A stretch of DNA of 64,000 nucleotides from a virus (taxonomy: Duplodnaviria; Caudoviricetes), in IMG/VR virus record IMGVR_UViG_3300032243_000867, positions 160,001 to 224,000 of that record; one strand, 5' to 3'. Below, one piece after another: positions 1 through 64,000 of this stretch (position 1 is its first letter; each line of letters begins with the position of its first letter). Made by a program: the position numbers and the translations under genes. The notes beneath the pieces were generated by a model. That model ran no database searches, had not been told where the DNA came from, and was given only the letters and a program-made list of their open reading frames with translations.

Positions 1-19
1 CCCGAACGACACGATTCTC

Positions 20-2530
20 ATGTCGTACCTGATTGGTACCTACCGAACGGAGGGGGCTCAGTCTGGGGATACGGTCACGGACCCCTCGGGGACGACGAAC
101 CAGTCGGCTACCCTGTTGGAGAACCTCTCTGACCGCAAGGCGAGCCTGTCCCTCACCGTTCCGGGGTACTACCGTTACTACTCCGCCTCGCATCCGAACG
201 TGGCCATGCAGGGCTACGAGAGGATCGACACTACGGGTACTCCGAGCCCCGCTTCGGGAAGCACCGCCGCACCCGACGCGGAGAACTCGACGGGTTTGAC
301 TCCCATTGTGCGCCGCCCCGGACGCAACATCGCCCGCGCCGGGGGGTACATCTCTGGGCCGCGTCAAGACGTTCTTACCCAGACCACCCCCTTGACCCCC
401 CTTCAGGCGGCGGGGTACCTAGCGGAAGCATGGCGGAGGGTCGTTCGTTCGCCTCCGCTGAACCGATCCATTCTGGAGATTCTCGTCGCCCAGTGGTCCC
501 ACGAAACGGGGAGTGGGCGGTCCATGAACAACTGGAACTTCGGCGGGTTGAAGTACGGCGGCGGGGGTCTTGCCGCCGTCTACAACCTCACTCACGAGGT
601 CGTGAACGGGCAGCGGGTGGAACTGCGCGGTGCGGCGTTTCAGGCGTACCCCAACGCCCAAACCGGGGCGGCGCACTTCGTAACCTTCCTAACGGACCGG
701 GAACGAGTCTCCGCGATTCAGCAGTACCTAGCGAATCCCGGTAACGCGACGGCGTACGCGCGGGAGCTAAAGCGAGCGCGTTACTTCACGAGCGAATTCG
801 ATGTGTACGGGCGCGACCTTCAGGGTCGCGTGAACGGCATTCGCCGCTCGGGGCTCCTCGACAGCATTCCGAACCTCCCCCCCGCCCCCGACCCGGTGCA
901 GTCACCCCCCGCTGCGGGCACCGCGGCGAATCAAAGTACGACCTCGGAACCCCCGATCACCACCTACGGGATTCGACCGATCACGGACGGTCAAGGGTTG
1001 CCCCCGGACCGTATCGGTCAGTACGTCGAGCTGTTTCCGAACCACCGGCCCACGAATGGCTTGAGGGTTCGCGTTCCCGACCGCGAAGGGACCGTGGTTC
1101 TTCCGACGAACCTCATCTACGCGATGACCATAGAATCCCGCAAACGGCGGATATACACGCGCACGGCGGTTCCCCGGAACAACCCGTTCAACCCGAGGGA
1201 CGTGTCAGTTTTCATCGACCTGTGCCTTCAGCCTTCGGGTCCGACGGGGCCGATTCTTACGGGGCTCACCGACCTCTTCAAGCAGCAGGTAGGTACCTCC
1301 GCTCTGTCCGTTCAGAGGACTACTTTCGATAGCGTGCGGGAGCTGATCACCTTTGCCGTGGAAGGGATCACGGACTTGCGTACGGCTACGGGTCCCATCG
1401 AGAACACCCTGAACATTCCGTCGAACGGAGTTCCGGGCAACTACAACCCCTCGGGCTTGTATTCCATCACCCCTCCGAACAATGCCGAGACCGTTCTCCG
1501 GGCGAAGGCGGCGGCGCTCCTTCACGATGTCACCGTAGCGAATCAGGTCCAGTTGCAACAGGCCAAGGATCTGATTAGTAGGCTCGGGCCGAACGAGGTT
1601 CTCACCACGGAGATTCAAGACCTTCTCCAGCCCTGGGAACGGTGCCTCCAGAGGCTGTACCGGGGGAGGCCCCTACCGAGCGCGGGGCCGTTCCGCGCTC
1701 AGAACTCCGTTGAGTTCACGGAGAGTGAATCGTCGGACTTCTCCCCGGTGTTCCCCGTCTCCGATGCCCTCGGATACGACCACTACGGGTCGTTCCAATA
1801 CGGGCGCGGGCTGTCCATCGAACCGGGCGGTAACTACGAACGGCTCATGTCCACGGACCCCTTGCAGTACCTCGAAGACTCGCAACGGGAGCGGTTCCTT
1901 CGGGAGTTGCGGAGCCCTCCAGATGGGCGCGGGGGACGTATTCGCGCGCTCTTCGAGGAGTTCTCTCGGGACCCTCGTTTCTCCAATAGCCCCGGCGCGC
2001 AAGCGGCCCTCGACTACTTGGAGAACGATCAGCGCAACGGCGACCGCACGACGATGATCGCCAACGGGCTGCGTAACTACATCGCTTCCGAACGCGATGC
2101 GACGATGAAGATGCCGATCAACAACGTCGCTTATCAAATGGCCGACCTTCGCCCGATGGGACAACAGGACACCTGCGAATGCCGGGGCGCAGAGGCCGAC
2201 CTTCTCCTTGCCGCGTACATGGCGGGCACGGAAAGCTACGCCTTGATCACTTCGGCGGACGAGGCTTCCATCTGGGTATCCGCGCAGATGCAACAGGCGG
2301 CGCAATCGTGGTCGGAGGCGCAGTCCCGTATGCGCGGGATGTCCGCCGATCAGGGACGGCGATCCGTCCTCGATACGGTCGAAGGTTGGAAGGGGATGGT
2401 CAACGACTTCCGCACTACGAACCAACAGAACGTCGCCGGGGTGAATCAGACCGTAGGAAGCGCCAACGCGGTAGCGGAGCGAACCCAGCAGCTATTCACC
2501 CGTCCGTTGGTGCCGAACCGCGGTCAGTGA
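20..2530 (+). CDS. Large virion protein with GH73/FlgJ-like glucosaminidase (muralytic) domain; probably 5'-truncated by the window edge
   Basis: aa ~150-270 LVAQWSHETGSG..NNWNFGGLK..THE..AFQAY..HFVTFL..YARELKRARYFT matches the GH73 pattern (AQAxLESG..NxFGIK..FxxY..YAT). The frame is open from nt 2 to the ATG. Confidence 0.7.
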   Translation: MSYLIGTYRTEGAQSGDTVTDPSGTTNQSATLLENLSDRKASLSLTVPGYYRYYSASHPNVAMQGYERIDTTGTPSPASGSTAAPDAENSTGLTPIVRRPGRNIARAGGYISGPRQDVLTQTTPLTPLQAAGYLAEAWRRVVRSPPLNRSILEILVAQWSHETGSGRSMNNWNFGGLKYGGGGLAAVYNLTHEVVNGQRVELRGAAFQAYPNAQTGAAHFVTFLTDRERVSAIQQYLANPGNATAYARELKRARYFTSEFDVYGRDLQGRVNGIRRSGLLDSIPNLPPAPDPVQSPPAAGTAANQSTTSEPPITTYGIRPITDGQGLPPDRIGQYVELFPNHRPTNGLRVRVPDREGTVVLPTNLIYAMTIESRKRRIYTRTAVPRNNPFNPRDVSVFIDLCLQPSGPTGPILTGLTDLFKQQVGTSALSVQRTTFDSVRELITFAVEGITDLRTATGPIENTLNIPSNGVPGNYNPSGLYSITPPNNAETVLRAKAAALLHDVTVANQVQLQQAKDLISRLGPNEVLTTEIQDLLQPWERCLQRLYRGRPLPSAGPFRAQNSVEFTESESSDFSPVFPVSDALGYDHYGSFQYGRGLSIEPGGNYERLMSTDPLQYLEDSQRERFLRELRSPPDGRGGRIRALFEEFSRDPRFSNSPGAQAALDYLENDQRNGDRTTMIANGLRNYIASERDATMKMPINNVAYQMADLRPMGQQDTCECRGAEADLLLAAYMAGTESYALITSADEASIWVSAQMQQAAQSWSEAQSRMRGMSADQGRRSVLDTVEGWKGMVNDFRTTNQQNVAGVNQTVGSANAVAERTQQLFTRPLVPNRGQ

Positions 2531-3090
2531 CGTGGAGTAACCCACGGGGCGCACTCCTCGTGGGCAAACCCGAGGTTCCCTCCGCACCAGACTCCCAAAC
2601 GCCGGGAACCCTCGTACGGGTGAATGGAAGATTCGCAGAAGGGGCACGTAGTGAGGGTCTTTTTGACCTCGATGGTCTCTGGCCTCTTTTTCCAGATCCC
2701 GTCCCCACCCCTCATCAGATAATTGCGAATCGGGGCGTGAATGTACGGGGGGTCGAACAGCGGGCAGTTGGGGAACCCTTCAGCGAGCGAGAGCCCGATA
2801 CGCGGGTCGTGCTCGAAGAGCTTGAACGACATCTTCCGGGCGATGCCGTGGTAGGTCGCCCACACCGTTCGCTCTAGGTCTTCCTGCGCGATGCGCTTCA
2901 GGTTCAACACCTCCTTCGCCACCACCGGGGCGCTATCCGGCACCGTCACCGTCAACCCAACCATCACCTCGTCCTTGAAGGGCACGGGCTCGTGGTGGAC
3001 GGTCACGGCGATGTGCGGGTAATCCTCCGCGCGAACGTCCCCGAACACGATGTCCCGGATGAACTCCGGGTCGAAGTCATACTTGGGCAT
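2524..3090 (-). CDS. Hypothetical protein with C-terminal Cys/His cluster (possible Zn-binding)
   Basis: 188 aa ORF with coding-like codon bias; CPFC..WC..HEEC; overlaps the upstream HNH gene. Confidence 0.6.
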   Translation of the reverse strand: MPKYDFDPEFIRDIVFGDVRAEDYPHIAVTVHHEPVPFKDEVMVGLTVTVPDSAPVVAKEVLNLKRIAQEDLERTVWATYHGIARKMSFKLFEHDPRIGLSLAEGFPNCPLFDPPYIHAPIRNYLMRGGDGIWKKRPETIEVKKTLTTCPFCESSIHPYEGSRRLGVWCGGNLGFAHEECAPWVTPRH

Positions 3091-3520
3091 CGTCTAGCCA
3101 CGACAGGTCAAGGGTCCATGGGTGCTGCGACCGCTCGCGCCACACGCGAAACGCCTCCGTGACGTGCGCCGTGGTCTGCTCGGGAGACCATTCGTTCACC
3201 CGGTCTAGGTGAATCATCGCCCGATCACCGTTGCCCACGGACATAGCCCGACCGAGGTGTCTCACTTCGTGGCAGTAGGGGCATAGGGCTTCCAGCCCGA
3301 CGAGCTTCTGGACGTGGTTCACGTCATCGTACTCCCACCGCTCGTGGCACTCCACGGGGTGCTTTCGCCCCCGCCCGCCGCAGACCTCGCACTTGTGACC
3401 CGCCCGCGCGTAGGTAGCCTTACGGAGCCGGTCCCATTCCGAGGGGCGCAACTCGGAGCGGAGGTTCCAGCCCCAAGTCGATTGCGGGACGAGTTCGACG
3501 ATCAATTTCGCGGGCGGCAT
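3077..3520 (-). CDS. HNH-type endonuclease
   Basis: CEVCG..VECHERW..LEALCPYCHEVRH, a Zn-coordinated HNH signature. Confidence 0.8.
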   Translation of the reverse strand: MPPAKLIVELVPQSTWGWNLRSELRPSEWDRLRKATYARAGHKCEVCGGRGRKHPVECHERWEYDDVNHVQKLVGLEALCPYCHEVRHLGRAMSVGNGDRAMIHLDRVNEWSPEQTTAHVTEAFRVWRERSQHPWTLDLSWLDDAQV

Positions 3521-3529
3521 CGGTGAACC

Positions 3530-3539
3530 TTACGCCCGC
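3530..3539 (-). promoter_or_regulatory. GCGGGCGTAA motif 9 nt upstream of the HNH start
   Basis: Same motif precedes several non-structural genes at 8-11 nt (see findings). Confidence 0.5.
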
Positions 3540-3550
3540 GACCCTATCCC

Positions 3551-3556
3551 TTCTAT
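3551..3556 (+). promoter_or_regulatory. TTCTAT motif 16 nt upstream of a virion gene (putative late promoter element)
   Basis: Recurrent CTAT-N14-16-start arrangement. Confidence 0.4.
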
Positions 3557-3572
3557 CCCCCACGGTGTAGCG

Positions 3573-6500
3573 ATGCCCACGGACCTGAACATTCTCAAGA
3601 AGGCTTTCCAGAACGCCACCGCCACCTACGAGTCGGTGTCGCCGGGGAACGAGCCCCTCACCCGTCGGGAGTCCGTACAGGCCGAACAGGTACTGGGTGC
3701 CCCCGCGCTCCCGAACGACGTGGGCGGGTGGGTGGCCTCGGGCGGGTTCCCGTACCAGTCCACGGAGTACCTCGCGGGTTCCACCGCCTATCCGATTCAG
3801 ACGGGAGCAATGCCCCCGGCCCGGGGGTACAGCGAGACGAACCCCGGTGCGGCGGGCTACCCGGACGTGGACTTTGTCCCGTACAACTGGGGAACCAACC
3901 GCTTCGGCAACAAGGGCGGCGCGCTCCTCGGGCACCCGATTTCTTGGGAGGTGGTCGGCCCCACGGCGAAGTCCCCGTACCTCCACTGGCAGTGGGCGGT
4001 GGACGGGACGCTCAACACTATCTCTCTTGAGCCCGGTGTGCTCACCAACACCTTCACGGGCGGCGCTCTCGTCCCCACGGTGGAGCAGGGCTACGGGCTG
4101 TCCGTTGGTGGCATCGGTGACTACAACGGGGGTCTCTACGTCCTCGTGACCCTCACGGGCGGCGAGGCAGACTCCACGGGGGCGGGCGCGCTCCTTGTCC
4201 CCGCCAGCCCTCTCACCCCGACCAACCTCGGCACTTCCTCGTTTGAGGTGTTCCGTGTCAAGAGCTACGCGGGGCAGGACATCGTTCTGGAGTCCAGCAA
4301 GCTCCTCTCGGGCTACTTCACGGTGCCGGTACTGAATCCCAAGATCAAATCGATCACCCTCATCCGCCCCAAGGTTACGCGCCTCGCGGCGTTCCCCCTG
4401 TCCGTCAGCGGGGCACAGCGCAACCAAGTGTATGTGTTTCTCCCGCCCGAGACGGCGGCGCGCTCGGAACTTCTCCCCCCGTATGTGGGCGCGGGCTCCT
4501 GTCCCGATTGGTCGGTGAACGGCATCGGCACCATCGTGAGTGACGGGAACTACGGGGAAGACACACCTCTCCCCGTGCCGCTGCCCCTGTACCGACTCGA
4601 CGGGTACATCGACGCCTCGTTGAACGTCCTCAACCAGATGCAGGTGAACGTCACCCTTGGTGCGGGTCAGTCCATCACCCAAGGGCAGATCGTTCGCGTC
4701 ACCTCTCACGCGATCGATACGATCACATCCGTCCAAGAGCCCAGCGTCTTCGGCTACTTCGAGTCCCTCACCGCCCTCATCGGTGTCTCTGGAACTCTCA
4801 ACCTCCGTCGCATACCAGAGGTGAATCCCGCCACGGGAGCCGTCTTCTACGGCCCCGGACCTTCGGGTGGGGCGAACGAGCTCGTGTCTGTCGAGGTGTA
4901 CGACCCGATCAGCACGGTCTTCACCGACCCGGTGCTGAACGTCGCGAAGGTGGCGGCGACAAGGCTCGACCACCTCATTGACCCCCGCAACGCCCCGTAC
5001 ACGTTTCAGCGGTTCTCTGGGACTGACTCGCCCGTGGGTACCACCACCCCGCCGGGGGCTTCGATCTTTGACACGGTGACGGGTTCACCCAACCCCGGCA
5101 ACCTCACGGAGCTCGGGTTCCGGGTGGTGCTGTTCCCGGCGAAGGACGAAGCGGGGGTTGCCGTCCCCGACTTCGACAACCCGATCACCAGCGAGCGGGT
5201 GGTGCTGGACCCCACGTTGCCCGCAACGACGGCGCAGACCATCGAGATCGACTACTCGGCGGGAGTTCTGTACCTGTCGCACCAGCCCGTGCCGGGACCG
5301 GGCTGCACGGTGGCCCCGAACGGCATCGTCGGCACGAGCGGGAACAACCCTCGGGGTGAGATCGTCCTGTTCGCCTCGTGCGTGCCGTACTCCCGTGAGG
5401 AGACGCAGCGCGGCGGCGGCCTCCGGGTGAAGGCCACGCGCCCGGTGAGTGACCTCAACCCTTTCGGGGAGCACGATGCCTTCGACGTGTATGGGAAGCG
5501 ATGCATCGCCATCCCGTCCTCGCCGGGTGTGTTCAATTCGGGCACCGACCTCGCCGTTATTTTTCCCACGTCGGAGCTCCCCCCGGAGACAGGTTGGTTC
5601 TACTTTGCAGAGGTGACGGCGGGGACCATCTCCTCGGTGTCCGCGCCGAACTACTATCCCTACTTCGACGGTTCTGCCCTCCTGAACACGGTGTCGGTAG
5701 CTACCGGATCGTACACCATCACGGCGGACACCAAGGTGGTGTTCATCAAGGGGCCGTGGAACCAAGTCCCGACGACGGACCTCTGGTACGCGGGCACCAC
5801 GCGAGGCGCTTCCAAGCGGGCCGACACCGTCAACTTCAAGGGAGCAAACGTCTCCCTCGGTGCGGACGGCTCGGTCACGGTGCAGACCGTTGCCACCCTC
5901 GACGAAGCCTACCGGGCCGGGGACCCCTTCACCCCCGGTGCGGGACGGGTCATCACCGTGGACGGGGCAGCGGTCGAGGCCCAGCCCGATGCTGCGGCCT
6001 ACAACGACACCTTCCGGTCCAGCTTCCGGGTGTCCGTGGCAGACGTTTTCGGGGCGAAGTCCCTCACGGGCTTCGACTTCAAGTCGGACGCCTCTACCGC
6101 TGCGTTGGCTGACCCCTACGCGGGGTTCAGCGACCGACGTGTGTTCGCCCCGACCTCTACGAGCACGACGCTCACCCCCAGCTTCACCGTGAATGTGGCG
6201 GGGGATGTAGTGACAGCGACGGGCGTGTTCTTCTGGCTCGCGGGGACTTACGCGAGCACCCTGCTGGTGTTCCGTCTCGACCTCATCGAAATCGAGGGCG
6301 TCACCTACGTCATTGAAACCTACGGTGGGTCGGGAACCCAAGTCGTCATCCGCAAACTCGACGGGACCATCCCTGTGCTCACTCTCACGGGCGTCACGGC
6401 CACGGTCTACCGCCCAAGGCTGATCACGAACCGTGGTGCGACGGGCACCCCCGCCGACAACTTCAACACTTGGATCACGGCACAGGAGCAGAGCGAGGCG

Positions 6501-7979
6501 GTCGCGGGTCAGCCCTACGGCGCACTGAACCTCTTCGCGGGTTCGTCTACCGCCCTCGCCCCCGGTGACGAGGGTGGGAGCACGGCGGCGCTGGCCTTCT
6601 GGTCCCGGTACAACTTCTTGGGCGTTGAGGTGAACGCCACACTCAACTGGCACGACACCTTCGGGCGCTTCAACTCCATCATGAACCCCACGTTCATGAC
6701 GGGCGGTGCCTACCCCGACTACCTGTACCGGGGGGACTTCGCGACGCGCGCGGTAAAGGACACGATCTTCCCGACCGCGCCCGCCTTCGGGCACATCGTC
6801 GAGGAGTATTCCGACGTAGAAGCTCGGTACGACTACCTGTCCCTCGTCCCTCTCATCCCCGGTGGTGCCACCTACAACGCCACGGCGACGAACGTCGCGA
6901 CGGGACAAGTCCGCGTGTCGCCATCGCTCTTGGCGAATCTAATCCCTTACGGCTCCGCGATCTTTGAGCTCACCAGCGTCAACGGCAATACCACCAAGCG
7001 GGGGCTGTTCCTCATCACTTCGGGCGACGGTGTAACCGTGTTTCCCGACGTGTATTTCTGGCTGCGTGACCTCAACGGCACCGTGGGCACGCTCGCCAAC
7101 CCCCCGTTGTCCGTGGTCAACGGGGACACCCTCACCTTCCGGCTGCACTTCTCGACCTCCATCGGGAAGCGCAAGAACACCCTGTACCTCGACACGGCAC
7201 TCGCGGCAGTGTCCCACACCCCTTCCCAGTCCCTCGGCGTGGGCCTTGAGACCAATGCGGTGGGGCTCGCCATCAGCGCCCCCATCCGTTACTTCGGAGC
7301 GATCAACGAAGATCGCCACGCCTACCGGGTGACGCAAGCCACCCTCGGGACCGGGCTGTCACCGTCGAACGTCGAGACGGCGGCGCTCGACGTGGAGGGC
7401 TACCACAAAGCTTACGACTACCTGTACCTGTCGTCGCGGACCATCACCAAGCAGATCAACAGCCAGCTAGGGCAGAGCTTCGGGTCCACGAACAACCCAG
7501 AGTGGCACTGGATCGACGGGAGCCATTACTGGCAGGGGGCGGGCAACGTCAAGAAGATCAAGTTCCCCCTAGACCTCCCTCGGTCCAGCACCCGTACAAA
7601 CAGCGCGGCGGCACTCACACACCGCACCCGTCTCACGTCCGTGATCGTGACGGGCACCTTCGGCGCGGGAGTGACCCCGGCCTACGCGGAGCTTCACAAG
7701 ATCACGGTGAACCCCGCCGCCGTGCCCACGTCTACGCCTATCTATCTCGGTCCTGCCGTGACTCCCATCGCAACGACGTACAACCTCGCCGCCCTCGGTG
7801 ACACCCAATACACCATTGGTGTGTGGGCCGACAACGCGGGCACGGTCCCCGTCTACGTCGATAACACTTCGACGGACTACTACTACCTCACGATCACATC
7901 GAGCAACAACACGGGCACAAACGACCGCATCTACGGTGTTTCTATGGTCTACACCGACCCCGGCCCCAAGAACTACTGA
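3573..7979 (+). CDS. Large virion structural protein (tail/baseplate/fibre-like), 1468 aa
   Basis: Long G/T/V/P/A-rich beta-type ORF with strong codon bias, within the structural cluster; no catalytic motif recognised. Confidence 0.6.
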   Translation: MPTDLNILKKAFQNATATYESVSPGNEPLTRRESVQAEQVLGAPALPNDVGGWVASGGFPYQSTEYLAGSTAYPIQTGAMPPARGYSETNPGAAGYPDVDFVPYNWGTNRFGNKGGALLGHPISWEVVGPTAKSPYLHWQWAVDGTLNTISLEPGVLTNTFTGGALVPTVEQGYGLSVGGIGDYNGGLYVLVTLTGGEADSTGAGALLVPASPLTPTNLGTSSFEVFRVKSYAGQDIVLESSKLLSGYFTVPVLNPKIKSITLIRPKVTRLAAFPLSVSGAQRNQVYVFLPPETAARSELLPPYVGAGSCPDWSVNGIGTIVSDGNYGEDTPLPVPLPLYRLDGYIDASLNVLNQMQVNVTLGAGQSITQGQIVRVTSHAIDTITSVQEPSVFGYFESLTALIGVSGTLNLRRIPEVNPATGAVFYGPGPSGGANELVSVEVYDPISTVFTDPVLNVAKVAATRLDHLIDPRNAPYTFQRFSGTDSPVGTTTPPGASIFDTVTGSPNPGNLTELGFRVVLFPAKDEAGVAVPDFDNPITSERVVLDPTLPATTAQTIEIDYSAGVLYLSHQPVPGPGCTVAPNGIVGTSGNNPRGEIVLFASCVPYSREETQRGGGLRVKATRPVSDLNPFGEHDAFDVYGKRCIAIPSSPGVFNSGTDLAVIFPTSELPPETGWFYFAEVTAGTISSVSAPNYYPYFDGSALLNTVSVATGSYTITADTKVVFIKGPWNQVPTTDLWYAGTTRGASKRADTVNFKGANVSLGADGSVTVQTVATLDEAYRAGDPFTPGAGRVITVDGAAVEAQPDAAAYNDTFRSSFRVSVADVFGAKSLTGFDFKSDASTAALADPYAGFSDRRVFAPTSTSTTLTPSFTVNVAGDVVTATGVFFWLAGTYASTLLVFRLDLIEIEGVTYVIETYGGSGTQVVIRKLDGTIPVLTLTGVTATVYRPRLITNRGATGTPADNFNTWITAQEQSEAVAGQPYGALNLFAGSSTALAPGDEGGSTAALAFWSRYNFLGVEVNATLNWHDTFGRFNSIMNPTFMTGGAYPDYLYRGDFATRAVKDTIFPTAPAFGHIVEEYSDVEARYDYLSLVPLIPGGATYNATATNVATGQVRVSPSLLANLIPYGSAIFELTSVNGNTTKRGLFLITSGDGVTVFPDVYFWLRDLNGTVGTLANPPLSVVNGDTLTFRLHFSTSIGKRKNTLYLDTALAAVSHTPSQSLGVGLETNAVGLAISAPIRYFGAINEDRHAYRVTQATLGTGLSPSNVETAALDVEGYHKAYDYLYLSSRTITKQINSQLGQSFGSTNNPEWHWIDGSHYWQGAGNVKKIKFPLDLPRSSTRTNSAAALTHRTRLTSVIVTGTFGAGVTPAYAELHKITVNPAAVPTSTPIYLGPAVTPIATTYNLAALGDTQYTIGVWADNAGTVPVYVDNTSTDYYYLTITSSNNTGTNDRIYGVSMVYTDPGPKNY

Positions 7980-7994
7980 CCAAAGGACCCATCA

Positions 7995-8501
7995 ATGAAC
8001 CCGCTGGACATCCTGTACGCTTGGCAGTCGGCCCTTCTCGCCGTGGTGATCGTCGGCCTCACCCAAGCGGTGAAAGCGGGCATCGAGGCGTACCTCGTTC
8101 TCAAGAACGCGGGCACCCCCAAGACCGGGAAGGAACTTCGGGGCGAGGTCGCCGTGATCGACCGGGCGGTGCTCCCCCTCGTGCCGCTCCTCTCGGGCGC
8201 GATCATGGGCGCGTTCGTCCCGATGCGCCCGGAGGTGCTCGTGCAGTACGTCAACGAGCACGGTGGTGGTTCCCGCCTCGCCTACGCCATGTGGGGCGCG
8301 GCCATCGGGCAGTTCTCGGACTACCTGTATCAGCGGTTCAAGCGGATGCTCCCGGCGCAGCCCACCGCGCCCCCGGTAGCAACGGGCACCTACTCCGTGA
8401 CACCCCCCGCGGAAGAAGCGGCACCCGCGCCCGCCCGCGACGACAGCGAGGGCCGGGAAACCATCCCGCCCGCGTCGATTGACGCCCCCCGGCAAGACTG
8501 A
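7995..8501 (+). CDS. Small membrane protein, holin-like
   Basis: Hydrophobic segments ALLAVVIVGLTQAVK, VLPLVPLLSGAIMGAFV and LAYAMWGAAIG; Pro/Ala/acidic tail. Confidence 0.45.
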   Translation: MNPLDILYAWQSALLAVVIVGLTQAVKAGIEAYLVLKNAGTPKTGKELRGEVAVIDRAVLPLVPLLSGAIMGAFVPMRPEVLVQYVNEHGGGSRLAYAMWGAAIGQFSDYLYQRFKRMLPAQPTAPPVATGTYSVTPPAEEAAPAPARDDSEGRETIPPASIDAPRQD

Positions 8502-8524
8502 ACCCCCCGTAGAGTAGGACGCCC

Positions 8525-9316
8525 ATGAGAATCTACGCGGACGTGAACCGTCTCCCGGACCTCCCGGTCAACGAGACGAGCTCGGTCATCATTCAGGTCG
8601 CGCCGTCACCCGCCGCGGGCGTCTCCACCCCGATCAACGGCAAATTCGTGGTAGACATCCCCGACGGGGTGTACCCGCCGCGCATCACGGAAGCCTCGCG
8701 GCTGATCAACACCGCCGCCCCTAACTACATCACCGGAGAGATCTTCGAGAACCTTCGGCGTGCGTTCGCGGGCTACCGCCATGTCGTATCGAACCCGCTG
8801 CTCACGTCGGCGGACGTGGGCCTTCTCGACCCCACGGCGACGTTTCCCTTCGACCCCGGACCCCCGGCGCAATCGTGGCCGTCCCGGTGCCAGCTAGGTA
8901 GGGCAGCGGCCCCGGCGGGCGTCGCCCCGAACTCGGTGGCGGTGCTGGCGGAGAACCCGTACACCACGCCCCCTAGGCCGGGGGTGCTCATCACGGACAC
9001 GATTGACATTGGCCCTGTGACGGGCGGTGTGGGCGCCAACAACTTCATCGTGTACTGGAAGGTGTACACGATGACGGTGACCGACGACGTGATGGACTAC
9101 GGGGCGGGCACGAACACCCCGGCGATCAAGAACCTCGTCGAAGCCCCGCAAGACATCGTAGAAGTTTTCCTGTCGGTCAATGACGGCGCGGGCTACACGC
9201 CCGTATCCCGTCTATCCCCCTGCGTAACGTGTGACCCCGGTACGCTACTTCGGTTGGCGTTCGTGAATCACAACCCGTACAAGGTCTACCTCACCGCCTA
9301 CGCGGTGTTGTTCTGA
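8525..9316 (+). CDS. Putative virion protein, 263 aa
   Basis: Strong codon bias; co-oriented, 10 nt before the 1826 aa gene. Confidence 0.6.
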   Translation: MRIYADVNRLPDLPVNETSSVIIQVAPSPAAGVSTPINGKFVVDIPDGVYPPRITEASRLINTAAPNYITGEIFENLRRAFAGYRHVVSNPLLTSADVGLLDPTATFPFDPGPPAQSWPSRCQLGRAAAPAGVAPNSVAVLAENPYTTPPRPGVLITDTIDIGPVTGGVGANNFIVYWKVYTMTVTDDVMDYGAGTNTPAIKNLVEAPQDIVEVFLSVNDGAGYTPVSRLSPCVTCDPGTLLRLAFVNHNPYKVYLTAYAVLF

Positions 9317-9326
9317 AAGGTGCCCC

Positions 9327-12300
9327 ATGTCTGAGAGCTTCGGCCCCGGCGTTTCTCGCGTTCTGACCGCACTCGCGCAGCAGTTCACGACCGTCGTTTG
9401 GCAAGCAGACAAGCCTCCGCTGGACAGCGAGCTCAACCTCATGTCGCAGGTGGACTGGGAGAATCTCTCTCAGTTGGTGCGGGCGCAGGTTCACTCGGGG
9501 TTCTTTCTCGACCCCACGCGGTGCGAGGAAGACTACATCGCCAACCCGCTGAACAGCAACCAGTTCATCCTCTCCCCGCCCGCCCTCCCGGATGGGGACT
9601 ACGAGAACGCCCCCGCCCTGTACGCAACGGTGAACGGCTGGGTCATCCCGATCACGGGCGCGTATATGCCTGAGAGCGGCGGTCCCGACGGGGTATCGAA
9701 CAGGATTCTTCTGAACCCGCCGCCCAGCACGGACGGACGTACGGACTTCGTGTTCCTCGAAGTGTGGCGTGCGTTGGTGTCCCCGAACCCGTCCACTACC
9801 AACAAACCCACCGCCAGCACCGTCTTCAAATACGGGAACACCCAGTACGGCGGGACGAATCTCGCGGATCAGATCGAAGACCCCGCCGTGGGCTTCGAGA
9901 CCACCAAGCGGGTCCAGATTCAGTACCGCTTCCGGGTGGTGGGTAGCGGCGGCGGGCTCGGCACCTCGGTGGACCTCAAAACCTTCCCCGATGGGATGAC
10001 CGATCCGGTGGTGCTCGCGCAGGGCACGGCTGCTTCACCCGTTGCGGGATTCACCTTCACGAACATGAGGGATGAGCTAGGCGATCCTTCTCTCTGGCGC
10101 TCGGGCAACGGAGTTCCCTCGAACGCCTTGGGGACCGTAGACGGGTATGTGTATGCCGTGCCGGTGTGTGCGGTGTTCCGGCGCAACTCCACGGAGTTCA
10201 CGGCGGTCGCCACGGGCGGCACGCCGAACCAGAACGGTGGGGTGACCCGCACACCCAGTTCGACCAGCTACCTGAACTCGCGGCTGCTGTTTCAGGCTAC
10301 GCTGAAGAACGACCTGTTGGAAACGACCGTCAGTTGGGTCGAGGTGGCGAACTACGTCGCTTCGGCGCTGAACGACCCCAACCTGTTCCCCGTGGGGACC
10401 ACCCGTAGGTACCTGACCATCGGGGAGGGCATCGACCGCGAAGTCATCGCCATCGACCAGAACCTCGACACCGTTACCTACCCCTCGCACATCCTCATCG
10501 ACCTACTGGGGCGTGGTCGCGCGGGAACCCAGGCCCGGTTCCACCCAGCGGGCACGAAGGTGTCTCTGTATAGCGCCCGCCCCGATGGCCTGTACGCCGA
10601 TCAGATCGCCGTGACGGACATTCTGGATATGCGGCGCTCGGTGAACTTCGGGGACTGGGATTACACCCGATTGCTCCAAAAGGGCGTCGCGGCGCTCATC
10701 CAGAACAACCTCCGTACCACCTTCAAGACCTCGGGCACGGGGGGCGATAGCGCGGGACCCGTCACCACGGAAGTCTCGATCTTCTCGAACACCCTTCCGA
10801 CGCCGAACCACACCAGTCCGGTGGACGCCCCGAACGGCATCCGTACGGTGTGGAGCGATAGCGCGGCGCTCCAGACGGATGTCACGATGATCCTCAACGA
10901 CCAAGCGTCGTTGGACGGGACTCACTACACGGCGACGACCTTCGACAACCTCAGCGCGGGCGTCGCATGGACTCCGGGTGCAGACTTCAAGCCCAACGGG
11001 TTCATGAATTTCGGGGCTACCGGGGACCAGGGCTGGGCGAACGGCTCGGTGATCTTCGTGGACATCGGCGGCGTGGACGGAGTTTCCGGCGCGTTCTACG
11101 GCTCCCTCAACGGTCAGAAGAACGCCCGTTTCGTCGCCCCGTACGAGGTGTGGAAGCCGGGTGAGGTGGACCTGTATTCCCACCAGCCGTGGCAGCTTCG
11201 ATTCCTCGGCGGGGCGAACGGCAACCTTCCCGCTTTGGGCACGTCCGCGAACCAGAACGCCTACCGGGTGGGGTACGTCACCGCCTCGGCGCTCTCTGCT
11301 CCTTCGGGCGCGGTGCTGAACCACCCCGGCCCCATGTTCCCGGTGGCTAGCACGAACTTCGAGCGACCTTTCATCGTCCTCGGCGGTCTGGTGCGTTCCG
11401 ACCTTCGGTTCACGGGGGTGCTAGCGAACAGCACAAACCTCGTGAACGCTGCGGGTCCTCAGTACGAGATCAACATCTCCTCGATCAACTGGAACACGTA
11501 CACGCCCCTCCTCGGTAGGGGTCAGAAGACCCTTCGGGACTACCTCACCAACGACGGGGCTGATTACACGGGTCGGTCTTCTAAGCTGTACCTTGTGGTC
11601 TACGGGGACCCGGACGACCGCGACAACAACGGCGCGTTTCAGGTCATCGGCGCGGGCACCACTGCGGCGACAGACGGGCAGTACACGCAGAACGTATCCT
11701 CCGACATTCACCACTTGGTGGTTCGACCCCTATCGGCGGACTTCAGCGCCTTCGTGAGCAGCCTCACCCAGAAGGTCACCATCGAGTTCCGCTCGCAGGA
11801 GATCAACCTCGAAGACGACGCGGGATCTTCCAACCAGCCCCACGGCGTCGCCGTTGTGCTCACCGACCTCAAGGCAGCGGGGCTCCCCTGGGGCACCGTG
11901 GACGTGGGGTACCGGCTTTTGGAGACCGGCGGCAAGCTCGTCCCGGTCAAGAGCAAGGCCACGCTGACGACGGACCTGCTTTGGTCCCCGTCCCGCGGGG
12001 CGAGCGAGCGGGTGCCCGACCGCCTGGACCGCTTCGGGGTTCGCAACCCCATCGCTTCGTTCGCCCGTAGCCCCGTGTCGGTGCAAGATCCCGGGTTCGT
12101 CACCGACACGGGCTACCCCAGCGGTGACGTGGTGTACGAGGCGACCCAGGTACAACTCTGGAACCGCCTCCCCTCGGAAGGTCTATCGGGTCCGTTCGCT
12201 CCCGCCTTCGGCGGCGCGGTGGTGGGCCTCACGGAGCAGGACCGCGAGGCGGAACTGTTCGTAGACCTCGGCAGCAAGACGGCGGTGTTCCGCCCCCTCA

Positions 12301-14807
12301 CCAAGAAGACCCTGATTCTCAAGGGTCTGAACGTCACCGACGCTTGGTACAGCAGCACGGCGCAGCCCTTCTCGGTGTCTACCACCCTCATCGGCCCGCT
12401 GAACTACCAGCCCGTCGCCCCGTACAACTTCGCCAAGGACGGTCACGGGCTCTTCGCCTCGGGCATTACCCAGGCGTACATCCTGCCCCCGGAGTTCGTC
12501 CCCCGCTTCGGGCGGCAGGACATCCCGTACCACTACTACACGGGTGCCAGCGATCCGATCTACCCGGGCATCAACCACTTGTTCCTCGATCAACCGGGAA
12601 CGTCCGCCGACGTGTTCTACGTCATCGGCGGCGCGGACAACGGGGGTAGTGCCGTAGTGGTGTCCCTTCTGTTCGACACCAACGCGGGGGTTTACGGGGG
12701 GGCTACGAACACGGGGGGTAGCCCTCACCTCTCCTACGCGGCCCGCAAGACGTACCTACCGGACGTGGTGAGCTCGGATCTCGGTGAAGGTATGTGGGGG
12801 ATCGAACTTCCCCCGTACCTCGGAATCGCGCGGTTGTACGGCGTGTACGAGCGCGCCGACTTCCTCGCCCACCAAGACGGCACGAACGTCGGCGCGTTCC
12901 TCAACACGGACCGCACGGCCCCGATCAGCGCGACCCCGCCCACGAACCTTCTTCGCACGGACGCGACGAAGCAGACCCTGTTCATCCGTCAAGGCGGGGG
13001 GAACGACGTGACGCAGTTGGACGACTCGCACACCTACTTGGTGCCCGATTCGGCCATCGACATCACTCGCGTCCCCGCCGCCTACACGGTCCCGAGTGCG
13101 ACGTTCAACAGCTACAACTACGTCGTCGAGTGCGTGGTGTTTGGTTTCGCGGAAGGGTTCATCAACAAGAACTCCTACATCCTCGCCCGCGCCCATGCGG
13201 GTAACGGGACTTCCGTCACCTCCACATCCAACTTGGAGCTCACGTCCGTGGACGTGATGCTGCCCTCCCCGCCCCCGCCGGGAGTTCAGCCGTACGAGGT
13301 GTTCGACCGCACGGTGTACCAGGGCGACCCGTACATGACGCGGGACGGCTCTACGCCCCAGGCGGCGGACTACGGCACCCGGTACGGGCAGATCGCACAG
13401 ACGGATGCCGTGGGCCTTCAGACCTCCGTCACCCCGCAGTCGGAAGTCGAAGTGCCGAACCCGCGCGCCGTGGAAGTCCTCGCTACGATGGACTTCTACA
13501 CCACGCTGGGTACCGGCAAGATCGGTGGGATGCTGTACCAAGACACGGTGACGGACTGCGGGATTACCTCCCCCGCGTCTTTCAGTAGCTACGGCCAGCG
13601 CGTCCCCGCCACCTCTTCGGACTATACCTGGAGAGTGATCCCGAGCGCGTTCACGGCGGGGCAGACGAACAACGAGACGTACGCCCGCGCCTCGGTCAAC
13701 GTCGTGGACTTCACCTTCTTCGACGCTATGGACCTCACGGTGACGTTCACCGTCTCGGGCGTCACGAAGTCCCTCACCGCGGCGGGGGCGAGCTCGCCGG
13801 GATTCTTTGCCGTGGGGTCGAACAACACGGACACGGCCACGGGGCTTGCCACGGCGATCAATCTCGCCGTCAACGGTCTCACTCCGTATGTGCAAGCGGT
13901 CGCCGTGGGTCCCACCGTCACGGTGATCTCGCGGTTCCCCGGAGCGCGCGGTAACGCCGCTACGATCAGCCTGTCGCTGGGCTCTCCCTCGGCGGGGACG
14001 AACATCCTGAACCTCGCCACGGTCCAGAACGCGCAGTCCCTCCCCCGTACGTCTACCAACTTCGCGGGAGGTGTGGATTACCCGGCGAACGCGGGGGACG
14101 GTAGCTCGGTGATCTCCCTCACGGGCATGACCGAACGACTCCCGCTGGGCATCCTCGTTTCGGACAGCGACTTCGCGGCTGAGAACCTCCTCGGGGACGG
14201 GGCTACCTCCCTCCGTTCGTACCAAGGGAGCCTTCGGGCCGTGTACGAGAACGTCCCCCTCACCAGCGGCGGGAAAGAGTACACTCGGTTCATCGGAGAG
14301 CCGGGAACGGTTCTCTCGATGTGCGACGGGTCGATCCTCGAATACTTCGCGTACGACCCGACTCTCTATCCGTCGGGCACGAAGAAGTACCGCATCTACA
14401 GGGGCGGCGGCGCGGGATTTGTGCTTTCGGGCGCGGCCCCCGGCGGGCCTATTACATGGGTCAGCGATTCGTTCGCGGCCAGCGTGCAGCCCGTCCTCAA
14501 GGGCGCGGCCCTCGCGTGCAAGGCGATCCTCGTGCGGAACTACCGGGAGAAAGCCTTTGGGGTTTCCTCCGTCCGCACCGAAGGCGACGAAATCCAGATG
14601 GTGGTGCTCACCCAAGCCGTCTACGGAACGCCCACGACGACGGGGGATGGGGTGACCCTCTCGGGGGTGATCTCCCCCTCGGGCTACGGTCAAGGCTACG
14701 CGGCGGCAGACCGCTACCTCATCCCCGGTCGCCCGATGGATCGGGGGCGCACCCGTAGCACCCGCGATCCGAACGCCACCCCCGCCCCGTACTATCCGGG
14801 CACCTGA
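9327..14807 (+). CDS. Very large baseplate/tail-fibre-associated protein (1826 aa); N-terminus DUF4815/DUF6519-like
   Basis: N-terminal VVWQADKPPLDSELNL; paralogous motifs shared with 58401..61637 (RTDFVFLEVWRA, RVQxQYR, GTVDGxVYAxPxC, RPDGL). Confidence 0.65.
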   Translation: MSESFGPGVSRVLTALAQQFTTVVWQADKPPLDSELNLMSQVDWENLSQLVRAQVHSGFFLDPTRCEEDYIANPLNSNQFILSPPALPDGDYENAPALYATVNGWVIPITGAYMPESGGPDGVSNRILLNPPPSTDGRTDFVFLEVWRALVSPNPSTTNKPTASTVFKYGNTQYGGTNLADQIEDPAVGFETTKRVQIQYRFRVVGSGGGLGTSVDLKTFPDGMTDPVVLAQGTAASPVAGFTFTNMRDELGDPSLWRSGNGVPSNALGTVDGYVYAVPVCAVFRRNSTEFTAVATGGTPNQNGGVTRTPSSTSYLNSRLLFQATLKNDLLETTVSWVEVANYVASALNDPNLFPVGTTRRYLTIGEGIDREVIAIDQNLDTVTYPSHILIDLLGRGRAGTQARFHPAGTKVSLYSARPDGLYADQIAVTDILDMRRSVNFGDWDYTRLLQKGVAALIQNNLRTTFKTSGTGGDSAGPVTTEVSIFSNTLPTPNHTSPVDAPNGIRTVWSDSAALQTDVTMILNDQASLDGTHYTATTFDNLSAGVAWTPGADFKPNGFMNFGATGDQGWANGSVIFVDIGGVDGVSGAFYGSLNGQKNARFVAPYEVWKPGEVDLYSHQPWQLRFLGGANGNLPALGTSANQNAYRVGYVTASALSAPSGAVLNHPGPMFPVASTNFERPFIVLGGLVRSDLRFTGVLANSTNLVNAAGPQYEINISSINWNTYTPLLGRGQKTLRDYLTNDGADYTGRSSKLYLVVYGDPDDRDNNGAFQVIGAGTTAATDGQYTQNVSSDIHHLVVRPLSADFSAFVSSLTQKVTIEFRSQEINLEDDAGSSNQPHGVAVVLTDLKAAGLPWGTVDVGYRLLETGGKLVPVKSKATLTTDLLWSPSRGASERVPDRLDRFGVRNPIASFARSPVSVQDPGFVTDTGYPSGDVVYEATQVQLWNRLPSEGLSGPFAPAFGGAVVGLTEQDREAELFVDLGSKTAVFRPLTKKTLILKGLNVTDAWYSSTAQPFSVSTTLIGPLNYQPVAPYNFAKDGHGLFASGITQAYILPPEFVPRFGRQDIPYHYYTGASDPIYPGINHLFLDQPGTSADVFYVIGGADNGGSAVVVSLLFDTNAGVYGGATNTGGSPHLSYAARKTYLPDVVSSDLGEGMWGIELPPYLGIARLYGVYERADFLAHQDGTNVGAFLNTDRTAPISATPPTNLLRTDATKQTLFIRQGGGNDVTQLDDSHTYLVPDSAIDITRVPAAYTVPSATFNSYNYVVECVVFGFAEGFINKNSYILARAHAGNGTSVTSTSNLELTSVDVMLPSPPPPGVQPYEVFDRTVYQGDPYMTRDGSTPQAADYGTRYGQIAQTDAVGLQTSVTPQSEVEVPNPRAVEVLATMDFYTTLGTGKIGGMLYQDTVTDCGITSPASFSSYGQRVPATSSDYTWRVIPSAFTAGQTNNETYARASVNVVDFTFFDAMDLTVTFTVSGVTKSLTAAGASSPGFFAVGSNNTDTATGLATAINLAVNGLTPYVQAVAVGPTVTVISRFPGARGNAATISLSLGSPSAGTNILNLATVQNAQSLPRTSTNFAGGVDYPANAGDGSSVISLTGMTERLPLGILVSDSDFAAENLLGDGATSLRSYQGSLRAVYENVPLTSGGKEYTRFIGEPGTVLSMCDGSILEYFAYDPTLYPSGTKKYRIYRGGGAGFVLSGAAPGGPITWVSDSFAASVQPVLKGAALACKAILVRNYREKAFGVSSVRTEGDEIQMVVLTQAVYGTPTTTGDGVTLSGVISPSGYGQGYAAADRYLIPGRPMDRGRTRSTRDPNATPAPYYPGT

Positions 14808-14813
14808 CGGTCG

Positions 14814-14823
14814 GCGGGCGTAA
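14814..14823 (+). promoter_or_regulatory. GCGGGCGTAA motif 11 nt upstream of the SNF2 helicase
   Basis: Recurrent motif. Confidence 0.5.
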
Positions 14824-14834
14824 CGTCGGGAGCT

Positions 14835-17597
14835 ATGTCCACCGACGACCTGCTCCCCATCGACGAAACGCCCGCCGATTCCCTTCCCCCCAACCCCGCA
14901 TACGAGAAGCTCAAGAAGATCCGCGAGCGCACGGACCTCGAAGCGCGTCCCTCCGCGTATATGCGGGACGCCTTCACGGCGTTGGACGGCACCCCCCGCC
15001 CGCTGAAGCTCCGTTACTATCAAGTGCAGGGGGTGATGCACCTTCTCGCGATGAAGCGGTTTCTGCTCGGGGACGACACCGGGCTTGGGAAGACCCTTCA
15101 GTCCATCTCGGCCCTGTGCTACCTCTGGGAGCGCACGCCCGACCAGAAGGTGCTGATCCTCACGAGCAAGTCCTCGGTGGAGCAGTGGGCGGGGGAGTTT
15201 CGCAAATTCACGAACGGGGTCACCCCCTTCGTGAGCCGGGGCACGCCCGTTCAGCGCCGCAAGGTGCGGGAAGCGTTCTGGGCGGAGACGGGGCCGACGG
15301 TGCTGGTGATGGGCTACCGCACGGCGGTGCAGGACTTCGCGGAACTGCAAGACCGAGATGGGTACGTCCTCATCACCGACGAGTGCTTCGACTACCACAC
15401 CCCGGTGGTGCTGGCGGATGGTACGACGGAGCTCATCGGAAAGATCGTATCCAAGAGGTTGCCCGTGTCGGTGATGTCTTGGAACCCGGATACGGGGGCG
15501 GTCGAGCCCAAGCCCGTGATCAACTGGTTCCGCAACCCGCTGAACGCGGGCAAGCGGAAAGATTTGTCAAAAGTCTCCTTCGGTTACTCGGGGAACGTCC
15601 GGGTGACTGGGAGCCATGAGTTCTACACGCCGAGCGGGAAGGTCCCGTTGTACAGACTCCGAGTGGGGAGCCCTGTGTACCACTACTCGAACAAGATCCC
15701 CAACGAGGTTCAGTGGCAGGTTCTCTTGGGTTCGCTTCTCGGGGACTCCAGCATCACGTCCCCAGACCGAAATCTTCAAGGGATGGCCTTCGGGCACTGC
15801 GAGGCACAGAGGAAACTTCTGGAGTTCAAGCACTCCGTGCTCTCACAACTAGGGGTGTCCGATATCCGATGGGGGGCTAATGGTGGGTACCCCAAGAAAG
15901 ATGGCACGGAGAAGCTGCACGGCAGGTTCTTTGTGAACGGAAACCCTGCCCTCTCTAGCTTCATCGACAAGTCGGGCATCTGGCGGGAAGGCAAGAAAAG
16001 AGTTACGGCGGAATGGTTGGATCGTATCGGACCTCTCGGGCTGGCTGTCTGGCACGCGGATGACGGAAGCCTCAACACCCATGTAGATTCAAATGGAACC
16101 GTGAGTCACGTTGTGAGCATCAGTACTCACGGGTTCACCCGCGAGGACCACGAACTGATGGTGGGTTGGCTCCGGTGGAAGTGGGGCGTGCGTGCTGAAG
16201 TCAAGACCGCTCGTGCCACCGGGGCGGGTCGAAAGCCTTACTCGTACCTGTATCTCAACCGTAAAGAAACAGAGCGGTTCTTTTCCATCCTGCCGGGGTC
16301 GATTCCGGGCGTTGAGCACAAGTTCCCCGCCGGAATGCCGACTGTAGACGTGTCTGGGAGTTCGACTCCCGTCTGGGGTCTCGTAGAGGACTCCATCACA
16401 GCCATCGAGCGATGGTCACCCCAACCCAACCACAAGTATGTCTACGACATCGAGGTGGAGGGGAACCATAACTACTTCTCCAACGGTACGCTCGTGTCGA
16501 ACTGCTCCGCGTACAAGAACAGCGAGACGCAGGTTCACCAAGTCTGCAAATACCTGTCGAGCAAGGCAGAGCGAACGTGGGCGTTGACCGCCACGCTCAT
16601 CAAGAACAACCTCATCGAGGGGTGGGGCGTGTACAACGTGCTGGTGCCGGGGCTCTTCGGGTCCAAAAACCACTTCATGAACGAATACTGCATCACCCGG
16701 ATGCAGATTCTCCCCGGCACCCGTAGGCAGGTGCCCGTGATTGTCGGGTACCGCCAGCGGGACATCGAGGAGTTCCGCAAGCGCATCGACCCGTACTTTC
16801 TCGGTCGTCCGAAGTTCGAGGTTGCGAGCGAGCTTCCTCCCCTCGTCACCCGTCACGTCAAGGTCGGGATGACCAAGTTGCAGGAAACCAAGTACCAAGA
16901 GGCACTGGAGGGTCTTCTGCTGGTGGGCGAGAAGACCGGGCAGACCGAGGAGAAAGAAGTCACCAAGCTCACCGCCGTCACTTACTGCCAGCAGATCGTG
17001 AACCACCCAGAGCTCATTGGGATCGACGGTGAGAGCGAGAAGCTCGACGCCCTGCTCGACCTCATCACGGACGGGGAGCTCGACGGCGAGAAGGTGATCG
17101 TGTTCACCCGGTTCCGCAAGATGGTGGACATCATCGTTCCGGCCCTCAAGAAGAAGGGTGTGCGGGCGGTGCGGATCACGGGCGCGGAGGACGAGCGGGA
17201 GCGAAAGACCTCGCAGGACGCCTTCCAAGACCCTAAGAGCGACGCGAGGGTGGTGGCGATCACGACCGCCGCTGCGGAAGCCATCAACCTCCAAGCCGCC
17301 AAGGCCCTCATCTTCTATGACACGCCGTGGAGCGCCGGGGACTACCTGCAAATTCTCGGGCGGATGATTCGCATCGGTAGCACCCATGACCGCTGCTACG
17401 CGATTCACCTTGTGACCGAGGGGACCATCGACGACCGGGTGGTGAAAGTTCTCACCAAGAAGATGGGGTTGGTGGAGAGCGTTCTGGGCAAGCGCATCAA
17501 GGGCGAGGACGACGCGGGCGTAACCGTAGACGCGACGAACGACCTCTCCGACCTGTTCTCCGAGCTCATCTCGGACGCCCGCGCGAGGCACAAGTGA
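14835..17597 (+). CDS. SNF2/SF2 helicase containing an intein
   Basis: Q-motif LRYYQ, Walker A GDDTGLGKT, Walker B DE^CSAYKN split by the intein, motif III LTATLIKN, C-terminal AINLQAA..YDTPWS..QILGRMIRIG. Confidence 0.9.
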   Translation: MSTDDLLPIDETPADSLPPNPAYEKLKKIRERTDLEARPSAYMRDAFTALDGTPRPLKLRYYQVQGVMHLLAMKRFLLGDDTGLGKTLQSISALCYLWERTPDQKVLILTSKSSVEQWAGEFRKFTNGVTPFVSRGTPVQRRKVREAFWAETGPTVLVMGYRTAVQDFAELQDRDGYVLITDECFDYHTPVVLADGTTELIGKIVSKRLPVSVMSWNPDTGAVEPKPVINWFRNPLNAGKRKDLSKVSFGYSGNVRVTGSHEFYTPSGKVPLYRLRVGSPVYHYSNKIPNEVQWQVLLGSLLGDSSITSPDRNLQGMAFGHCEAQRKLLEFKHSVLSQLGVSDIRWGANGGYPKKDGTEKLHGRFFVNGNPALSSFIDKSGIWREGKKRVTAEWLDRIGPLGLAVWHADDGSLNTHVDSNGTVSHVVSISTHGFTREDHELMVGWLRWKWGVRAEVKTARATGAGRKPYSYLYLNRKETERFFSILPGSIPGVEHKFPAGMPTVDVSGSSTPVWGLVEDSITAIERWSPQPNHKYVYDIEVEGNHNYFSNGTLVSNCSAYKNSETQVHQVCKYLSSKAERTWALTATLIKNNLIEGWGVYNVLVPGLFGSKNHFMNEYCITRMQILPGTRRQVPVIVGYRQRDIEEFRKRIDPYFLGRPKFEVASELPPLVTRHVKVGMTKLQETKYQEALEGLLLVGEKTGQTEEKEVTKLTAVTYCQQIVNHPELIGIDGESEKLDALLDLITDGELDGEKVIVFTRFRKMVDIIVPALKKKGVRAVRITGAEDERERKTSQDAFQDPKSDARVVAITTAAAEAINLQAAKALIFYDTPWSAGDYLQILGRMIRIGSTHDRCYAIHLVTEGTIDDRVVKVLTKKMGLVESVLGKRIKGEDDAGVTVDATNDLSDLFSELISDARARHK
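15384..16502 (+). mobile_element. Intein (373 aa) with LAGLIDADG homing endonuclease
   Basis: Begins CFDYHTPVVLADG; ends VYDIEVEGNHNYFSNGTLVSN followed by Cys(+1); LAGLIDADG blocks LLGSLLGDSS and LAVWHADDGS. Confidence 0.92.
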
Positions 17598-18412
17598 CGG
17601 ACAATCCCTGCGACAAGTGCTACGGTACGGGCTACCTCGACGCGGGCACAGACGCGCGGGGTATCCCGCTCACCAAGCCATGCCCGTGCCAGATCGCCAA
17701 GGACACGGTGCGAAACGTCAACCGTGCGTGGGCGGGGCTGACCTCCGCCCCGCGGTTGGATCGTAGCCCCCTCACTCGGTACGCGGGAAAGAACGTGTAC
17801 ATCACGGCGACGGACGCGACCCTTCGGGCGCACCTACGTCACGTCGGGCTACGCAATGGCCCCTACTGGGGGTTCAAGGTGGTGACAGACAGCGACATGA
17901 TGACGGCGTGGTTGTCCCCTATCGGCCTTGTCGGGAAGGAGATTCTCGACCCCGACTCTGCCAGCGTGTCTATCGAGAAGGCCACTCTGGTAGACCTCGT
18001 AGACCCGCCCGAGCTTTTGGTAATCCGTCTAGGGGTGAAGTCCGCTCGCAACAGCGCGATGGGGGAAGTTTTCCTCGAAGCCTTGTACCACCGTTCGCAC
18101 GTCGGGAAGCCTACGTGGGTTGTCGATCAGCCCGCCCGACGGTTCGACCCGTCGCACCTCGCGTTCAGTGAGGACGGTCTGCATCACATTCAGCAGTTCC
18201 CTCGCGTTGTGCTGGACGATCTTCAGCCGGGGCTTTCCATCGAGATGGTATCCGGGGATACCGAGACGGAGGTTCCCGCCCCGAAGGCCGGAACATCCCT
18301 CACCCTTTCGGCGGGGTACTCTTCTCCGGGGGCTTCGGTCGCACAGACGACGCGAATTGAGCGTCCCGATCCTATGCCCCGGAAGCGTAACCCGAAGGGG
18401 TTTGGTAAGTGA
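17594..18412 (+). CDS. DnaC/DnaI-like helicase-loader homologue, apparently degenerate ATPase
   Basis: N-terminal CDKCYGTGY..PCPC Zn finger; PELLVIRLG..EVFLEALYHR..KPTWV aligns by eye to DnaC DLLIIDDLG..ELLFEII..R..KPTII; lies directly upstream of dnaB. Confidence 0.55.
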   Translation: MTDNPCDKCYGTGYLDAGTDARGIPLTKPCPCQIAKDTVRNVNRAWAGLTSAPRLDRSPLTRYAGKNVYITATDATLRAHLRHVGLRNGPYWGFKVVTDSDMMTAWLSPIGLVGKEILDPDSASVSIEKATLVDLVDPPELLVIRLGVKSARNSAMGEVFLEALYHRSHVGKPTWVVDQPARRFDPSHLAFSEDGLHHIQQFPRVVLDDLQPGLSIEMVSGDTETEVPAPKAGTSLTLSAGYSSPGASVAQTTRIERPDPMPRKRNPKGFGK

Positions 18413-19953
18413 AATTTCTACTGCGCTCGTGTTTCATCGCGCTCCCCTCCGACGACAAAGAGCTCGCGTTTCGTAACTATCTCGCTCTGTCCGAGAGCGG
18501 GCTGGGCTTCGACGTTCCAGAGGACACGGTGCTGTGGGAGTTCGTGCGCGACTTCGCCCGAACGCACAACCACGCCCCAGACATTCGCACCGTCCGTTCT
18601 CACTTCGAGACGCTGAAGAATCCCGAGGCGGGTGACCGTCTGGAGGTGCTCGCTCCGCTGAAGCCCGTCTTCAAGGGAGACTTCATCAAGCGGCTGGAGG
18701 AGCGGGCGGAGGAGCGCCGTTCCCGAATGGTAGGGGACATCCTCCGAGAAGCCGCGCAGATCCTTCAGACGGGCGTTGAGATCAAGGAGGGCAAGAAGTC
18801 ACGGCATCTTCGCGGCCCCGTAGACGCCGTGCGGTACCTCGTCAACAAGTCTCACGACATCGTGATGCCCACGACGGGTGCGCGGTTGTCGGGCGAGATC
18901 ACCCTCGATGGCGAGGACTTCAAGCGCGAGTACGAGAAGGTCGAGAACGACCCGTTGGCGGGCGTCGGCCAGTACACGGGCATCCAGCAGATGGACGAAG
19001 CCCTGGGCGGGGCGAAGAAGTACGAGCTCTGGACGCACGCGGCGTTCACGGGCGGTCTGAAGTCCACCCTCGCCCTGAACTGGCTGTACAACCAAGCGGT
19101 GTACTACAAGTACGACGGGCTGATCTTCTCGCTGGAGATGCCGTACTCCCAGTGCCGTAGAATTCTCTACGCGATGCATAGCCTCCACGGGAAGTTCCGC
19201 GATGACCGCATCCGTCTGGGCATTCAGAAGTCCCCCGGCCCGAACGTGGGGCTGGACTACGGGAAGATCCGCGACGGCGGGCTGACCGAGACGGAAAAGA
19301 CGTTCCTGATGGATTACGTCATCCCGGACTTCAACAGCGGGTCGTACGGGAAGATCCACATCGAGGTGAGCGACCCGGACAAGTCCGACTTCAACGTGGC
19401 CGACCTCCGAGCGAAGGCGGAACTCATCTACTCGAAGTCACCGTTCAACCTGTTGTTCGTCGATCACGCGGGGTTGCTCGCCCCGCGCCAGTGGGTGCCT
19501 AGCACCACGGAGCGCCTCAACGAAGTGCTGCGCGACCTCAAACGGTTGGCGATGAACTTCAACCGCGGCGCGGGGATGGCGGTAGTCAACCTCTTCCAGA
19601 TCAGCCGTGAGGGTTTTAAGGCTGCGGAGAAGTCCGCCGAGAAAGCGGCGGCGAACGGCGGCAACTACGCCAACGGCCCGTACAACCTAACCCATTTGAG
19701 TTACGCCAACGAATGCGAACGTAGCTCCGACATCGTGACGGCCAGCTACGTTGACAACGACCTCCGGGCGCAGAACAAAGTGCTGTTCCAGTGCCTCAAG
19801 TCCCGCGACCAAGCGCCTTTCCAGAACCACTTTGCGCGGGTCGAGTGGCACTGCCGACGTATCCTAACCTCGCAAGAAGTCCCGATGATGCAGGGCAAGA
19901 AGGACGATATGAAGGTGGACGCGGCTCTGAAAGAAATCGAAGGGATGCTGTGA
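18409..19953 (+). CDS. dnaB: Replicative DnaB-like helicase
   Basis: TGIQQMDEALGG, AAFTGGLKST (H1), FSLEMP (H1a), LFVDHAGLL (H2), LKRLA..VVNLFQISRE (H3), ERSSDIV (H4). Confidence 0.85.
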   Translation: MKFLLRSCFIALPSDDKELAFRNYLALSESGLGFDVPEDTVLWEFVRDFARTHNHAPDIRTVRSHFETLKNPEAGDRLEVLAPLKPVFKGDFIKRLEERAEERRSRMVGDILREAAQILQTGVEIKEGKKSRHLRGPVDAVRYLVNKSHDIVMPTTGARLSGEITLDGEDFKREYEKVENDPLAGVGQYTGIQQMDEALGGAKKYELWTHAAFTGGLKSTLALNWLYNQAVYYKYDGLIFSLEMPYSQCRRILYAMHSLHGKFRDDRIRLGIQKSPGPNVGLDYGKIRDGGLTETEKTFLMDYVIPDFNSGSYGKIHIEVSDPDKSDFNVADLRAKAELIYSKSPFNLLFVDHAGLLAPRQWVPSTTERLNEVLRDLKRLAMNFNRGAGMAVVNLFQISREGFKAAEKSAEKAAANGGNYANGPYNLTHLSYANECERSSDIVTASYVDNDLRAQNKVLFQCLKSRDQAPFQNHFARVEWHCRRILTSQEVPMMQGKKDDMKVDAALKEIEGML

Positions 19954-20588
19954 GAACTTCCTCTGCTTGGATCAACTACTTCATATGGAAGTGCGAGCGA
20001 CACATCCCCACGTCGAAGAGGTACCCCGCCCTCACCCTCAAGTGCCCCGCGTGCGGGTTCCCCCGCCCCGCCGAGGCATACCGCCCGCCGATGAACCCCG
20101 AGGAGCCCAAGCCCGTCGTGTGGCGGGTGCCCCCAGTGGGGGTGAAACCGCCAGCGCCCGTGACGGTACCGCCACCCCCCGCGAAGGCGTTTTCCGAGGA
20201 TATGTCCTTGGGTCAAGCGCAACGGGATCTGGACGAGACCGTCATCGCGGATCTCGTCGCAGCGTCGGAAAAGCTCAAGAAGTCACGGGTCAAAGCACCG
20301 ACCCCTCCCGCACCCAAGCCCGTGGTGGAAGACCCCGTTGACGTGGCACCCGTGTCGAAGCGCCCCAAGGACATCCCGGTCACCGAGAAGTCCAAGGCAC
20401 ACCTGTGTCCCGGCCCGAAGTGCCGAAAGGTGTCCCGCCGGAACAGCCCGTACTGTTCCAAGATTTGCAGCGACAAGTGCCTTCGCCTTCGTAAGAAGGC
20501 CACGGAGAAGGTGCTGGACGGCCAAGAGGTAAAGTGGCTGAACCGCATCCTCGCCGTGCTGGAAGCGTGGGGCAGTGACAAGGTCTGA
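19950..20588 (+). CDS. Hypothetical protein with two Cys clusters and a Pro-rich linker
   Basis: GTG start overlapping the dnaB stop (GTGA); CPACG and CPGPKC..YCSKIC..C. The ORF track starts further upstream at 19791. Confidence 0.6.
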   Translation: MRTSSAWINYFIWKCERHIPTSKRYPALTLKCPACGFPRPAEAYRPPMNPEEPKPVVWRVPPVGVKPPAPVTVPPPPAKAFSEDMSLGQAQRDLDETVIADLVAASEKLKKSRVKAPTPPAPKPVVEDPVDVAPVSKRPKDIPVTEKSKAHLCPGPKCRKVSRRNSPYCSKICSDKCLRLRKKATEKVLDGQEVKWLNRILAVLEAWGSDKV

Positions 20589-21126
20589 GCGCCGCGCCGC
20601 GCGCATCCGCACGGACATCCCCATCACCCGTGTGCTGGAGGACTACGGCTACCGGGTGCAGGACGTTGACCGGGAGCAGCAGTTCCAGTGCGACCTCCAC
20701 GGTGACGGGACGGATGGCAAACCCTCTGCCCGCGTCTACCCGAGCACCAACCAGTGGTACTGCTGGGCCTGTGCCCGGTCCCGGGACTCTCTTGCCACGG
20801 CGCGCGAGAAGGAGGGGTTGTCCTTCCACGCGGCCCTCGACGCGCTGGAACAACGGTACGGGCTACCTTCTCTCCCGTGGGAAGAGGGCGATGACGACAC
20901 CACCCCTGCCGATCCCGTAGCGGCGGTGCTCGACGCCCCGCACGCAGACCCGGTACGGGTCCGCACCGAGAGGGTGCTACGAGCCCTCACCATCGAGCGC
21001 ACGGAGCCCCTTCCACGGGTGCTGAAGCTTTGGGAGGCGTTCGACCGGGCGCGTGTGCTAGAGGACGGCGGGGATGAAGGCCCGATGCGATCTTTGCTGA
21101 CGGCCCTGCTGCGGCCCCGGGCGTAA
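20575..21126 (+). CDS. Stand-alone CHC2 zinc-finger protein (DnaG primase zinc-binding domain)
   Basis: FQCDLHGDG..PSARVY..WYCWAC..D..KEGLSFHAALDAL; no TOPRIM domain in the 183 aa. Confidence 0.8.
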   Translation: MTRSERRAARIRTDIPITRVLEDYGYRVQDVDREQQFQCDLHGDGTDGKPSARVYPSTNQWYCWACARSRDSLATAREKEGLSFHAALDALEQRYGLPSLPWEEGDDDTTPADPVAAVLDAPHADPVRVRTERVLRALTIERTEPLPRVLKLWEAFDRARVLEDGGDEGPMRSLLTALLRPRA

Positions 21127-21143
21127 TCTACGCCGAGGTGCCT

Positions 21144-21356
21144 ATGCCTTCGTTCAATCACACCCGGGAAGACGGCTTCTACGATCCCTGTGCTCAATGC
21201 TGGGGCGAGATGTCCGAGGCAGACAAGATCGAATCCGTGTTGGGGATGTCCGACGACCCGTACGAGGACGGGCGCATCTTGGAGTGCCTTCAAGCAGCGG
21301 GGCACCCTCTGAGCGAGCCCATCAACGAGCTCCGCGCCAGATACCAAAACAGATGA
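21144..21356 (+). CDS. Small hypothetical protein
   Basis: GAGGT SD-like site; coupled to the next gene by ATGA overlap. Confidence 0.5.
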   Translation: MPSFNHTREDGFYDPCAQCWGEMSEADKIESVLGMSDDPYEDGRILECLQAAGHPLSEPINELRARYQNR

Positions 21357-21829
21357 AGGGCATCGTCACCGCCAAGCTCCCCGACCTCCGGTGGGGTGAG
21401 CCTACCATCGCGCGGGTGATCCCCACGGAGACGGGTGGCCCGTGGGGCGCTTTGCACTTCCTCGTCGGGACGGATTGGGAGCCGCTGTTCTCGGTGATCC
21501 CGAAGCTGGTGCTCGACCAAGCCCTGCGCGGCCACGCCACCCCGTTGATGAAGGTGCTAGGACCACCCCCCAAGGCGCTGGTCAAGAGACTCCCCGTGGT
21601 GGAGACACCCTGCGCCCAGCGACGCTCGTGCCTCAACGCCACCCCGAACTGCGTGCCGGGACCGAAGCTCCCCGACTGCTGGGAGCCCACCACGTTCACG
21701 GGCGAGGAGGCGACCCTCGTCAACCTTGTCGTGCGCTACTGGCGGGACGGCGTGGTGGTCGTGGTCGAGGAGCCCGACGCCTCACCGAAATCGGTGAAGT
21801 CAGCCACGCCGCCCTCGCCAACGCGGTAG
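21353..21829 (+). CDS. Hypothetical protein (MKGIVTAKLP...)
   Basis: ATG overlaps the previous stop; good codon bias; Cys cluster CAQRRSC..C..DCW. Confidence 0.55.
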   Translation: MKGIVTAKLPDLRWGEPTIARVIPTETGGPWGALHFLVGTDWEPLFSVIPKLVLDQALRGHATPLMKVLGPPPKALVKRLPVVETPCAQRRSCLNATPNCVPGPKLPDCWEPTTFTGEEATLVNLVVRYWRDGVVVVVEEPDASPKSVKSATPPSPTR

Positions 21830-21972
21830 GCATCGGCGTCGCGCCAATCGGCCTCGAAACGGTCGCGATGCGCGAGACGGTAGACCGGGGCGGGAAGTAC
21901 ACCTGTGAGGTGACGGCGCACCCGCTCAACGGCGGCACGGAGAAGGTATGACCCCGGATCAAGAGGTTGTTT

Positions 21973-22443
21973 ATGAAGTCGTTTCATGAAGTTCTGGCCC
22001 CGCTGCTGGTGGGGTTCACGGTCACGAAGGTCGAGGCGGGCGAAGGGCGCGAAGGGGACCCCGCCCGTATCACCTGCCGCAAGGGCGACACCCTTCGCAC
22101 GTTCGAGGTGTGGGGCGGCATCAACGGCCCGTGTGTGAGTCACGTCAAAGAGTCCCGTGCCGGGGCACCCGAGGCGTGGACCGACGTAGAGGGGATGTTC
22201 ACGGACATCACCGATCACGTCGTCTACGCGGCCCCCGACACGGTGATCGAGGCCGTGGACGACCCGCGCACCTTGCGCTTTGGGTTCCGTTGCCGGGAGA
22301 CGGGCGCGGAGTGGTGGGTGAAGCTCGCCACCGTGAAGGCGTCCCGTTGGTCGCCCCGGTTCGCCACCGTTGCGGGGCGCGCGGAGCTCGCCCAGTGCCT
22401 CACCAACGTCGGGCACGGGCTGTACGCCTTCGACACGAAGTGA
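21973..22443 (+). CDS. Hypothetical protein
   Basis: GAGG SD upstream; strong codon bias. Confidence 0.6.
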   Translation: MKSFHEVLAPLLVGFTVTKVEAGEGREGDPARITCRKGDTLRTFEVWGGINGPCVSHVKESRAGAPEAWTDVEGMFTDITDHVVYAAPDTVIEAVDDPRTLRFGFRCRETGAEWWVKLATVKASRWSPRFATVAGRAELAQCLTNVGHGLYAFDTK

Positions 22444-22457
22444 CGGGGGACACTCTC

Positions 22458-22467
22458 CCGGGCGTAA
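22458..22467 (+). promoter_or_regulatory. CCGGGCGTAA motif 9 nt upstream of the polA ATG
   Basis: Recurrent motif. Confidence 0.5.
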
Positions 22468-22476
22468 CGTCCCGTG

Positions 22477-25137
22477 ATGGACCTGTTCACCTTTCTCGAA
22501 GACACGAACACCCTCAAAGTAGAGCCCAAGTCGTGGATGACGGGGGGTGATTACACCCTCGCCCGGGCTACGAACGAGACCCTTCCCGGCATCATCGACG
22601 CTTGCATCGCGGGCGGGCGGTACGCCCTCGACCTCGAAACCACCGGGCTGAACTCCTGCGTCTACGACGGTGAGACGGTGTCGAAGATCGTCGGGTGCTG
22701 CCTGTCCCCCGACGGAAAACGCGGCTACTACATCCCGCTACGTCACCGCACGGGCACCGAGCACAACGTGTCGTGGTCGCTGTGGAAGCGGGAGATGGCG
22801 CGGTTGATCGCCAGCCCTGCCGTGGCCGTGTTCCACAACGGCAAGTTCGACCAAGAGTTCCTCCAGAACTGCGGCGGCGAGCCGCTGGGCGAGTGGGACG
22901 ACCCGAAGAAGTGGGACGACACACTCATCCTCGCGTACCTGCGGGACACCCGGTCGAAGTCGAAGGGGCTGAAGCATCTCTCGAAGACCGAACTCGGCAT
23001 GGAGATGATCGAGCTCGATGAGCTTTTCCCCGAGGACAAGCGCAAGAACGGTCTGGACTTCTCGGAGCTCGACCCGTCTTGGGAGCCCGTGACGTGGTAC
23101 GGGGCCAGCGATGCCATCTGCACATGGAACCTCTACCAGAGGCTCGCCCCCGAGGTGCTCCAGCCCAAAGAGGGGAAGGGGCAGACGCTCGTCTATGCCA
23201 TCGAGAAGCTCTGCGTGCCCTCCACCCGGTGGATGGAGAGGGCGCGGATTCTTACCGACCAAGGGAAGGCGCGGGAGCTCATCCGTATCGGTCAGCGTGA
23301 GTGGATCGCGGCGCTGGAGGAGGTGTACGAGAGCTCGTCTGCCCTCATAGGGCGGGACATTCGCCCCGGCTACTATCGCATTTTGCGCGGGAGCGCCCCC
23401 GGCCATGAGGCTCTTAAGTTCGACCCCGAGGTGGTGACGCCTAGTTACTCCGACCGCATCGACGTGGCGCGGGCCGCTGCCACCAAGGGCAAGCTCGACC
23501 CTTTGAAGGAGAAGGGGAAGGTAGCCACGATCACCAAGCGGGTGCCCTCCATCGTCAACAAGGGCCAGACGGAGGACGTGGATTTCCCGCTCGTGTACGA
23601 CGTTCTGTCCGCGCAGCAGCTAGGCGGGCTACTCCGCGAGTGCAAGGTTCCGGGGCTCAAGGCCACGGAGAAGTCTGGGCAGGTGGACACCAGCAAGGAC
23701 ACGCTGGAAGAAGTTCTTGAGAGCGCGGGCGATAGGTTCCCGTTCGCGGGCAAGATCAAGCGGTTCCGCGAAGTTTCCAAGGCCCTGTCTACCTACCTCC
23801 TGCCCATCATCGAAGACGCTCACGCGGACGGGTCCCTCCGCGCGTACTTCAACGCCTTCAGCATCGAAACGGGACGGTTCAACGCTCCGTCGAGCAAAGA
23901 CCCCAAGGTGGACGGCGGGACGCGCTTTCCGTTTCACGGGACGCCCGCTACCTACGACCCGAACCGCCCGGAGTGCCTGGGGCGGGTGCGCGAGTGCATC
24001 ATCTCCCGACCGGGAAAGGTTATCACGGCCATCGACTTCAGCGGCGTGGAGCTTCGCATCGTGACGAACCTGTCGGGCGAGCCGAAGTGGCTGAGGGAGT
24101 TCTTTCACTGCTCGGGATGCGACCGAATGTTCCAGCAACCCACGGCGGATGCCCCCATTCCCGTGGCCCCGCCCCCGTACTGCCCCGACTGCGGAAGCGA
24201 CAAGATCGGGGACCTGCACACCCTCACGGGCATCTCTGTGTACGGGGAGGACGCCCCGAAGCGGGAGAACTGGAAACAGCTTCGCGGCTTCGCCAAGGGG
24301 TGCAACTTCGCCCTGTGTTACGGCGGCGGGGGTAACGCCGTTGTGACCAGCATCGGATGCGACAAGAACGAAGGGTGGCGCATCAAGGAACAGTTCGACA
24401 AGACCTACAAGACTCTCTCTGGGTGGTGGAAGCTTCAGCACCTGTATGCCAAGAAGCACAAGTACGTGACCACGGCTTTCGGGCGGCGGTACCCCTTGCC
24501 CGACATCGACCACGAACTCGGCGGGTTCCGGTCGAAGGCAGAGCGCAACGCGGTGAACGGCCCGGTGCAGGGCACGTCGGCGGACATCACGAAGATCGCG
24601 ATGGGGCTCGCCTACAAAGAGTGCAAGAAGAGGGGTTGGCTTGAGAAGGTCCATATGCTGATCACCATGCACGACGAACTCGTGTTCGAGATCGACAAGG
24701 ACATTCTGGAGGAGGCCATCGACCTGTTTGTGTGGCTGATGTGCCGCAACGACATCCTCCTTCGTCTGGGCTGGGCCGTCCCCCTCACGTCCGACGTGGA
24801 GATGGGGCCAGACTGGACGGTGCCGTGGGACCTCAAGAAGATTCGCAAGAAGGGCGAGTGCCCGCCCGAGCTCGACGGGTGCTTCAAGGGCATCGGGCCG
24901 AAGGTAGAGAAGCCCAAGGGTGACGCGCAACCCACCGAAAAGAAACGGGAAATCCTCACCCTCACCCATAAGGTAAAAGGCTTTATGTTAGGCGAGGTAG
25001 AGACTCTGGCGCGGCTGATTCACAGCGGCAAGCTCTCCCCGTCCGCGAAGCTGAAGGTGGAGGGGCCGAACGGCGAAGACCTCACCGGGGCGTTGTCCAC
25101 GGTGTGGGGCGGGAAGGTACCGATGGTGCAGGGATGA
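22477..25137 (+). CDS. polA: Family A DNA polymerase with 3'-5' exonuclease
   Basis: ExoI LDLETTGL, ExoII HNGKFD, ExoIII YGASDA; ETGRF; motif A AIDFSGVELR; motif B RGFAKGCNFALCYG; motif C MHDELVFE. Confidence 0.95.
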   Translation: MDLFTFLEDTNTLKVEPKSWMTGGDYTLARATNETLPGIIDACIAGGRYALDLETTGLNSCVYDGETVSKIVGCCLSPDGKRGYYIPLRHRTGTEHNVSWSLWKREMARLIASPAVAVFHNGKFDQEFLQNCGGEPLGEWDDPKKWDDTLILAYLRDTRSKSKGLKHLSKTELGMEMIELDELFPEDKRKNGLDFSELDPSWEPVTWYGASDAICTWNLYQRLAPEVLQPKEGKGQTLVYAIEKLCVPSTRWMERARILTDQGKARELIRIGQREWIAALEEVYESSSALIGRDIRPGYYRILRGSAPGHEALKFDPEVVTPSYSDRIDVARAAATKGKLDPLKEKGKVATITKRVPSIVNKGQTEDVDFPLVYDVLSAQQLGGLLRECKVPGLKATEKSGQVDTSKDTLEEVLESAGDRFPFAGKIKRFREVSKALSTYLLPIIEDAHADGSLRAYFNAFSIETGRFNAPSSKDPKVDGGTRFPFHGTPATYDPNRPECLGRVRECIISRPGKVITAIDFSGVELRIVTNLSGEPKWLREFFHCSGCDRMFQQPTADAPIPVAPPPYCPDCGSDKIGDLHTLTGISVYGEDAPKRENWKQLRGFAKGCNFALCYGGGGNAVVTSIGCDKNEGWRIKEQFDKTYKTLSGWWKLQHLYAKKHKYVTTAFGRRYPLPDIDHELGGFRSKAERNAVNGPVQGTSADITKIAMGLAYKECKKRGWLEKVHMLITMHDELVFEIDKDILEEAIDLFVWLMCRNDILLRLGWAVPLTSDVEMGPDWTVPWDLKKIRKKGECPPELDGCFKGIGPKVEKPKGDAQPTEKKREILTLTHKVKGFMLGEVETLARLIHSGKLSPSAKLKVEGPNGEDLTGALSTVWGGKVPMVQG

Positions 25138-25472
25138 GTGACGAGATTCTGGAGCGGCTCTCGGAAGCGGAGCGGAAGACGGATAACCTGGTAGACGTAT
25201 GCGCCGCCGTTGCAGACGACACGCTGCGTATGTGCTTCGTACTGGACGAGCTTCACCGGGCGGGCGCTATTCCAGAGCTTCCCTGGAAAACGGCGACGGT
25301 TCTGGTCGAGCTCCACCACGCGATGCTCGCGGCGAACGATGGGATGGAGGACGGTGCGGGAACCCCGGCCTCTCAGCGCGTAGAGGAACTCCGAAAAGAG
25401 ATTCTGGAGCTGCGGAGAGCCTATGCGGCTTCGGTGAAAGGAGAAAACTTTGAAGCCCGACCTGCTGAATGA
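25134..25472 (+). CDS. Hypothetical helical protein
   Basis: ATGA overlap with the polA stop. Confidence 0.55.
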   Translation: MSDEILERLSEAERKTDNLVDVCAAVADDTLRMCFVLDELHRAGAIPELPWKTATVLVELHHAMLAANDGMEDGAGTPASQRVEELRKEILELRRAYAASVKGENFEARPAE

Positions 25473-26103
25473 GTGTAACGATCAAAAGATCCCCCCGCGC
25501 GAGTTCAAGGAGACGTTCTGCAAGCGTTGCCGGAACCAGAACTGCGCGAACGCCGGGTGGGCGAGTTCTTCGTTCGACGAGCGGGTCCGCACACAGGTAG
25601 ACAGGCTTCTCATCAACCCTCTGCAAGCGCGCCCCGAAGACACGCGCTTCGACCCCCTCCGGGCGATGCACTTCGTTGAGGTGTCCGCAGCCGTCTCCCT
25701 CGCCCGACGCGCGGACCCTTGGGCGGGTCCGGGGGTTCACCTCTCGGAGCCCGACCCCGAGACGGCGAAGTCCTTGGTGGTCGAGGAAGCCGTCTCGCGG
25801 CTGGCGGAGGCGCGTGGAAAGAAGCCCCCCGCCCCTACGATCATCGCCGTCGAAACCGAGACTTCCCCAGCCCCAGACCCGGTTCCCGCGAGGGAGCCCG
25901 AACCGCCGCCCGCACCCCGACCCCCTCTCGCGAACCCGAGGCCCCCAGCGACGATCAACACGGAGTTCCCGGACGAGGGGGTGATGATCGGAGGGGGTCC
26001 GCCTCCCGCGAATCAGTCCCCGGTGAGGGACGAAGACGCATGGGCACCGAAACCGAAACAGACCGTCGTCCCCCGCGGGGCGAAGATCAGGATGGGAGAA
26101 TGA
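25450..26103 (+). CDS. Hypothetical protein with N-terminal Cys cluster and Pro-rich C-terminus
   Basis: TTG start after GGAG; C..FCKRCRNQNC. Confidence 0.6.
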   Translation: MKPDLLNECNDQKIPPREFKETFCKRCRNQNCANAGWASSSFDERVRTQVDRLLINPLQARPEDTRFDPLRAMHFVEVSAAVSLARRADPWAGPGVHLSEPDPETAKSLVVEEAVSRLAEARGKKPPAPTIIAVETETSPAPDPVPAREPEPPPAPRPPLANPRPPATINTEFPDEGVMIGGGPPPANQSPVRDEDAWAPKPKQTVVPRGAKIRMGE

Positions 26104-26411
26104 ACCACATGAACAGAATCCTCAAGCAAGCCTGCGAGCGCGGGACCCGCGCCGTGATTCTCATTCCCGAAGCCGCCTACGAAGAAGCCCTGAAGTTCTT
26201 CGCTTGCAAGTTCGAGAAAAACGCTGGGCGTACCGCCCGGATGCCGGGGGGAAACCTTCTGACGGTTATCACGCCCCAGACCTCGGCAGACGAGATTCCG
26301 GGGGAGTTCGATCTGTACCTGTCGGGATGGGGGAAGGCAACGCCGAAGGACGAGCGGGAAGTATCGAAGTGGATGTCCCGCGCCCGAGGGGTTTACACGG
26401 AAATCAGTTGA
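26100..26411 (+). CDS. Hypothetical protein (MNHMNRILKQ...)
   Basis: ATGA overlap with the previous stop; GGGAG SD. Confidence 0.55.
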   Translation: MNHMNRILKQACERGTRAVILIPEAAYEEALKFFACKFEKNAGRTARMPGGNLLTVITPQTSADEIPGEFDLYLSGWGKATPKDEREVSKWMSRARGVYTEIS

Positions 26412-26634
26412 CGGAAGCCGACAGGGACTTCTCGAACAGACTCTTGCACGCCTCGTCCTCTAGGACGAACTTCAAGTAATGGACGAGATGGAGGGACCGA
26501 AGGTAATCCTCGCTGTTTTCTTCCTCAGAGGCGATGAGGAACTCCACCTCACCGTCCGAACGTATCACCATCGACACGTCTCCCTCGAATAGCTCCAGAT
26601 TCCCCATGTCCACGGGATCTTCCTCTTCTGACAT
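26404..26634 (-). CDS. Small acidic hypothetical protein
   Basis: 76 aa; preceded by CCTAT-N14-ATG. Confidence 0.55.
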   Translation of the reverse strand: MSEEEDPVDMGNLELFEGDVSMVIRSDGEVEFLIASEEENSEDYLRSLHLVHYLKFVLEDEACKSLFEKSLSASVN

Positions 26635-26664
26635 ACCCTAGATGGCCGATAGGTAACGTAGTGC

Positions 26665-26988
26665 ATGGCCGGTAACTGGTGGTACGACAACCAAGGTCGC
26701 AACAACCTCGCGGGGGTACCCGGTAGCCCTACCAACCCTGCGATCCTCCCCGATCACGTCATCGTGGATTTGCTCATCAACGTCCCCATCGCGAAAAGGG
26801 ACTTCCAGGCTCTCGTTCCCACGATGCTCCCCGAGGAACAGGTGCGTCTGAACGACTTGGTGGCGCTGAACCCGATCACCCTCCAGCCGTTTCCCTTCAA
26901 CGACCAGCAGATCGACGACCGCTTCATGGCGTCCCAGAACCGCCCGGGGATTCACGACCCGAACAACCGCAGGAAGAAGCAATGGTGA
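26665..26988 (+). CDS. Hypothetical protein
   Basis: 107 aa; good codon bias; divergent from 26634. Confidence 0.55.
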   Translation: MAGNWWYDNQGRNNLAGVPGSPTNPAILPDHVIVDLLINVPIAKRDFQALVPTMLPEEQVRLNDLVALNPITLQPFPFNDQQIDDRFMASQNRPGIHDPNNRRKKQW

Positions 26989-27347
26989 GGCGCTTCCTTC
27001 TCGCGGTAGCCTTGGCGGGGTGTTCCGGCACCGTGCTACGGGACCGGGACACCTATCTCACCGAGGTGACCTTCGCTGACCGTCTGTTGCGGGAGGGGGC
27101 ACCCGCTACGCGGGACATCGTCGTACATCGTTGCACCTGCGCGAACGGAGTTTGGCGGTCCAACAGCCCGTGGGCGACGGACCTCCTATGCCAAGGCTAC
27201 GCGGATTGGTGGGCGGTGTACTCCGCGCGGTGGACGTGGCATCGAGACATGATGCTGTACAACGGGCGATTGCTGGAAACCCGCCCGCCCTCAACCCCTG
27301 TGCTTCCCCCGAGAAGCTGCGAGCTACCCGATGCCCGACCCGAGTGA
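26982..27347 (+). CDS. Putative lipoprotein
   Basis: Signal MVRRFLLAVALAGC with lipobox LAG^C. Confidence 0.55.
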   Translation: MVRRFLLAVALAGCSGTVLRDRDTYLTEVTFADRLLREGAPATRDIVVHRCTCANGVWRSNSPWATDLLCQGYADWWAVYSARWTWHRDMMLYNGRLLETRPPSTPVLPPRSCELPDARPE

Positions 27348-27696
27348 TCGTGCCCTCGTTCCGTTGCTGTCCCTTCGTGACCAGTTTCCCGGCGGGTGGG
27401 AGCGTTCCCTCGTGGAAATCTCCATGCGCGCCTTGCGCGACCGAGGGGTGGAGGGGGTGAGGGTTCTTCAGACTCTCGTCGATTCGACCCGCACCGGGCA
27501 CATGGACACGGCACAGTTGGTTGAGGCGGTAGGTCGCACGTTGCCCCTGCGGGACGCGAGCGACTTCTTGGCGATCCTCCAGAACGCCGAGGCGGACCGT
27601 CTAGACCGCGCGAGGGACCTACTGCGGCGGGCGCTCGCCCTCGCAACGGTGGCGGCAGGGGAACTTCTGAGGGTCGCGTTGGGAGGCAAGCTGTGA
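27331..27696 (+). CDS. Hypothetical helical protein
   Basis: Overlaps both neighbours in an operon-like run. Confidence 0.5.
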   Translation: MPDPSDRALVPLLSLRDQFPGGWERSLVEISMRALRDRGVEGVRVLQTLVDSTRTGHMDTAQLVEAVGRTLPLRDASDFLAILQNAEADRLDRARDLLRRALALATVAAGELLRVALGGKL

Positions 27697-28088
27697 AGGG
27701 CACCGTACGGCGTTACCTACCGGAAAAGCGGTACGGCTTCATTCTATCGGGCGACGTGGAGGTGTTCTTTCACCTGTCGGTGTTTTCCGGCCCGACCACT
27801 GTTCCCCCGCTCACGGGCGAAGAGGTCGAGTACGAACTAGAGGAGGGCACCCGCGCCAGCACCGTCGTTCGTTGCGAAGCCCCCCTGCACCTTGAGGGCG
27901 CGGTGTCCTCGTACGACCCGGTGCGCGGGTACGGGTTCATCACCACCGACCGTGGGGGCTACTACCTTCACAAGTCCGAAGTGGTCGGGGGGGGAGTTCC
28001 AGCCGTAGGGTCTGGGGTTCACTTCTACACGACCGGAGGTTCCGCGTCGGGGAAGAAACCACGGGCCTGTTACGTGACGGTGTTCTGA
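27693..28088 (+). CDS. Tandem cold-shock-domain (OB-fold) protein
   Basis: Two RNP1/RNP2 pairs: KRYGFI..VFFHLS and RGYGFI..YYLHKS. Confidence 0.85.
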   Translation: MKGTVRRYLPEKRYGFILSGDVEVFFHLSVFSGPTTVPPLTGEEVEYELEEGTRASTVVRCEAPLHLEGAVSSYDPVRGYGFITTDRGGYYLHKSEVVGGGVPAVGSGVHFYTTGGSASGKKPRACYVTVF

Positions 28089-28651
28089 TGAGCGAGAGAA
28101 ACCCCTTCGGCGGCAAAAATTCCCATAGCCTGTACGTCCCGATGTCGGAGACGGAACAAGAGTTCGTCTCCCGCCTTGTCGAGACGGGTGACCTGATCGT
28201 GAAGGTACACGGGTGGGGCGTCGTGCCGAACCCGTCGGTCACCCTGGGGGATCTCCAGGTCATCATCCCCCTCACGCTGAAGTTCGACCGCCCAGAAGTA
28301 CCCATCCCCGTCCCCTACTTCGACCTGGAGCTCCTGACCGGGTCGGGCATCTCTCTGTACCGGGAGAAACAGCCCTGCGAGTACGGGGGACAACCCCTAT
28401 CTGTGGGAAGCGGGACGGTGATTCAGATGATCTGGCATATCGGCATCCGAGCGATGGACCCGAACCTAGTCAAGATGATGATGCCGGGGACGGTGGGTCT
28501 CACCTCCCGGCGCTTCGACAAGGACACGGGAGCTCTCACTCTCACCGGGAACATGGACCTCGACGCCTCCCAGAAGCGCCTGATCGAGCTCGTGACCGCG
28601 GGCGAGAACAACGTCCGCGCCGAACGCGACGCCAAAGTGGGGTCGCGTTAG
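28088..28651 (+). CDS. Hypothetical protein, 187 aa
   Basis: TGATG overlap; strong codon bias. Confidence 0.6.
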   Translation: MSERNPFGGKNSHSLYVPMSETEQEFVSRLVETGDLIVKVHGWGVVPNPSVTLGDLQVIIPLTLKFDRPEVPIPVPYFDLELLTGSGISLYREKQPCEYGGQPLSVGSGTVIQMIWHIGIRAMDPNLVKMMMPGTVGLTSRRFDKDTGALTLTGNMDLDASQKRLIELVTAGENNVRAERDAKVGSR

Positions 28652-28674
28652 CGATTCTATACCTTCGCGGGGGC

Positions 28675-29466
28675 ATGGACAGTCTGACCAGCCGCATCGC
28701 CCGCAAACACCTCGCCGCCAAGGCCCCTATCGGACCGATGACCTCCTACGAGGATTGGCTCGATAACAATCCCGAGTTCGCGAAGGCTTCGACGGTCGCG
28801 CCCTTCCTGATGCGGAAGCTGGTGATGGAACTGAAGCTTCGGGCGATGCCCGCTTCGTTGCGGTTCTTTCAGCTCGTGGATCAGGTCCATCATATGTCCC
28901 TCGGGGCTCCCGTTGAGGACTTGTCTCAGGAGTTCCGGGCGGCAGCGAAGTACCTGTCGCAAGCCGTGATCCGAACCCTCGGAGATGAGAAGGGTGCGGC
29001 CCTCGCGAACAGCATCACGGACTGTGCCGTGGACAACGCCGCAAACCTCCGCCGTATCGGGGCGGGGGCGAAGGGCGTGGTGTTCACGAACTTCGGCGTG
29101 TCCGTCGCGGAGGTTCTCCAGAGTCTATCCCGCGAGGCGGGGCTCTCCGCCGGGTATCAGGTCAAGACCATCGAGGGGACCCGGTGGCCTCTGATCCGTA
29201 TTCTCTCGAAGGACGAGAAGGGGCTCCGCGACCTTCAGGAGAACAACCCCGATCTCTACACCGAGCTTGTCGGGAACATCGAGCAAGCGGGCAAGTTCCA
29301 ATACGAGGTGGAGAAATCCATCATCGAGAAGGGGCTGGTCCCGACGACGGTGATGAGCGACGGCGTGCCCTCCCGGCCAGTGAGGATTACGTCACCAAGG
29401 AGAAGACCGTCTACACCCCGGACGGGCGCGTGCTCGGCGAAAAAGAGTTTCTCCGGGATCGCATGA
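28675..29466 (+). CDS. N-terminal part of a putative cargo protein (MDSLTSRIARKHLAA...); probably continuous with the downstream SNF2 via an indel near 29365-29380
   Basis: Codon bias is strong to ~29370, then switches to frame 3; preceded by TTCTAT-N14-ATG. Confidence 0.6.
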   Translation: MDSLTSRIARKHLAAKAPIGPMTSYEDWLDNNPEFAKASTVAPFLMRKLVMELKLRAMPASLRFFQLVDQVHHMSLGAPVEDLSQEFRAAAKYLSQAVIRTLGDEKGAALANSITDCAVDNAANLRRIGAGAKGVVFTNFGVSVAEVLQSLSREAGLSAGYQVKTIEGTRWPLIRILSKDEKGLRDLQENNPDLYTELVGNIEQAGKFQYEVEKSIIEKGLVPTTVMSDGVPSRPVRITSPRRRPSTPRTGACSAKKSFSGIA

Positions 29467-32366
29467 TGAAGGCCCGCGAGCAGGCCATGCTGACATCGGA
29501 GTTCTCTCCGATGTACGTGATGAACGCCAAGGGTCAGCCCGAGGTGGTTCGCCGCCCCGACCAGCTCAAAATCGAGGGCTTGTCGAAGCTCTCGGACGAT
29601 GACCTCAACAACCCGGAAATGATTCCCCTCGGAGCGGACGGCAACCCCCAGGAGGTTGATTTTCGGGCGATGACCGACAACAAGGCGTCGGCAAAAAATC
29701 AGGGCACCCGTATCTACCCGACGCGCCGGGACATCAACGGGCGGATCGTGATCGTGGACGGGCGCTTCAAGGGCTTCTACCTCGACGAGATGGTGAACCA
29801 GAAGGGCCGTCTGGTCGAGGGCACGGCCTACGACATGGGCGCGGACGGGATTCCCGTCGCGTTCGAGACGCTGGAACCGGACGGAAACCTCCGTCTCTCC
29901 ACGGTCAACAAGGAGCCCTACGTCACCCTCGATAGCCAGGGGAAGCTCCTCATCAAGATTCCCTTCATCGGCGGCGGTCGCGGCACGAAGGACCCCTTCA
30001 AGCGTGCCCGCGACTCGATGGCGTCTCGCGCTTCGATCCCCGAGAAGACGAAGTGGGTCAAGGGTCCCGACGGCAAGCGAACCAAGGAGAAGGTTCCGGG
30101 CCGCACCCGTACGACCATCTTCGAGGTGCCGAAGATCCGAGACGACGAGGACTCGAACACGCTGTTCACTTTTGAGCCCCAGGACTTCAACACCGTGCGA
30201 TCCGCCGTGGGCGGGATGTGTATGTCGGCGGAAGCCGCCAAGAAGCTCCGCGACTACTACGCCCAGCAAGCACGGGTTGAGGAATCCACCCGGCAAGAGA
30301 ATACCAAGAGCTACTCTCTCGACCGCATCGGCGGGTTCAAGACTCAGTTGGTTATCAACCCGGAGACGGGCGAGCCCTTCGACCCGCCGGTTCTCACGAA
30401 GGACCTGCTGTCGAAGCAGAAGGAAGCCCTGTCGTGGATCGAGGCCAAGGGCTACAAGGGCCTCGCGGCGCTTGATACGGGCGTGGGCAAGACCCTGCTC
30501 ACCATCGCCACGATGCAGAAGATGATTCGCGACGGCGCGGCGGGCGAAGGTTCGCGCTTCCTGTACGTCTGCCCGGACCACCTGCGGGGCAATTTTCCGA
30601 AGGAGCTTCAGGCTTGGATGACCGACGATGCCGCGAAGGGGCTTCAGTCCCGCGTGGACGTGATGTCCTACGAGGAGTTCCAGTTCGCGGTGAACGGCGG
30701 CAAGCGCCCCATGAAGCAGAAGGTTCCCGGCACCGAGAAGCAAGAGAAGATCATCGACCCCGCGACGGGCAAGCCCCAGCGCGGCCCGGACGGGAAGCTG
30801 ATGTACCGGGCGATCCCCGGCACCGAGAAGCAAGTGTCCGTCAAGGACGCAGAGGGCAAGCGCGTCTACGAGGCTATCGCCCCCGACCCCGAGCTCTCCA
30901 AGAAGTACGCCGCCGTGTTCTTCGACGAGGCCCACATTCTCACAAAAGACGAGAACAGCAAGTTCAGCGTCGCCGCTCAGAAGTTCGACCACCCCCGCAA
31001 GGTTCTCCTTACCGCGAGCCCGATGGAGGACGACCCCGACGAGCTCTACATCGGGGTGGCGATCACCAACAACTCGAAGCTCTCTAAGAAGGCGCTGGGG
31101 GCTTCGGGATCGCGGACTCTGACCCCGGCTCAGAAGGAGCTCATGGCCTTCCGCCGCAGGTTCGTGGATCGCAAGGCGGGCCGCGCTATGGGTATCAAGG
31201 ACGACCCGAAGAACGACCCGACGAAACGCCAGGACTTCGATGCGTGGGTCAAGAACGGTATGTACTTCGCGGACAAGCGGACCGTGGGCGCACCGGGGAC
31301 CAGCTCGTACGAGCAGTCTTTGAAGCTCCCCGACCTGCTGAAGCAGGACACCGTGTCTCTGACCATGCAACCGGAGGTCGAGATCGAGTACCGCAAGGCG
31401 GCGAAGGGCATGACCAAGCTGTTGAAGCTCATGTCCAAGGTCTTCCGCGACAAGGCTTCGGTTTCTTCGGCGGATTCTTCCGTCGTCGCCCGATTCGAGA
31501 CGGAGTTTCGCAAGTACCGCAAGCAGCTCGATATGCTGTCGAACTACCCGGACGAGGTGATCGACCCCGCCACGGGCAAAAAAAAGTTCCCCGGCGTGGC
31601 GAGCTCCAAGGTGGTCGGCGCGACGTGGCTCGTCCACGACAAGATCAAGAGCGGGAAGCGCACGCTTCTCTTCACGGACGACGAGAAGTTCGCCGTGAAG
31701 ACGGCGGAACAGATGAGCGAACACACCCCTAACATCAGCATCGCCGTCGCCCTCAAGGGGAAGGTCATCGTCTACCGCGGCGGGTCGGTGTACACCAAGG
31801 AGGGTGTCAAGCAGGTCTTCGGCCCCCGAGAGTACACGAACCTCAAGGGTGAGAAGGTTCCGAAGGGCGAGTGGGCCTCGCACGTTCTTCGCGAGATCAT
31901 GGGCGGCGATCCTTCGGTGAAGGCTATGGTCCTCACGAAGTCCTACGCCCTCGGTCAGAACCTCCAGATGTTCAACACCGTGGTTCACCTTGACCGCGAT
32001 GACTTCTCGAACGAGACGATGAAGCAGCGTACGGCGCGTGCGTGGCGCACGGGTCAGGGTGAGCCCGTCGAGGAGTACACGATGGATGCCGTGTACGACG
32101 ATGCGACGGGCAAGAGCGACCCGACGCTGGACGAGGCCCGGAAGTACGTTCAGGAGATTCAAGAAGAGGTCTTCAACGAGATCGTCCACAAATCCCGCGA
32201 GGCCGAGCTCGGGAAAGAGTGGTCGGAAATGAGGGAGACTCAGGCCAGCATGGTCGAAGTGAATCGAAAACTCTTCGAGATGGCCCTCGCCCCGTACGTC
32301 TCTGCGGTGGCCGATCACACCTACAACCAAGCCGTCACCAACCAGGCCGCGCCCCGCAACCCCTGA
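29367..32366 (+). CDS. Second SNF2/SF2 helicase-like protein (large); start uncertain (frameshifted continuation, or ATG 29463)
   Basis: KQKEAL..LAALDTGVGKT (I), FFDEAH (II), LLTASP (III), GQNLQ..VVHLD..QRTARAWRTGQ (V/VI). Confidence 0.85.
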   Translation, partial: ALPASEDYVTKEKTVYTPDGRVLGEKEFLRDRMMKAREQAMLTSEFSPMYVMNAKGQPEVVRRPDQLKIEGLSKLSDDDLNNPEMIPLGADGNPQEVDFRAMTDNKASAKNQGTRIYPTRRDINGRIVIVDGRFKGFYLDEMVNQKGRLVEGTAYDMGADGIPVAFETLEPDGNLRLSTVNKEPYVTLDSQGKLLIKIPFIGGGRGTKDPFKRARDSMASRASIPEKTKWVKGPDGKRTKEKVPGRTRTTIFEVPKIRDDEDSNTLFTFEPQDFNTVRSAVGGMCMSAEAAKKLRDYYAQQARVEESTRQENTKSYSLDRIGGFKTQLVINPETGEPFDPPVLTKDLLSKQKEALSWIEAKGYKGLAALDTGVGKTLLTIATMQKMIRDGAAGEGSRFLYVCPDHLRGNFPKELQAWMTDDAAKGLQSRVDVMSYEEFQFAVNGGKRPMKQKVPGTEKQEKIIDPATGKPQRGPDGKLMYRAIPGTEKQVSVKDAEGKRVYEAIAPDPELSKKYAAVFFDEAHILTKDENSKFSVAAQKFDHPRKVLLTASPMEDDPDELYIGVAITNNSKLSKKALGASGSRTLTPAQKELMAFRRRFVDRKAGRAMGIKDDPKNDPTKRQDFDAWVKNGMYFADKRTVGAPGTSSYEQSLKLPDLLKQDTVSLTMQPEVEIEYRKAAKGMTKLLKLMSKVFRDKASVSSADSSVVARFETEFRKYRKQLDMLSNYPDEVIDPATGKKKFPGVASSKVVGATWLVHDKIKSGKRTLLFTDDEKFAVKTAEQMSEHTPNISIAVALKGKVIVYRGGSVYTKEGVKQVFGPREYTNLKGEKVPKGEWASHVLREIMGGDPSVKAMVLTKSYALGQNLQMFNTVVHLDRDDFSNETMKQRTARAWRTGQGEPVEEYTMDAVYDDATGKSDPTLDEARKYVQEIQEEVFNEIVHKSREAELGKEWSEMRETQASMVEVNRKLFEMALAPYVSAVADHTYNQAVTNQAAPRNP

Positions 32367-32386
32367 ACCTCCCGTAAGGTAAAGCC

Positions 32387-32656
32387 ATGAACGAACTCGA
32401 ATACCCGGTGACCCTGGAGGAGTGGCAGGCGTACGTCGATGCCATCCCCAGCGACGAAGAGCTCTACGACAACGCCCTCGCGTTCGGCTCGATGAAGTTC
32501 GCGCAGAAGCTCATGTCCGAGGGCTACAACGCCGAGGACATCTCTTCGATCCGCACGATGGTCGCGAAGAAGATGGTGGACGACACCGTCGCCCCGCCCG
32601 GTCGCGTGGGGTCGTGCGTGATCGACTACCGCGAGCTCGCGAACTTCCCGTTCTGA
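32387..32656 (+). CDS. Small acidic hypothetical protein
   Basis: 89 aa; strong codon bias; CGTAA 9 nt upstream. Confidence 0.65.
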   Translation: MNELEYPVTLEEWQAYVDAIPSDEELYDNALAFGSMKFAQKLMSEGYNAEDISSIRTMVAKKMVDDTVAPPGRVGSCVIDYRELANFPF

Positions 32657-32693
32657 CCCCACCCCCTATCCGTTCTATCGCCCGCGCGCGGTG

Positions 32694-33296
32694 ATGGATC
32701 CCATCACCGCTGCGGACGACAACGAGCCCACGAACCCGAAGCTCTGGGAGAAGTGCCAAGACGTAGCGAAGTCTCGCTACACCAAGTGGCCCAGTGCCTA
32801 CGCGGTCGGGCACGCCCTCAAGCTCTACAAGGACGAGGGGGGTGGGTGGAAGAAGACCGCCAGCGCCGCCCGTGTCGCGTCCCGCTACCTGTCCGCCAAG
32901 GGTAAGGCCAAGAAGGACGTAGGTCACGGGGGCCTCGACGAGTGGTTCAGCGGCCACGGTCAGGGCAAGGGCAAATCACCCGGTGAGGCGCGGTGGGGAG
33001 ATTGGGTGGCGATCTCGCCCGTGAAGCGCACGATCACCCGCGAGGACGGGACCAAGAAGACCTACGAGCCCGGTGACATCATTGGGCCGTGCGGCGACCT
33101 CACGGACGACCCCGACTGGAAAGACCTCACCCGGGGCGGCAAGACCCCTTTCAAGTGCATGGCCCGACCCAAGGCCCACGACATGGCTAAGGGCGAACGC
33201 GCTGACAAGGCCCGCGAGAAGATGCGCGTGCAGGAGAAGGCCCCCAAGGGCAAGAAGCCCGTGAACACGCCGACGTTCAAGGACGACGGGGACTAG
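32694..33296 (+). CDS. Basic two-module phage protein with central KKTA / RVASRYL motif
   Basis: Module 1 KWPSAYAVG..YK..GGGWK and module 2 GLDEWF..WV..GPCG..FKCM..KA resemble small domains I recall from T4-like/cyanophage hypothetical proteins (unverified). Confidence 0.65.
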   Translation: MDPITAADDNEPTNPKLWEKCQDVAKSRYTKWPSAYAVGHALKLYKDEGGGWKKTASAARVASRYLSAKGKAKKDVGHGGLDEWFSGHGQGKGKSPGEARWGDWVAISPVKRTITREDGTKKTYEPGDIIGPCGDLTDDPDWKDLTRGGKTPFKCMARPKAHDMAKGERADKAREKMRVQEKAPKGKKPVNTPTFKDDGD

Positions 33297-33418
33297 CGGT
33301 TTCCCGCCTATCGCGGCGTCTCTAGCTAGGTAGATCGGCCCTGTCCGGGGTTGTGCCCCGGCCAAGCGTTAGCTTTCAACCTCGGCGTTAGGTCGCCAGA
33401 CAACCGCAGGAGAACTTC

Positions 33419-34519
33419 ATGGGCATCTTTGCAGCAGTCGGAGCGACCGAACAGACGGCTCTCAATCAAGTGGGCGCGGCCCCGAACCGCTCTGTCCCCA
33501 CCGTGGTGTGGGCTCCCTTCAGCGACCCGCTTCCCACCGGGGCGGTGGCGACGTGGGGCGAGGCCGTGGCGGCGGTGCAATCGAGCTCCGCACCCGAGAC
33601 CAGCATCTACATCTTCAACCCGTCGCAGGACGACGTGTACCTCCCGCCGGGGGAGTGGCACCTCAACAACACCACCATCGTGGGCGTGTCCTACGGCTGG
33701 GACGACTACGACTACAGCTTCCGCCCCTACCAGTACCTTCAGTACCTTGAAGCGGACGGCGGCTACGAGTGGCCGTGCCACATCTACGGGTGCGCGGGCC
33801 TCAAGAACATTTTCTTCCGCGGGCAAGGAAGCGGGACGGCGACGTACACAACGTCCGCCTTCACGATGCCCAACGTGGGCGATACCGCCACCGTGACCGT
33901 GGACAACTTCGTCAACGGCTTCGTCGCGGGCGTGCTCGTCATCATCGACAACGCGGGCGCGTTCGAGATCGACTCGGTGTCCGCCGAGACTTCGACCCTC
34001 ACGATTCGCAATCTGGGCTGGGACGGGAACGCCTCGCCCGGTGACCCGATTAGCGACGAGCAGGACGTGACCCTCGACACGTCGGTGTTCCAGTGCCGCA
34101 CCTACGAGGGCACGGACACGACCTTCACGCTCGACAACTGTGACTTCCGCTTCGGCAACTATCAAGCTGGTAGCTTCGCGGTTTACGCGAACGCCACCCT
34201 GTACCTGCGTCTGAAGAACGGCACGGCGATTCGCTGGTACGCCTTCTTCGTGGTGGGCAGCGCCGTCGTGCAGACGGACGGGTCGCCCTGCTGGATCGGC
34301 AACGACACGTTCTTCGGCCCCGGCTACCTCGCCACGTTCCCGGCCCCCGGCACCTACGTCCGTGAGAACCAAGATGTGGGGGAGTGGGACCAGTACCAGA
34401 GCTTCACCACCTACTACCCGGACAACTCGTCGGATTGGGGCGGCAGCACCCAGATGAGCGTCCACGAAGCCCTCGACCGCCTCGCCGCCGCGTGTGTCGC
34501 GGGCGGGCACACCCCCTGA
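33419..34519 (+). CDS. Acidic beta-rich protein, possibly virion fibre/decoration
   Basis: 366 aa; C-terminal YYPDNSSDW..VHEALDRLA motif of the type seen in fibre proteins. Confidence 0.5.
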   Translation: MGIFAAVGATEQTALNQVGAAPNRSVPTVVWAPFSDPLPTGAVATWGEAVAAVQSSSAPETSIYIFNPSQDDVYLPPGEWHLNNTTIVGVSYGWDDYDYSFRPYQYLQYLEADGGYEWPCHIYGCAGLKNIFFRGQGSGTATYTTSAFTMPNVGDTATVTVDNFVNGFVAGVLVIIDNAGAFEIDSVSAETSTLTIRNLGWDGNASPGDPISDEQDVTLDTSVFQCRTYEGTDTTFTLDNCDFRFGNYQAGSFAVYANATLYLRLKNGTAIRWYAFFVVGSAVVQTDGSPCWIGNDTFFGPGYLATFPAPGTYVRENQDVGEWDQYQSFTTYYPDNSSDWGGSTQMSVHEALDRLAAACVAGGHTP

Positions 34520-34538
34520 TCCAAGGAGACCCCCGACC

Positions 34539-34772
34539 ATGACTACCCGCACCCCCCGTGAGAAGGCCACCCCGTTCGTCTATGTGATGGGCGACGCCGC
34601 CAAGACCCCCGTGGACCCCAAGACCCAGCCCGTGGGCACCGTTCTGGTGTTCGTGTCGGAGTGGGGACAGGAGACCCCGGCGGTCAAGGGCAAGACCGTC
34701 ACGAAGGATCAAGCCGCGCGCGACGCGAGCCTCGCCGCCGCGAAGGCCAAGCCCGCTGGCTACGAGGGCTGA
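34539..34772 (+). CDS. Small hypothetical protein
   Basis: AAGGAG SD; strong codon bias. Confidence 0.6.
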   Translation: MTTRTPREKATPFVYVMGDAAKTPVDPKTQPVGTVLVFVSEWGQETPAVKGKTVTKDQAARDASLAAAKAKPAGYEG

Positions 34773-34813
34773 TCCCCCGCCCACGGTCGTTTCATGCGGG
34801 CGTAACTCCCCGC

Positions 34814-35293
34814 ATGGAACGACCGCACCCCGCCGACGACCCCGCCCTTGAACCCATCAGGGCTGCGATCCGCAAACTCCCCCCGTATCCGTTCGCCGTC
34901 TACGGCGATTCGGTGATGACCGACTACACCGCCGGGTTGAAGGCGTGCGAGACGCCCGAAGCCCTGCGCGAGTTCGTCGCCCGCTGGGCACCCCTGTGGA
35001 CGATCAATTTCCGTGAGCCGGATGTCACCTCCGTTGAAGAAATGTCCCTCGCGGAAGGCACCTTCGACGAGGGCGAAGTGTTCGCGGCGATGGCCACCCT
35101 TCGACAAGAGTCCAGCACCGACGAAGCTAGAAACGAGCTCGACCGTCTGATGCAGGACAGCCTTCCGCACCGCACGGCGATGAACGCCCTCATGCCCCGC
35201 GCGATGATTGAGATGACCATCGTCGCGAATCACTTCGGTGCGCCCGTGAACGTGGCCTGGATTCAGGCTTCGGGCCTCGTCGAGCTCTTCTAA
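34814..35293 (+). CDS. Hypothetical protein (MERPHPADD...)
   Basis: GCGGGCGTAA (34796-34805) 8 nt upstream; good codon bias. Confidence 0.6.
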   Translation: MERPHPADDPALEPIRAAIRKLPPYPFAVYGDSVMTDYTAGLKACETPEALREFVARWAPLWTINFREPDVTSVEEMSLAEGTFDEGEVFAAMATLRQESSTDEARNELDRLMQDSLPHRTAMNALMPRAMIEMTIVANHFGAPVNVAWIQASGLVELF

Positions 35294-35344
35294 CGACCCC
35301 CCGCCCCTAACCGTTCTATCCCCCGCCGTCTGTAGGCCACACCT

Positions 35345-35401
35345 ATGGACAGACTCGCTTGCGTCATTGCTGCTGGTGTTTGGGACGGGGATTCATGCTG
35401 A
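35345..35401 (+). pseudogene. Orphaned 5' end (MDRLACVIAAGVWDGDSC*) of the Ntn-hydrolase gene
   Basis: ACVIAAGVWDG vs ACIIAAGEWGG at 36084-36116 (8/11 identical). Confidence 0.7.
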
Positions 35402-35463
35402 CCCTGAATCTCACACCACGACGGTCTCTTCCATCATCCCCGTGGGTACCAAACAGAACCCAC

Positions 35464-36072
35464 ATGGATACTGGCGGATTGTATCTCCTGTGGCTTTCGG
35501 ACTCCCACTACTACGGGGGTAGAGCCAGGTGTTTCAATGAGCGGTGGCAAGGCCACCTCAAGGCCCTTCGGCAAGGCAAGCACTGCAACCCTTGGATGCA
35601 GCGGTTGTACAATATCCACAAGATGTTTGAGCCCGAGGTGTGCCTGGAACTTCCAACGGGTGGGGATCATCAGGCTGCGGAACAAGCCTGGATTGATGAG
35701 AACTACGGGAAGCCGGGTTGCGTGAATCTCAGTCGGGCCGCCGATGGTGGTGCCATGACCGGACGAAGGCACACCGCGGAGACCCGGGCCAAGATGTCCG
35801 CTTCGCGGAAGGGTAAGCCAACCAAGGCTCCGTCCCTAGAAACTCGGGCCAAGATGTCGGAGTCAGGTCGAAAGAGGGCCAAGATTTTCGGGGTGAGCCG
35901 TCCTCACACGGAAGACACCAAGGCGAAGATGTCGTCTTCTCATAAGGGGCTTGTGTTCACAGAAGAGCACAAGCTCAATATGTCTCTGAATCACGCGAGC
36001 AAAAGGGACCCGGAAGGTTACAGGGAAAAACTGCGGGCCGCTTGGTCTAGGAAAAAGGGAGTCACGCCGTGA
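35464..36072 (+). mobile_element. Free-standing GIY-YIG-like homing endonuclease with NUMOD3 repeats
   Basis: GGLYLL..YYGGRA..RWQGH..L..GKHCN..EQAWID..N; HTAETRAKMS, SLETRAKMS, HTEDTKAKMS; more A/T-ending codons than flanks. Confidence 0.85.
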
Positions 36073-38186
36073 ATTCCAGAACCGCATGTATCATCGCCGC
36101 AGGAGAGTGGGGAGGAAAGCGTGCTCTGTTGAAGTCGAGGGACCGCAACTACACCCCCGAGGTCACCCTCGTCCGCGAGCTCCTCGACGGCGTCGAGGTC
36201 GCGTATATGCGCGATGACGTGACGGGGTGGTGCGAGGGCATGAACGAGCATGGCATCGGGATTACCAACGCGGCGCTCGCCGTGGGGATCGACGAGGCCG
36301 AAGGAAAACTCGTCAAAGTCACGGGCAAGACGACGAAGGACGGCAAACGAATCCTCAAGGCTCTATCCTGCGACAACCTCGACGATGCCGTCGAGTCCGT
36401 CTGCGAGTTCATGGGGGGCTTGAAGGGGCACACGTTCGTATCGACCCCCAACAAGGTGCTCTGTATCGAGCAGACTCGGGAGCACGAGTGCCGGGTGATG
36501 GAACTGAACCCGGAGGATGTTCACGTCCGTACCAACCACGGCCACTACCACACAGACGCCGGGTACACGGAGGGGAAGGATTACGTCTCGTCGGTGATCC
36601 GCCGCGAGAAGGCGCTTCTCACCCTTCGCGATTTGGAGAGTCACCTTGATCTCGGCCCCGGTCTGATGAAGGGCCGGATGAAGGATCGGAACGATCCGAA
36701 CAACATGGTGCGGGACACGAACAATATGTCCACCACCTCCCAGATGGTGATGAACCTCACGGATCGGGAGGCAGTCTTCTACGTCATCCCCGGCAAGATG
36801 GACTACGAGGGGATAGAAGACAACCTCCCTGACGGTTACTCACCGAAGATCAAGATCAAAGTGTTCAGCTACCGCAACGGAGGCAAGGAGCTCGTGGAAC
36901 TCTCCCTAAAGACGGGGTTGCGCCGGAAGTCCGTGGACCCGGTGAAGCTCGCTTCCCGGTACCTGATGGCATCCTCGGCACACGCCAAGTCCATCGCGTT
37001 GATGAGTTTTCTGTCTGAGGTGGCCCGTGACGCTGGCGTCGCCCGACACGTCTACGTCGTCGGCGGTGCCGTGCGGAACTTCATCCTCGGTGTGCCCATC
37101 AAGGACATCGACGTGGTGGTGGACTCCGTGTCGGCGGGCCGGGATTCAGAGTGGTTCGCCCGAAAGGTGGTGGACGCCATCCCTGTCCCGACGAACCTCG
37201 CGACCAACCAGTACGGGGTGGGGATCCTCACCGTGAAGGGGGAGTGGCTGCTCGACGGGATCAACCTGAAGGGCGAGGTGATCGAGATCGCCAACGCCCG
37301 CAAGGAGTCCTACGAGGGTGCGGGGGGCAAGGGATACAAGCCCACGGACGTGTCCCCCGCGACCATTGAAGAGGATGTGTTCCGCCGAGAGTTCACGTTC
37401 AACACCCTGCTGTGGCGGATGCATGACCTCGCCAACGGCCCTGACAAGGCCGAAGTGATTGACCTCACGGGGCTGGGTCGTCAGCACCTTGAGCAGAAGC
37501 TCATCTCGACGCCCGTGGACCCCGACAAGACCTTCAGCGACGACCCGACTCGGATGCTCCGGGTCTTGAAGTTCTTGCTGCGGTATGACTTGACCATCTC
37601 GCCCGATGCTATGGCCTCTGTGAGGCGCAACGCCGCGAAGCTCAAGAATATGCCGTGGGAAGCTGTCGGGAACATCCTCGTCGGGGACATCCTCAAGTCA
37701 CCCAAGGCGACGATGGGCCTCAAAGTGATGCGTTCCCTTGGCCTACTCGACGTGATCGTCGAGATGGTGCAAGAGAACCCCCCGTTCGCGGCATACCTCA
37801 CCAAGCAACTGGCGAACGGCAACCATACGGTCGAGCTCTTGTTGGAGCTTGCCGACATCGGGATCGCGGGGAGGGTGCTGGACTTTTTGACGCCGAACGA
37901 GCGCGAGCAGTTCAAGCAGAACACCAGCGGATGGTCCAGTGACGAGGCAAGGAAGTACCTTGAAGCCCTGCGGAAACCCGCAGTGGACAACATGGCGCTC
38001 ATTCAAGAGTTCTCGTTGACGGGCAGGGCTCGCGCGAGCCTTGTCCCCATTGCTCGCGAGTTCCTCCTGTCGGACCCGAACTTGGCCGACCAAGACGTGA
38101 AACTCAACGACCGCGTGCGAGAGAGGCTCCGCGCATCCCCCGTCCGTGTCGCCCAACGGTTCGCTCGTCTATCGAGCCAACACTAG
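36069..38186 (+). CDS. Fusion: N-terminal Ntn-hydrolase (C45/choloylglycine-hydrolase-like) + class II tRNA nucleotidyltransferase (CCA-adding/poly(A) polymerase family)
   Basis: Cys7 CIIAAG..KSRDR..EGMNEHGIGITNAAL..RTNH; then YVVGGAVRN..KDIDVVV, ARKESY, EDVFRREFTFNTL, FSDDPTRMLR. Confidence 0.85.
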   Translation: MNSRTACIIAAGEWGGKRALLKSRDRNYTPEVTLVRELLDGVEVAYMRDDVTGWCEGMNEHGIGITNAALAVGIDEAEGKLVKVTGKTTKDGKRILKALSCDNLDDAVESVCEFMGGLKGHTFVSTPNKVLCIEQTREHECRVMELNPEDVHVRTNHGHYHTDAGYTEGKDYVSSVIRREKALLTLRDLESHLDLGPGLMKGRMKDRNDPNNMVRDTNNMSTTSQMVMNLTDREAVFYVIPGKMDYEGIEDNLPDGYSPKIKIKVFSYRNGGKELVELSLKTGLRRKSVDPVKLASRYLMASSAHAKSIALMSFLSEVARDAGVARHVYVVGGAVRNFILGVPIKDIDVVVDSVSAGRDSEWFARKVVDAIPVPTNLATNQYGVGILTVKGEWLLDGINLKGEVIEIANARKESYEGAGGKGYKPTDVSPATIEEDVFRREFTFNTLLWRMHDLANGPDKAEVIDLTGLGRQHLEQKLISTPVDPDKTFSDDPTRMLRVLKFLLRYDLTISPDAMASVRRNAAKLKNMPWEAVGNILVGDILKSPKATMGLKVMRSLGLLDVIVEMVQENPPFAAYLTKQLANGNHTVELLLELADIGIAGRVLDFLTPNEREQFKQNTSGWSSDEARKYLEALRKPAVDNMALIQEFSLTGRARASLVPIAREFLLSDPNLADQDVKLNDRVRERLRASPVRVAQRFARLSSQH

Positions 38187-38199
38187 GAAGAGATACCAA

Positions 38200-38913
38200 A
38201 TGGCAATCTACACATCCATCGGCGCGACCCCCGAGACGGCCCGCGCCATGATCGACGCCGTGGGGCCGACCCCCGACCAACAAACCCCCGCCCCGGGCGT
38301 CGGTGACGTTCTCTCTTGGAACGGGACAAACTGGGTGCCCGGTGCAACGGCCCCGGCGGGCTCCCTCCAGATGTACGCGGGTGCGACCGCCCCCTTCGGC
38401 TACCTTCTGTGCAACGGGGCGGCGGTCAGCCGCACGACCTATGCGGCTCTGTTCGCGGTGATCGGGGCGACCTACGGTGGCGGCGATGGGCTCAACACCT
38501 TCAACCTCCCCGACCTCCGTGGTCGCGGCCCTATCGGTGTCGGTACGGGCGCGGGTCTTACCGCACGGGTGCTAGGCGGGACGGGCGGCGCGGAGACGGT
38601 CACCCTCGACGCGACGACCATCCCGGGCCACACGCACACCGGCACGACGGACTCCAACGGGTCGCACGCGCACACGTCGAACGCCACGGGCGGTCAGGGA
38701 AACTACGGCCTCGCCCTCGCGGACGGTACCAACACGGTGACTTCGACGGACCCCAGCGCCGGGGAGCTCAACGTGTGGACCGTCCCGGCGGCGCTGTCCA
38801 TCGACGCGAACGGGGCGCACACGCACACGTTCACCACGGGTTCGACGGGCGGTGGCAGCGCGCACGCCAATATGCAGCCGTGGCTCGCCGTGAACTTCAT
38901 CATCAAGACGTGA
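38200..38913 (+). CDS. Phage tail-collar domain protein
   Basis: GSLQMYAG..APFGYLLCNGAAVSRTTYAALFAVIG..YGGGDG..TFNLPDLRGR; HTH repeats; NMQPWLAVNFIIK. Confidence 0.9.
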   Translation: MAIYTSIGATPETARAMIDAVGPTPDQQTPAPGVGDVLSWNGTNWVPGATAPAGSLQMYAGATAPFGYLLCNGAAVSRTTYAALFAVIGATYGGGDGLNTFNLPDLRGRGPIGVGTGAGLTARVLGGTGGAETVTLDATTIPGHTHTGTTDSNGSHAHTSNATGGQGNYGLALADGTNTVTSTDPSAGELNVWTVPAALSIDANGAHTHTFTTGSTGGGSAHANMQPWLAVNFIIKT

Positions 38914-38915
38914 CC

Positions 38916-40589
38916 ATGAACCACCGCCGCACCCGAACCGCCGACGTGCCCAAGAAGTACGAGCACATCGATTTCAAGCCCCCGCAGTCGGTGGCCGACG
39001 AGGCCGAGAAGGGCCTTGAGTACCGGGAGAAGGCCAGCCCGTCGAACAAGGGCGGGCTCACCCCGGCGGAAGCGGCCAAGCAGGGCATCGGTAGTGGGGT
39101 GCAGCGTGCGGTGAACCTCAAGAACCGCGACAACACCTCCCCCGAGGTCATCAAGCAGATGGCGGCGTTCTTCTCGCGCCACGAGAAGAACAAAGGTGTC
39201 TCTCCCGAGCACAAGGGGGAACCTTGGAACGACAAGGGCAACGTCGCGTGGTTGATCTGGGGCGGCGACTCCGGGCGGGCGTGGGCTGAAAAGGTGAAGA
39301 AGCAGATGGAAACCGCTGACGAGAAGGCGAAGAAGAAGGCTGATATCTCCCCGCCGCTGGGCGTGAAGGGTGGCCCGTGCAAGGTGGTCGAGAGGATCAA
39401 CAACGCCATTCGCAACCCCTCCATGCGGACCGACCTCATCGAGGATGCCCAGACGGGAGACCTGTCAAATCAAGACGCCCGAAAGGTCTACCCACTCGAC
39501 ACGGAGAGCGGGTCTGGGTTCAAGAGTTTCACCATCCTGCCCCATGCCCAGTTCCGCATGGATTACCGATCCATCACGGTCAAGGACGTGGAGGCGGCGC
39601 TCAACTCCTTCATCGTCCACGCGCAGGGTCTACAGAGGTCGAACCCTCGCCAGTACGAAGCTTTGATGGCGCAAGACAAGATCGAATGGATCGACCCCAA
39701 GACGCGCCTGAAAATCGTCTTCGCCACCGACGCAGGGCGCATCGAGATCGTCACCGTGTTCTGGAAGGGTCGGCAAGATCCTCCCCCTGCCGTCTGCGAG
39801 ACGCCTTTCAGGAACCTTGCCCGTCGCGTCGCAGCCCAACACCAGATGAAGGATCTGACCTCCGTGACCGAGTACGAACCCCCCTTTCAAGTTATCGAGG
39901 CCGAGCTCACGGTGCTGGAATCCCTCTGGTCGGACATCCAAGCGGTGCTCGATACCTACGCGGAGACGGTGCCCATGCCGCACGTCGGGCGCATCGCCGC
40001 CGCCGACCTCGCCCTGCACTCGCAGACGGAGGTGTTCGTCAAGTGCGAGCACGCGATGCGACACGCGGAGCGTGTAGTCAATATGTGTCGCACGCAGCTT
40101 CAACTCAGCCCCGGCAACGAGACGGTTTCCTCGTTCCTGCGGGACGCGCAGATGTTGTATGACCGCTTCTCGGAGGGGCGTGCGGCGGCGCGGGAAGTTC
40201 TCTCCGCGATGAGCCAGAAGATCCTGCCCGTTGCGCTGAAAAGCATCGTCGCGGAGGCGGTAGACGCCGTGAAGGCCGTCACCCGGTACCCGAACAGCGT
40301 GACCGTGAAGATTCACGCCCACATGGCCCCGGTGGAGCTCAACAACGGGGTGGTGTCGGCGCAGGTCTTCGACGCCTACGTCACCGTCTACCCGCTGCCG
40401 AAGGACGAATCCCCCGCCTACCAGCAGCTCGTGTTCACTCAACGCACCCTCGGCGACACCAACGTCTACCTCACGGTGATCGACCGCACGAACGCGGAAG
40501 CCCCCGCCAAGCCCGTGAAGGTCACGGACGGGGAGACCGCCGCCAAGAAGATCCTCGCCTCCCTCAAGGGCTGGTCGGGCTTCGTTTGA
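38916..40589 (+). CDS. Multi-module putative cargo protein (phage head-associated-type module + DUF4258/RelE-like module + helical C-terminal module)
   Basis: PPQSVADEAEKGL..FFSRHEKNK..AWLIWGG..AWA; ILPHAQFRMDYRSIT..DV..IVTVFW; separated by RTA, KKA and RRVAAQH. Confidence 0.6.
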   Translation: MNHRRTRTADVPKKYEHIDFKPPQSVADEAEKGLEYREKASPSNKGGLTPAEAAKQGIGSGVQRAVNLKNRDNTSPEVIKQMAAFFSRHEKNKGVSPEHKGEPWNDKGNVAWLIWGGDSGRAWAEKVKKQMETADEKAKKKADISPPLGVKGGPCKVVERINNAIRNPSMRTDLIEDAQTGDLSNQDARKVYPLDTESGSGFKSFTILPHAQFRMDYRSITVKDVEAALNSFIVHAQGLQRSNPRQYEALMAQDKIEWIDPKTRLKIVFATDAGRIEIVTVFWKGRQDPPPAVCETPFRNLARRVAAQHQMKDLTSVTEYEPPFQVIEAELTVLESLWSDIQAVLDTYAETVPMPHVGRIAAADLALHSQTEVFVKCEHAMRHAERVVNMCRTQLQLSPGNETVSSFLRDAQMLYDRFSEGRAAAREVLSAMSQKILPVALKSIVAEAVDAVKAVTRYPNSVTVKIHAHMAPVELNNGVVSAQVFDAYVTVYPLPKDESPAYQQLVFTQRTLGDTNVYLTVIDRTNAEAPAKPVKVTDGETAAKKILASLKGWSGFV

Positions 40590-40632
40590 CCGTCTATCCC
40601 CCCCCCCACCCCGTAGGGAAGGTTCCATCTCA

Positions 40633-41001
40633 ATGAGCGACCAAGCACTTCGTTCCAAGCTGATCCGTCTGGCTCACAACAACCCGGAGCTCCGTCCGCA
40701 TCTCATGCCCCTGCTGGGCAAAACGGCAGGACCGTTCGAGTCAGTCGATTCGAGCAAGTCGGATTACGGGGCGGCGCAGAGAGCCATGAACGACGCCATC
40801 GCCTACCTGCGGATGGCTGAAGAAAACGCGAGCAAAGCGTTCGACCACGCCATCGACGGGGCCGAACAGAACCCCGGGCAGGGTCATAACCTCTTGGTCA
40901 AGAGCATTGCCCAGGTCCACGACGCCCTGGAGGACTGCCGTCGCTCGCAGAGCCGTCCGATGCACGAAGCCTTTGAGGCTCTGACGAACCTCGCCCGCTA
41001 A
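40633..41001 (+). CDS. Small helical protein with N-terminal LRSKLIRLAH..LLGKTA leader
   Basis: 122 aa; strong codon bias. Confidence 0.65.
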   Translation: MSDQALRSKLIRLAHNNPELRPHLMPLLGKTAGPFESVDSSKSDYGAAQRAMNDAIAYLRMAEENASKAFDHAIDGAEQNPGQGHNLLVKSIAQVHDALEDCRRSQSRPMHEAFEALTNLAR

Positions 41002-41004
41002 CGA

Positions 41005-41559
41005 CTAGCGAGGGCGCTTCACCCAGCACGGTAGGCACACCGGGACGTACTCCCCCGCCCCGCCTACCAGCACGTCCCCGTCCTTCTTGACCCGGCACGC
41101 CGTCCGGGTGGCATCCCCCCCGCACGCGCAGATCGCCGTGAGCTTCTCCACCCGGTCCGCGAGGCACATGAGGTGCCCCATCGGCCCGAAGGGTCCGCCC
41201 TCGCTGGTGAGGTCCAAGCCCGCCGCGACGACGTGAACACCCTGCTCGACGAGCTTCCCCACCCACAGCGGAAGGTCAATGTCAAAGAACTGGGCTTCTT
41301 CGATCACCATCAGGTCGGGCGCGGGCGTGGGCATCGCCCGGTACAGGTCCGCCGAGCTTGTCACCACGCGGGGCTTCACGTCCAGCGATTCGAGGGTGAG
41401 TCCGCTATGGGTGACGACCTGTCCTTTGCTGCGAGTGTCTATCTTGGGCACCACCACGTCCACGCGCTTCTTGGAACGGAGCGCGCGAGAGACGTAGCGG
41501 TAGTACAGGGTGGTAGACTTCTCGGCGTACATGGGGCCGGTTACGACGGTCAGCGGCAT
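41005..41559 (-). CDS. tdk: Thymidine kinase (type II)
   Basis: VVTGPMYAEKST, IEEAQFF, AAGLD..F, EKLTAIC.C..A.RT, VGG..Y..VC..C. Confidence 0.88.
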   Translation of the reverse strand: MPLTVVTGPMYAEKSTTLYYRYVSRALRSKKRVDVVVPKIDTRSKGQVVTHSGLTLESLDVKPRVVTSSADLYRAMPTPAPDLMVIEEAQFFDIDLPLWVGKLVEQGVHVVAAGLDLTSEGGPFGPMGHLMCLADRVEKLTAICACGGDATRTACRVKKDGDVLVGGAGEYVPVCLPCWVKRPR

Positions 41560-41595
41560 GGCGTCCTAACGATACGTCTATTGCCCCCGCACTGT

Positions 41596-41772
41596 GTGGG
41601 GAACAGGTTTCCACAGGAAGATCGCTGGTGCTCTCTCGAACCCGAAGACCCCTGCGAGCACAAGTACCTGCGGGTAGGAATCAACGGGTTCGTTTGCGCG
41701 GTGTGTGAGGAGCCCGTGCGGTTTTCCCCGCACGATCTGGTAAAGGACGACGGCCCCCCATCACGCACCTGA
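41596..41772 (+). CDS. Small putative Zn-binding protein
   Basis: GTG start with GTCTAT-N14; CEH..FVCAVC. Confidence 0.35.
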   Translation: MGNRFPQEDRWCSLEPEDPCEHKYLRVGINGFVCAVCEEPVRFSPHDLVKDDGPPSRT

Positions 41773-41880
41773 ACCCTACCAATTCTCCGCGAGAATCGCA
41801 CGGTATGCGGGCTACCGCGTCCTCATCCTTGGTGAAGTAGGAGAGTCCCTCCGCCCGCCTACGGGTTTTTTGCTCGGGCC

Positions 41881-42309
41881 TCATGGACCTTTTCGGACGA
41901 TGTCCTCGGCCTCGGCCAGAACGGACTTCGGCACCTTCCACGTCTTCTCCTCCGCGTACCAGCGGGCTCCGATGGCCTTGAGCTTTTCCTTCACGTCGTA
42001 GGTGCGACCGCGCACCGGGACGTAGTCGTCTTTAGACGACACCCCCGACAGGATGCGCGTCTCGTCCAAGGAGAGGTACAGAACCGCCCCGCGCAGCACC
42101 AGCCCGTTGTTTCCGCCACGGGCACGGTAGAACCGGGTAGCCCGTTCGTTCTCGGGAATCTCGAACGGTTGCGCCTCCCACCAAGTGGAACCGTCCGGGG
42201 CGAGGTGCTTGTAAGTACCCGGAGCGCCGAGAAGTTTGGCAATCTCTCCTTCGCTCTTCGGGGGGACGATCTCAGAAGTCTCGCCCGAGACGGGAATCAA
42301 GGTGGACAT
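41881..42309 (-). CDS. Hypothetical protein with C-terminal DUF5710-like module
   Basis: TYDVKEKLKAIGARW..KTWKV; GCGGGCGTAA (42318-42327) 8 nt upstream of the ATG. Confidence 0.65.
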   Translation of the reverse strand: MSTLIPVSGETSEIVPPKSEGEIAKLLGAPGTYKHLAPDGSTWWEAQPFEIPENERATRFYRARGGNNGLVLRGAVLYLSLDETRILSGVSSKDDYVPVRGRTYDVKEKLKAIGARWYAEEKTWKVPKSVLAEAEDIVRKGP

Positions 42310-42342
42310 GACCGACGTTACGCCCGCGCGTAGGGTAGAGGA

Positions 42343-42636
42343 ATGAACTTGACGGATTCGGAAGAAGTCAGCTTGCGAACCCGCGCCAACCTCGGGCGCA
42401 GCTACTTGGGAGTTCCGGCGTTCTTCTTGACCATCGTCGGGGCAACCGTGGCGCTCGTTGCCCCCGTTGCTCACGAACCCGACAAAGCCGTGTACGGCGT
42501 GTACACCTTGGGAGCGGCCTTCGCCCTCTACCTACTCGGTGAGGTGGCGAACTTTCGGCGGGCGCGTGCTCGGGCCATCGTGCAGATGATTGACCGGGAG
42601 CGCGCCTTCAGTTCGTCTATGACCCCCTTGGAGTAG
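42343..42636 (+). CDS. Small membrane protein (2 TM)
   Basis: Two hydrophobic segments; AGAGGA SD. Confidence 0.55.
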   Translation: MNLTDSEEVSLRTRANLGRSYLGVPAFFLTIVGATVALVAPVAHEPDKAVYGVYTLGAAFALYLLGEVANFRRARARAIVQMIDRERAFSSSMTPLE

Positions 42637-42643
42637 GGAACGA

Positions 42644-42772
42644 ATGCGAAAAGCAGCACAGGCACGGCCCCGTCGAACGAACAGCCCGGAAACGAAAGAG
42701 AAAATGCGCCAGTCCGCTATCGAGGCGCATCGCGCTCGACGAGAGAAAACCTCAATGATTTCGGAGGGTTGA
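42644..42772 (+). pseudogene. 42 aa NUMOD3-like remnant of a homing endonuclease
   Basis: MRKAAQARPRRTNSPETKEKMRQSAIEAHRARRE; A-rich codons; not in the ORF track. Confidence 0.5.
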
Positions 42773-42773
42773 G

Positions 42774-43655
42774 ATGTCGTTTGGCTGGCTAGGGTTTTTT
42801 CGCGCCGGGGCGTGGCTCTCCTACCGCACTTTCGTCCTTAATCAACGCCGGGACGTAGGCGCGCGTATCACCGCTATCAACGCGGAACTCGACCGCATTG
42901 GGTACGTTCGCATTCTGTACGCGGCGAACGCGAACAACCGGAACGTTCTGACCGAGAGGCGCATCGGGCTAGACGTTACGCCGAACACTTCCATCGAGCA
43001 GCTACTCCGCGCCTACATCGCGGCGGGGGGCAACCCCTTCGACATCTCGATGTTTCTCACCCCAGAATCTATCGAGGTGACGGAGAACGCTTCGGAACCG
43101 AACGCAGACGGGACGCTCTCCCAGACCTCGGTGAGACAGACGCAGCCCTACGGGGGGATCGCTACCTCTGCCACTACCGACCCTGTGACACCCGGCTTGT
43201 ATATGGGAGGTTGGCTCCCCCTGTGGAGGTATCCCCCGCGCCGCTTCGGAAACACCGTAAGCTACACGGCCCAGGCTGCGGACATGACCCGGACGATTCA
43301 CGCGACGCGGGAATGGGTGACTCAGGAGATTCGTACCCTTCGGAACGATCTCGAAGCCCGGATCATCAAGCTCATGGATCTCCGCGAACAGCTCACCAAG
43401 GAGAGGGACGAGCTCCTACCGCAGTCCGTCGCCGGGGCGGTGCCGAGCATTCCATGGTCCGACAACGGTCAGTTTGCCGTGAGCCACAACGTCGCCCCTA
43501 TCGTCGAGGGTATCGACGCGGTTTTCTTTCCGACGAAGCTCCCGGACGGGAGGCGGGATTTCGACAACCCGCGTGTGTCGGGTCCGAACCCAGAGAGTCC
43601 GATGCTCCTGGACGACGCGCCGAACGGCGAAGAGGATTTTTGCGCGATTGGTTGA
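42774..43655 (+). CDS. Putative virion/baseplate-associated protein, 293 aa
   Basis: GGAGG SD; first gene of the baseplate run. Confidence 0.55.
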   Translation: MSFGWLGFFRAGAWLSYRTFVLNQRRDVGARITAINAELDRIGYVRILYAANANNRNVLTERRIGLDVTPNTSIEQLLRAYIAAGGNPFDISMFLTPESIEVTENASEPNADGTLSQTSVRQTQPYGGIATSATTDPVTPGLYMGGWLPLWRYPPRRFGNTVSYTAQAADMTRTIHATREWVTQEIRTLRNDLEARIIKLMDLREQLTKERDELLPQSVAGAVPSIPWSDNGQFAVSHNVAPIVEGIDAVFFPTKLPDGRRDFDNPRVSGPNPESPMLLDDAPNGEEDFCAIG

Positions 43656-43691
43656 AGCGGTTTCCCCGCTATTGCACGCCCACGGTGAACC

Positions 43692-44795
43692 ATGTCGCTC
43701 GACGTGCAATTGGCTTTTTTGTGCCCCCACCTGATCGGTGAGGAACGGGTTGCTCTGGGTAGCGACCGCCGCACGTTGTACACGTCAAAGCCCATCAACG
43801 GACCGTCCCTTCTACGAGTGCAGGCCAACGACGGGACGGACATCTCCCCTTACACGGGGCTTGTGACGCTCGCTTCGGTGAAGTCGTACCGCCGCGAGCC
43901 GTACAAGATCACCCTTGCGACCCGAACGCTCGTCGTCGTCTCCCAGACGGGTACGGCCACCGTGACGTTTCCCCAGGGGTACCTATCGGCGGCGCGGGTA
44001 ACGGACGCCCTCAACGCCGGGGCGGGGAGCCTCATCGTGGCGGCAGCTTCCACAACGGGCTACGTCACGATCACGGACAAGGGCAATCCCGGACCCGCTT
44101 CGCGCGTGCAACTCTCGGGAAGCGCGCTGGAACCTCTCGGGTTCGACCTTCAATCGGGCGCGAAGGGGCGCACGGTTGTCCCGCCGTGGAGGCTGTACTC
44201 TCGGAACGTCGTGAACCCGCAGGATGCCGTGGATTCCCTCGGGTACTACGTCGGGTTCGATGCCCCCGTATCGCAGAACCCCTACTTCACGGTGACGTAC
44301 ACCGTGGCCCCGAACCTGTGCCTTCGGTGCCTGACCACGGAGGTCGAGAACGATTACCGCTTCGACGCGCAGGGCGCGGCGCTGGTGGTGAAGGACGAGA
44401 ACCTCCTGTACCAATCCGTCCTGAAGTACCTTCTCACCGACATCAAATCGAATATGTACCACCCGTGGTACGGAAGCACTCTGAAGTCCCTTATCGGCAC
44501 GAAGGTTCTGAGCGGCGCGGCGGCGGGTATCCGTCAGTCGGTGAGCACGGCGCTGTCTACCTTCAAGGCGTTGCAGGACGCCCAAGCGAAGTACCAACGG
44601 ATCACGGCCAAGGAGAGACTTTTCTCCGTGGACAACATCGCCGTGGCTCAGTCCCCCGTTGATCCGACGGTGTTCTACGTTCAGGTCAGCGTGCGAAACT
44701 ACGCGAACGAACCCGTGGACATCACCATCGCGTACGCGGCACCGGGGACGTTCGCGCTACCGGGCACCAACCAGATCTCACTAGGGAACTATTGA
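43692..44795 (+). CDS. Baseplate wedge protein with C-terminal gp25-like domain
   Basis: LLYQSVLKYLLT..YHPWYGSTL..LIG matches the gp25/GPW pattern; directly upstream of baseplate J. Confidence 0.75.
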   Translation: MSLDVQLAFLCPHLIGEERVALGSDRRTLYTSKPINGPSLLRVQANDGTDISPYTGLVTLASVKSYRREPYKITLATRTLVVVSQTGTATVTFPQGYLSAARVTDALNAGAGSLIVAAASTTGYVTITDKGNPGPASRVQLSGSALEPLGFDLQSGAKGRTVVPPWRLYSRNVVNPQDAVDSLGYYVGFDAPVSQNPYFTVTYTVAPNLCLRCLTTEVENDYRFDAQGAALVVKDENLLYQSVLKYLLTDIKSNMYHPWYGSTLKSLIGTKVLSGAAAGIRQSVSTALSTFKALQDAQAKYQRITAKERLFSVDNIAVAQSPVDPTVFYVQVSVRNYANEPVDITIAYAAPGTFALPGTNQISLGNY

Positions 44796-47700
44796 TGGCC
44801 ACCTCGGTACAGATTCTCGGTCCCGACAATGTCCTCCGGGAAACCCTCATCTTTAGCACGACGCAGACCGCCCGGTTCTTCACGGGGGTTCTCCCCGATG
44901 ACACGGTGGACGTGGAGGTGTCCCTCTTCGGCCAGCCTTTCACCACGGACCCGACGCTGGTCGCGTTTCAGGGCACGGGCTTCGTTGTCCCGAACCCCAC
45001 GGCATACCCCGGCGGGTTGGACCTTTTCTCGGGCGACAACGAGATTCAGGTCCGGGCCGTGTTCCTCTCGGGGACTCGTTCGCCCGCCGCGACCGCCACG
45101 GTGCATCTCCTTCCGGCGAACCAGTCCGAGACTTTCTCCCCTCCCACGGGCGTCACCCTCGAACGTCTGGACGGGTCGGTGAAGGTGACGGTGCTCGGGC
45201 TCTCGGACGCCCGCATTGTCGGATACAACTTCTACGCTTCGTCCACGCAAGGGGGCGGGACGGCGGGTTACTCTCTTCTCAACGTGAACCGGGTGACTAC
45301 GGGGACGCCCGTTCAGAACGTCACCGACCTCTACACCCTCACGGCGGACAACGTAGCTCAGACGGCCACGCCCCTCTACTACCGGGCGGTTATCACGCAA
45401 GAGAACAGCGCCGAGACGGTTCTATCGACGGACGTAGACTCGCGGGTGGAGATCCCCAGTGCGGTGACGGCTCTTCGGTCTACCGTGACGGTTTCCTCCG
45501 TCGAGACTCTCACCTACTACAGCTTTCAGCACAACCGCTCTGCCTCGGCGCTATCTATCCCCGCCACGATCTTCAACGGGGTGTTCGCTAGCACCCCGGC
45601 GACGGACCTTCTGTACTACGTCTCCACGGCGATCTACTACGACAGCATCCTTCGGGTGGAGTACGAGTCGTACTACTCCACGGAGGTGACGGGGGCTCCC
45701 GCGCAAGTACGCCAACAGATCAACGGCATCACCGCCGTGTCTCGGCAACAGGTTCTGGAGAACGCCATCGCTAGCATCTACCGGCAAAACCCCGACATCG
45801 CGGTTCAACCGGGCTCGGTGGTGCGGGATACGTTCCTCGACCCGTTCACCACGGAGGCCGAACGTCTCCGTCTCATGCTGGACTACGTGTACCGCGCGAG
45901 TTCGTTCGACACCCTGCTCTTGGTAGACGACCCCTCGGGATCGGGAGTCTCTCAGCCCCCGGCTTCCTCCCCCTACAAGACCGCGCTAGCGGCGGCGCTG
46001 TTCTACGCGAACGTGGACGACGTGCAAAACGTCATCGACGGAAGCTTCGACAAGATCGCCGCGAACTTCGACGTGTTCCGCCTCGCGGGCACCCCCGCCG
46101 TGGGGGAGGTTCGCTTCTACACCTCCGCCGTTCCCTCCCAGACCGTTCAGATTCCTCTGGGAACGGTGGTGAAGGGCGGTGGGGTTGATTTCCGAACTAC
46201 GCGCTCCGCGTCGATGCCGGTGTCCCAGCTCGCTTCGTTCTACAACCCCTCCACCCGCCTTTACTCGGTCACGGTGCCGGTGCGGGCGATCAGCGTGGGG
46301 GCATCTACGAACGTCGGCCCGAACCAACTCACCAACTCGAACGTGTACGGGATGTCCGTTACGAACGATGCGGCGACCTTCGGCGGCGCGGACATCGAGA
46401 CCAATGCGCGTCTCGCCGCCCGCGCCCGGAACTCCCTCGCTTCGGTGGATACGGGTACGACCCTCGGGTATCTCCAAACGGCAGCGGGGGTGCCGGGAAC
46501 GATCCAGAACATGGTAGTCCGGGCGGGCGACCCCCTCATGCAGCGGGACTACGACACCACTCTTCAGCGGCACTTGGGCGGGAAGGTAGACGTGTGGGCG
46601 CGGGGGCTCCGCACCGTCACCGTCACGGACTCCTTCGCGTTCACCTACGAACGCCGAGACGGCGTGCAGTTCGTCGTGATCGGCAACCCGATGAACTACG
46701 TGTTCCGAGCGGTGAGCGAAGAGGTGACGCCCGACAACCCTCTGGCCGCGATGCTGTACTACCCTTCGCTGGACCTGGGGCTGAAGAACGTGACAACGGG
46801 CACGACGTTCAACCTCACCAACGTCACCTACCTGAACTTCAATACCATCCAGCTCGACGCGACCCTCACGCAACCGCCCGTCACCCTCACGGACATCGTG
46901 CTAGGGGACTTCCGGTTCCGCCTCGGAAACAAGCACACCTTCGTGCGCCAGCCCGTGAACGCTGTGTCTTCGGTGGTCGGAGACGTTACGGGGTCGCTAG
47001 ACTTCGACTTGTTCTCTCTGGTTCACCCGAACGGGCCTCTGGGCCTCGGGTGCAGCACCAAGGCCGGAGACTACCTCCAGATCAACCAGTCCACCGACCC
47101 GGCGGCGGTTACTCCCTCGGGGAACCTCATCCCGGTTTCTTCCGAACCCCACGTCATCACCGGGTTCTACACGGAGTACCTGTACTTCCTCGGTGCGGAG
47201 ACTCTCTCCATCGTGGTGAAGGACAACACCAACTCGATTACCTACAAGGGTCCCTACGATCCCAGCGGGTCGCCCGATTACCTCATCGTTGAGGGCACCT
47301 CGACCACGGCGGCGGGTATCAAGCGCACCTCGACCAGCGCGATCCCGGACGGCGCGGTCATTCTCATCTCGTACAGCTACTACGAGAACTTCGCCGTGAC
47401 CTACACGACGAACTTGGTGACCTCGGTGCTTCAGCAAGAGCTTGACGACATGGCTCACGCCACAGCGGACGTTCTCGCAAAACAAGCCGTTCTCACCCCG
47501 GTGGACATCACGGCTACGGTGATTCTGAAGAAGGGCGTGGACCGCGTGAACGCGGACCTCGCGATCCGCAACAATCTCCAGTACCTCGCGGGGACGCTCA
47601 AGCTCGGTGACCCGATGCGTCGCAGCGACGTGATCGGTGAGATCGACGGGACCGCCGGGGTGTCCTACGTCGTTGTCCCGCTCACAAAAATGGTACGGGC

Positions 47701-48160
47701 GACGGGGTGCCAGATCGTGCGGAACGATCTGGCTACGGGCTCCTTCGCGGACTCGTTCCTCATCCCCGATTGGTCCAACGGCCAGTATCAGACGTGGCTG
47801 ATTCTCGAAGAGCTCACGGCCCCGACCGCTACGGGGGGCGGGCCTATCAACGAGTTTCGTGGGGTGTACCAAGACGACAACGAGCTCACCCTTCAGTTGT
47901 CCGCGCCGCAGAACCTCGCCCTCGCTGGAGGGCAAGCCTACATCATCGGCAGCGAGGGTCAGGTGATCCCCGGTTACGGAACGGGTGCCGTGAAGAACCG
48001 TGTGCTGGTCTCCCTCCCCGTAGGGGACACCCCGACGAACCACACGTACTGGTGTACCTACACCACGTCGGAGGACGTGGGCGACAAGGACATCGACCCG
48101 AACTCGATGGAGTTCTTGGTGCTGGGTGATGTGCAAATTACGTTTGACGAGGATAGATAG
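44795..48160 (+). CDS. Baseplate J/gp6-like wedge protein
   Basis: PGSVVRD..DP, GEVRFY..IPLGT, FGGADIETN..L.AR, GGKVDVW, PVDITATV..G. Confidence 0.8.
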   Translation: MATSVQILGPDNVLRETLIFSTTQTARFFTGVLPDDTVDVEVSLFGQPFTTDPTLVAFQGTGFVVPNPTAYPGGLDLFSGDNEIQVRAVFLSGTRSPAATATVHLLPANQSETFSPPTGVTLERLDGSVKVTVLGLSDARIVGYNFYASSTQGGGTAGYSLLNVNRVTTGTPVQNVTDLYTLTADNVAQTATPLYYRAVITQENSAETVLSTDVDSRVEIPSAVTALRSTVTVSSVETLTYYSFQHNRSASALSIPATIFNGVFASTPATDLLYYVSTAIYYDSILRVEYESYYSTEVTGAPAQVRQQINGITAVSRQQVLENAIASIYRQNPDIAVQPGSVVRDTFLDPFTTEAERLRLMLDYVYRASSFDTLLLVDDPSGSGVSQPPASSPYKTALAAALFYANVDDVQNVIDGSFDKIAANFDVFRLAGTPAVGEVRFYTSAVPSQTVQIPLGTVVKGGGVDFRTTRSASMPVSQLASFYNPSTRLYSVTVPVRAISVGASTNVGPNQLTNSNVYGMSVTNDAATFGGADIETNARLAARARNSLASVDTGTTLGYLQTAAGVPGTIQNMVVRAGDPLMQRDYDTTLQRHLGGKVDVWARGLRTVTVTDSFAFTYERRDGVQFVVIGNPMNYVFRAVSEEVTPDNPLAAMLYYPSLDLGLKNVTTGTTFNLTNVTYLNFNTIQLDATLTQPPVTLTDIVLGDFRFRLGNKHTFVRQPVNAVSSVVGDVTGSLDFDLFSLVHPNGPLGLGCSTKAGDYLQINQSTDPAAVTPSGNLIPVSSEPHVITGFYTEYLYFLGAETLSIVVKDNTNSITYKGPYDPSGSPDYLIVEGTSTTAAGIKRTSTSAIPDGAVILISYSYYENFAVTYTTNLVTSVLQQELDDMAHATADVLAKQAVLTPVDITATVILKKGVDRVNADLAIRNNLQYLAGTLKLGDPMRRSDVIGEIDGTAGVSYVVVPLTKMVRATGCQIVRNDLATGSFADSFLIPDWSNGQYQTWLILEELTAPTATGGGPINEFRGVYQDDNELTLQLSAPQNLALAGGQAYIIGSEGQVIPGYGTGAVKNRVLVSLPVGDTPTNHTYWCTYTTSEDVGDKDIDPNSMEFLVLGDVQITFDEDR

Positions 48161-48179
48161 CTTATACCTCTCGGAGGGT

Positions 48180-49256
48180 ATGCGGTTCATCTACGACGGT
48201 CACGCCAATGAGGGTGGAATCTACCGGATCACCAACCAGATCAACGGTCGGTTCTACATTGGCAGCACTTGTCAGTTCAAGGTGAGATGGGCAACCCATC
48301 GCCGTGAACTACTCAAGGGGAACCACTGTAACGCATTTCTCCAGAATGACTTCAACAAGTGTGGCGCAGATGCGTTCGTTGTTGAGGTGCTGGAGGTGAT
48401 CCCGGACAGGGACTCCCGCCTCTGGGCTGAAGGTGCGCTGATCCGCCAGCACTTCGGAAAGGGGTGTTACAACCTCGAACCTGAAGTAGGCCCCCACTAT
48501 CCAGTGAACTCACGGCCCCGGAAACCGCATACCGAGGCAACCAAGGAAAAAATTCGTCAGGCCAAGCGGGGTAAGAGACTCCCCCCAGAGGTCGAGGCAC
48601 AACGTGTAGATGCTGTCCGAGCATCCATGGCAAAACTGAAAGCCACCGGAGGAACCCGTGATTGGGGGGCATCCAAGCGTGGGGTACCTCGAACCGAGGA
48701 AGCCAAGGCCAAAATGCGGGAGTCCGTTGAGCAGCGCCGACAGAATGGGACACTGGTTCTGTCCCCAGAGCAGAGGGATCACCTTCGTCAGGTCAACCTC
48801 GGCAAAGTCTACGGTCCGCGTAGCGAAGAGACAAAGGCGAAACTGCGGGAGGCCTGGGAGTATCGTCCCAGGGTAGCAACCCGTGGTCCTATGAGCGAAG
48901 AGACCAAGGAGAACATCCGGCGGTCCAAGCTCGGGACCAGCCACACGGAAACGGCACGGGCTAAGATGTCAGCATCACACAAGGGCCGACCGTTGTCCGA
49001 CGAGACAAAAGCCAAAATGTCCACCGCACGGAAGGGTCAGGGCACGGGCCGACGCCACTCAGAGGAGACTCGGGCCAAGATGTCGGCTGCGAAGAAAGGC
49101 CGACAGGGACGACCCCTGTCGGATGAGACCAAGGCCAAAATCTCTGCCGCACGGAAAAATCGTAGGTCTGTGCCCCACTCAGAGGAAACGCGGGCCATGA
49201 TGTCACTCGCACAACAAAACCGTAGGGCATCCGAGAAGAGTGGGGCTGCACAGTGA
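48180..49256 (+). mobile_element. Free-standing GIY-YIG homing endonuclease with ~9 NUMOD3-like repeats
   Basis: GGIYRITNQINGRFYIGST..RW..H..L..GNHCN..LQ; repeats H/LSEETK/RAKMS; GGAGGGT SD before ATG 48180. Confidence 0.92.
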
Positions 49257-52200
49257 CAACACCCATCATCCCGAAGTCTCCGGTCCTCTACGGGCTGTAC
49301 AGGTTCTTCCCGCCGTCGGTCTACGGGCCAGCGCCGCAGAACCCCGCGCCCTTCAACCTGCACGGGCAGGTGGATCTGGACCGGGTGAAGTCCCTGGCTG
49401 ACCAGATCGTGACGGTGTTCCTGAACTCTCTGCCGAGCAACTATGTCTCGCAGGTGAAGGGGCCGTACTACGTCCAGCAGTTCCAAGCAGCGGCGGAAGA
49501 ACTCGCGAAGATTCAGGTACTGCTTTCCGACGCCTACGAAGACAGCGACTACGACTTCACCCGCACGGAGGTTCTGTACCAGTTCCTCGCCACGCTGGTG
49601 TTCCCGGACTCGGGGAAGTCTGGGCTACCCCAGATCGACGGGGATCTCACCTACCGTGACTTCCTCAAGCGCATGGTCGCCCTGCTGTTGCAGGGGTCGA
49701 AGTACGTCTCGCTGGTAGGCGGGCTGGAAGCCCTCACCGACGCGAACGTGTCGGTGCTGGAAAAGGTCAAGCATCTTTCCGACCCGGGAATCCTATGGAC
49801 CCTTGCCGACCAGTTCACCTTCGAGGTGGACGTGTCGAACTTCAAGCGCACGGGTACCACCACGGCGATCACCGTCGCCACGCACTACCACACCGTCACG
49901 GTGAACGTATCGGGCACGGGCACCACGGCCTCGGTGCTGTACGACGCGGGCACCGGGCCAGCGCACACGCACACGATCACCGACTTCTTGGTGCAAGAGG
50001 GCGCGGGCACGGGACAAGCCCCGCACACTCACGACCTGATCTCGACGTTCCCCGACCTGCCCATCGTCCTTCAGCGCAACGCGGCGCTGGTGCTCCAGGC
50101 CCTCGATCCGGCCAGCACCTTGTACGAGTACCGAAATCTGTTTCGCGAGAACCTACGGGGGCTCATCACCGACCAAGTGACGGCGATGGACCTGTCCTCG
50201 GGATACTACGAGGACTTCCGGCACGATTGCTCGGGCGTGCGGGAAATCTCGGGCACCGACGGCATCGTGGGCGCGGACCGCTTCCTGTTCCACGACCCGA
50301 CCCTGTCGTTTCGCAGCGTGCGTGTCGGCGCGGAACTGGTCATTCCGGTGCTCCCGCCTCCCGCACCTTCGTCTCACCTACCGCGCGAGAACCGCTACCG
50401 GGTCACGGCGGTGGTGCCCTTCCCCTACGGCGACGACCCCATTCCGCGCGCGTATACCACGTCGCCCACGGGCTTGACGGGATTCGTGACCGTGAGCGAG
50501 GGCGCGTTCACGGATACGACCCAGAACTTCACCCTGTGCGGCGAGGGTGAGACTATCACCCTCACCTCGGGGCCGAACGCAGGCACCTACCTGTTGGACG
50601 TGGCCACGGGGTTGAACGGGGGTCCGTTGGGCAACCCGGCTACTCTCGGACCGTCCACGGGCGTGCGCCCCGTGCCGTCCTACCTCCGGGTGGTGCCGCG
50701 CATTATGACCCCCGGTACGGGCATCACCTACCGGGTGATGGTGGATCACCTCGGCGTGCGCGTGCCGCAGACGGTGACGAACGAAGATGCCGGTTGGTAC
50801 TTCTTCGGCCCCGCCGTCACGGACACCCTCTACACGCGCCTCGGGCCTCTGGTGAAGTCTTGGGGTGACGCAACCCCGGCGCAGGTGGCCGACGTGACGG
50901 TGCGGTACGACGGGCTCCCTATCCCCGTCAGTGCCGTCAACCCCTACACGGGGGAAGTCACCCTCGCCGCGCCCGTCGCCCCGTTTGCGCCGGGGGCTCA
51001 CACGGTAACGGTGAGCTACCGCTGGTTCATCTCGCCCGTGACGGGGATGGCGGGGTTGAACACCAAGGGGCTCACCCTCAACAAGTGGTCCCTGCGCGGT
51101 GGCCGCAACACAACCACCACCCCGACGCCGACGAGCGTCTATGGCGGTTTCTACACCACCCCGTTTCCCATGGGCGTGACCCTCGGGCGGTTCAACCGTC
51201 GGGCTCCCTCCCTTCGCATCGCTCACAGGTACATCGGGTTCGAGAAGGGCTACACGGCGAGCCTCAACTCACCGACCACGATGCTCCTCAATCAAGTGCC
51301 GGGGAGAACCTCCGTTCCGTACGCCGTCGCGGACGTATCGCCCCAGAGCTTCCGATACGAGGGTGACGTACTGCCCGCCGCACCGTGGGAGCCCGTGGGT
51401 CCGGTGCTCGGGTCGCTGAATGAGGGGTACTACACCCTCGCGGACAACAGCCCCGCGCAGGTGGGTTACTGGAAGCGGGACTTCGCCCTTCCTACCTCCA
51501 CCACCGTCGCGATGGCCGCACGCTTTCGAGTGGTGAGTGCGAGCCCTGATGGGGTGTTCGCGGGCGTGGGCTTCGGGTTCCACAACAACCGTAGGCTGTT
51601 CTTCGCGGGTGCGTTGCGGGTGCCGAACCCGGTGACGGGAGAGCCTCTTCGGCACATTGGGATTCTCCTCCGTCCGGGAGACGCCTCACTGCGGTCTTCG
51701 TGGACCATCGGGCCGAACGCAGACGGCAAAGTGCAGAAGCTGTCCGCAGGGGCGACCTACGGCACGGTGGCCGTCCCCACGGCCACCGTGCCGACACTGG
51801 TCACGGCGGGCGACAAGTTTCAGATTCTCGACGGCACGCAAGCTGGCGTGTACACGATCACGGACTTGTACCTGTCGCGGCGCACGGGGCAGACCTTCTT
51901 GGTCGTTTCACCCCCGTTCCCGGCGAACCCGGAGCTTTTCGGCAACCGGGACGTGACCCTGTACTTCGACACCCCGTGGGATGCGGGGATGTGTACGTGG
52001 CGTCTGTACGCGAACACCCGTAGTCAATCCGTCACGGTGGTGTTTGGCGGCACGTCGGGGTCTACGACCTCGGTCACGACGAACACCTTGGCTAGCCCCG
52101 CGTACCTCGGCCCGGACGTACTCCCAGAGGGCTACGGGCGGGCGCTCTGGGGCTCCCTCGACCGCATCGCCACGAACACTGCGACGTGGGACTTCGTGCG

Positions 52201-54895
52201 GGTGGCAAGCACACCCGACGGGGGGTACAACTACTCGCGTGGGACGCTGATCGACACCAAGTGGGCGCGGGGCACCGTTACGGTTCTCACCCCGATTGCC
52301 GGGGACACCCTCACCATTGATGCCTCGCCCGCGCCGATTCTGGGCCCGACCGTCACCCTGACGGCGGGCACCAGTTACTCCATCGGGGCCACGAACGTGG
52401 ACACGGCGACGAACCTCGCCGCCGCGATCAACGCGAGTATCCTCGCCCCGAACTACCTCGAAGCCGCGGCCAACGGCATTCGCGTCACCCTCACTACCAA
52501 CACCAGCGGATCACCCGGCAACGGCATCGGGCTATCTACCGTCAGCGGCGGGCGGCTGGTGCTATCGGGCGCGACCCTCGCGGGCGCAGCGACGGACCCG
52601 GAGAACGGCGATTGGTACCTAGAAACACCCTTCGGTGACACCCGCGCCTCGGGCAGCACCGTCTCCATCACCAGCACCCCGGCGGAAGCGGGGCTGGGCA
52701 CCTACTACGGCTACGGGTACACGGACCCGTTCCTCAACGGGCGACGGGTGACGGCCTTCGACGCGAAGGTATCGGTGCAGCGAGATACGGCGGGCGTCGG
52801 CGGTGCGACCCTTGTGCTGCGCGACACACACAAGGAAGCCCGCCTCGCTACCCTGCGGTGGATCGACAAGGGAGTGCTCGGGAAGTTCATCTTCCGCACG
52901 GATACCGTATCCCTCGTAGGCAGCACCCCGTACTGGCAGCAAGGCTGGGACGGGCTCGCGGGGGACCGTGCGTTTGCCAACGGCCCGGAACAAGTGCTTC
53001 GCGGGGGCGACCTCCCGTGGTCGGTGTTCCGAAACCTCACCCCGTACCACTCCCCCGACGTGGGGAGGTTCTTGGAGTTCCGCCTCGCGGTGGAAAGCTC
53101 GACCCCCGGCGCGCTGGGCCGCATCGGGCTGTCTCTCTCCTGTGAGTTTGGCCCCATCCCCCGCGCCGTGTACCTAGAGTTCCGCACGGGCGGTGTGACG
53201 CTCACCACCGCACCGGGCGCGGGTGCTATCGTAAACGTCGGCGTGCCGTGGGAAGATGGCGCTGCCCGTACCTACCGTGTCACCTACAACGTAGGTACGA
53301 ACACCGTTGATCTGCACATCGACGGCGTGGCGGGCGTTCTGGGCGTCGCCCTCGGGCTGTTCTCACCGAGCTCCCTTTCGGGCAGCGCGCAGGTGCAGTC
53401 CGACGTGGTCGCGGGGGCGGGCTTCACGGCCAACCTCCGGGGCTTGTGTTACGGCGGGACGGACGAAGGGGTGTCGGGCCTCGGGCGCACCTTCGGTATC
53501 TACCTCGGCGGCGACCCGCAAGACTTCAACAACTGGCGTATCCCTCGCACGGACGGGCTGAACGTCCCGAACAGCGACCCCTCGTCGGTCATCACCCCGA
53601 TGGATTGGTCGAGCGAGTGCTGGGTGCGGGTGTTCATGGACCCGACCTTCGGCGTGGCCTTCATCCGCCCTGACCTCGCGCCCCCGCCCGGATACACGGG
53701 CGACTTCGCCACGCAGTCGATGAACCCCAGCGCCGGGTGGGTGAGGCTGGAGTACGCGAAGCTACCGAGATTGCCCTCCGCCGAACGCTTCGGGGCCGTT
53801 TCTTTCGGCGCACTGAACGCGAACGGCTCGGTGCTCTCGACGTGGAACGACGTGCGGTACCGGGTGTTCACGAACACGTCGGTGGACTACGCGGCTCCGC
53901 AGGGGATGGCCCTGAACCGCTGGAACGTGGTATCCAGCAACGAGTTCGCGCGCGACACCACCCCGGAAGAAGTGGTCGTCGCCAGCGTAACCCGGTTCCG
54001 GGTTTCACTCCGTCCGTGCCACATCTTCGCGGACCGGGTGTTCGCCGTGCGGGTGGGCGGTGTGACGGTGCCGCAGAACCTCTGGCGGTTCAACCGCGAT
54101 AGCCAAGAGGTCACTCTGGTGCCGGGGCTCCCTTCGGAGGGCTATCCCGTGAACGTGGTGTTCGCGCCCGGTAGGCCGATCACCACCACCTACCTGCAAT
54201 CGCAGCCGTTCGACCAGTCGCAGACGATTCTGAACGAGGGCACGCCGACGTTCCAAGAGTCGCAGTCGGGCACGGCGGCGTATTCCACCATCACCCTCGA
54301 TACCGTCTCGGGCGACGGCGGGCGCACCCCCAAGTTCCCGCCCGCTGGCCCCACCGACCCGGAGTACTTCCTTCGGGATCAGTACCTCGTACGGCAAGCG
54401 TCGGACACCGACGCCCTGTACGAGCGCATGGACTTCATCCGCCTCGAAGACGGCGGGCAGCGCGGACGGATCTCCTCGTACTGCGAGGGCGGTCCCGGCC
54501 CGGACGGGACGTGGGCGACGACGGAGTTCGCCTTCGCGGGAGCGGCCTTCACCGACCCCTACGCGGGGCGGGTGCGCCCCCCGGTAGGCGTGCGCCCCGG
54601 TTCGTACCGCTACTCCCTCATGGCCTCGGGGGCTGGGTTCAACGGCGGCGAACTGGGAACCTACTCGTTCGCAAATCCGACAACGGGCGTGGTAGCGCCC
54701 TTCAGCGGGGCTTCTCCCGTCACGACGGGTGCCGAACCTCGGATGCTCTACGCCACGGCACCTTCCTCGGGCGTGGTGCGGGGCACCGACAATGGGGCCA
54801 TCTACCGGGAAACCCTGTTCGTCCTTCGCACGGGCGCGGCACCGGGCACGGTCACCGTCTGGACGGGCGGGAGTCCGCAACAGACGTGGGGTTGA
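49253..54895 (+). CDS. Very large baseplate/tail protein (1880 aa), at the position of a gp7/tail-I-like wedge gene
   Basis: Follows baseplate J and the HEG with GTGA coupling; beta-rich; strong codon bias. Confidence 0.6.
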   Translation: MTTPIIPKSPVLYGLYRFFPPSVYGPAPQNPAPFNLHGQVDLDRVKSLADQIVTVFLNSLPSNYVSQVKGPYYVQQFQAAAEELAKIQVLLSDAYEDSDYDFTRTEVLYQFLATLVFPDSGKSGLPQIDGDLTYRDFLKRMVALLLQGSKYVSLVGGLEALTDANVSVLEKVKHLSDPGILWTLADQFTFEVDVSNFKRTGTTTAITVATHYHTVTVNVSGTGTTASVLYDAGTGPAHTHTITDFLVQEGAGTGQAPHTHDLISTFPDLPIVLQRNAALVLQALDPASTLYEYRNLFRENLRGLITDQVTAMDLSSGYYEDFRHDCSGVREISGTDGIVGADRFLFHDPTLSFRSVRVGAELVIPVLPPPAPSSHLPRENRYRVTAVVPFPYGDDPIPRAYTTSPTGLTGFVTVSEGAFTDTTQNFTLCGEGETITLTSGPNAGTYLLDVATGLNGGPLGNPATLGPSTGVRPVPSYLRVVPRIMTPGTGITYRVMVDHLGVRVPQTVTNEDAGWYFFGPAVTDTLYTRLGPLVKSWGDATPAQVADVTVRYDGLPIPVSAVNPYTGEVTLAAPVAPFAPGAHTVTVSYRWFISPVTGMAGLNTKGLTLNKWSLRGGRNTTTTPTPTSVYGGFYTTPFPMGVTLGRFNRRAPSLRIAHRYIGFEKGYTASLNSPTTMLLNQVPGRTSVPYAVADVSPQSFRYEGDVLPAAPWEPVGPVLGSLNEGYYTLADNSPAQVGYWKRDFALPTSTTVAMAARFRVVSASPDGVFAGVGFGFHNNRRLFFAGALRVPNPVTGEPLRHIGILLRPGDASLRSSWTIGPNADGKVQKLSAGATYGTVAVPTATVPTLVTAGDKFQILDGTQAGVYTITDLYLSRRTGQTFLVVSPPFPANPELFGNRDVTLYFDTPWDAGMCTWRLYANTRSQSVTVVFGGTSGSTTSVTTNTLASPAYLGPDVLPEGYGRALWGSLDRIATNTATWDFVRVASTPDGGYNYSRGTLIDTKWARGTVTVLTPIAGDTLTIDASPAPILGPTVTLTAGTSYSIGATNVDTATNLAAAINASILAPNYLEAAANGIRVTLTTNTSGSPGNGIGLSTVSGGRLVLSGATLAGAATDPENGDWYLETPFGDTRASGSTVSITSTPAEAGLGTYYGYGYTDPFLNGRRVTAFDAKVSVQRDTAGVGGATLVLRDTHKEARLATLRWIDKGVLGKFIFRTDTVSLVGSTPYWQQGWDGLAGDRAFANGPEQVLRGGDLPWSVFRNLTPYHSPDVGRFLEFRLAVESSTPGALGRIGLSLSCEFGPIPRAVYLEFRTGGVTLTTAPGAGAIVNVGVPWEDGAARTYRVTYNVGTNTVDLHIDGVAGVLGVALGLFSPSSLSGSAQVQSDVVAGAGFTANLRGLCYGGTDEGVSGLGRTFGIYLGGDPQDFNNWRIPRTDGLNVPNSDPSSVITPMDWSSECWVRVFMDPTFGVAFIRPDLAPPPGYTGDFATQSMNPSAGWVRLEYAKLPRLPSAERFGAVSFGALNANGSVLSTWNDVRYRVFTNTSVDYAAPQGMALNRWNVVSSNEFARDTTPEEVVVASVTRFRVSLRPCHIFADRVFAVRVGGVTVPQNLWRFNRDSQEVTLVPGLPSEGYPVNVVFAPGRPITTTYLQSQPFDQSQTILNEGTPTFQESQSGTAAYSTITLDTVSGDGGRTPKFPPAGPTDPEYFLRDQYLVRQASDTDALYERMDFIRLEDGGQRGRISSYCEGGPGPDGTWATTEFAFAGAAFTDPYAGRVRPPVGVRPGSYRYSLMASGAGFNGGELGTYSFANPTTGVVAPFSGASPVTTGAEPRMLYATAPSSGVVRGTDNGAIYRETLFVLRTGAAPGTVTVWTGGSPQQTWG

Positions 54896-54931
54896 CCCGC
54901 CGTTACCTTGCCTATACTGACCTCATATTAT

Positions 54932-55087
54932 ATGGCAGCGAAGGTTCAAGTGCTCGTCGGATTCGATGCAGACCAGATTGAATGGCTCAAGTCTGAGAGC
55001 CTTCGACGCCGCGTGCCCAGAGCTCAAGTTGTTCGCGAGCTAGTCCTCCGAGAAATGACTCCGCAACCGAAAACGCCCGTCGAATGA
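54932..55087 (+). CDS. 51 aa ribbon-helix-helix (CopG-like) protein
   Basis: MAAKVQVLVGFDADQIEWLKSESLRRRVPRAQVVRELVLREM: alternating beta strand then two helices; ATGA-coupled to tnpB; absent from the ORF track. Confidence 0.6.
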   Translation: MAAKVQVLVGFDADQIEWLKSESLRRRVPRAQVVRELVLREMTPQPKTPVE

Positions 55088-56322
55088 TCTTGCGGGCCTA
55101 CAGGGTAGAGCTCGACCCAAACGACCGGCAACGGACGGCCTTTATCCGTCATGCCGGGTCCGTGAGGTTCGTCTACAACTGGGGCCTCGCTACTTTGATG
55201 CAGGACTACGCGGAGCGGAAAGCTGCCACCCCCGAAGGCGAAAAGGTGAAGGGTGGGTTGCGACCTCTCGATCTACAAGCCCGCCTTCCGGCGTTGAAGA
55301 TCGAGCACCCGTGGCTCGCGGAAGTTACCGCACAGTCTCTCCAGATGTCTGTTCGCAACCTCGACCGTGCGTTCCGAGGCTTCTTTCGACGGGTGAAAGC
55401 GGGTCTCACTCCCGGATACCCCCGCTTCAAGAAGCGCGGGTTGACCAAGCCCGCGTTCCAATTTGCTCAGAAGGTCAAGGCTACGGGGACTCGCGTTTGT
55501 CTCCCGAAGATCGGACCCGTGCGGTTGAAGCAGCGGGGCTACATCCCCGCAGACCTCCCCCTCAAAACCGTCACCGTCAGGGAGGTTGTGGGGAGGTGGT
55601 TCGTAACGGTTCTGGTTGAGGTTCCAGACCCACCGAAGGTCGAAACGACCGGGGGGATCATTGGGATCGACCTCGGCGTCAAGACCCTCGCCACCCTATC
55701 GGACGGAACGGTCTACCCCAACCCGAAACACCTTGAACGGTCTCAAGATTCCCTAACGCGCCTTCAACGGAAGCTCTCCCGTCAGCAGAAAGGATCGAAC
55801 AGACGGGCCAAGACCAAGGTCCGCATTGCGAAGGCCCACGCACGGATCAGTAACCAACGGGTGGGTAGCCTCCACAAGATGACCAGCGAAGTCGTGAAAA
55901 CCAAGCGACCTACGACTATCGTCATCGAGGACTTGAACGTCGCGGGAATGACCCGGAATCGTCGTCTAGCGAGGGCGGTGAGTTCCGCATCGTTCGCGGA
56001 GATTCGTCGTCAACTAACATACAAGTGTGACTGGCACGGGGTGAAACTCGTGGTAGCAGACCGCTTCTATCCGTCCAGCAAGACTTGCAACGGCTGCGGG
56101 GCGGTGAAGAGCGACATCACCTTGGGGGAGCGTACCTACGTCTGCGACCTTTGCGGGTATGTTCGAGACCGAGACGTGAACGCGGCTCTCAACCTACGGG
56201 GTTGGGGAATGAATTTTCTGGCCGGGGGAACCCCGGCGACTGCTCGCGGAGGAAACGTAAGACCCGAAGCAATTCGGGCAGATTCCGTTGAAACGAGAAC
56301 CGATCAGGGGACGGCCCCGTAA
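55084..56322 (+). CDS. tnpB: TnpB RNA-guided nuclease
   Basis: AYRVELDP..RFVYNWGL; RuvC-I GIDLGVK, RuvC-II VIEDLNV, Zn finger SKTCNGCG..CDLCG, RuvC-III DRDVNAALNL. Confidence 0.95.
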   Translation: MILRAYRVELDPNDRQRTAFIRHAGSVRFVYNWGLATLMQDYAERKAATPEGEKVKGGLRPLDLQARLPALKIEHPWLAEVTAQSLQMSVRNLDRAFRGFFRRVKAGLTPGYPRFKKRGLTKPAFQFAQKVKATGTRVCLPKIGPVRLKQRGYIPADLPLKTVTVREVVGRWFVTVLVEVPDPPKVETTGGIIGIDLGVKTLATLSDGTVYPNPKHLERSQDSLTRLQRKLSRQQKGSNRRAKTKVRIAKAHARISNQRVGSLHKMTSEVVKTKRPTTIVIEDLNVAGMTRNRRLARAVSSASFAEIRRQLTYKCDWHGVKLVVADRFYPSSKTCNGCGAVKSDITLGERTYVCDLCGYVRDRDVNAALNLRGWGMNFLAGGTPATARGGNVRPEAIRADSVETRTDQGTAP

Positions 56323-56358
56323 GCATCGGAGTTCAACGTATCCCGCCTATAAACGGGA
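56215..56358 (+). ncRNA. Putative omega-RNA (reRNA) scaffold + guide overlapping the tnpB 3' end; bounds approximate
   Basis: Hairpins cccgaagcaattcggg and ggggacggcccc; ends at ..GAGTTCAAC. TnpB omega-RNAs are known to derive from this position. Confidence 0.45.
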
Positions 56359-56364
56359 GAGGGT

Positions 56365-57015
56365 ATGCGCTACGCCGACCGGGTCAACCGACCCCGCGAG
56401 GGACTCAAGATGGGCTTCGATTTCGGGCACGCCGATGGTGTGGTGTCCCTCAAGGGGACGTACATCATTCACCTCACGGACATCGCCACGGGTGAAGTTC
56501 TCGATCACCGAGAGAAGTCAAACATCGTCACGCTGGACGGCGGGATTCTGGTCGCGTTGCTTCTCGCCTCGGGTCCGACCCCGGTGCCTCCTTCGCAGCG
56601 CGGGCTCACCATGCTCGCCGTGGGCACGGGGGCGACGGGGCCGTTGCTGAACCCCGACGCGCCCGACCCCCGGCAACGGAAGCTCAACAGCGAGCTCTGG
56701 CGCAAGGTTTTCAGCGTTCGCCAGTTCCGCAACTCGACAGGCGGTGCCGTGAGCTATCCCACCAACGTGGTGGACTTCACGGCGACCTTCGGCGCGGGCG
56801 AGGCCGAAGGTCCCCTCAACGAGATGGGCCTGCTACGCACCCTCACCCTCGGGCCGACCCCCGGTACGCCGATTACCCCGGCCCCGGTGTTCCCGGCATA
56901 TGACCCGACCGTGGATCTCACGAACTACGACATCCTCGCGAACTACACAACCTTCGGGGTATGCGTGAAACCCGCGAACAGCCTCCTCACCATCACTTGG
57001 CGGCTTACGACGTGA
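56365..57015 (+). CDS. Baseplate/tail-collar-fibre-type protein (DUF3751/gp8-like)
   Basis: NIVT..G..LAVGTG..P..Q.KL..EL.RK..FTATF..EAEG.LNEMGL; preceded by CCTAT-N14-ATG. Confidence 0.6.
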   Translation: MRYADRVNRPREGLKMGFDFGHADGVVSLKGTYIIHLTDIATGEVLDHREKSNIVTLDGGILVALLLASGPTPVPPSQRGLTMLAVGTGATGPLLNPDAPDPRQRKLNSELWRKVFSVRQFRNSTGGAVSYPTNVVDFTATFGAGEAEGPLNEMGLLRTLTLGPTPGTPITPAPVFPAYDPTVDLTNYDILANYTTFGVCVKPANSLLTITWRLTT

Positions 57016-58346
57016 ACGAGAAGCTCTACGTCCTCGATACTTCCGTTCTCATCCACGACCCCGAAGCTCTGAGGTCGTTCCGCGGCACATCGGTCGCCAT
57101 TCCGATCTTCGTGGTGATGGAGCTCGACGACCTCAAGGTGAGCACCCGTCACGAGGTGTCGAGTGCAGCCCGCACGGCTTCGCGGCGCATCGCCCGCATC
57201 GTTTCGCAGGGCGACGTGAACAACCCGAACGGGATCAACGATCTCAAGACCGGGAGCACGTTCTACGTCGTCGGTCAGGACGAGCACTTCGAGAGCCTCC
57301 AGAACACCACCTTGTCCCGCAAGATGGACCTGCTCATCCTCGGCAGCGCCCTGAAGCTACAGGAACGCTTTGCCAACAAAACGGTGGTGCTGGTTTCCAA
57401 GGACGTGAACCTTCGCATTCTCGCCGCCGCCAAGGGCGTCGGGGCGGAGGATTATCGCAAGGACCGGGTGGACCCGAACGAGGTTCCCTCGGGCGTTCAT
57501 ACCCAGGTGCTCACGGACCCCGATGCCCTTCAGCCCCTCTACGGGGCGGACCCGCCCGATACGGTGCCGTGCGTAGACCTAGACGCGGTGTCCCCCAACG
57601 AGTTCATTCGGTTCACCGGGCAAGGGTTCAGCCCCCAGTTGTTCCGATGGAACGGGACCGCCTTGCGCCCCGCTTCGCGCGGGAAGGGCATGAAGTTCGA
57701 GGCCCGCAACGACGGCCAGCGTATGGCGCTGGACCTATTGATGGACCCGAAGGTCCACCTCGTCGTGCTGAACGGCGCGGCGGGCTCGGGCAAAACGCTG
57801 CTCAGCCTGATGGCGGGGCTGTACCAGTTGGAACGCCAATACGACAAGATCATCCTGTCGAAGCCCGTGGTGTCGATGGGCCGTGACCTCGGGTATCTAC
57901 CCGGCACCGAGAGCGACAAGATGCACCCGTGGATGTTGTCGTTCTACGACAACCTCGACCAGCTTCTCACCACCGATGCGAAGGAAAACAAGCGCAAGGG
58001 GGTCAAGGAGAAGAACTGGGAGCAACTGATGCAATCGGGGCAGGTGGAAATCCAGCCCATGCACAGCATCCGTGGGCGGTCTATCCCGCGCTCGTTCATG
58101 CTGTTCGACGAGATTCAGAACGCCACCCCCCACGAGGTGAAAACCGTGGTGAGCCGTGCGGCCACGGGGACGAAGGTAGTCCTGTGCGGTGACCCGTCGC
58201 AGATCGACGACCCGTTTCTGGATGCCTTCAGCAACGGGTTGGTACACGCCGCGAAGATGACTCGGGAATCACCCTTGGCCGGGTCGGTCTATCTCGGTGA
58301 GGGCGTCCGCAGCCCACTGGCAGAGCTCGCGGCCAAGTCCCTCTGA
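57012..58346 (+). CDS. phoH: PIN-PhoH (PhoH2/YlaK-type) protein
   Basis: YVLDTSVLIHDP..VVMELDDLK..D..IL..VSKDVNLR (PIN); GAAGSGKT, LGYLPG, IRGRS, DEIQN, LCGDPSQID (PhoH); GTG start. Confidence 0.92.
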   Translation: MNEKLYVLDTSVLIHDPEALRSFRGTSVAIPIFVVMELDDLKVSTRHEVSSAARTASRRIARIVSQGDVNNPNGINDLKTGSTFYVVGQDEHFESLQNTTLSRKMDLLILGSALKLQERFANKTVVLVSKDVNLRILAAAKGVGAEDYRKDRVDPNEVPSGVHTQVLTDPDALQPLYGADPPDTVPCVDLDAVSPNEFIRFTGQGFSPQLFRWNGTALRPASRGKGMKFEARNDGQRMALDLLMDPKVHLVVLNGAAGSGKTLLSLMAGLYQLERQYDKIILSKPVVSMGRDLGYLPGTESDKMHPWMLSFYDNLDQLLTTDAKENKRKGVKEKNWEQLMQSGQVEIQPMHSIRGRSIPRSFMLFDEIQNATPHEVKTVVSRAATGTKVVLCGDPSQIDDPFLDAFSNGLVHAAKMTRESPLAGSVYLGEGVRSPLAELAAKSL

Positions 58347-58400
58347 CGGCGGGTTTCCCTTCTATCCGCGTACCGTTGCGGAACTCCTCACAGGTGAACG

Positions 58401-61400
58401 ATGCCCGCTTTCAACCGCTATTACACGCCCCCCGGTTCAGCCGTTCCCTCGTCGGTATCGCGGGATCTGGACCCCGGCGAGTATTCGTGGGACACGGTCG
58501 TCTACCAGAGTGGGCGACCGATCCTCGACGCGGAGCTCAACCTTGCCCAAGACGCCAGCGAGTACAACCGCACCCTTCTCGCGGGTAAGGCCCTGCCCTC
58601 GGGGTTCATCCGCGGGCAAAGCACCTTTTCCGCGCTGAACGACTACGCCTTCGGGTTGCCCCCCGGCGTGCCCGTGAACTCGTTCATTCTTCCCCGCTTG
58701 CTCGCCAACGTAGCGGGAATGCCCGTGGTGGTGGAGTACACGGGCACGGTCACTCCGAACGCAAACGTAGTAACGCTCCCCGCTGCGACCGCGTACGCGG
58801 GTCTCCCGGCGAACATCAAGCGCACGGACTTCGTGTTCCTAGAAGTCTGGCGTGCACAGGTAGCACCCTCACCCCGTGCCTACGGGTACGTCCAGATCGT
58901 GGACTCCCCGTTCGCCATCGCCCCCGGTGACACGATCACCATTGACACGACGGTGTTGGGCGGTGCCCCGGTGGTGCTCGCGGCGGTGGCGGGAGTTCCC
59001 GCCGTGGGGCAGTTCCAGATCGGGGCCAACGCCGACGCGACGGGTGTCAACTTCGCGGCGGCGGTGAACAACCCTGCAAACGGTCTGTTTCCCGACGTGA
59101 CGGCGAACGCCCACAGCTCCAGCATCGTGCAGATCACCGCGGGCACGGGCGGTGTCGTCGGAAACGGCGTCACCCTTGCGGAGAGCACGGCGGGCGCTCG
59201 CATTGTTCTCTCGGGGCCGAATCTCCTCAACGGCGCGAACCGCCCGAACAAGCCCACGCAGGACGCCATCTACCACCACGGCAACGTGGGCTCGCCCCCG
59301 GGTGTGGACCTCCCCGACAACTTGGTCGATCCCGCCCTGAACGTCGAAAGCACCCAACGGGTGCAGGTCCAGTACCGCCTACGGACGTACAGCGACGTGG
59401 CGGCGGGCATCAACCCCAAGACTCAGCCCGACGGGTTCAGCAATACGAACCTACTGGCGCAGGGCGCGGCGGTCGCCCCCGTTGTGGGCTATCCGTTCGT
59501 CCCCGCCGACGGGGTCACCGTCACGGTTAACTCCGACGCCACGGCCTACGGGTTCGTGGACAACGGGCTGTACATTGCGGGTGATGGGACGGCGGTAAGC
59601 GCCGCTGCGCTGGGAACGGTGGACGGGTTCGTGTACGCGATCCCCGTGTGCTTTGCGTTTCGCCGCAACAACGCGGAGGGCACAGGCGGCTTCGATCCGG
59701 CGTCGAACGCGAACGGGGCGCTGTCCTACGGGCACGCCGCACCCTTCTTGAACTCGCACCTAGAGACACCCGGCCCGGTCAACATCGCCGCGAACGCTTC
59801 GGATCGCCCGGACGGGTTGTTCCACGACGTGATTGCGGCGGCGGACGTTCTGGACCTTCGTCGGCACGTCACCCCGCCGGGGTACGACTTCGGCTCGGAG
59901 CTCAAGTACCAGACCCAGTCCCTGCTCGACGCCACCAACCTCTCGTGGCAGGTGGAATCGTCGGACCTCGGGACGATGGGCGCGGGATCGGGCGGGGAGT
60001 CCACCACCCCGATGGTGTGCGACGAGATCGCCCGTCCCGGCAGTCCGGGGTCTGGGGTTTTCGGGGACCGCATCCGCACGTTCGACCACATCGCTCGTCG
60101 GTTTGCTTCTCAGCCCATCGTCGAACGGGTGATCTTCGAGGTGCTACCGAACGCTGTTTCCTACCCCGTGGGCTTCGCGGTGGCGAACTCGGGCACGGGG
60201 TGGTGCGAGGACGACACCATCTCCCTCGACTTCACGGCGCTGGACGCTTCGACACTACAAGACTGGCTGCTTCCCACGGCGGCGCGGCCCGTGACGGGCA
60301 ACTGGCCCGTTGGGACGAAGGTCACCGACGTTCTGGTGAGCTACCACGATGACGGCCATAGCACCGTTCCCGTGGACCAAGTGGTTCAGTTCAAGAGCAT
60401 CACGGGCGTGGGGACCGACGTGGTGACCGTCACCTTGGACCACAACCCGCAGGTAACGAACGTGGCGGCATCGGGGACCATGTTGACCGACCTGTCATTG
60501 GGAGTGAACGGTTCGCAGCGGCGCATCTTCCTAGAGGTTGAGGTCACCTACCCCACGGGTGCGGGGTTGATTCGCACGCCGCGCGCACCCCTCACCCCTA
60601 GCGCGTCCTCGGGATACGCCCCGTACAACGGCGGGGCGATCATCGAGTTCGACCCTTCGCAGCGCCCCACGGACATGGTGGTGGGGTGGGTGCCGCAACC
60701 GAAGTTCCGCCCGCCGTTCCGAGAGGTTCTCCTCGAACAACAAACCAAGAACGTCGTGGACAGCGTCGTCACGCGGGACCCCGCCACCGTCTACACCCCT
60801 CGGAGGGTATCCACCACGGTGGGTATGTTGGCGAACGGGGTTGCTCCCGTGAGCGCCACGGTGGGAAGCTCGGAGCGAAAGGTGGTTCTGGGCGCGGCGG
60901 CGGTGGGGCAAAGCCCCGTGCCGGTGAACTACCGACCGCAAGACCCCATCCCCGACTACGGAGCGTCGGGCTACCGTCTCGACGTGTACTACCAAGGGAC
61001 CGCCCCGCAGACGTGCGGGGTTCAGCCGGGGGCGATTCCGACGAACCTTCTTCCCCACGGCTTCACCGTCGAACCCCTGGCGGTTTCCAACCACGTCTGG
61101 ACGGGTCAAACGGGCGCTGGCTCGGTGGACCTCGCGTTCCCCTACGCGGTGCCCCTCGACAACATCCCGATGGCGAACTTGGTGCCGGGAAGCGACCTTG
61201 AGTGGTACTTCGCGGCGACGGCCGCGGTGGCGGTATCCGACTTCAACGCCGACACGGGCTCGCTCACCTTGCACCCGATGGTGCCGATGGACGCTTCGGC
61301 CCCGTTGACCCTCGGGGATGTCGCGCACGGAACGAAGATCGACGGGGAGTTCCGCGCCTACTACGACTTCGTGAACGCGGGCGGGTACAAGTCCACGGTG

Positions 61401-61637
61401 ATGGCGCAGCCCTTGTCGGGCGCGACCCGTCACAAAGTGTTCACGACGATGCTCGTTCGCCCCACCACGGCGACGTTGCTCTTCCGCCCTGGTGAGCTCG
61501 TCCTTCTGGTGTTCTCTCGGTGGGCCGTGCTGGACGCCGACAACAAGGTGGTGGTGGCCGACCCGCCCGTGGGGACGGCCTCTTCCATCGTGGCCGTGTT
61601 TCGCACCAAGAACCTTCTACTCACCGCAGGTACCTGA
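58401..61637 (+). CDS. Large baseplate/fibre-associated protein (1078 aa), paralogue of 9327..14807
   Basis: VVYQSGRPILDAELNL, RTDFVFLEVWRA, RVQVQYR, GTVDGFVYAIPVC, RPDGLF.D.I..D.LDLRR. Confidence 0.7.
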   Translation: MPAFNRYYTPPGSAVPSSVSRDLDPGEYSWDTVVYQSGRPILDAELNLAQDASEYNRTLLAGKALPSGFIRGQSTFSALNDYAFGLPPGVPVNSFILPRLLANVAGMPVVVEYTGTVTPNANVVTLPAATAYAGLPANIKRTDFVFLEVWRAQVAPSPRAYGYVQIVDSPFAIAPGDTITIDTTVLGGAPVVLAAVAGVPAVGQFQIGANADATGVNFAAAVNNPANGLFPDVTANAHSSSIVQITAGTGGVVGNGVTLAESTAGARIVLSGPNLLNGANRPNKPTQDAIYHHGNVGSPPGVDLPDNLVDPALNVESTQRVQVQYRLRTYSDVAAGINPKTQPDGFSNTNLLAQGAAVAPVVGYPFVPADGVTVTVNSDATAYGFVDNGLYIAGDGTAVSAAALGTVDGFVYAIPVCFAFRRNNAEGTGGFDPASNANGALSYGHAAPFLNSHLETPGPVNIAANASDRPDGLFHDVIAAADVLDLRRHVTPPGYDFGSELKYQTQSLLDATNLSWQVESSDLGTMGAGSGGESTTPMVCDEIARPGSPGSGVFGDRIRTFDHIARRFASQPIVERVIFEVLPNAVSYPVGFAVANSGTGWCEDDTISLDFTALDASTLQDWLLPTAARPVTGNWPVGTKVTDVLVSYHDDGHSTVPVDQVVQFKSITGVGTDVVTVTLDHNPQVTNVAASGTMLTDLSLGVNGSQRRIFLEVEVTYPTGAGLIRTPRAPLTPSASSGYAPYNGGAIIEFDPSQRPTDMVVGWVPQPKFRPPFREVLLEQQTKNVVDSVVTRDPATVYTPRRVSTTVGMLANGVAPVSATVGSSERKVVLGAAAVGQSPVPVNYRPQDPIPDYGASGYRLDVYYQGTAPQTCGVQPGAIPTNLLPHGFTVEPLAVSNHVWTGQTGAGSVDLAFPYAVPLDNIPMANLVPGSDLEWYFAATAAVAVSDFNADTGSLTLHPMVPMDASAPLTLGDVAHGTKIDGEFRAYYDFVNAGGYKSTVMAQPLSGATRHKVFTTMLVRPTTATLLFRPGELVLLVFSRWAVLDADNKVVVADPPVGTASSIVAVFRTKNLLLTAGT

Positions 61638-61642
61638 ACGCC

Positions 61643-64000
61643 ATGCCGCGCACGAACGATCCCTTGGGCATTCTCACGGGCGGTGGGCTCGCGCCTCCCG
61701 GTTCCGTGAGTTCGTCGTCCATCGCTCCCGGTGAAGTCGGCCCGGTGTCGGAGACTCTTGGAGCCCACGTAGGAAACCCCACGGGGGCGCACCCAGCGAG
61801 TGCGATCTCGATCCTCGACCCCTACACCCGGTACTTCATGGGGCCGAACGTCCAGGGAGCCATCAACGAACTCGCGGCGCTGGTACCGCCGCCCATGGGC
61901 GGTGTGGGAAGCGAGGGGGTGGCGTGGCTGGGCAGCACCAACGTCGGCACGCCCGACTGGGGCATCCTCAAGCTCCACGACGGCATCCTTCCCTTCACGG
62001 GCAACACCCTCGCGGACCCTCACGGCGTGTACCCGTACTACTACCGCGCCCCGGTGACAGACTCGGGCGTGGGGCTGACGGGAACGGGCATTGAGCCCGC
62101 GACGGACCCGACCTTCAACGTGGTGGACGGTCTGTACACGGGCGGCGGGAATGGCGCGGCACACGCGGGCTTCGCGACCCTCTCTAGCTACGGCGCGGGC
62201 TACCCGACGTGGAGGATTCTCTCGGCCATCGCGAACCCCGCCGCCGTGGTGTCTGGAATCGTTTCGCCCTCCGACCGTGGGGTGCTTGCGCTGGTGAAGT
62301 GGCCTTCGGGGGATGAGCCCGCCCCCGCCCCGGCGGCGAACGTAGGGGACATTCAGGCCCGGTGCGTCGCGGCCCTCCTTCTTGGCAAGGGCATCCTCGA
62401 CAACGGGTGTGACGGCGAACCGGGCGGGGTTTTCGTCGAAGCCACGGGCGGTCTTCGGGCCATCGCCTCGGCCAAGTACAACGTGAACCCCGCTGCGGGG
62501 TACACGTTCACGCTGGACCTGTCCTCGGTAGGCGGTCCTCCCGCCCCGGTGACGTTCACGGCGGTGGCGGGTGCCCCCGCTAACCCGTACGAGTTCCAAG
62601 TAGGCGGCGGCGCGGCGGCGACGGCGGCGAACTTCGCGCTGGCCCTGAACACCCTGTACTACAGCGAGGTTCTCGCAGCGATTACCAACGGAACGGATAC
62701 CGTCACCCTCTACCTGCGGACTCCCGGCACCGTAGGGAACGCTCCGACCACCACCATCACCTGCACGGCGGCACCGGGCGCCATCGGGGTTACGAACTTC
62801 AACGGCGGGACGGACGCGATTCTCAGCCCGTACGCTTTCCCCGGACGCGCGGCGGGGCAGTACAACCTCGAAGAGATTCACGCGGGTCTTTCGGGCACAA
62901 CGGGAACCGATCCCTTCTTCAACCCCGCAGCGGGTCAGGTGAGACTTCTCACCGATCCGGCGGCGGTGACGTTCGCCCCGGCGACGGTTACGGGCGGTCT
63001 GCCCATCTTCGGCGGGACCAGCAAGGCCATCGGCACGGTTACTCCCTTGTCGGGGTTTCCGTTCAGCCTCGGCGGCGGGACGGATGGAAACTTCTTCGCG
63101 TACCGACTGCCCTACCTGAAGGACTACTCGGTGGCCTCGGGGCTGGTGTACACCCCGGCGGCGGAAAAGACCCGGTTCACGACGAAGCTCGCTCCCGCGA
63201 GTGCGGGTGCCCTAACCCAAGCGGGCGACTACGACGACTTCACGACGGACTTCTGGGCCTTCCAGATCGCCCGCTACCGTCACCGATTCGTTCTCACCCC
63301 CCCTCCCGTTGTGGCGCTCACCCGCGAGGACGGCAACTACGCCCTCGTACACTTCAAAAAGGAAGCGTACTTCGAGGCGTACGTTCGTGACGGGGTGGTT
63401 CCCGCCAGCGATCAGCTATGGTCGGTGAACCTCGTGCGGTGGACGGGAAACGTGCCCCCGTACGACCTGACCGAGAACCTCGTCACCAGCACCCCCGGAG
63501 CCTCCGCGGCCAACCCGGTGAACCGCTCGGAGGTGTTCGAGGACAAGAACGGCACCTTCGTCCCCGCGCCCGCTGGGTTGTTGAGTTTCACTTTGGGCAC
63601 GGCGGCGGTTCCGACAAGGATGTACTGCTCGGGCATCGAGTACTACGTCCCCATCGACGTGACCACGGTGAACACGCCGAACGTCGCAATTATCAACCTC
63701 GCCTTCACCTACAACGGGGTGTTCGACCGTGGGTACCGCTCGCACGACAAGGTGCCCACGGGCGGTCCCCTGTCAACGGACAACCGCAGGTACGCGCTGA
63801 ACCAGAACCCGGTGTTCATCTCTCTCGCCTCGTTCAGCTACGAGGGAGATGAGGCCCTCGGGACATCTACTCTCGCGACGGGCTCTCCCGGCGCGGTCAC
63901 ATTTCCCGCCGAACTGGGGGAGATCCGCCGCCAGCGCATCGAGTTTGGCTACGCGGATTTGACCCCGGCGGCGACCCTTGACCCCGCCGTTGGGGACCCG
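61643..64000 (+). CDS. Large virion protein, 3'-truncated (>785 aa; missing from the ORF track because there is no stop in the window)
   Basis: MPRTNDPLG..HVGNPTGAHPASAIS..NVQGAINELA; my translations of the start, interior segments and last 100 nt in this frame show no stop. Confidence 0.75.
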   Translation, partial: MPRTNDPLGILTGGGLAPPGSVSSSSIAPGEVGPVSETLGAHVGNPTGAHPASAISILDPYTRYFMGPNVQGAINELAALVPPPMGGVGSEGVAWLGSTNVGTPDWGILKLHDGILPFTGNTLADPHGVYPYYYRAPVTDSGVGLTGTGIEPATDPTFNVVDGLYTGGGNGAAHAGFATLSSYGAGYPTWRILSAIANPAAVVSGIVSPSDRGVLALVKWPSGDEPAPAPAANVGDIQARCVAALLLGKGILDNGCDGEPGGVFVEATGGLRAIASAKYNVNPAAGYTFTLDLSSVGGPPAPVTFTAVAGAPANPYEFQVGGGAAATAANFALALNTLYYSEVLAAITNGTDTVTLYLRTPGTVGNAPTTTITCTAAPGAIGVTNFNGGTDAILSPYAFPGRAAGQYNLEEIHAGLSGTTGTDPFFNPAAGQVRLLTDPAAVTFAPATVTGGLPIFGGTSKAIGTVTPLSGFPFSLGGGTDGNFFAYRLPYLKDYSVASGLVYTPAAEKTRFTTKLAPASAGALTQAGDYDDFTTDFWAFQIARYRHRFVLTPPPVVALTREDGNYALVHFKKEAYFEAYVRDGVVPASDQLWSVNLVRWTGNVPPYDLTENLVTSTPGASAANPVNRSEVFEDKNGTFVPAPAGLLSFTLGTAAVPTRMYCSGIEYYVPIDVTTVNTPNVAIINLAFTYNGVFDRGYRSHDKVPTGGPLSTDNRRYALNQNPVFISLASFSYEGDEALGTSTLATGSPGAVTFPAELGEIRRQRIEFGYADLTPAATLDPAVGDP

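Follow-up and report, generated by a model that had tools for sequence, protein, structure and literature searches.

Introduction

In bacteriophage T4, the internal proteins IPI-III and Alt carry a capsid targeting sequence (CTS), which is removed by gp21 at (L/I)-x-E. In phiKZ-like giant phages, propeptides are cut by gp175 at S/A/G-x-E. Foreign proteins can be fused both to encapsulin cargo-loading peptides and to the helix-turn-helix with which the C-terminus of the P22 scaffolding protein binds the coat. Ntn hydrolases, which are relevant here as cargo, usually cut themselves. Polyvalent proteins were studied by Iyer, Burroughs, Anand, de Souza and Aravind in 2017 (PMC5512222). This work describes the phage-type polyvalent proteins as multi-domain conflict enzymes of portal/terminase phages, for which packaging and injection are predicted, gives the packaging context of Alt, and proposes that processing is due to an in-built metallopeptidase domain.

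The window analyzed here (64,000 nucleotides, positions 160,001 to 224,000 of IMG/VR record IMGVR_UViG_3300032243_000867) comes from a huge phage whose clade is related to Bacillus phage G. Its putative tags resemble the T4 CTS in being short peptides common to unrelated proteins and joined to what would be the protease site of the lineage, and T4-type leaders are borne by homologous cargo (Ntn hydrolase, HAD, DUF5872-like) in AT-rich contigs. They differ from the CTS in sequence, in a site that is basic-x-Ala rather than x-Glu, in a protease of another family, in their position (N-terminal, internal or C-terminal, whereas the CTS is strictly N-terminal), and in comprising two types, one of 26 residues, often repeated. 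As in phiKZ, many head and cargo proteins of a giant phage would be trimmed at one short consensus, but phiKZ belongs to an unrelated phage group, has Glu at P1 and only N-terminal propeptides, and lacks a portable 26-residue module. As with encapsulin and P22, cargo would be docked inside an HK97-fold shell by a small helix-turn-helix or a short peptide at a terminus; those elements are uncleaved and of other sequence, and their shell binding was shown experimentally. Domains (2H, InPase, RelA/SpoT) and the presence of two or more unrelated enzymatic domains per polypeptide are shared with the polyvalent proteins as described in PMC5512222. The tagged proteins differ from these in being mostly small or two-domain, with a defined motif at their junctions; a term search of PMC5512222 found no shared linker or tag motif.

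A Basic Motif at Termini and Domain Junctions

Each motif listed in the original prediction, from RIARKHL to LRSK...GKTAG, was located in the sequence at the coordinates given there (Table 1). The proposed scan against shuffled controls with the regular expression [RK][VIL]A.[RKQ][YFH] gave 17 matches in the 259 called proteins of the 266-kb phage record, as compared to 1.9 ± 1.4 (maximum 8) in 200 residue shuffles, and 11 of the 17 lay beyond the region covered by that prediction. A stricter version ending in a hydrophobic residue gave 9 matches in the same proteins versus 0.4 in shuffles. Enrichment was again obtained for the 485-kb relative LR745208.1 (17 versus 3.5 ± 1.9; strict version 11 versus 0.8), a 105-kb relative (5 versus 0.7 in shuffles) and 73 related IMG/VR loci (33 versus 4.5 ± 1.7). 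No enrichment of the regular expression was found in Tunturiibacter phage Tunturi_5 (5 versus 2.3). Thus, a basic motif common to unrelated proteins at termini and domain junctions is real and conserved. Conservation is at the protein level, since codons vary from copy to copy, and the motif was kept between orthologues at 50-65% identity (g116, g125 and g055). A few matches, in g054, in g072 and at residue 13 of g114, are internal to conserved domains and were rejected as tags, and RIAAA, listed among the motif copies, fitted none of the motif definitions applied.

Table 1. Features of the window, with positions counted from its first letter (a slash marks a junction).
Feature	Position	Strand	Remarks
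SNF2-family helicase gene	28675..32366	+	Pfam SNF2-rel_dom, ResIII; read in two frames (28675-29371, 29373-32366)
Tag RIARKHL of helicase	28693..28713	+	N-terminal, residues 7-13
201-aa protein	32691..33296	+	DUF5872-like N-terminal part (weak Pfam), tag, C-terminal domain
Tag KKTA-SAA-RVASRYL-SA-KGKA	32850..32909	+	[KR]-x-A on both sides; KKTA 32850-32861, RVASRYL 32871-32891
705-aa Cys-Ntn hydrolase + CCA-adding/poly(A) polymerase-family fusion	36069..38186	+	Pfam PolyA_pol, weak AAT match
Six-residue leader M-N-S-R-T-A	36069..36086	+	Directly before catalytic Cys (codon 36087-36089)
Tag KLASRYL	36945..36965	+	Ntn/CCA junction, residue 293, between Pfam matches 45-180 and 328-479
Tag RVAQRF	38145..38162	+	13 residues from C-terminus
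557-aa multi-part protein	38916..40589	+	Leader MNHRRTRTA/D; tag RRVAAQH 39822-39842
Internal junction KKKA/D of 557-aa protein	39330-39344	+	
GRIAAA	39987-40004		Present, not a motif instance
122-aa protein	40633..41001	+	Residues 6-33 (40648-40731): LRSK module ending LLGKTA/G, from alignment of 9 genomic copies and family-wide search
Regex match LRIAHRYI	51215..51232	+	Inside 1880-aa protein (49253-54895); uncertain whether tag

The helicase gene appears in two frames because a C-run near 29370 is one C short, as seen from the frame switch in the DNA. Its intact relatives form one continuous chain of about 1230 aa, and P0151 (99% identical, 1230 aa) reads through the break. The N-terminal pattern MDSxxxR[IV]AxR[HYF][LI] was kept in most of 18 aligned SNF2 homologues (42-99% identity), while the tag was weakened in a few and one homologue was without the N-terminus. 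For the 557-aa protein, the paralogue g127 starts with MTMRGLRA/D followed by the same GPCKVV domain. The sole Pfam match of the 557-aa protein, to DUF4258, was below threshold. The label of a RelE-like module, which has a single Pfam match below threshold behind it, was not confirmed.

The tags lie N-terminally, C-terminally or between domains of polyvalent-type proteins and are bordered by [KR]-x-A followed by a small residue. No general junction code emerged from [KR]-x-A: it was not enriched genome-wide (845 versus 819 ± 26) or in the first 40 residues of proteins (126 versus 111 ± 10), and stands out in specific contexts only.

Residues Preceding the Ntn Nucleophile

The Ntn part of the 705-aa fusion was modeled by AF2 with a pLDDT of 93, and Foldseek matched it to isopenicillin-N acyltransferase (2X1D), bile salt hydrolases (BSH) and NAAA with E values of 1e-9 to 1e-6. 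The model fits the alpha-beta-beta-alpha Cys-Ntn fold with the nucleophile as first residue of the first strand, and this Cys was invariant and first in an alignment of 28 homologues. In a set of 120 homologues, the Cys could be located in 110. It was preceded by [KR]-x-A in 55, by the (L/I)-x-E class in 44 (L36/I7/V1) and by Met directly in 7. Thus, R-T-A before the Ntn Cys, singled out in the original prediction, is one case of a wider rule. The leaders varied between 5 and 51 residues, yet P3 and P1 were kept. An RVAxRYL-like motif was present in 30 of 38 long [KR]-x-A leaders versus none of the 44 E-type leaders.

(L/I)-x-E is the site of the T4 prohead protease gp21. The four E-type contigs examined (L006-L009) were all AT-rich, two encoded Peptidase_S77 (the T4-type protease), and MIKLxxLLxE leaders were also found on neighboring NT5C/HAD, DUF5872-like and GGCT genes. 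Known Cys-Ntn hydrolases (isopenicillin-N acyltransferase, bile salt hydrolase/penicillin V acylase, NAAA) have the same fold and N-terminal Cys nucleophile, but unmask it by autoproteolysis or Met removal, whereas the pre-Cys residues here match lineage-specific phage protease or tag patterns.

Since Ntn hydrolases normally cut themselves, these residues could reflect autoprocessing and clade history, the other tags being linkers or helix caps that recombination has spread and that share no reader. The two leader classes do track sequence similarity to the query, and the structural relatives to which the fold match points (AAT, NAAA, PVA) are all known to self-mature. We nevertheless consider this very improbable: it leaves unexplained the same leaders on unrelated neighboring genes in both lineages, the retention of P3 and P1 across such different leader lengths, and a second module with invariant positions in thousands of protein clusters.

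The 26-Residue LRSK Module

This second module, LRSKLIRLAH...LLPLL, is separate from the RVA motif and is present in 9 copies in this genome. It occurred, with certain positions invariant, in 3,279 cluster representatives of a library of 1.84 billion proteins, some LRSK-bearing proteins also having a RelA_SpoT domain. Neither Pfam nor PHROGs has an entry for it, and BLAST against sequenced phage genomes gave no match, at a power that is low for so short a module. [KR]-x-A was located just downstream of 82% of the copies and exactly upstream of 34%, with the chance level estimated at about 2% per position. The grouping of LRSK with the RVA motif was functionally justified, because one Ntn homologue carries an LRSK leader ending in K-S-A before its Cys; as sequences, the two are different modules and not one motif.

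Domain Cassettes and Polyproteins

The tags moved with domain cassettes. The CCA domain is preceded by Ntn in some proteins and by 2H in others, and the motif is kept in both arrangements: the L002-L005 polyprotein has a 44%-identical CCA domain with KLAHRHV at the place of KLASRYL, after 2H. RVAQRF was retained by L001, a relative with 83% identity, and by three Ntn homologues that stand alone. In the relative W02, HAD and topoisomerase IB are fused at the motif, while in this genome a stop and a 2H domain are inserted at that junction, with the motif on both sides. In G001, the relative of the 201-aa protein is longer (about 355 aa) owing to an HExxH domain inserted exactly before ASAARVASRYL. 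The assignment of the tagged proteins to polyvalent-type enzymes was borne out by the Ntn-CCA fusion and by g114, which combines 2H and topoisomerase IB in one polypeptide; InPase (PF18823) and 2H were present in the relative L004.

Such directly observed fusion and fission would also be expected if the tags were cut sites only, i.e., extended recognition sites at which polyproteins are divided, whether by a metallopeptidase of polyvalent proteins or by the prohead protease, terminal copies being leftovers of gene fission. Some Ntn leaders end in R-V-A/C and therefore the motif's own R-V-A can be a site. HExxH domains, which Pfam does not recognize, were present in relatives, some of them beside motifs, and PMC5512222 suggests that polyvalent proteins are cut by their own metallopeptidase domain. 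This explanation appears rather improbable to us. Orthologues, and the SNF2 family at large, have retained their terminal copies, as leftovers would not be expected to be; 75 of 110 IMG/VR LRSK copies were N-terminal on small single-domain proteins in arrays; and no metallopeptidase domain was recognized by Pfam in the tagged proteins of this genome.

Scaffold, Capsid and Head Protease

Whether head proteins such as the major capsid and scaffold proteins carry the same site had been proposed as a check. In this phage, [KR]-x-A-S was most enriched in the scaffold-position protein, where it clusters (6 versus <0.95); 6 sites were counted in the protein of W02 and 4 in that of Tunturi_5, and K-V-A-S near the scaffold C-terminus was kept in three phages. 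For the shell, no such site was confirmed: K-T-A-A-G of the major capsid protein could not be called as a cut site because it lies within the conserved N-arm, phage G has E-T-E-E-G at this position, and K-T-A-G of a decoration-like protein was not conserved in the closest relative.

An intein interrupts the head protease g117, which has a match to phrog_18299. PF03420 (Peptidase_S77, gp21) had no match in this record, and the protease had no S77 or S78 match. The tagged genes g112-g116 are located between portal and protease in both this phage and W02. Together with the absence of genome-wide [KR]-x-A enrichment and the N-arm position of K-T-A-A-G, several findings counted against loading into the head and trimming there: phage G and Tunturi_5 have the same protease family and no tags; the tagged genes of the window are separated from the head module by about 90 kb and sit among tail-like genes; and KLASRYL, where Ntn joins CCA, contains its own K-L-A but is followed by no [KR]-x-A.

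Alternatively, the tags might dock some other shared partner unrelated to the capsid, such as nucleic acid, an assembly for replication or RNA repair, or machinery for chaperoning or degradation, with [KR]-x-A simply belonging to the module sequence. Many tagged enzymes act on nucleic acid or are compatible with RNA repair (CCA enzyme, 2H, HAD_SAK_1, topoisomerase IB, SNF2), the motif is basic and amphipathic, and the tags are scattered across the whole genome. Although we regard it as the least improbable of the three alternatives, non-capsid docking is unlikely, as it does not account for a tag with [KR]-x-A placed immediately ahead of a nucleophile that has to be N-terminal, for the T4-type CTS with gp21 site at the homologous position in the (L/I)-x-E contigs examined, for the way in which [KR]-x-A-S concentrates in scaffold proteins, or for the conserved place of tagged genes between portal and protease.

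Discussion

Taken together, tags conserved at the protein level that move with domain cassettes and, with [KR]-x-A, directly precede the Ntn Cys exist in this lineage. From the analysis as a whole, they are on balance probably removable tags whose cut site is specific to the lineage, carried by cargo enzymes of the polyvalent type that are loaded into the head and trimmed there. Two apparently interchangeable tags are attached to otherwise unrelated enzymes, including the SNF2 helicase, the Ntn hydrolase-CCA fusion, topoisomerase IB, 2H phosphoesterase and HAD phosphatase. The first is an amphipathic basic motif of about 9 residues, [RK]-[VI]-A-x-[RK]-[YFH]-L, and the second a 26-residue helix-Pro-helix module, LRSKLIRLAHxxPxLRPHLLPLL. 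By analogy with the T4 CTS, the tags would bring proteins into the procapsid. [KR]-x-A would be the cut site of the head-maturation protease of the lineage, cleavage at which would remove the tags, separate domains and unmask the Ntn nucleophile.

It is conceivable, at somewhat less than an even chance, that this represents an undescribed and widespread capsid-loading system of huge phages, in which two portable tags act with a head protease cutting after [KR]-x-A, and maturation frees polyprotein domains and activates packaged zymogens such as the Ntn hydrolase. In that case, the scaffold core or the protease may itself be what the tags dock to. If head loading and trimming hold, the portable tags would be practical handles to load foreign proteins into phage capsids, a module without a name would be annotated in more than 3,000 protein clusters, and a new specificity would be assigned to a head-maturation protease family without a Pfam model. 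The system would also provide a natural case of an enzyme held inactive until capsid maturation, and a sequence rule predicting which proteins huge uncultivated phages inject with their DNA, i.e., first-strike enzymes against host defences.

A Short Basic Motif Recurs across the Record and Its Relatives

Two conserved, portable tags associated with [KR]-x-A are present: a short motif of the type [RK]-[VI]-A-x-[RK]-[YFH]-L and the separate LRSK module. They are carried by polyvalent-type enzymes and by genes between portal and protease, and they precede an obligate N-terminal nucleophile. The original prediction had noticed the short motif in otherwise unrelated proteins, and every copy that it listed was found in place. 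The regular expression [RK][VIL]A.[RKQ][YFH] gave 17 matches versus 1.9 ± 1.4 in shuffled controls, with 11 of the 17 outside the region where the motif had been noticed. Additional C-terminal copies were found (proteins ending ...RVAAQYLSSR, ...RVASRFLGR and ...RVARRYASRTRR), and g112, g113 and g114 end in looser copies. The 485-kb relative LR745208.1 (55% G+C) showed 17 matches versus 3.5 after shuffling (strict form, 11 versus 0.8), and a 105-kb relative (G001) showed 5 versus 0.7; Tunturiibacter phage Tunturi_5 showed no enrichment over shuffles. Among 73 IMG/VR loci, which were collected via the LRSK module, 33 matches were counted versus 4.5. Codon choice varies among the copies; thus, selection acts on the peptide. 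Between orthologues of 50-65% identity, the motif reads HRVASRHL versus HRVASAYI in g116 and ERVAHRHL versus SRVAKRFL in g125, and the N-terminal motif is retained in most of 18 aligned SNF2 homologues.

Judged by sequence comparison, the short motif marks cassette borders. In LR745208.1, HAD and topoisomerase IB form one protein, joined at ...SARNVAAKYQEKKK...; in the record, the HAD gene ends ...AAKVASLYLSRRQ, and the next gene encodes a 2H domain ending ...TRVAARYKSKKK, followed by topoisomerase. The CCA domain is preceded by the Ntn domain in the record or by a 2H domain in four contigs (L002-L005), and the motif is retained in both arrangements. The polyprotein of these contigs also has an InPase domain, which marks phage-type polyvalent proteins (PMC5512222). 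The G001 homologue of the DUF5872-like protein (L043:2879-4561, minus strand) carries an insert of about 355 aa with HExxH directly before ASAARVASRYL. The HExxH motif is zincin-like and was not recognized by Pfam; the insert may be a polyvalent-protein metallopeptidase.

Genes of the window region, the head module and further features of the record
Feature	Position or gene	Remark
SNF2 helicase	28675-32366	
Frameshift in SNF2 gene	29355-29385	one C absent from a CCCC run
DUF5872-like protein	32691-33296	
Unknown protein	33419-34519	
GIY-YIG/NUMOD3 endonuclease	35464-36072	homing-endonuclease-like
Ntn hydrolase fused to CCA/poly(A) polymerase-family enzyme	36069-38186	
Tail-collar fibre protein	38200-38913	
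Multi-part protein	38916-40589	
122-aa protein with LRSK module	40633-41001	
LRSK element	40648-40731	
Large terminase	g110	head module
Portal	g111	head module
Five genes	g112-g116	between portal g111 and protease g117
Acidic protein	g115; L011:13805-14527	between portal and protease
Head-maturation protease	g117; L018:299-2827 (genome 98299-100827)	phrog_18299; split by a LAGLIDADG homing endonuclease intein; upstream of the window
Scaffold-like protein	g118	acidic, 508 aa
Decoration-like protein	g119	
Major capsid protein	g120	293 aa
784-aa open frame	L018:6288-8642	directly after the capsid gene

Either the SNF2 gene was inactivated recently, or its frameshift is an error of sequencing or assembly; an intact relative of 1230 aa, 99% identical, reads ...DGVPLPASEDY... 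across the site. The 3' end of the endonuclease gene overlaps the start of the Ntn-CCA gene by 4 bases. A relative with 83% identity (L001:4896-8864 versus window 38175-38790) is without most of the tail-collar fibre gene, and its Ntn-CCA frame continues across a remnant that is out of frame and then into the gene that follows, forming an open frame of 1323 codons and, from the called start, a protein of 1289 aa. An ESM Atlas search with the 122-aa protein returned no usable match. Searches of sequenced phages at DNA and protein level gave no match to the region or the SNF2 protein, nor to an LRSK-repeat protein or the called gene g036; at that database size, the LRSK module is too short for BLAST.

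The Head Module and the Candidate Cut Site

The record is a single virus sequence of 265,895 bp (64% G+C) with a CheckV completeness of 59%, in which gene calling by third-position G+C yielded 259 genes. Its head module precedes the window start by about 60-75 kb and the tagged-gene region by about 90 kb. For the capsid protein, identity is 93.5% with the uncultured LR745208.1, 48% with Tunturi_5 and 38% with Bacillus phage G (gp27, PDB 6WKK). LR745208.1 encodes the same protease without the intein (474 aa). A PDB sequence search with the protease gave no match, and the S77 and S78 peptidase families matched nowhere in the record. Gene calling by G+C overlooked the 784-aa frame, which carries Cys-rich repeats at its N-terminus and resembles a DNA methyltransferase in its C-terminal part. 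The acidic g115 protein ends in K-[TK]-A-S-x-L-F-G-L-F, conserved in its LR745208.1 homologue, and both contain a mini-module, F-[DN]-P-x-x-I-G...P-[FY]-M-x-G-x-F-T, that is common to LRSK-repeat metagenome proteins.

The generic junction [KR]-x-A was not enriched genome-wide (845 versus 819 ± 26 in shuffled sequences). The form [KR]-x-A-S was modestly enriched in the whole proteome (79 versus 52 ± 7). The density of [KR]-x-A-S peaks in the scaffold-position protein (6 in the record versus <0.95; 6 in LR745208.1 and 4 in Tunturi_5), and K-V-A-S near the scaffold C-terminus is conserved in all three. For the capsid protein, Y-I-K-T-A-A-G is at most a possible cut site; it lies within the conserved N-arm, with E-T-E-E-G as the phage G equivalent. 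The phage G protease tail contains K-V-A-S and K-I-A-S; the phage G paper holds no cleavage-site data. In the decoration-like protein, an I-I-K-T-A-G close to the N-terminus was rejected as a cut site because the closest relative has not kept it. The pattern [ILMVYG][KR]TA[AG] occurred 13 times versus 3.7, but it was devised post hoc and is excluded from the evidence.

Leaders of the Ntn Hydrolase

Cys-Ntn hydrolases require their catalytic Cys at a free N-terminus. The Ntn domain was modelled with a pLDDT of 93 as a predicted Cys-Ntn hydrolase fold with the invariant Cys as first residue; against PDB, neither a profile search nor a single-sequence search gave anything meaningful, the latter returning one chance sub-threshold antibody-chain match. 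The residues before this Cys were tabulated over 120 homologues. They were [KR]-x-A in 55, x-x-E in 44 (with L, I or V at P3 in 36, 7 and 1, respectively), M only in 7 and others in 4, while the Cys position went undetected in 10. Thirty-eight [KR]-x-A leaders were at least 14 residues long, and 30 of these had an RVAxRYL-like motif, e.g., ...RVAARFLEASLPKKA/C and ...RVAARYLSRTA/C (the slash marks the putative cut). One leader consists of an entire LRSK module with K-S-A/C at its end. Neither tag occurred in the 44 Glu-type leaders, whose end matches the T4 gp21 site. Since some leaders end ...R-V-A/C, the short motif itself may be a site.

On four fragments (L006-L009), the leader MIKLxxLLxE is also found on neighbouring NT5C/HAD, DUF5872-like and GGCT genes, and two of the four encode a Peptidase_S77. 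These contigs are AT-rich and marine, and the leader occurs on at least eight neighbouring genes (L006:481-10113), among them an Ntn hydrolase whose catalytic Cys directly follows the leader Glu. Thus, at least part of the cargo set (the Ntn hydrolase, an HAD-type phosphatase and a DUF5872-like protein) has lineage-specific leaders with ends that track the lineage protease. Alternatively, the Ntn domain may process itself. For R-T-A/C as a candidate processing site, as originally predicted, the tracking of the lineage protease by these leader ends is the strongest support.

The LRSK Module

The module has 26 residues with the consensus LRSKLIRLAHxxPxLRPHLLPLL. Nine copies are present in the record (7 N-terminal, 2 internal), 12 in LR745208.1 and 5 in G001; Tunturi_5 and phage G have none. 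Just after LLPLL, [KR]-x-A follows in 82% of the copies having downstream sequence (Ala at module position 27 or 28), and it stands exactly before the module in 34% of internal copies, with a chance estimate of about 2% per position. N-terminal copies begin M-S-L-R-S, the same start that a cut in K-K-A/S-L-R-S would yield.

When 1.84 billion representatives were searched with a profile, 3,279 LRSK proteins were recovered at E ≤ 0.001, and 373 passed E ≤ 1e-10; many have 2-6 module copies each. Pfam and PHROGs contained no match to the module. Some bearers have RelA/SpoT and GNAT domains, and in one (P0052) visual inspection suggested a ParB-like motif, which Pfam failed to recognize. In IMG/VR, the contigs with the module are large (50-485 kb) and have several copies each; 75 of 110 copies are N-terminal, often in successive small genes. 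On a metagenome contig (L072:1816-4931), four successive genes each have an N-terminal module, the first carrying four copies with acidic linkers between them, an arrangement reminiscent of a scaffold protein. No head genes were visible near such LRSK-repeat proteins, as the contigs are too short to show them. The protease C-terminus (...TLIRLAKL...) was rejected as a half-module, being below threshold in the position matrix. Complex prediction for the capsid protein and the first 45 residues of the LRSK-tagged protein scored 0.00, which counts neither for nor against an interaction.

Proposed Role of the Tags

Overall, the observation of the original prediction was confirmed, and its interpretation of targeting and maturation is partly supported. 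The tags would bring cargo to the capsid, where the prohead protease would cut the tagged proteins inside the procapsid. Speculatively, a tag might first dock, either on the protease or on the scaffold core, and be cut afterwards, which would unify both roles. Capsid targeting and propeptides are a known principle; new here are the candidate site and protease family, together with a module that is widespread but unnamed.

What the first reader, a model, noticed from the sequence alone, without database searches (positions are those of the whole stretch)
36069..38186. Ntn-hydrolase fused to a tRNA nucleotidyltransferase
Seen: one 705 aa ORF joins a Cys-nucleophile Ntn domain (36087-~36890) to a class II nucleotidyltransferase (~36980-38100). 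The DxD is intact, a basic/acidic loop ARKESY is present, and I see no poly(A)-polymerase signature. The domains are linked by KLASRYLMA and followed by RVAQRF. I do not know this architecture from cellular enzymes. Inference: a virion-delivered CCA-repair enzyme countering host tRNA 3'-end-attacking defences, perhaps released from the Ntn domain by processing. The RRDFT motif reads RREFT and GGAVRD reads GGAVRN.
Basis: partly seen in the sequence, partly recalled or inferred. Interest (0 to 1): 0.75.

Follow-up and report, generated by a model that had tools for sequence, protein, structure and literature searches.

The report
Phage Ntn-hydrolase fused to tRNA nucleotidyltransferase
A freshwater jumbo phage encodes one protein that joins a phage-specific cysteine Ntn-hydrolase to a complete tRNA CCA-type nucleotidyltransferase; it is one of many shuffled combinations of enzyme modules in this phage group, not a dedicated two-step machine.

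Summary
ORF 36069-38186 (705 aa) is real. Independent metagenome contigs run continuously across the domain junction, and the same fusion recurs in relatives down to 47% identity.

Residues 7-277 fold with high confidence as a Cys-Ntn hydrolase, closest to C45/IAT, and Cys7 aligns with the known nucleophiles. Residues 303-687 are a full class II tRNA nucleotidyltransferase (head, neck, body, tail), and its catalytic motifs are invariant across the family.

Both domains are cassettes of a combinatorial "polyvalent protein" system of uncultured jumbo phages:
- The Ntn module occurs alone, at the N-terminus, internally or at the C-terminus, beside topoisomerase IB, GGACT/ChaC, 2H, zeta toxin and others.
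- The NTase module is fused most often to RNA-repair domains (2H, HAD-SAK, RNA ligase).
- On the Ntn tree the pairing needs at least 11 gains or losses.

tRNA 3'-end repair is the likeliest role of the NTase. Ntn self-processing would remove only the 6-residue leader, so it cannot free the NTase. Virion delivery is untested.

New here: the "linker" is the NTase module's own N-terminal leader (RVAxRF motif). The residues before the Ntn cysteine follow clade-specific codes ([KR]-x-A or [LIVM]-x-E), and the second code tracks T4-type prohead proteases.

The scan had already noted related NTase fusions and this motif on other DNA.

The parts
36069..38186 (+). Whole ORF, 705 aa: Ntn hydrolase module joined to a class II nucleotidyltransferase module
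   Evidence: Continuous in independent contigs. Same fusion in relatives at 47-97% identity.
36069..36086 (+). 6-residue leader VNSRTA, ending R-T-A just before the nucleophile. It must be removed for Ntn activity.
   Evidence: [KR]-x-[AGS] precedes the Cys in 84 of 132 family copies. That removal is needed is inferred from Ntn enzymology.
36087..36899 (+). Cys-Ntn hydrolase domain (aa 7-277). Cys7 is the nucleophile; KSRDR (aa 22-26) and RTNHG (aa 154-158) are conserved active-site-type motifs.
   Evidence: AF2 model pLDDT 94.5. Foldseek hits to IAT, BSH, NAAA, PVA and TANGO2, with Cys7 on IAT C103, BSH C2 and NAAA C126. Family invariants.
36945..36989 (+). Inter-domain segment KLASRYLMASSAHAK. 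This is the NTase module's own N-terminal leader, carrying the R-V-A-x-R-[FYW] type motif, kept inside the fusion.
   Evidence: Standalone NTases start with M-x(3-5)-RVAxRF-xNAxxHxR-SIALMKFL. The motif sits a fixed 15 aa before the first helix in 19 of 31 cases. Domain-swap breakpoint here.
36975..38129 (+). Class II tRNA nucleotidyltransferase (aa 303-687) with head, neck, body and tail. Motifs: GGAVRN 37062-37079, KDIDVVVD 37101-37124, ARKESY 37296-37313, RREFTFN 37383-37403, DLTGLG 37461-37478, SDDPTRMLRVLKF 37536-37574.
   Evidence: Pfam and NCBIfam. PDB sequence hits to cca1/cca2, A-adding and CCA-adding enzymes. AF2 pLDDT 92.9. Alignments of 380-450 columns to class II enzymes. Motifs invariant in 59 relatives.
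38145..38162 (+). C-terminal RVAQRF motif, followed by ARLSSQH and the stop. In relatives the next module follows directly at this point.
   Evidence: P0004 continues into the module that the window encodes at 38925-40589.
35359..36072 (+). GIY-YIG/NUMOD3 homing endonuclease. Its stop overlaps the ORF start. It is an insertion specific to this variant.
   Evidence: Pfam and PHROG. Absent from contigs of runs X2 and X3, where 35385-36156 is replaced by about 43 nt, and from L001. The first 35 aa of the ORF are mosaic.
38146..38913 (+). Tail-collar-domain ORF inserted between the fusion gene and the downstream module gene
   Evidence: Pfam Collar E 1.6e-22. 642-648 nt are absent in runs X2 and X3 and in L001.
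38925..40589 (+). Downstream module protein (phrog_2859 region, weak DUF4258-like region). Fused directly to the Ntn domain or to the NTase in relatives.
   Evidence: (P0016, P0025, P0004)

Best explanation
The ORF encodes a two-module 'polyvalent' enzyme of an uncultured freshwater jumbo phage. The held record is 266 kb, 64% GC, and about 59% complete.

Module 1 is a member of a phage-specific family of Cys-Ntn hydrolases, C45-like in fold. Its catalytic Cys7 becomes active only after the 6-residue leader (...R-T-A) is removed. It most likely hydrolyses or transfers an amide- or thioester-linked group on a polar substrate that is not yet known.

Module 2 is a complete class II tRNA nucleotidyltransferase. 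It most likely rebuilds missing C-C-A nucleotides on tRNA 3' ends clipped by host nucleases, working with the 2H cyclic-phosphodiesterase that this genome encodes in a second polyvalent protein.

The two modules are independent cassettes. They were joined by recombination at module boundaries, which are marked by the NTase module's own N-terminal leader motif R-V-A-x-R-[FYW].

Shown here: the folds, the nucleophile position, the motif conservation, the shuffling, and the reality of the fusion. Inferred: the substrates, leader removal, and repair (rather than maturation) as the main role.
For: - Ntn fold and nucleophile. The Cys is conserved in nearly all of 132 copies, including Met-Cys starts.
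- The family is essentially viral and unnamed.
- NTase. An intein sits inside RREFTFN in relative P0039, which marks a functionally critical site.
- Repair context: NTase relatives are fused to 2H, LigT, HAD_SAK_1 and InPase. P0153 is RNA ligase - NTase - HAD_SAK - 2H - Ntn - TopoIB. This genome has 2H + TopoIB in one protein at genome 93334-96804.
- Defences that clip tRNA 3' tails exist (Cas12a3, PMC12851939). CCA-adding enzymes of jumbo phages are already read as repair enzymes (PMC7824862).
- Shuffling: of the top 150 Ntn clusters, 50 stand alone, 55 are N-terminal, 23 internal and 22 C-terminal. Partners are TopoIB, GGACT/ChaC, 2H, PAP2, zeta toxin, GNAT, ART and others. The 'has NTase' label needs at least 11 changes on the Ntn tree, and P0016 (no NTase) is sister to P0002. 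P0005 shows a domain swap.
Against: - No biochemical data exist for any member of either phage family.
- The NTase carries family-specific substitutions (GGAVRN, RREFT, DDPTR) and a divergent motif E. It scores far below the NCBIfam equivalog cut-offs (79.7 against 438.8 bits), so CCA specificity is not assured.
- No RNA ligase or RtcB was found in the held 59% of the genome.
- The direct Ntn-then-NTase adjacency is kept from 47% to 97% identity, and the pair also occurs in reverse order (P0015). That could reflect functional coupling rather than chance.
- The phage's only detected tRNA (Leu-TAG) lacks an encoded CCA, so simple maturation is also possible.
Confidence: 0.6

Rival explanations
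1. Coupled bifunctional enzyme. The Ntn domain removes an acyl, aminoacyl, N-acyl-aminoacyl or peptidyl group (or another amide-linked block) from tRNA 3' ends, and the fused NTase then rebuilds CCA: 'unblock and rebuild' on one polypeptide.
For: The direct Ntn-NTase adjacency is kept from 47% to 97% identity, and the reverse order also exists. In P0153 the Ntn domain directly follows an RNA-repair block. The many invariant charged residues of the Ntn family suggest a polar substrate.
Against: The NTase is a minority partner: about 8 of 100 multidomain Ntn clusters, against TopoIB in 9 of 69 and 15 of 25. At least 11 gains or losses are needed on the tree, and near-identical Ntn domains occur with and without the NTase. 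One third of Ntn clusters are standalone proteins.
Confidence: 0.15
2. Maturation rather than repair. The NTase exists to add CCA to phage-encoded tRNA(s), or to tRNA-like elements that lack an encoded CCA, independently of any host attack.
For: The single tRNA-Leu(TAG) in the genome has no encoded CCA.
Against: Only one tRNA was found in the held fragment. The tRNA-like elements are not recognised by Rfam, and a strict scan does not exceed shuffled controls. The family's recurrent fusion to end-healing and ligase domains points to damage repair.
Confidence: 0.2
3. The NTase is not a tRNA enzyme. It tails other RNAs, by poly(A) or oligo-C/A addition, to mark host transcripts for decay or to modify phage RNAs.
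For: The best NCBIfam hit by E-value is the PcnB subfamily. Motif E is divergent and motifs A, B and D carry family-specific substitutions.
Against: The full body and tail domains align with tRNA-bound CCA- and A-adding enzymes. The top PDB sequence hits are tRNA nucleotidyltransferases. The fusion partners are tRNA/RNA end-repair domains.
Confidence: 0.1
4. The fusion is an assembly or frameshift artefact that joins two separate genes.
For: None found.
Against: Independent contigs from other studies span the junction without frame-breaking changes. Ten or more full-length fusions occur in other samples.
Confidence: 0.01

Closest known systems
Class II CCA-adding / tRNA nucleotidyltransferases, including those reported in jumbo phages (Iyer et al. 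2021, PMC7824862)
   Same: PolyA_pol head domain, motifs A-D, and head-neck-body-tail architecture. Full-length structural alignment to the B. stearothermophilus, T. maritima, Planococcus, A. aeolicus and human enzymes.
   Different: About 20% identity to solved enzymes. It has GGAVRN, RREFT and DDPTR in place of GGxVRD, RRD and EDxxR, and motif E is divergent. It scores far below the equivalog cut-offs. It carries an N-terminal RVAxRF leader and is fused to an Ntn hydrolase.
E. coli multifunctional Cca (class II NTase + HD phosphohydrolase) and 'Swiss-army-knife' RNA-repair proteins (Pfam HAD_SAK_1 context)
   Same: An NTase combined on one polypeptide with another enzyme. Relatives of this NTase carry end-healing domains (2H, HAD_SAK_1) and RNA ligase.
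   Different: Here the partner is a Cys-Ntn amidohydrolase or acyltransferase, which is not a phosphoesterase and has no known role in RNA repair.
Polyvalent proteins of phages and conjugative elements (Iyer et al. 2017, PMC5512222)
   Same: Disparate enzymatic domains on one phage polypeptide, shuffled among relatives. The shared domain repertoire includes 2H, InPase, ART-PolyVal, GNAT, zeta toxin and DUF4258.
   Different: That paper mentions neither an Ntn domain nor a CCA-type NTase (word search). No MuF, portal or zincin peptidase domains were seen here. The boundaries carry an R-V-A-x-R-[FYW] leader motif.
MEROPS C45 / isopenicillin-N acyltransferase (IAT) and other Cys-Ntn hydrolases (BSH/PVA C59, NAAA C89, secernins C69, TANGO2/NRDE)
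   Same: An alpha-beta-beta-alpha Ntn fold with an N-terminal Cys nucleophile, an R/D pair about 17-19 residues downstream, and a TNH motif shared with IAT.
   Different: It fails the Pfam AAT and NCBIfam C45 cut-offs. Its own clusters are about 100% viral. The leader is only 0-12 residues, or the domain sits inside giant proteins. The substrate is unknown.

Membership tests
Class II tRNA nucleotidyltransferase (PolyA_pol, PF01743) | Head domain scores above the Pfam gathering threshold | tested here: met
   54.8 bits against a cut-off of 23, aa 328-479
Class II tRNA nucleotidyltransferase (PolyA_pol, PF01743) | Motif A (GGxVRD plus the DxD carboxylates) and motif B (RRD) | tested here: met
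   GGAVRN, KDIDVVVD and RREFTFN are present. G37 G38 A39 R41 K50 D51 D53 and R144 R145 F147 N150 are invariant in 59 relatives. D->N and D->E are family-wide variants.
Class II tRNA nucleotidyltransferase (PolyA_pol, PF01743) | Motif D nucleotide template (E-D-x-x-R) | tested here: met
   SDDPTR: the D and R are kept and are invariant (D196 D197 R200 in A3). It aligns to EDPLR of S. pombe cca2. The first residue is D, not E.
Class II tRNA nucleotidyltransferase (PolyA_pol, PF01743) | Head-neck-body-tail architecture for tRNA binding | tested here: met
   Model pLDDT 92.9. 380-450 aligned columns with 6qy6, 1miv, 3h38, 4wc2, 5hc9 and 4x4w.
Class II tRNA nucleotidyltransferase (PolyA_pol, PF01743) | Orthology to cellular CCA-adding enzymes (NCBIfam equivalog cut-offs) | tested here: not met
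   TIGR02692 79.7 against 438.8 bits; PRK13299 64.7 against 290. This is a distinct phage clade.
Class II tRNA nucleotidyltransferase (PolyA_pol, PF01743) | Template-independent addition of exactly C-C-A to tRNA | not testable with these tools
   Needs an enzyme assay. Motif E is divergent, so specificity is open.
Cys-Ntn hydrolase superfamily / MEROPS C45 | Four-layer alpha-beta-beta-alpha Ntn fold | tested here: met
   pLDDT 94.5. Foldseek probability 1.00 to IAT, BSH, NAAA and PVA.
Cys-Ntn hydrolase superfamily / MEROPS C45 | Nucleophile at the start of the first beta-strand, aligned with known nucleophiles | tested here: met
   Cys7 falls on IAT C103, BSH C2 and human NAAA C126 from the aligned ranges. 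The Cys is conserved in the family.
Cys-Ntn hydrolase superfamily / MEROPS C45 | Sequence membership of C45 (Pfam AAT / NCBIfam C45_proenzyme cut-offs) | tested here: not met
   AAT 16.7 against 23.2 bits; C45_proenzyme 36.6 against 85 bits. Profile against PDB sequences gives only IAT at E 0.23.
Cys-Ntn hydrolase superfamily / MEROPS C45 | Autoproteolytic exposure of the nucleophile | not testable with these tools
   Leaders of 0-12 aa and internal copies imply that cleavage is needed. Who does the cutting is unknown.
Polyvalent proteins (Iyer et al. 2017) | Two or more domains of disparate biochemical activity on one polypeptide of a phage or plasmid, recombined among relatives | tested here: met
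Polyvalent proteins (Iyer et al. 2017) | Packaged in the virion and injected with the DNA | not testable with these tools
   No MuF or portal fusions in 94 scanned relatives. The gene lies between replication genes and tail/baseplate genes. The only hints are indirect, from the leaders.

The most novel reading that the evidence does not exclude
The Ntn module is a zymogen whose catalytic cysteine is unmasked by the phage's own head-maturation protease, not only by self-cleavage. The P3-P1 residues follow clade-specific codes: [LIVM]-x-E in phages with a T4-type S77 protease and [KR]-x-[AGS] in this lineage. The R-V-A-x-R-[FYW] leaders would then be capsid-targeting tags. On this reading the Ntn-NTase protein and its sister modules are packaged cargo, switched on inside the capsid and injected to repair or unblock tRNA ends at the very start of infection.
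Probability: 0.12. Interest if true: 0.8.

Novelty: new variant of a known kind. Interest (0 to 1): 0.5.

Why it matters
Phage CCA-adding enzymes and polyvalent proteins are both known, so the fusion itself is a new combination rather than a new principle. Three things are worth having:
- A large, unnamed family of Cys-Ntn hydrolases that is essentially restricted to phages (452 clusters at 50% identity; 539 IMG/VR loci). It serves as a recurrent module of giant multi-enzyme proteins. When it sits internally it must create a cleavage point in the polyprotein.
- A clear modular grammar: module boundaries coincide with retained N-terminal leaders that carry an R-V-A-x-R-[FYW] motif.
- A testable link between the residues before the Ntn cysteine and the type of head protease the phage carries.

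With tRNA-tail-cleaving defences now described (Cas12a3), a phage NTase family that is repeatedly wired to end-healing domains is a natural candidate counter-defence to test.

Tried and rejected
- **Phage database, DNA:** megablast of 15 kb around the gene against INPHARED found no match.
- **Phage database, protein:** tblastn found no record covering both halves; only the separate domains hit.
- **PHROGs:** no family for the Ntn half.
- **TANGO2/NRDE membership:** this was a recollection prompted by the C-I-I...NRD spacing. A family profile against PDB sequences does not recover it, and TANGO2 ranks below IAT in the fold searches. I do not file the domain there.
However, a strict acceptor + T-arm scan gives counts within the shuffled range, and Rfam finds no tRNA-like match. 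Kept only as a lead.
- **RNA ligases:** RtcB and RNA ligase (PF09414) are absent from the held genome. The record is only 59% complete, so this is not informative.
- **S78 prohead protease:** absent from this genome and from MA9V-1.
- **Leader-code / S77 association:** suggestive only. The [KR]-x-A records are less complete (12-79%), the classes are clades, some leaders are as short as MINE, and Met-Cys copies need no protease.
- **RNA evidence:** the metatranscriptome contigs over the NTase region (run X18) are too few to claim expression, and DNA carry-over is not excluded.
- **Complex prediction:** none was run, because I claim no binding.
Full report
**1. Observation.**
The window holds an uninterrupted ORF at 36069-38186 (+) of 705 aa. 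It has a GTG start preceded by AAGGGAG.

Pfam places a PolyA_pol head domain at aa 328-479 (E 1.6e-14, above the gathering score) and a weak PolyA_pol RNA-binding domain at 508-566. The N-terminal half gives only sub-threshold hits: AAT (E 0.006) and NCBIfam C45_proenzyme (E 3e-9). PHROGs names only the C-terminal half, as a tRNA nucleotidyltransferase.

**2. The fusion is real.**
The junction region is held in freshwater and lake metagenomes from more than a dozen studies. Contigs from two independent studies run continuously over 36156-38040 and 36156-38185. Their only length change is an in-frame 6-nt insertion after 37324, which gives GKGKGY instead of GKGY. Full-length Ntn-NTase proteins also occur in other assemblies at 97, 83, 82, 80, 72, 58, 53, 48 and 47% identity. 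Some of these lie on contigs of 220-372 kb.

**3. The N-terminal domain.**
An AlphaFold2 model built on 56 homologs has mean pLDDT 94.5, and its first strand starts at residue 8.

Foldseek against the PDB returns isopenicillin-N acyltransferase (C45) first. After it come CV2077, bile-salt hydrolases, NAAA, penicillin V acylase and TANGO2, all at probability 1.00. Against Swiss-Prot models the aligned ranges put Cys7 on IAT Cys103, BSH Cys2 and human NAAA Cys126.

In the family the Cys is almost universal. K22, R24, D25, N156, R178 and others are invariant. By sequence the family fails the C45 cut-offs, and a family profile finds only IAT, at E 0.23, among solved structures.

In the ESM Atlas the family's own clusters are about 100% viral and unnamed. 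Bacterial NRDE/TANGO2 and C45 clusters are the next structural neighbours. I therefore call it a phage-specific Cys-Ntn hydrolase family that is C45-like, not a member of C45.

**4. The C-terminal domain.**
The best solved relatives by sequence are the S. pombe cca2/cca1 enzymes, the A. aeolicus A-adding enzyme and the T. maritima, Planococcus and B. stearothermophilus CCA-adding enzymes. A model built on 59 homologs has pLDDT 92.9. It aligns over 380-450 columns with class II CCA-, CC- and A-adding enzymes, including tRNA complexes. So head, neck, body and tail are all present.

Across relatives at about 55% identity, these elements are invariant: GGAVR, KDxD, ANARKESY, RRxFxxN, DxTGxG and FxDDPxRxxRxxKF. 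One relative (P0039) carries a LAGLIDADG intein inserted exactly in RREFTFN|C...HN|TLLW.

Motif E is divergent, and the scores are far below the NCBIfam equivalog cut-offs. Specificity for CCA, CC, A or poly(A) therefore cannot be decided from sequence.

**5. Genomic setting.**
The window is bases 160001-224000 of a 265,895-bp IMG/VR virus record. The record has 64% GC, is linear, and is 59% complete by CheckV. Around the gene lie:
- DNA polymerase A (22474-25137)
- an SNF2 helicase (29184-32366)
- a DUF5872 protein (32691-33296)
- a GIY-YIG/NUMOD3 homing endonuclease (35359-36072)
- a tail-collar ORF (38146-38913)
- a module protein (38925-40589)
- baseplate J (44792-48160)

The 72% relative keeps this synteny but has neither the endonuclease nor the tail-collar ORF. 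Close variants in other metagenomes lack exactly these two segments.

The genome contains one Ntn and one NTase copy. It has one tRNA (Leu-TAG), which has no encoded CCA. It has one 2H phosphoesterase, fused to topoisomerase IB, at genome 93334-96804. RtcB and RNA ligase were not found in the held fragment.

**6. The pairing is one combination among many.**
A whole-database search seeded with the Ntn domain alone finds 452 clusters at 50% identity. Of the best 150, 50 are standalone proteins of about 270 aa, 55 carry the domain at the N-terminus, 23 internally and 22 at the C-terminus, in proteins of up to 2,792 aa.

Pfam tallies on 69 + 25 multidomain members show these partners: topoisomerase IB (9 and 15), PolyA_pol (4 and 3), GGACT/ChaC, DUF5661, 2H/LigT, PAP2, HAD_SAK_1, RNA ligase, InPase, SOD, PS decarboxylase, GNAT, zeta toxin, ART-PolyVal and DUF4258.

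The NTase family in turn is fused to 2H/LigT, InPase, DUF5661, ART-PolyVal, HAD_SAK_1, TopoIB and SOD. P0153 reads RNA ligase - NTase - HAD_SAK - 2H - Ntn - TopoIB.

Both domains occur together in 17 of the 265 fetched proteins. They may be directly adjacent, separated by 85-275-aa spacers, in reverse order (P0015) or far apart (P0153).

On a maximum-likelihood tree of 160 Ntn domains, the label 'has NTase' needs at least 11 changes for 17 rows. P0016 (Ntn + downstream modules, no NTase) is sister to P0002 (Ntn + NTase) at near-identical sequence. P0005 combines a P0006-type Ntn domain with an NTase about 100% identical to the window's.

This is the behaviour of the 'polyvalent proteins' described by Iyer et al. 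2017 (PMC5512222). That paper mentions neither an Ntn domain nor a CCA-type NTase.

**7. What follows for mechanism.**
Ntn hydrolases use the free alpha-amino group of the nucleophile, so the peptide bond before the Cys must be cut. That is established enzymology of the superfamily.

In the window protein this cut removes only the leader VNSRTA and leaves the NTase attached. It would fit P0015, and internal copies such as P0153, where the cut would free everything upstream.

The most economical reading is two independent activities on one chain.

For the NTase I favour repair of clipped tRNA 3' ends, for three reasons:
- The family is wired again and again to end-healing and ligase domains.
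- Jumbo-phage CCA-adding enzymes are already interpreted this way (PMC7824862).
- Defences that cut tRNA 3' tails exist (PMC12851939).

Maturation of the phage's own CCA-less tRNA remains a live alternative.

**8. The 'linker' is a retained leader.**
The pattern [VLI]-A-x-R-[FYWH] occurs 157 times in the 265 fetched proteins, against 19.8 +/- 3.8 in shuffles. Only 4 occurrences lie inside domain cores. In this genome's ORFs it occurs 18 times against 6.8 +/- 3.0. The consensus is R-V-A-x-R-[FYW]-L.

Standalone NTases begin M-x(3-5)-RVAxRF-xNAxxHxR-SIALMKFL. The strict motif lies within 30 aa upstream of the first conserved helix in 31 of 80 NTase modules, against 1.3% of random windows. In 19 of those 31 it lies at a fixed distance of 15 aa.

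So KLASRYLMASSAHAK in the window protein is the NTase module's own N-terminal leader. The C-terminal RVAQRF is where the next module begins in relatives (P0004). The same motif separates 2H from TopoIB in the genome's second polyvalent protein and closes several small proteins.

I have quantified it, but I cannot say what it binds.

**9. Leader codes before the cysteine.**
Of 132 Ntn copies:
- 84 have [KR]-x-[AGS] before the Cys
- 41 have Glu at -1, and 40 of those have L/I/V/M at -3
- 4 start Met-Cys

All the Glu-class rows fall in one well-supported clade.

The cultured Chryseobacterium phage MA9V-1 has a standalone homolog that starts MTSANNNEFLNE|C. It also has an annotated T4-type (S77) prohead protease. 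T4-type, phiKZ-type and SPN3US head proteases all cut after Glu. T4 cargo proteins carry 10-20-residue N-terminal targeting propeptides (PMC5694885).

Among IMG/VR records, S77 was found in 8 of 14 Glu-class and 4 of 4 Met-Cys-class genomes, including all 5 that are at least 90% complete. It was found in 0 of 7 records that are [KR]-x-A class or unclassified, and not in this genome.

This fits leader removal by the head protease, and hence packaging. It is confounded by phylogeny and by lower completeness in the [KR]-x-A records. It is also weakened by leaders as short as MINE and by copies with no leader at all. I treat it as a hypothesis, not a result.

**10. Verdict.**

The protein is a new combination within known kinds, namely phage CCA-type NTases and polyvalent proteins. 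It comes with a previously undescribed, widespread family of phage Ntn modules and a modular leader grammar that deserve experimental follow-up.

The scan had already met related NTase fusions and the motif on other DNA (e1-4119326, e1-5357390, e1-5374488).

Noticed in passing
window 35359-36072: A GIY-YIG/NUMOD3 homing endonuclease gene abuts the fusion gene, with a GTGA stop/start overlap. It is absent from close variants in other metagenomes, where 35385-36156 is replaced by about 43 nt. The first ~29-35 codons of the fusion gene are mosaic: 66% identical to P0002, which is otherwise ~100% identical, and 86% identical to P0006. This looks like co-conversion during homing.
   Followed up: partly
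window 38146-38913: A 255-aa tail-collar-domain ORF sits between the fusion gene and the downstream module gene. A 642-648-nt segment is missing in other metagenome variants and in the 72% relative, so this is a variant-specific insertion of a receptor-binding-type gene.
   Followed up: partly
window 32871-32888, 36948-36962, 38145-38162, 39825-39842; genome 93334-96804, 92345-92788, 258918-259415: A short R-V-A-x-R-[FYW] motif sits at N-terminal leaders, module junctions and C-termini of unrelated proteins. It is 8-fold enriched over shuffles, almost never falls inside domain cores, and is predicted helical. Its function is unknown; docking/targeting tag or processing signal are both possible.
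   Followed up: partly
genome G000 93334-96804 (outside the window; locus L004:10335-13802): A second polyvalent protein of 1156 aa: 2H phosphoesterase (24-128), RVAARY linker (168), eukaryotic-type topoisomerase IB core (198-398), a long K/E-rich region, and a C-terminal SVARRFL motif.
   Followed up: partly
protein P0039 (metagenomic relative): A LAGLIDADG intein is inserted inside the NTase motif B (RREFTFN|C...HN|TLLW). Earlier notes e1-5374488 and e1-5374504 describe the same in other genomes.
   Followed up: no
Ntn family, 132 copies; IMG/VR loci L010-L089: The residues before the nucleophile Cys follow clade-specific codes ([KR]-x-[AGS], [LIVM]-x-E, or Met-Cys). The Glu and Met classes co-occur with T4-type S77 prohead proteases (12 of 18 records), while the other records do not (0 of 7, plus this genome).
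   Followed up: partly
window 37324: The window's enzyme lacks two residues (GK) of the glycine/lysine-rich loop between motifs A and B that nearly all relatives have (GGKGKGYKP against GGKGYKP). The loop is the only low-confidence stretch of the NTase model (pLDDT about 61). It lies where class II enzymes have their flexible loop (from my own knowledge).
   Followed up: no
window 38925-40589: The downstream 554-aa protein is built of modules (a phrog_2859-like region and a weak DUF4258/RelE-like region). In relatives these are fused directly to the Ntn domain (P0016, P0025, P0056) or to the NTase (P0004, P0039).
   Followed up: partly
genome G000 342-14464 and about 265595 (loci L090, L091): Several elements carry GGTTCGAxTCC T-loops closed by an acceptor-like stem. 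The one at 2406-2456 has 7 bp + A + CCA. Rfam does not recognise them as tRNA, and a strict scan does not exceed shuffles. They are possible NTase substrates (lead from e1-5321436).
   Followed up: partly
genome G000 8031-8106 (+): Sub-threshold match to the Rfam CyVA-1 RNA motif (33.4 bits against gathering 41.4, E 4e-4). Together with the freshwater origin and 64% GC, this hints at a cyanobacterial host.
   Followed up: no
locus L001 14208-15617: A TnpB/IS605 OrfB gene is inserted next to the module genes in the 72% relative.
   Followed up: no
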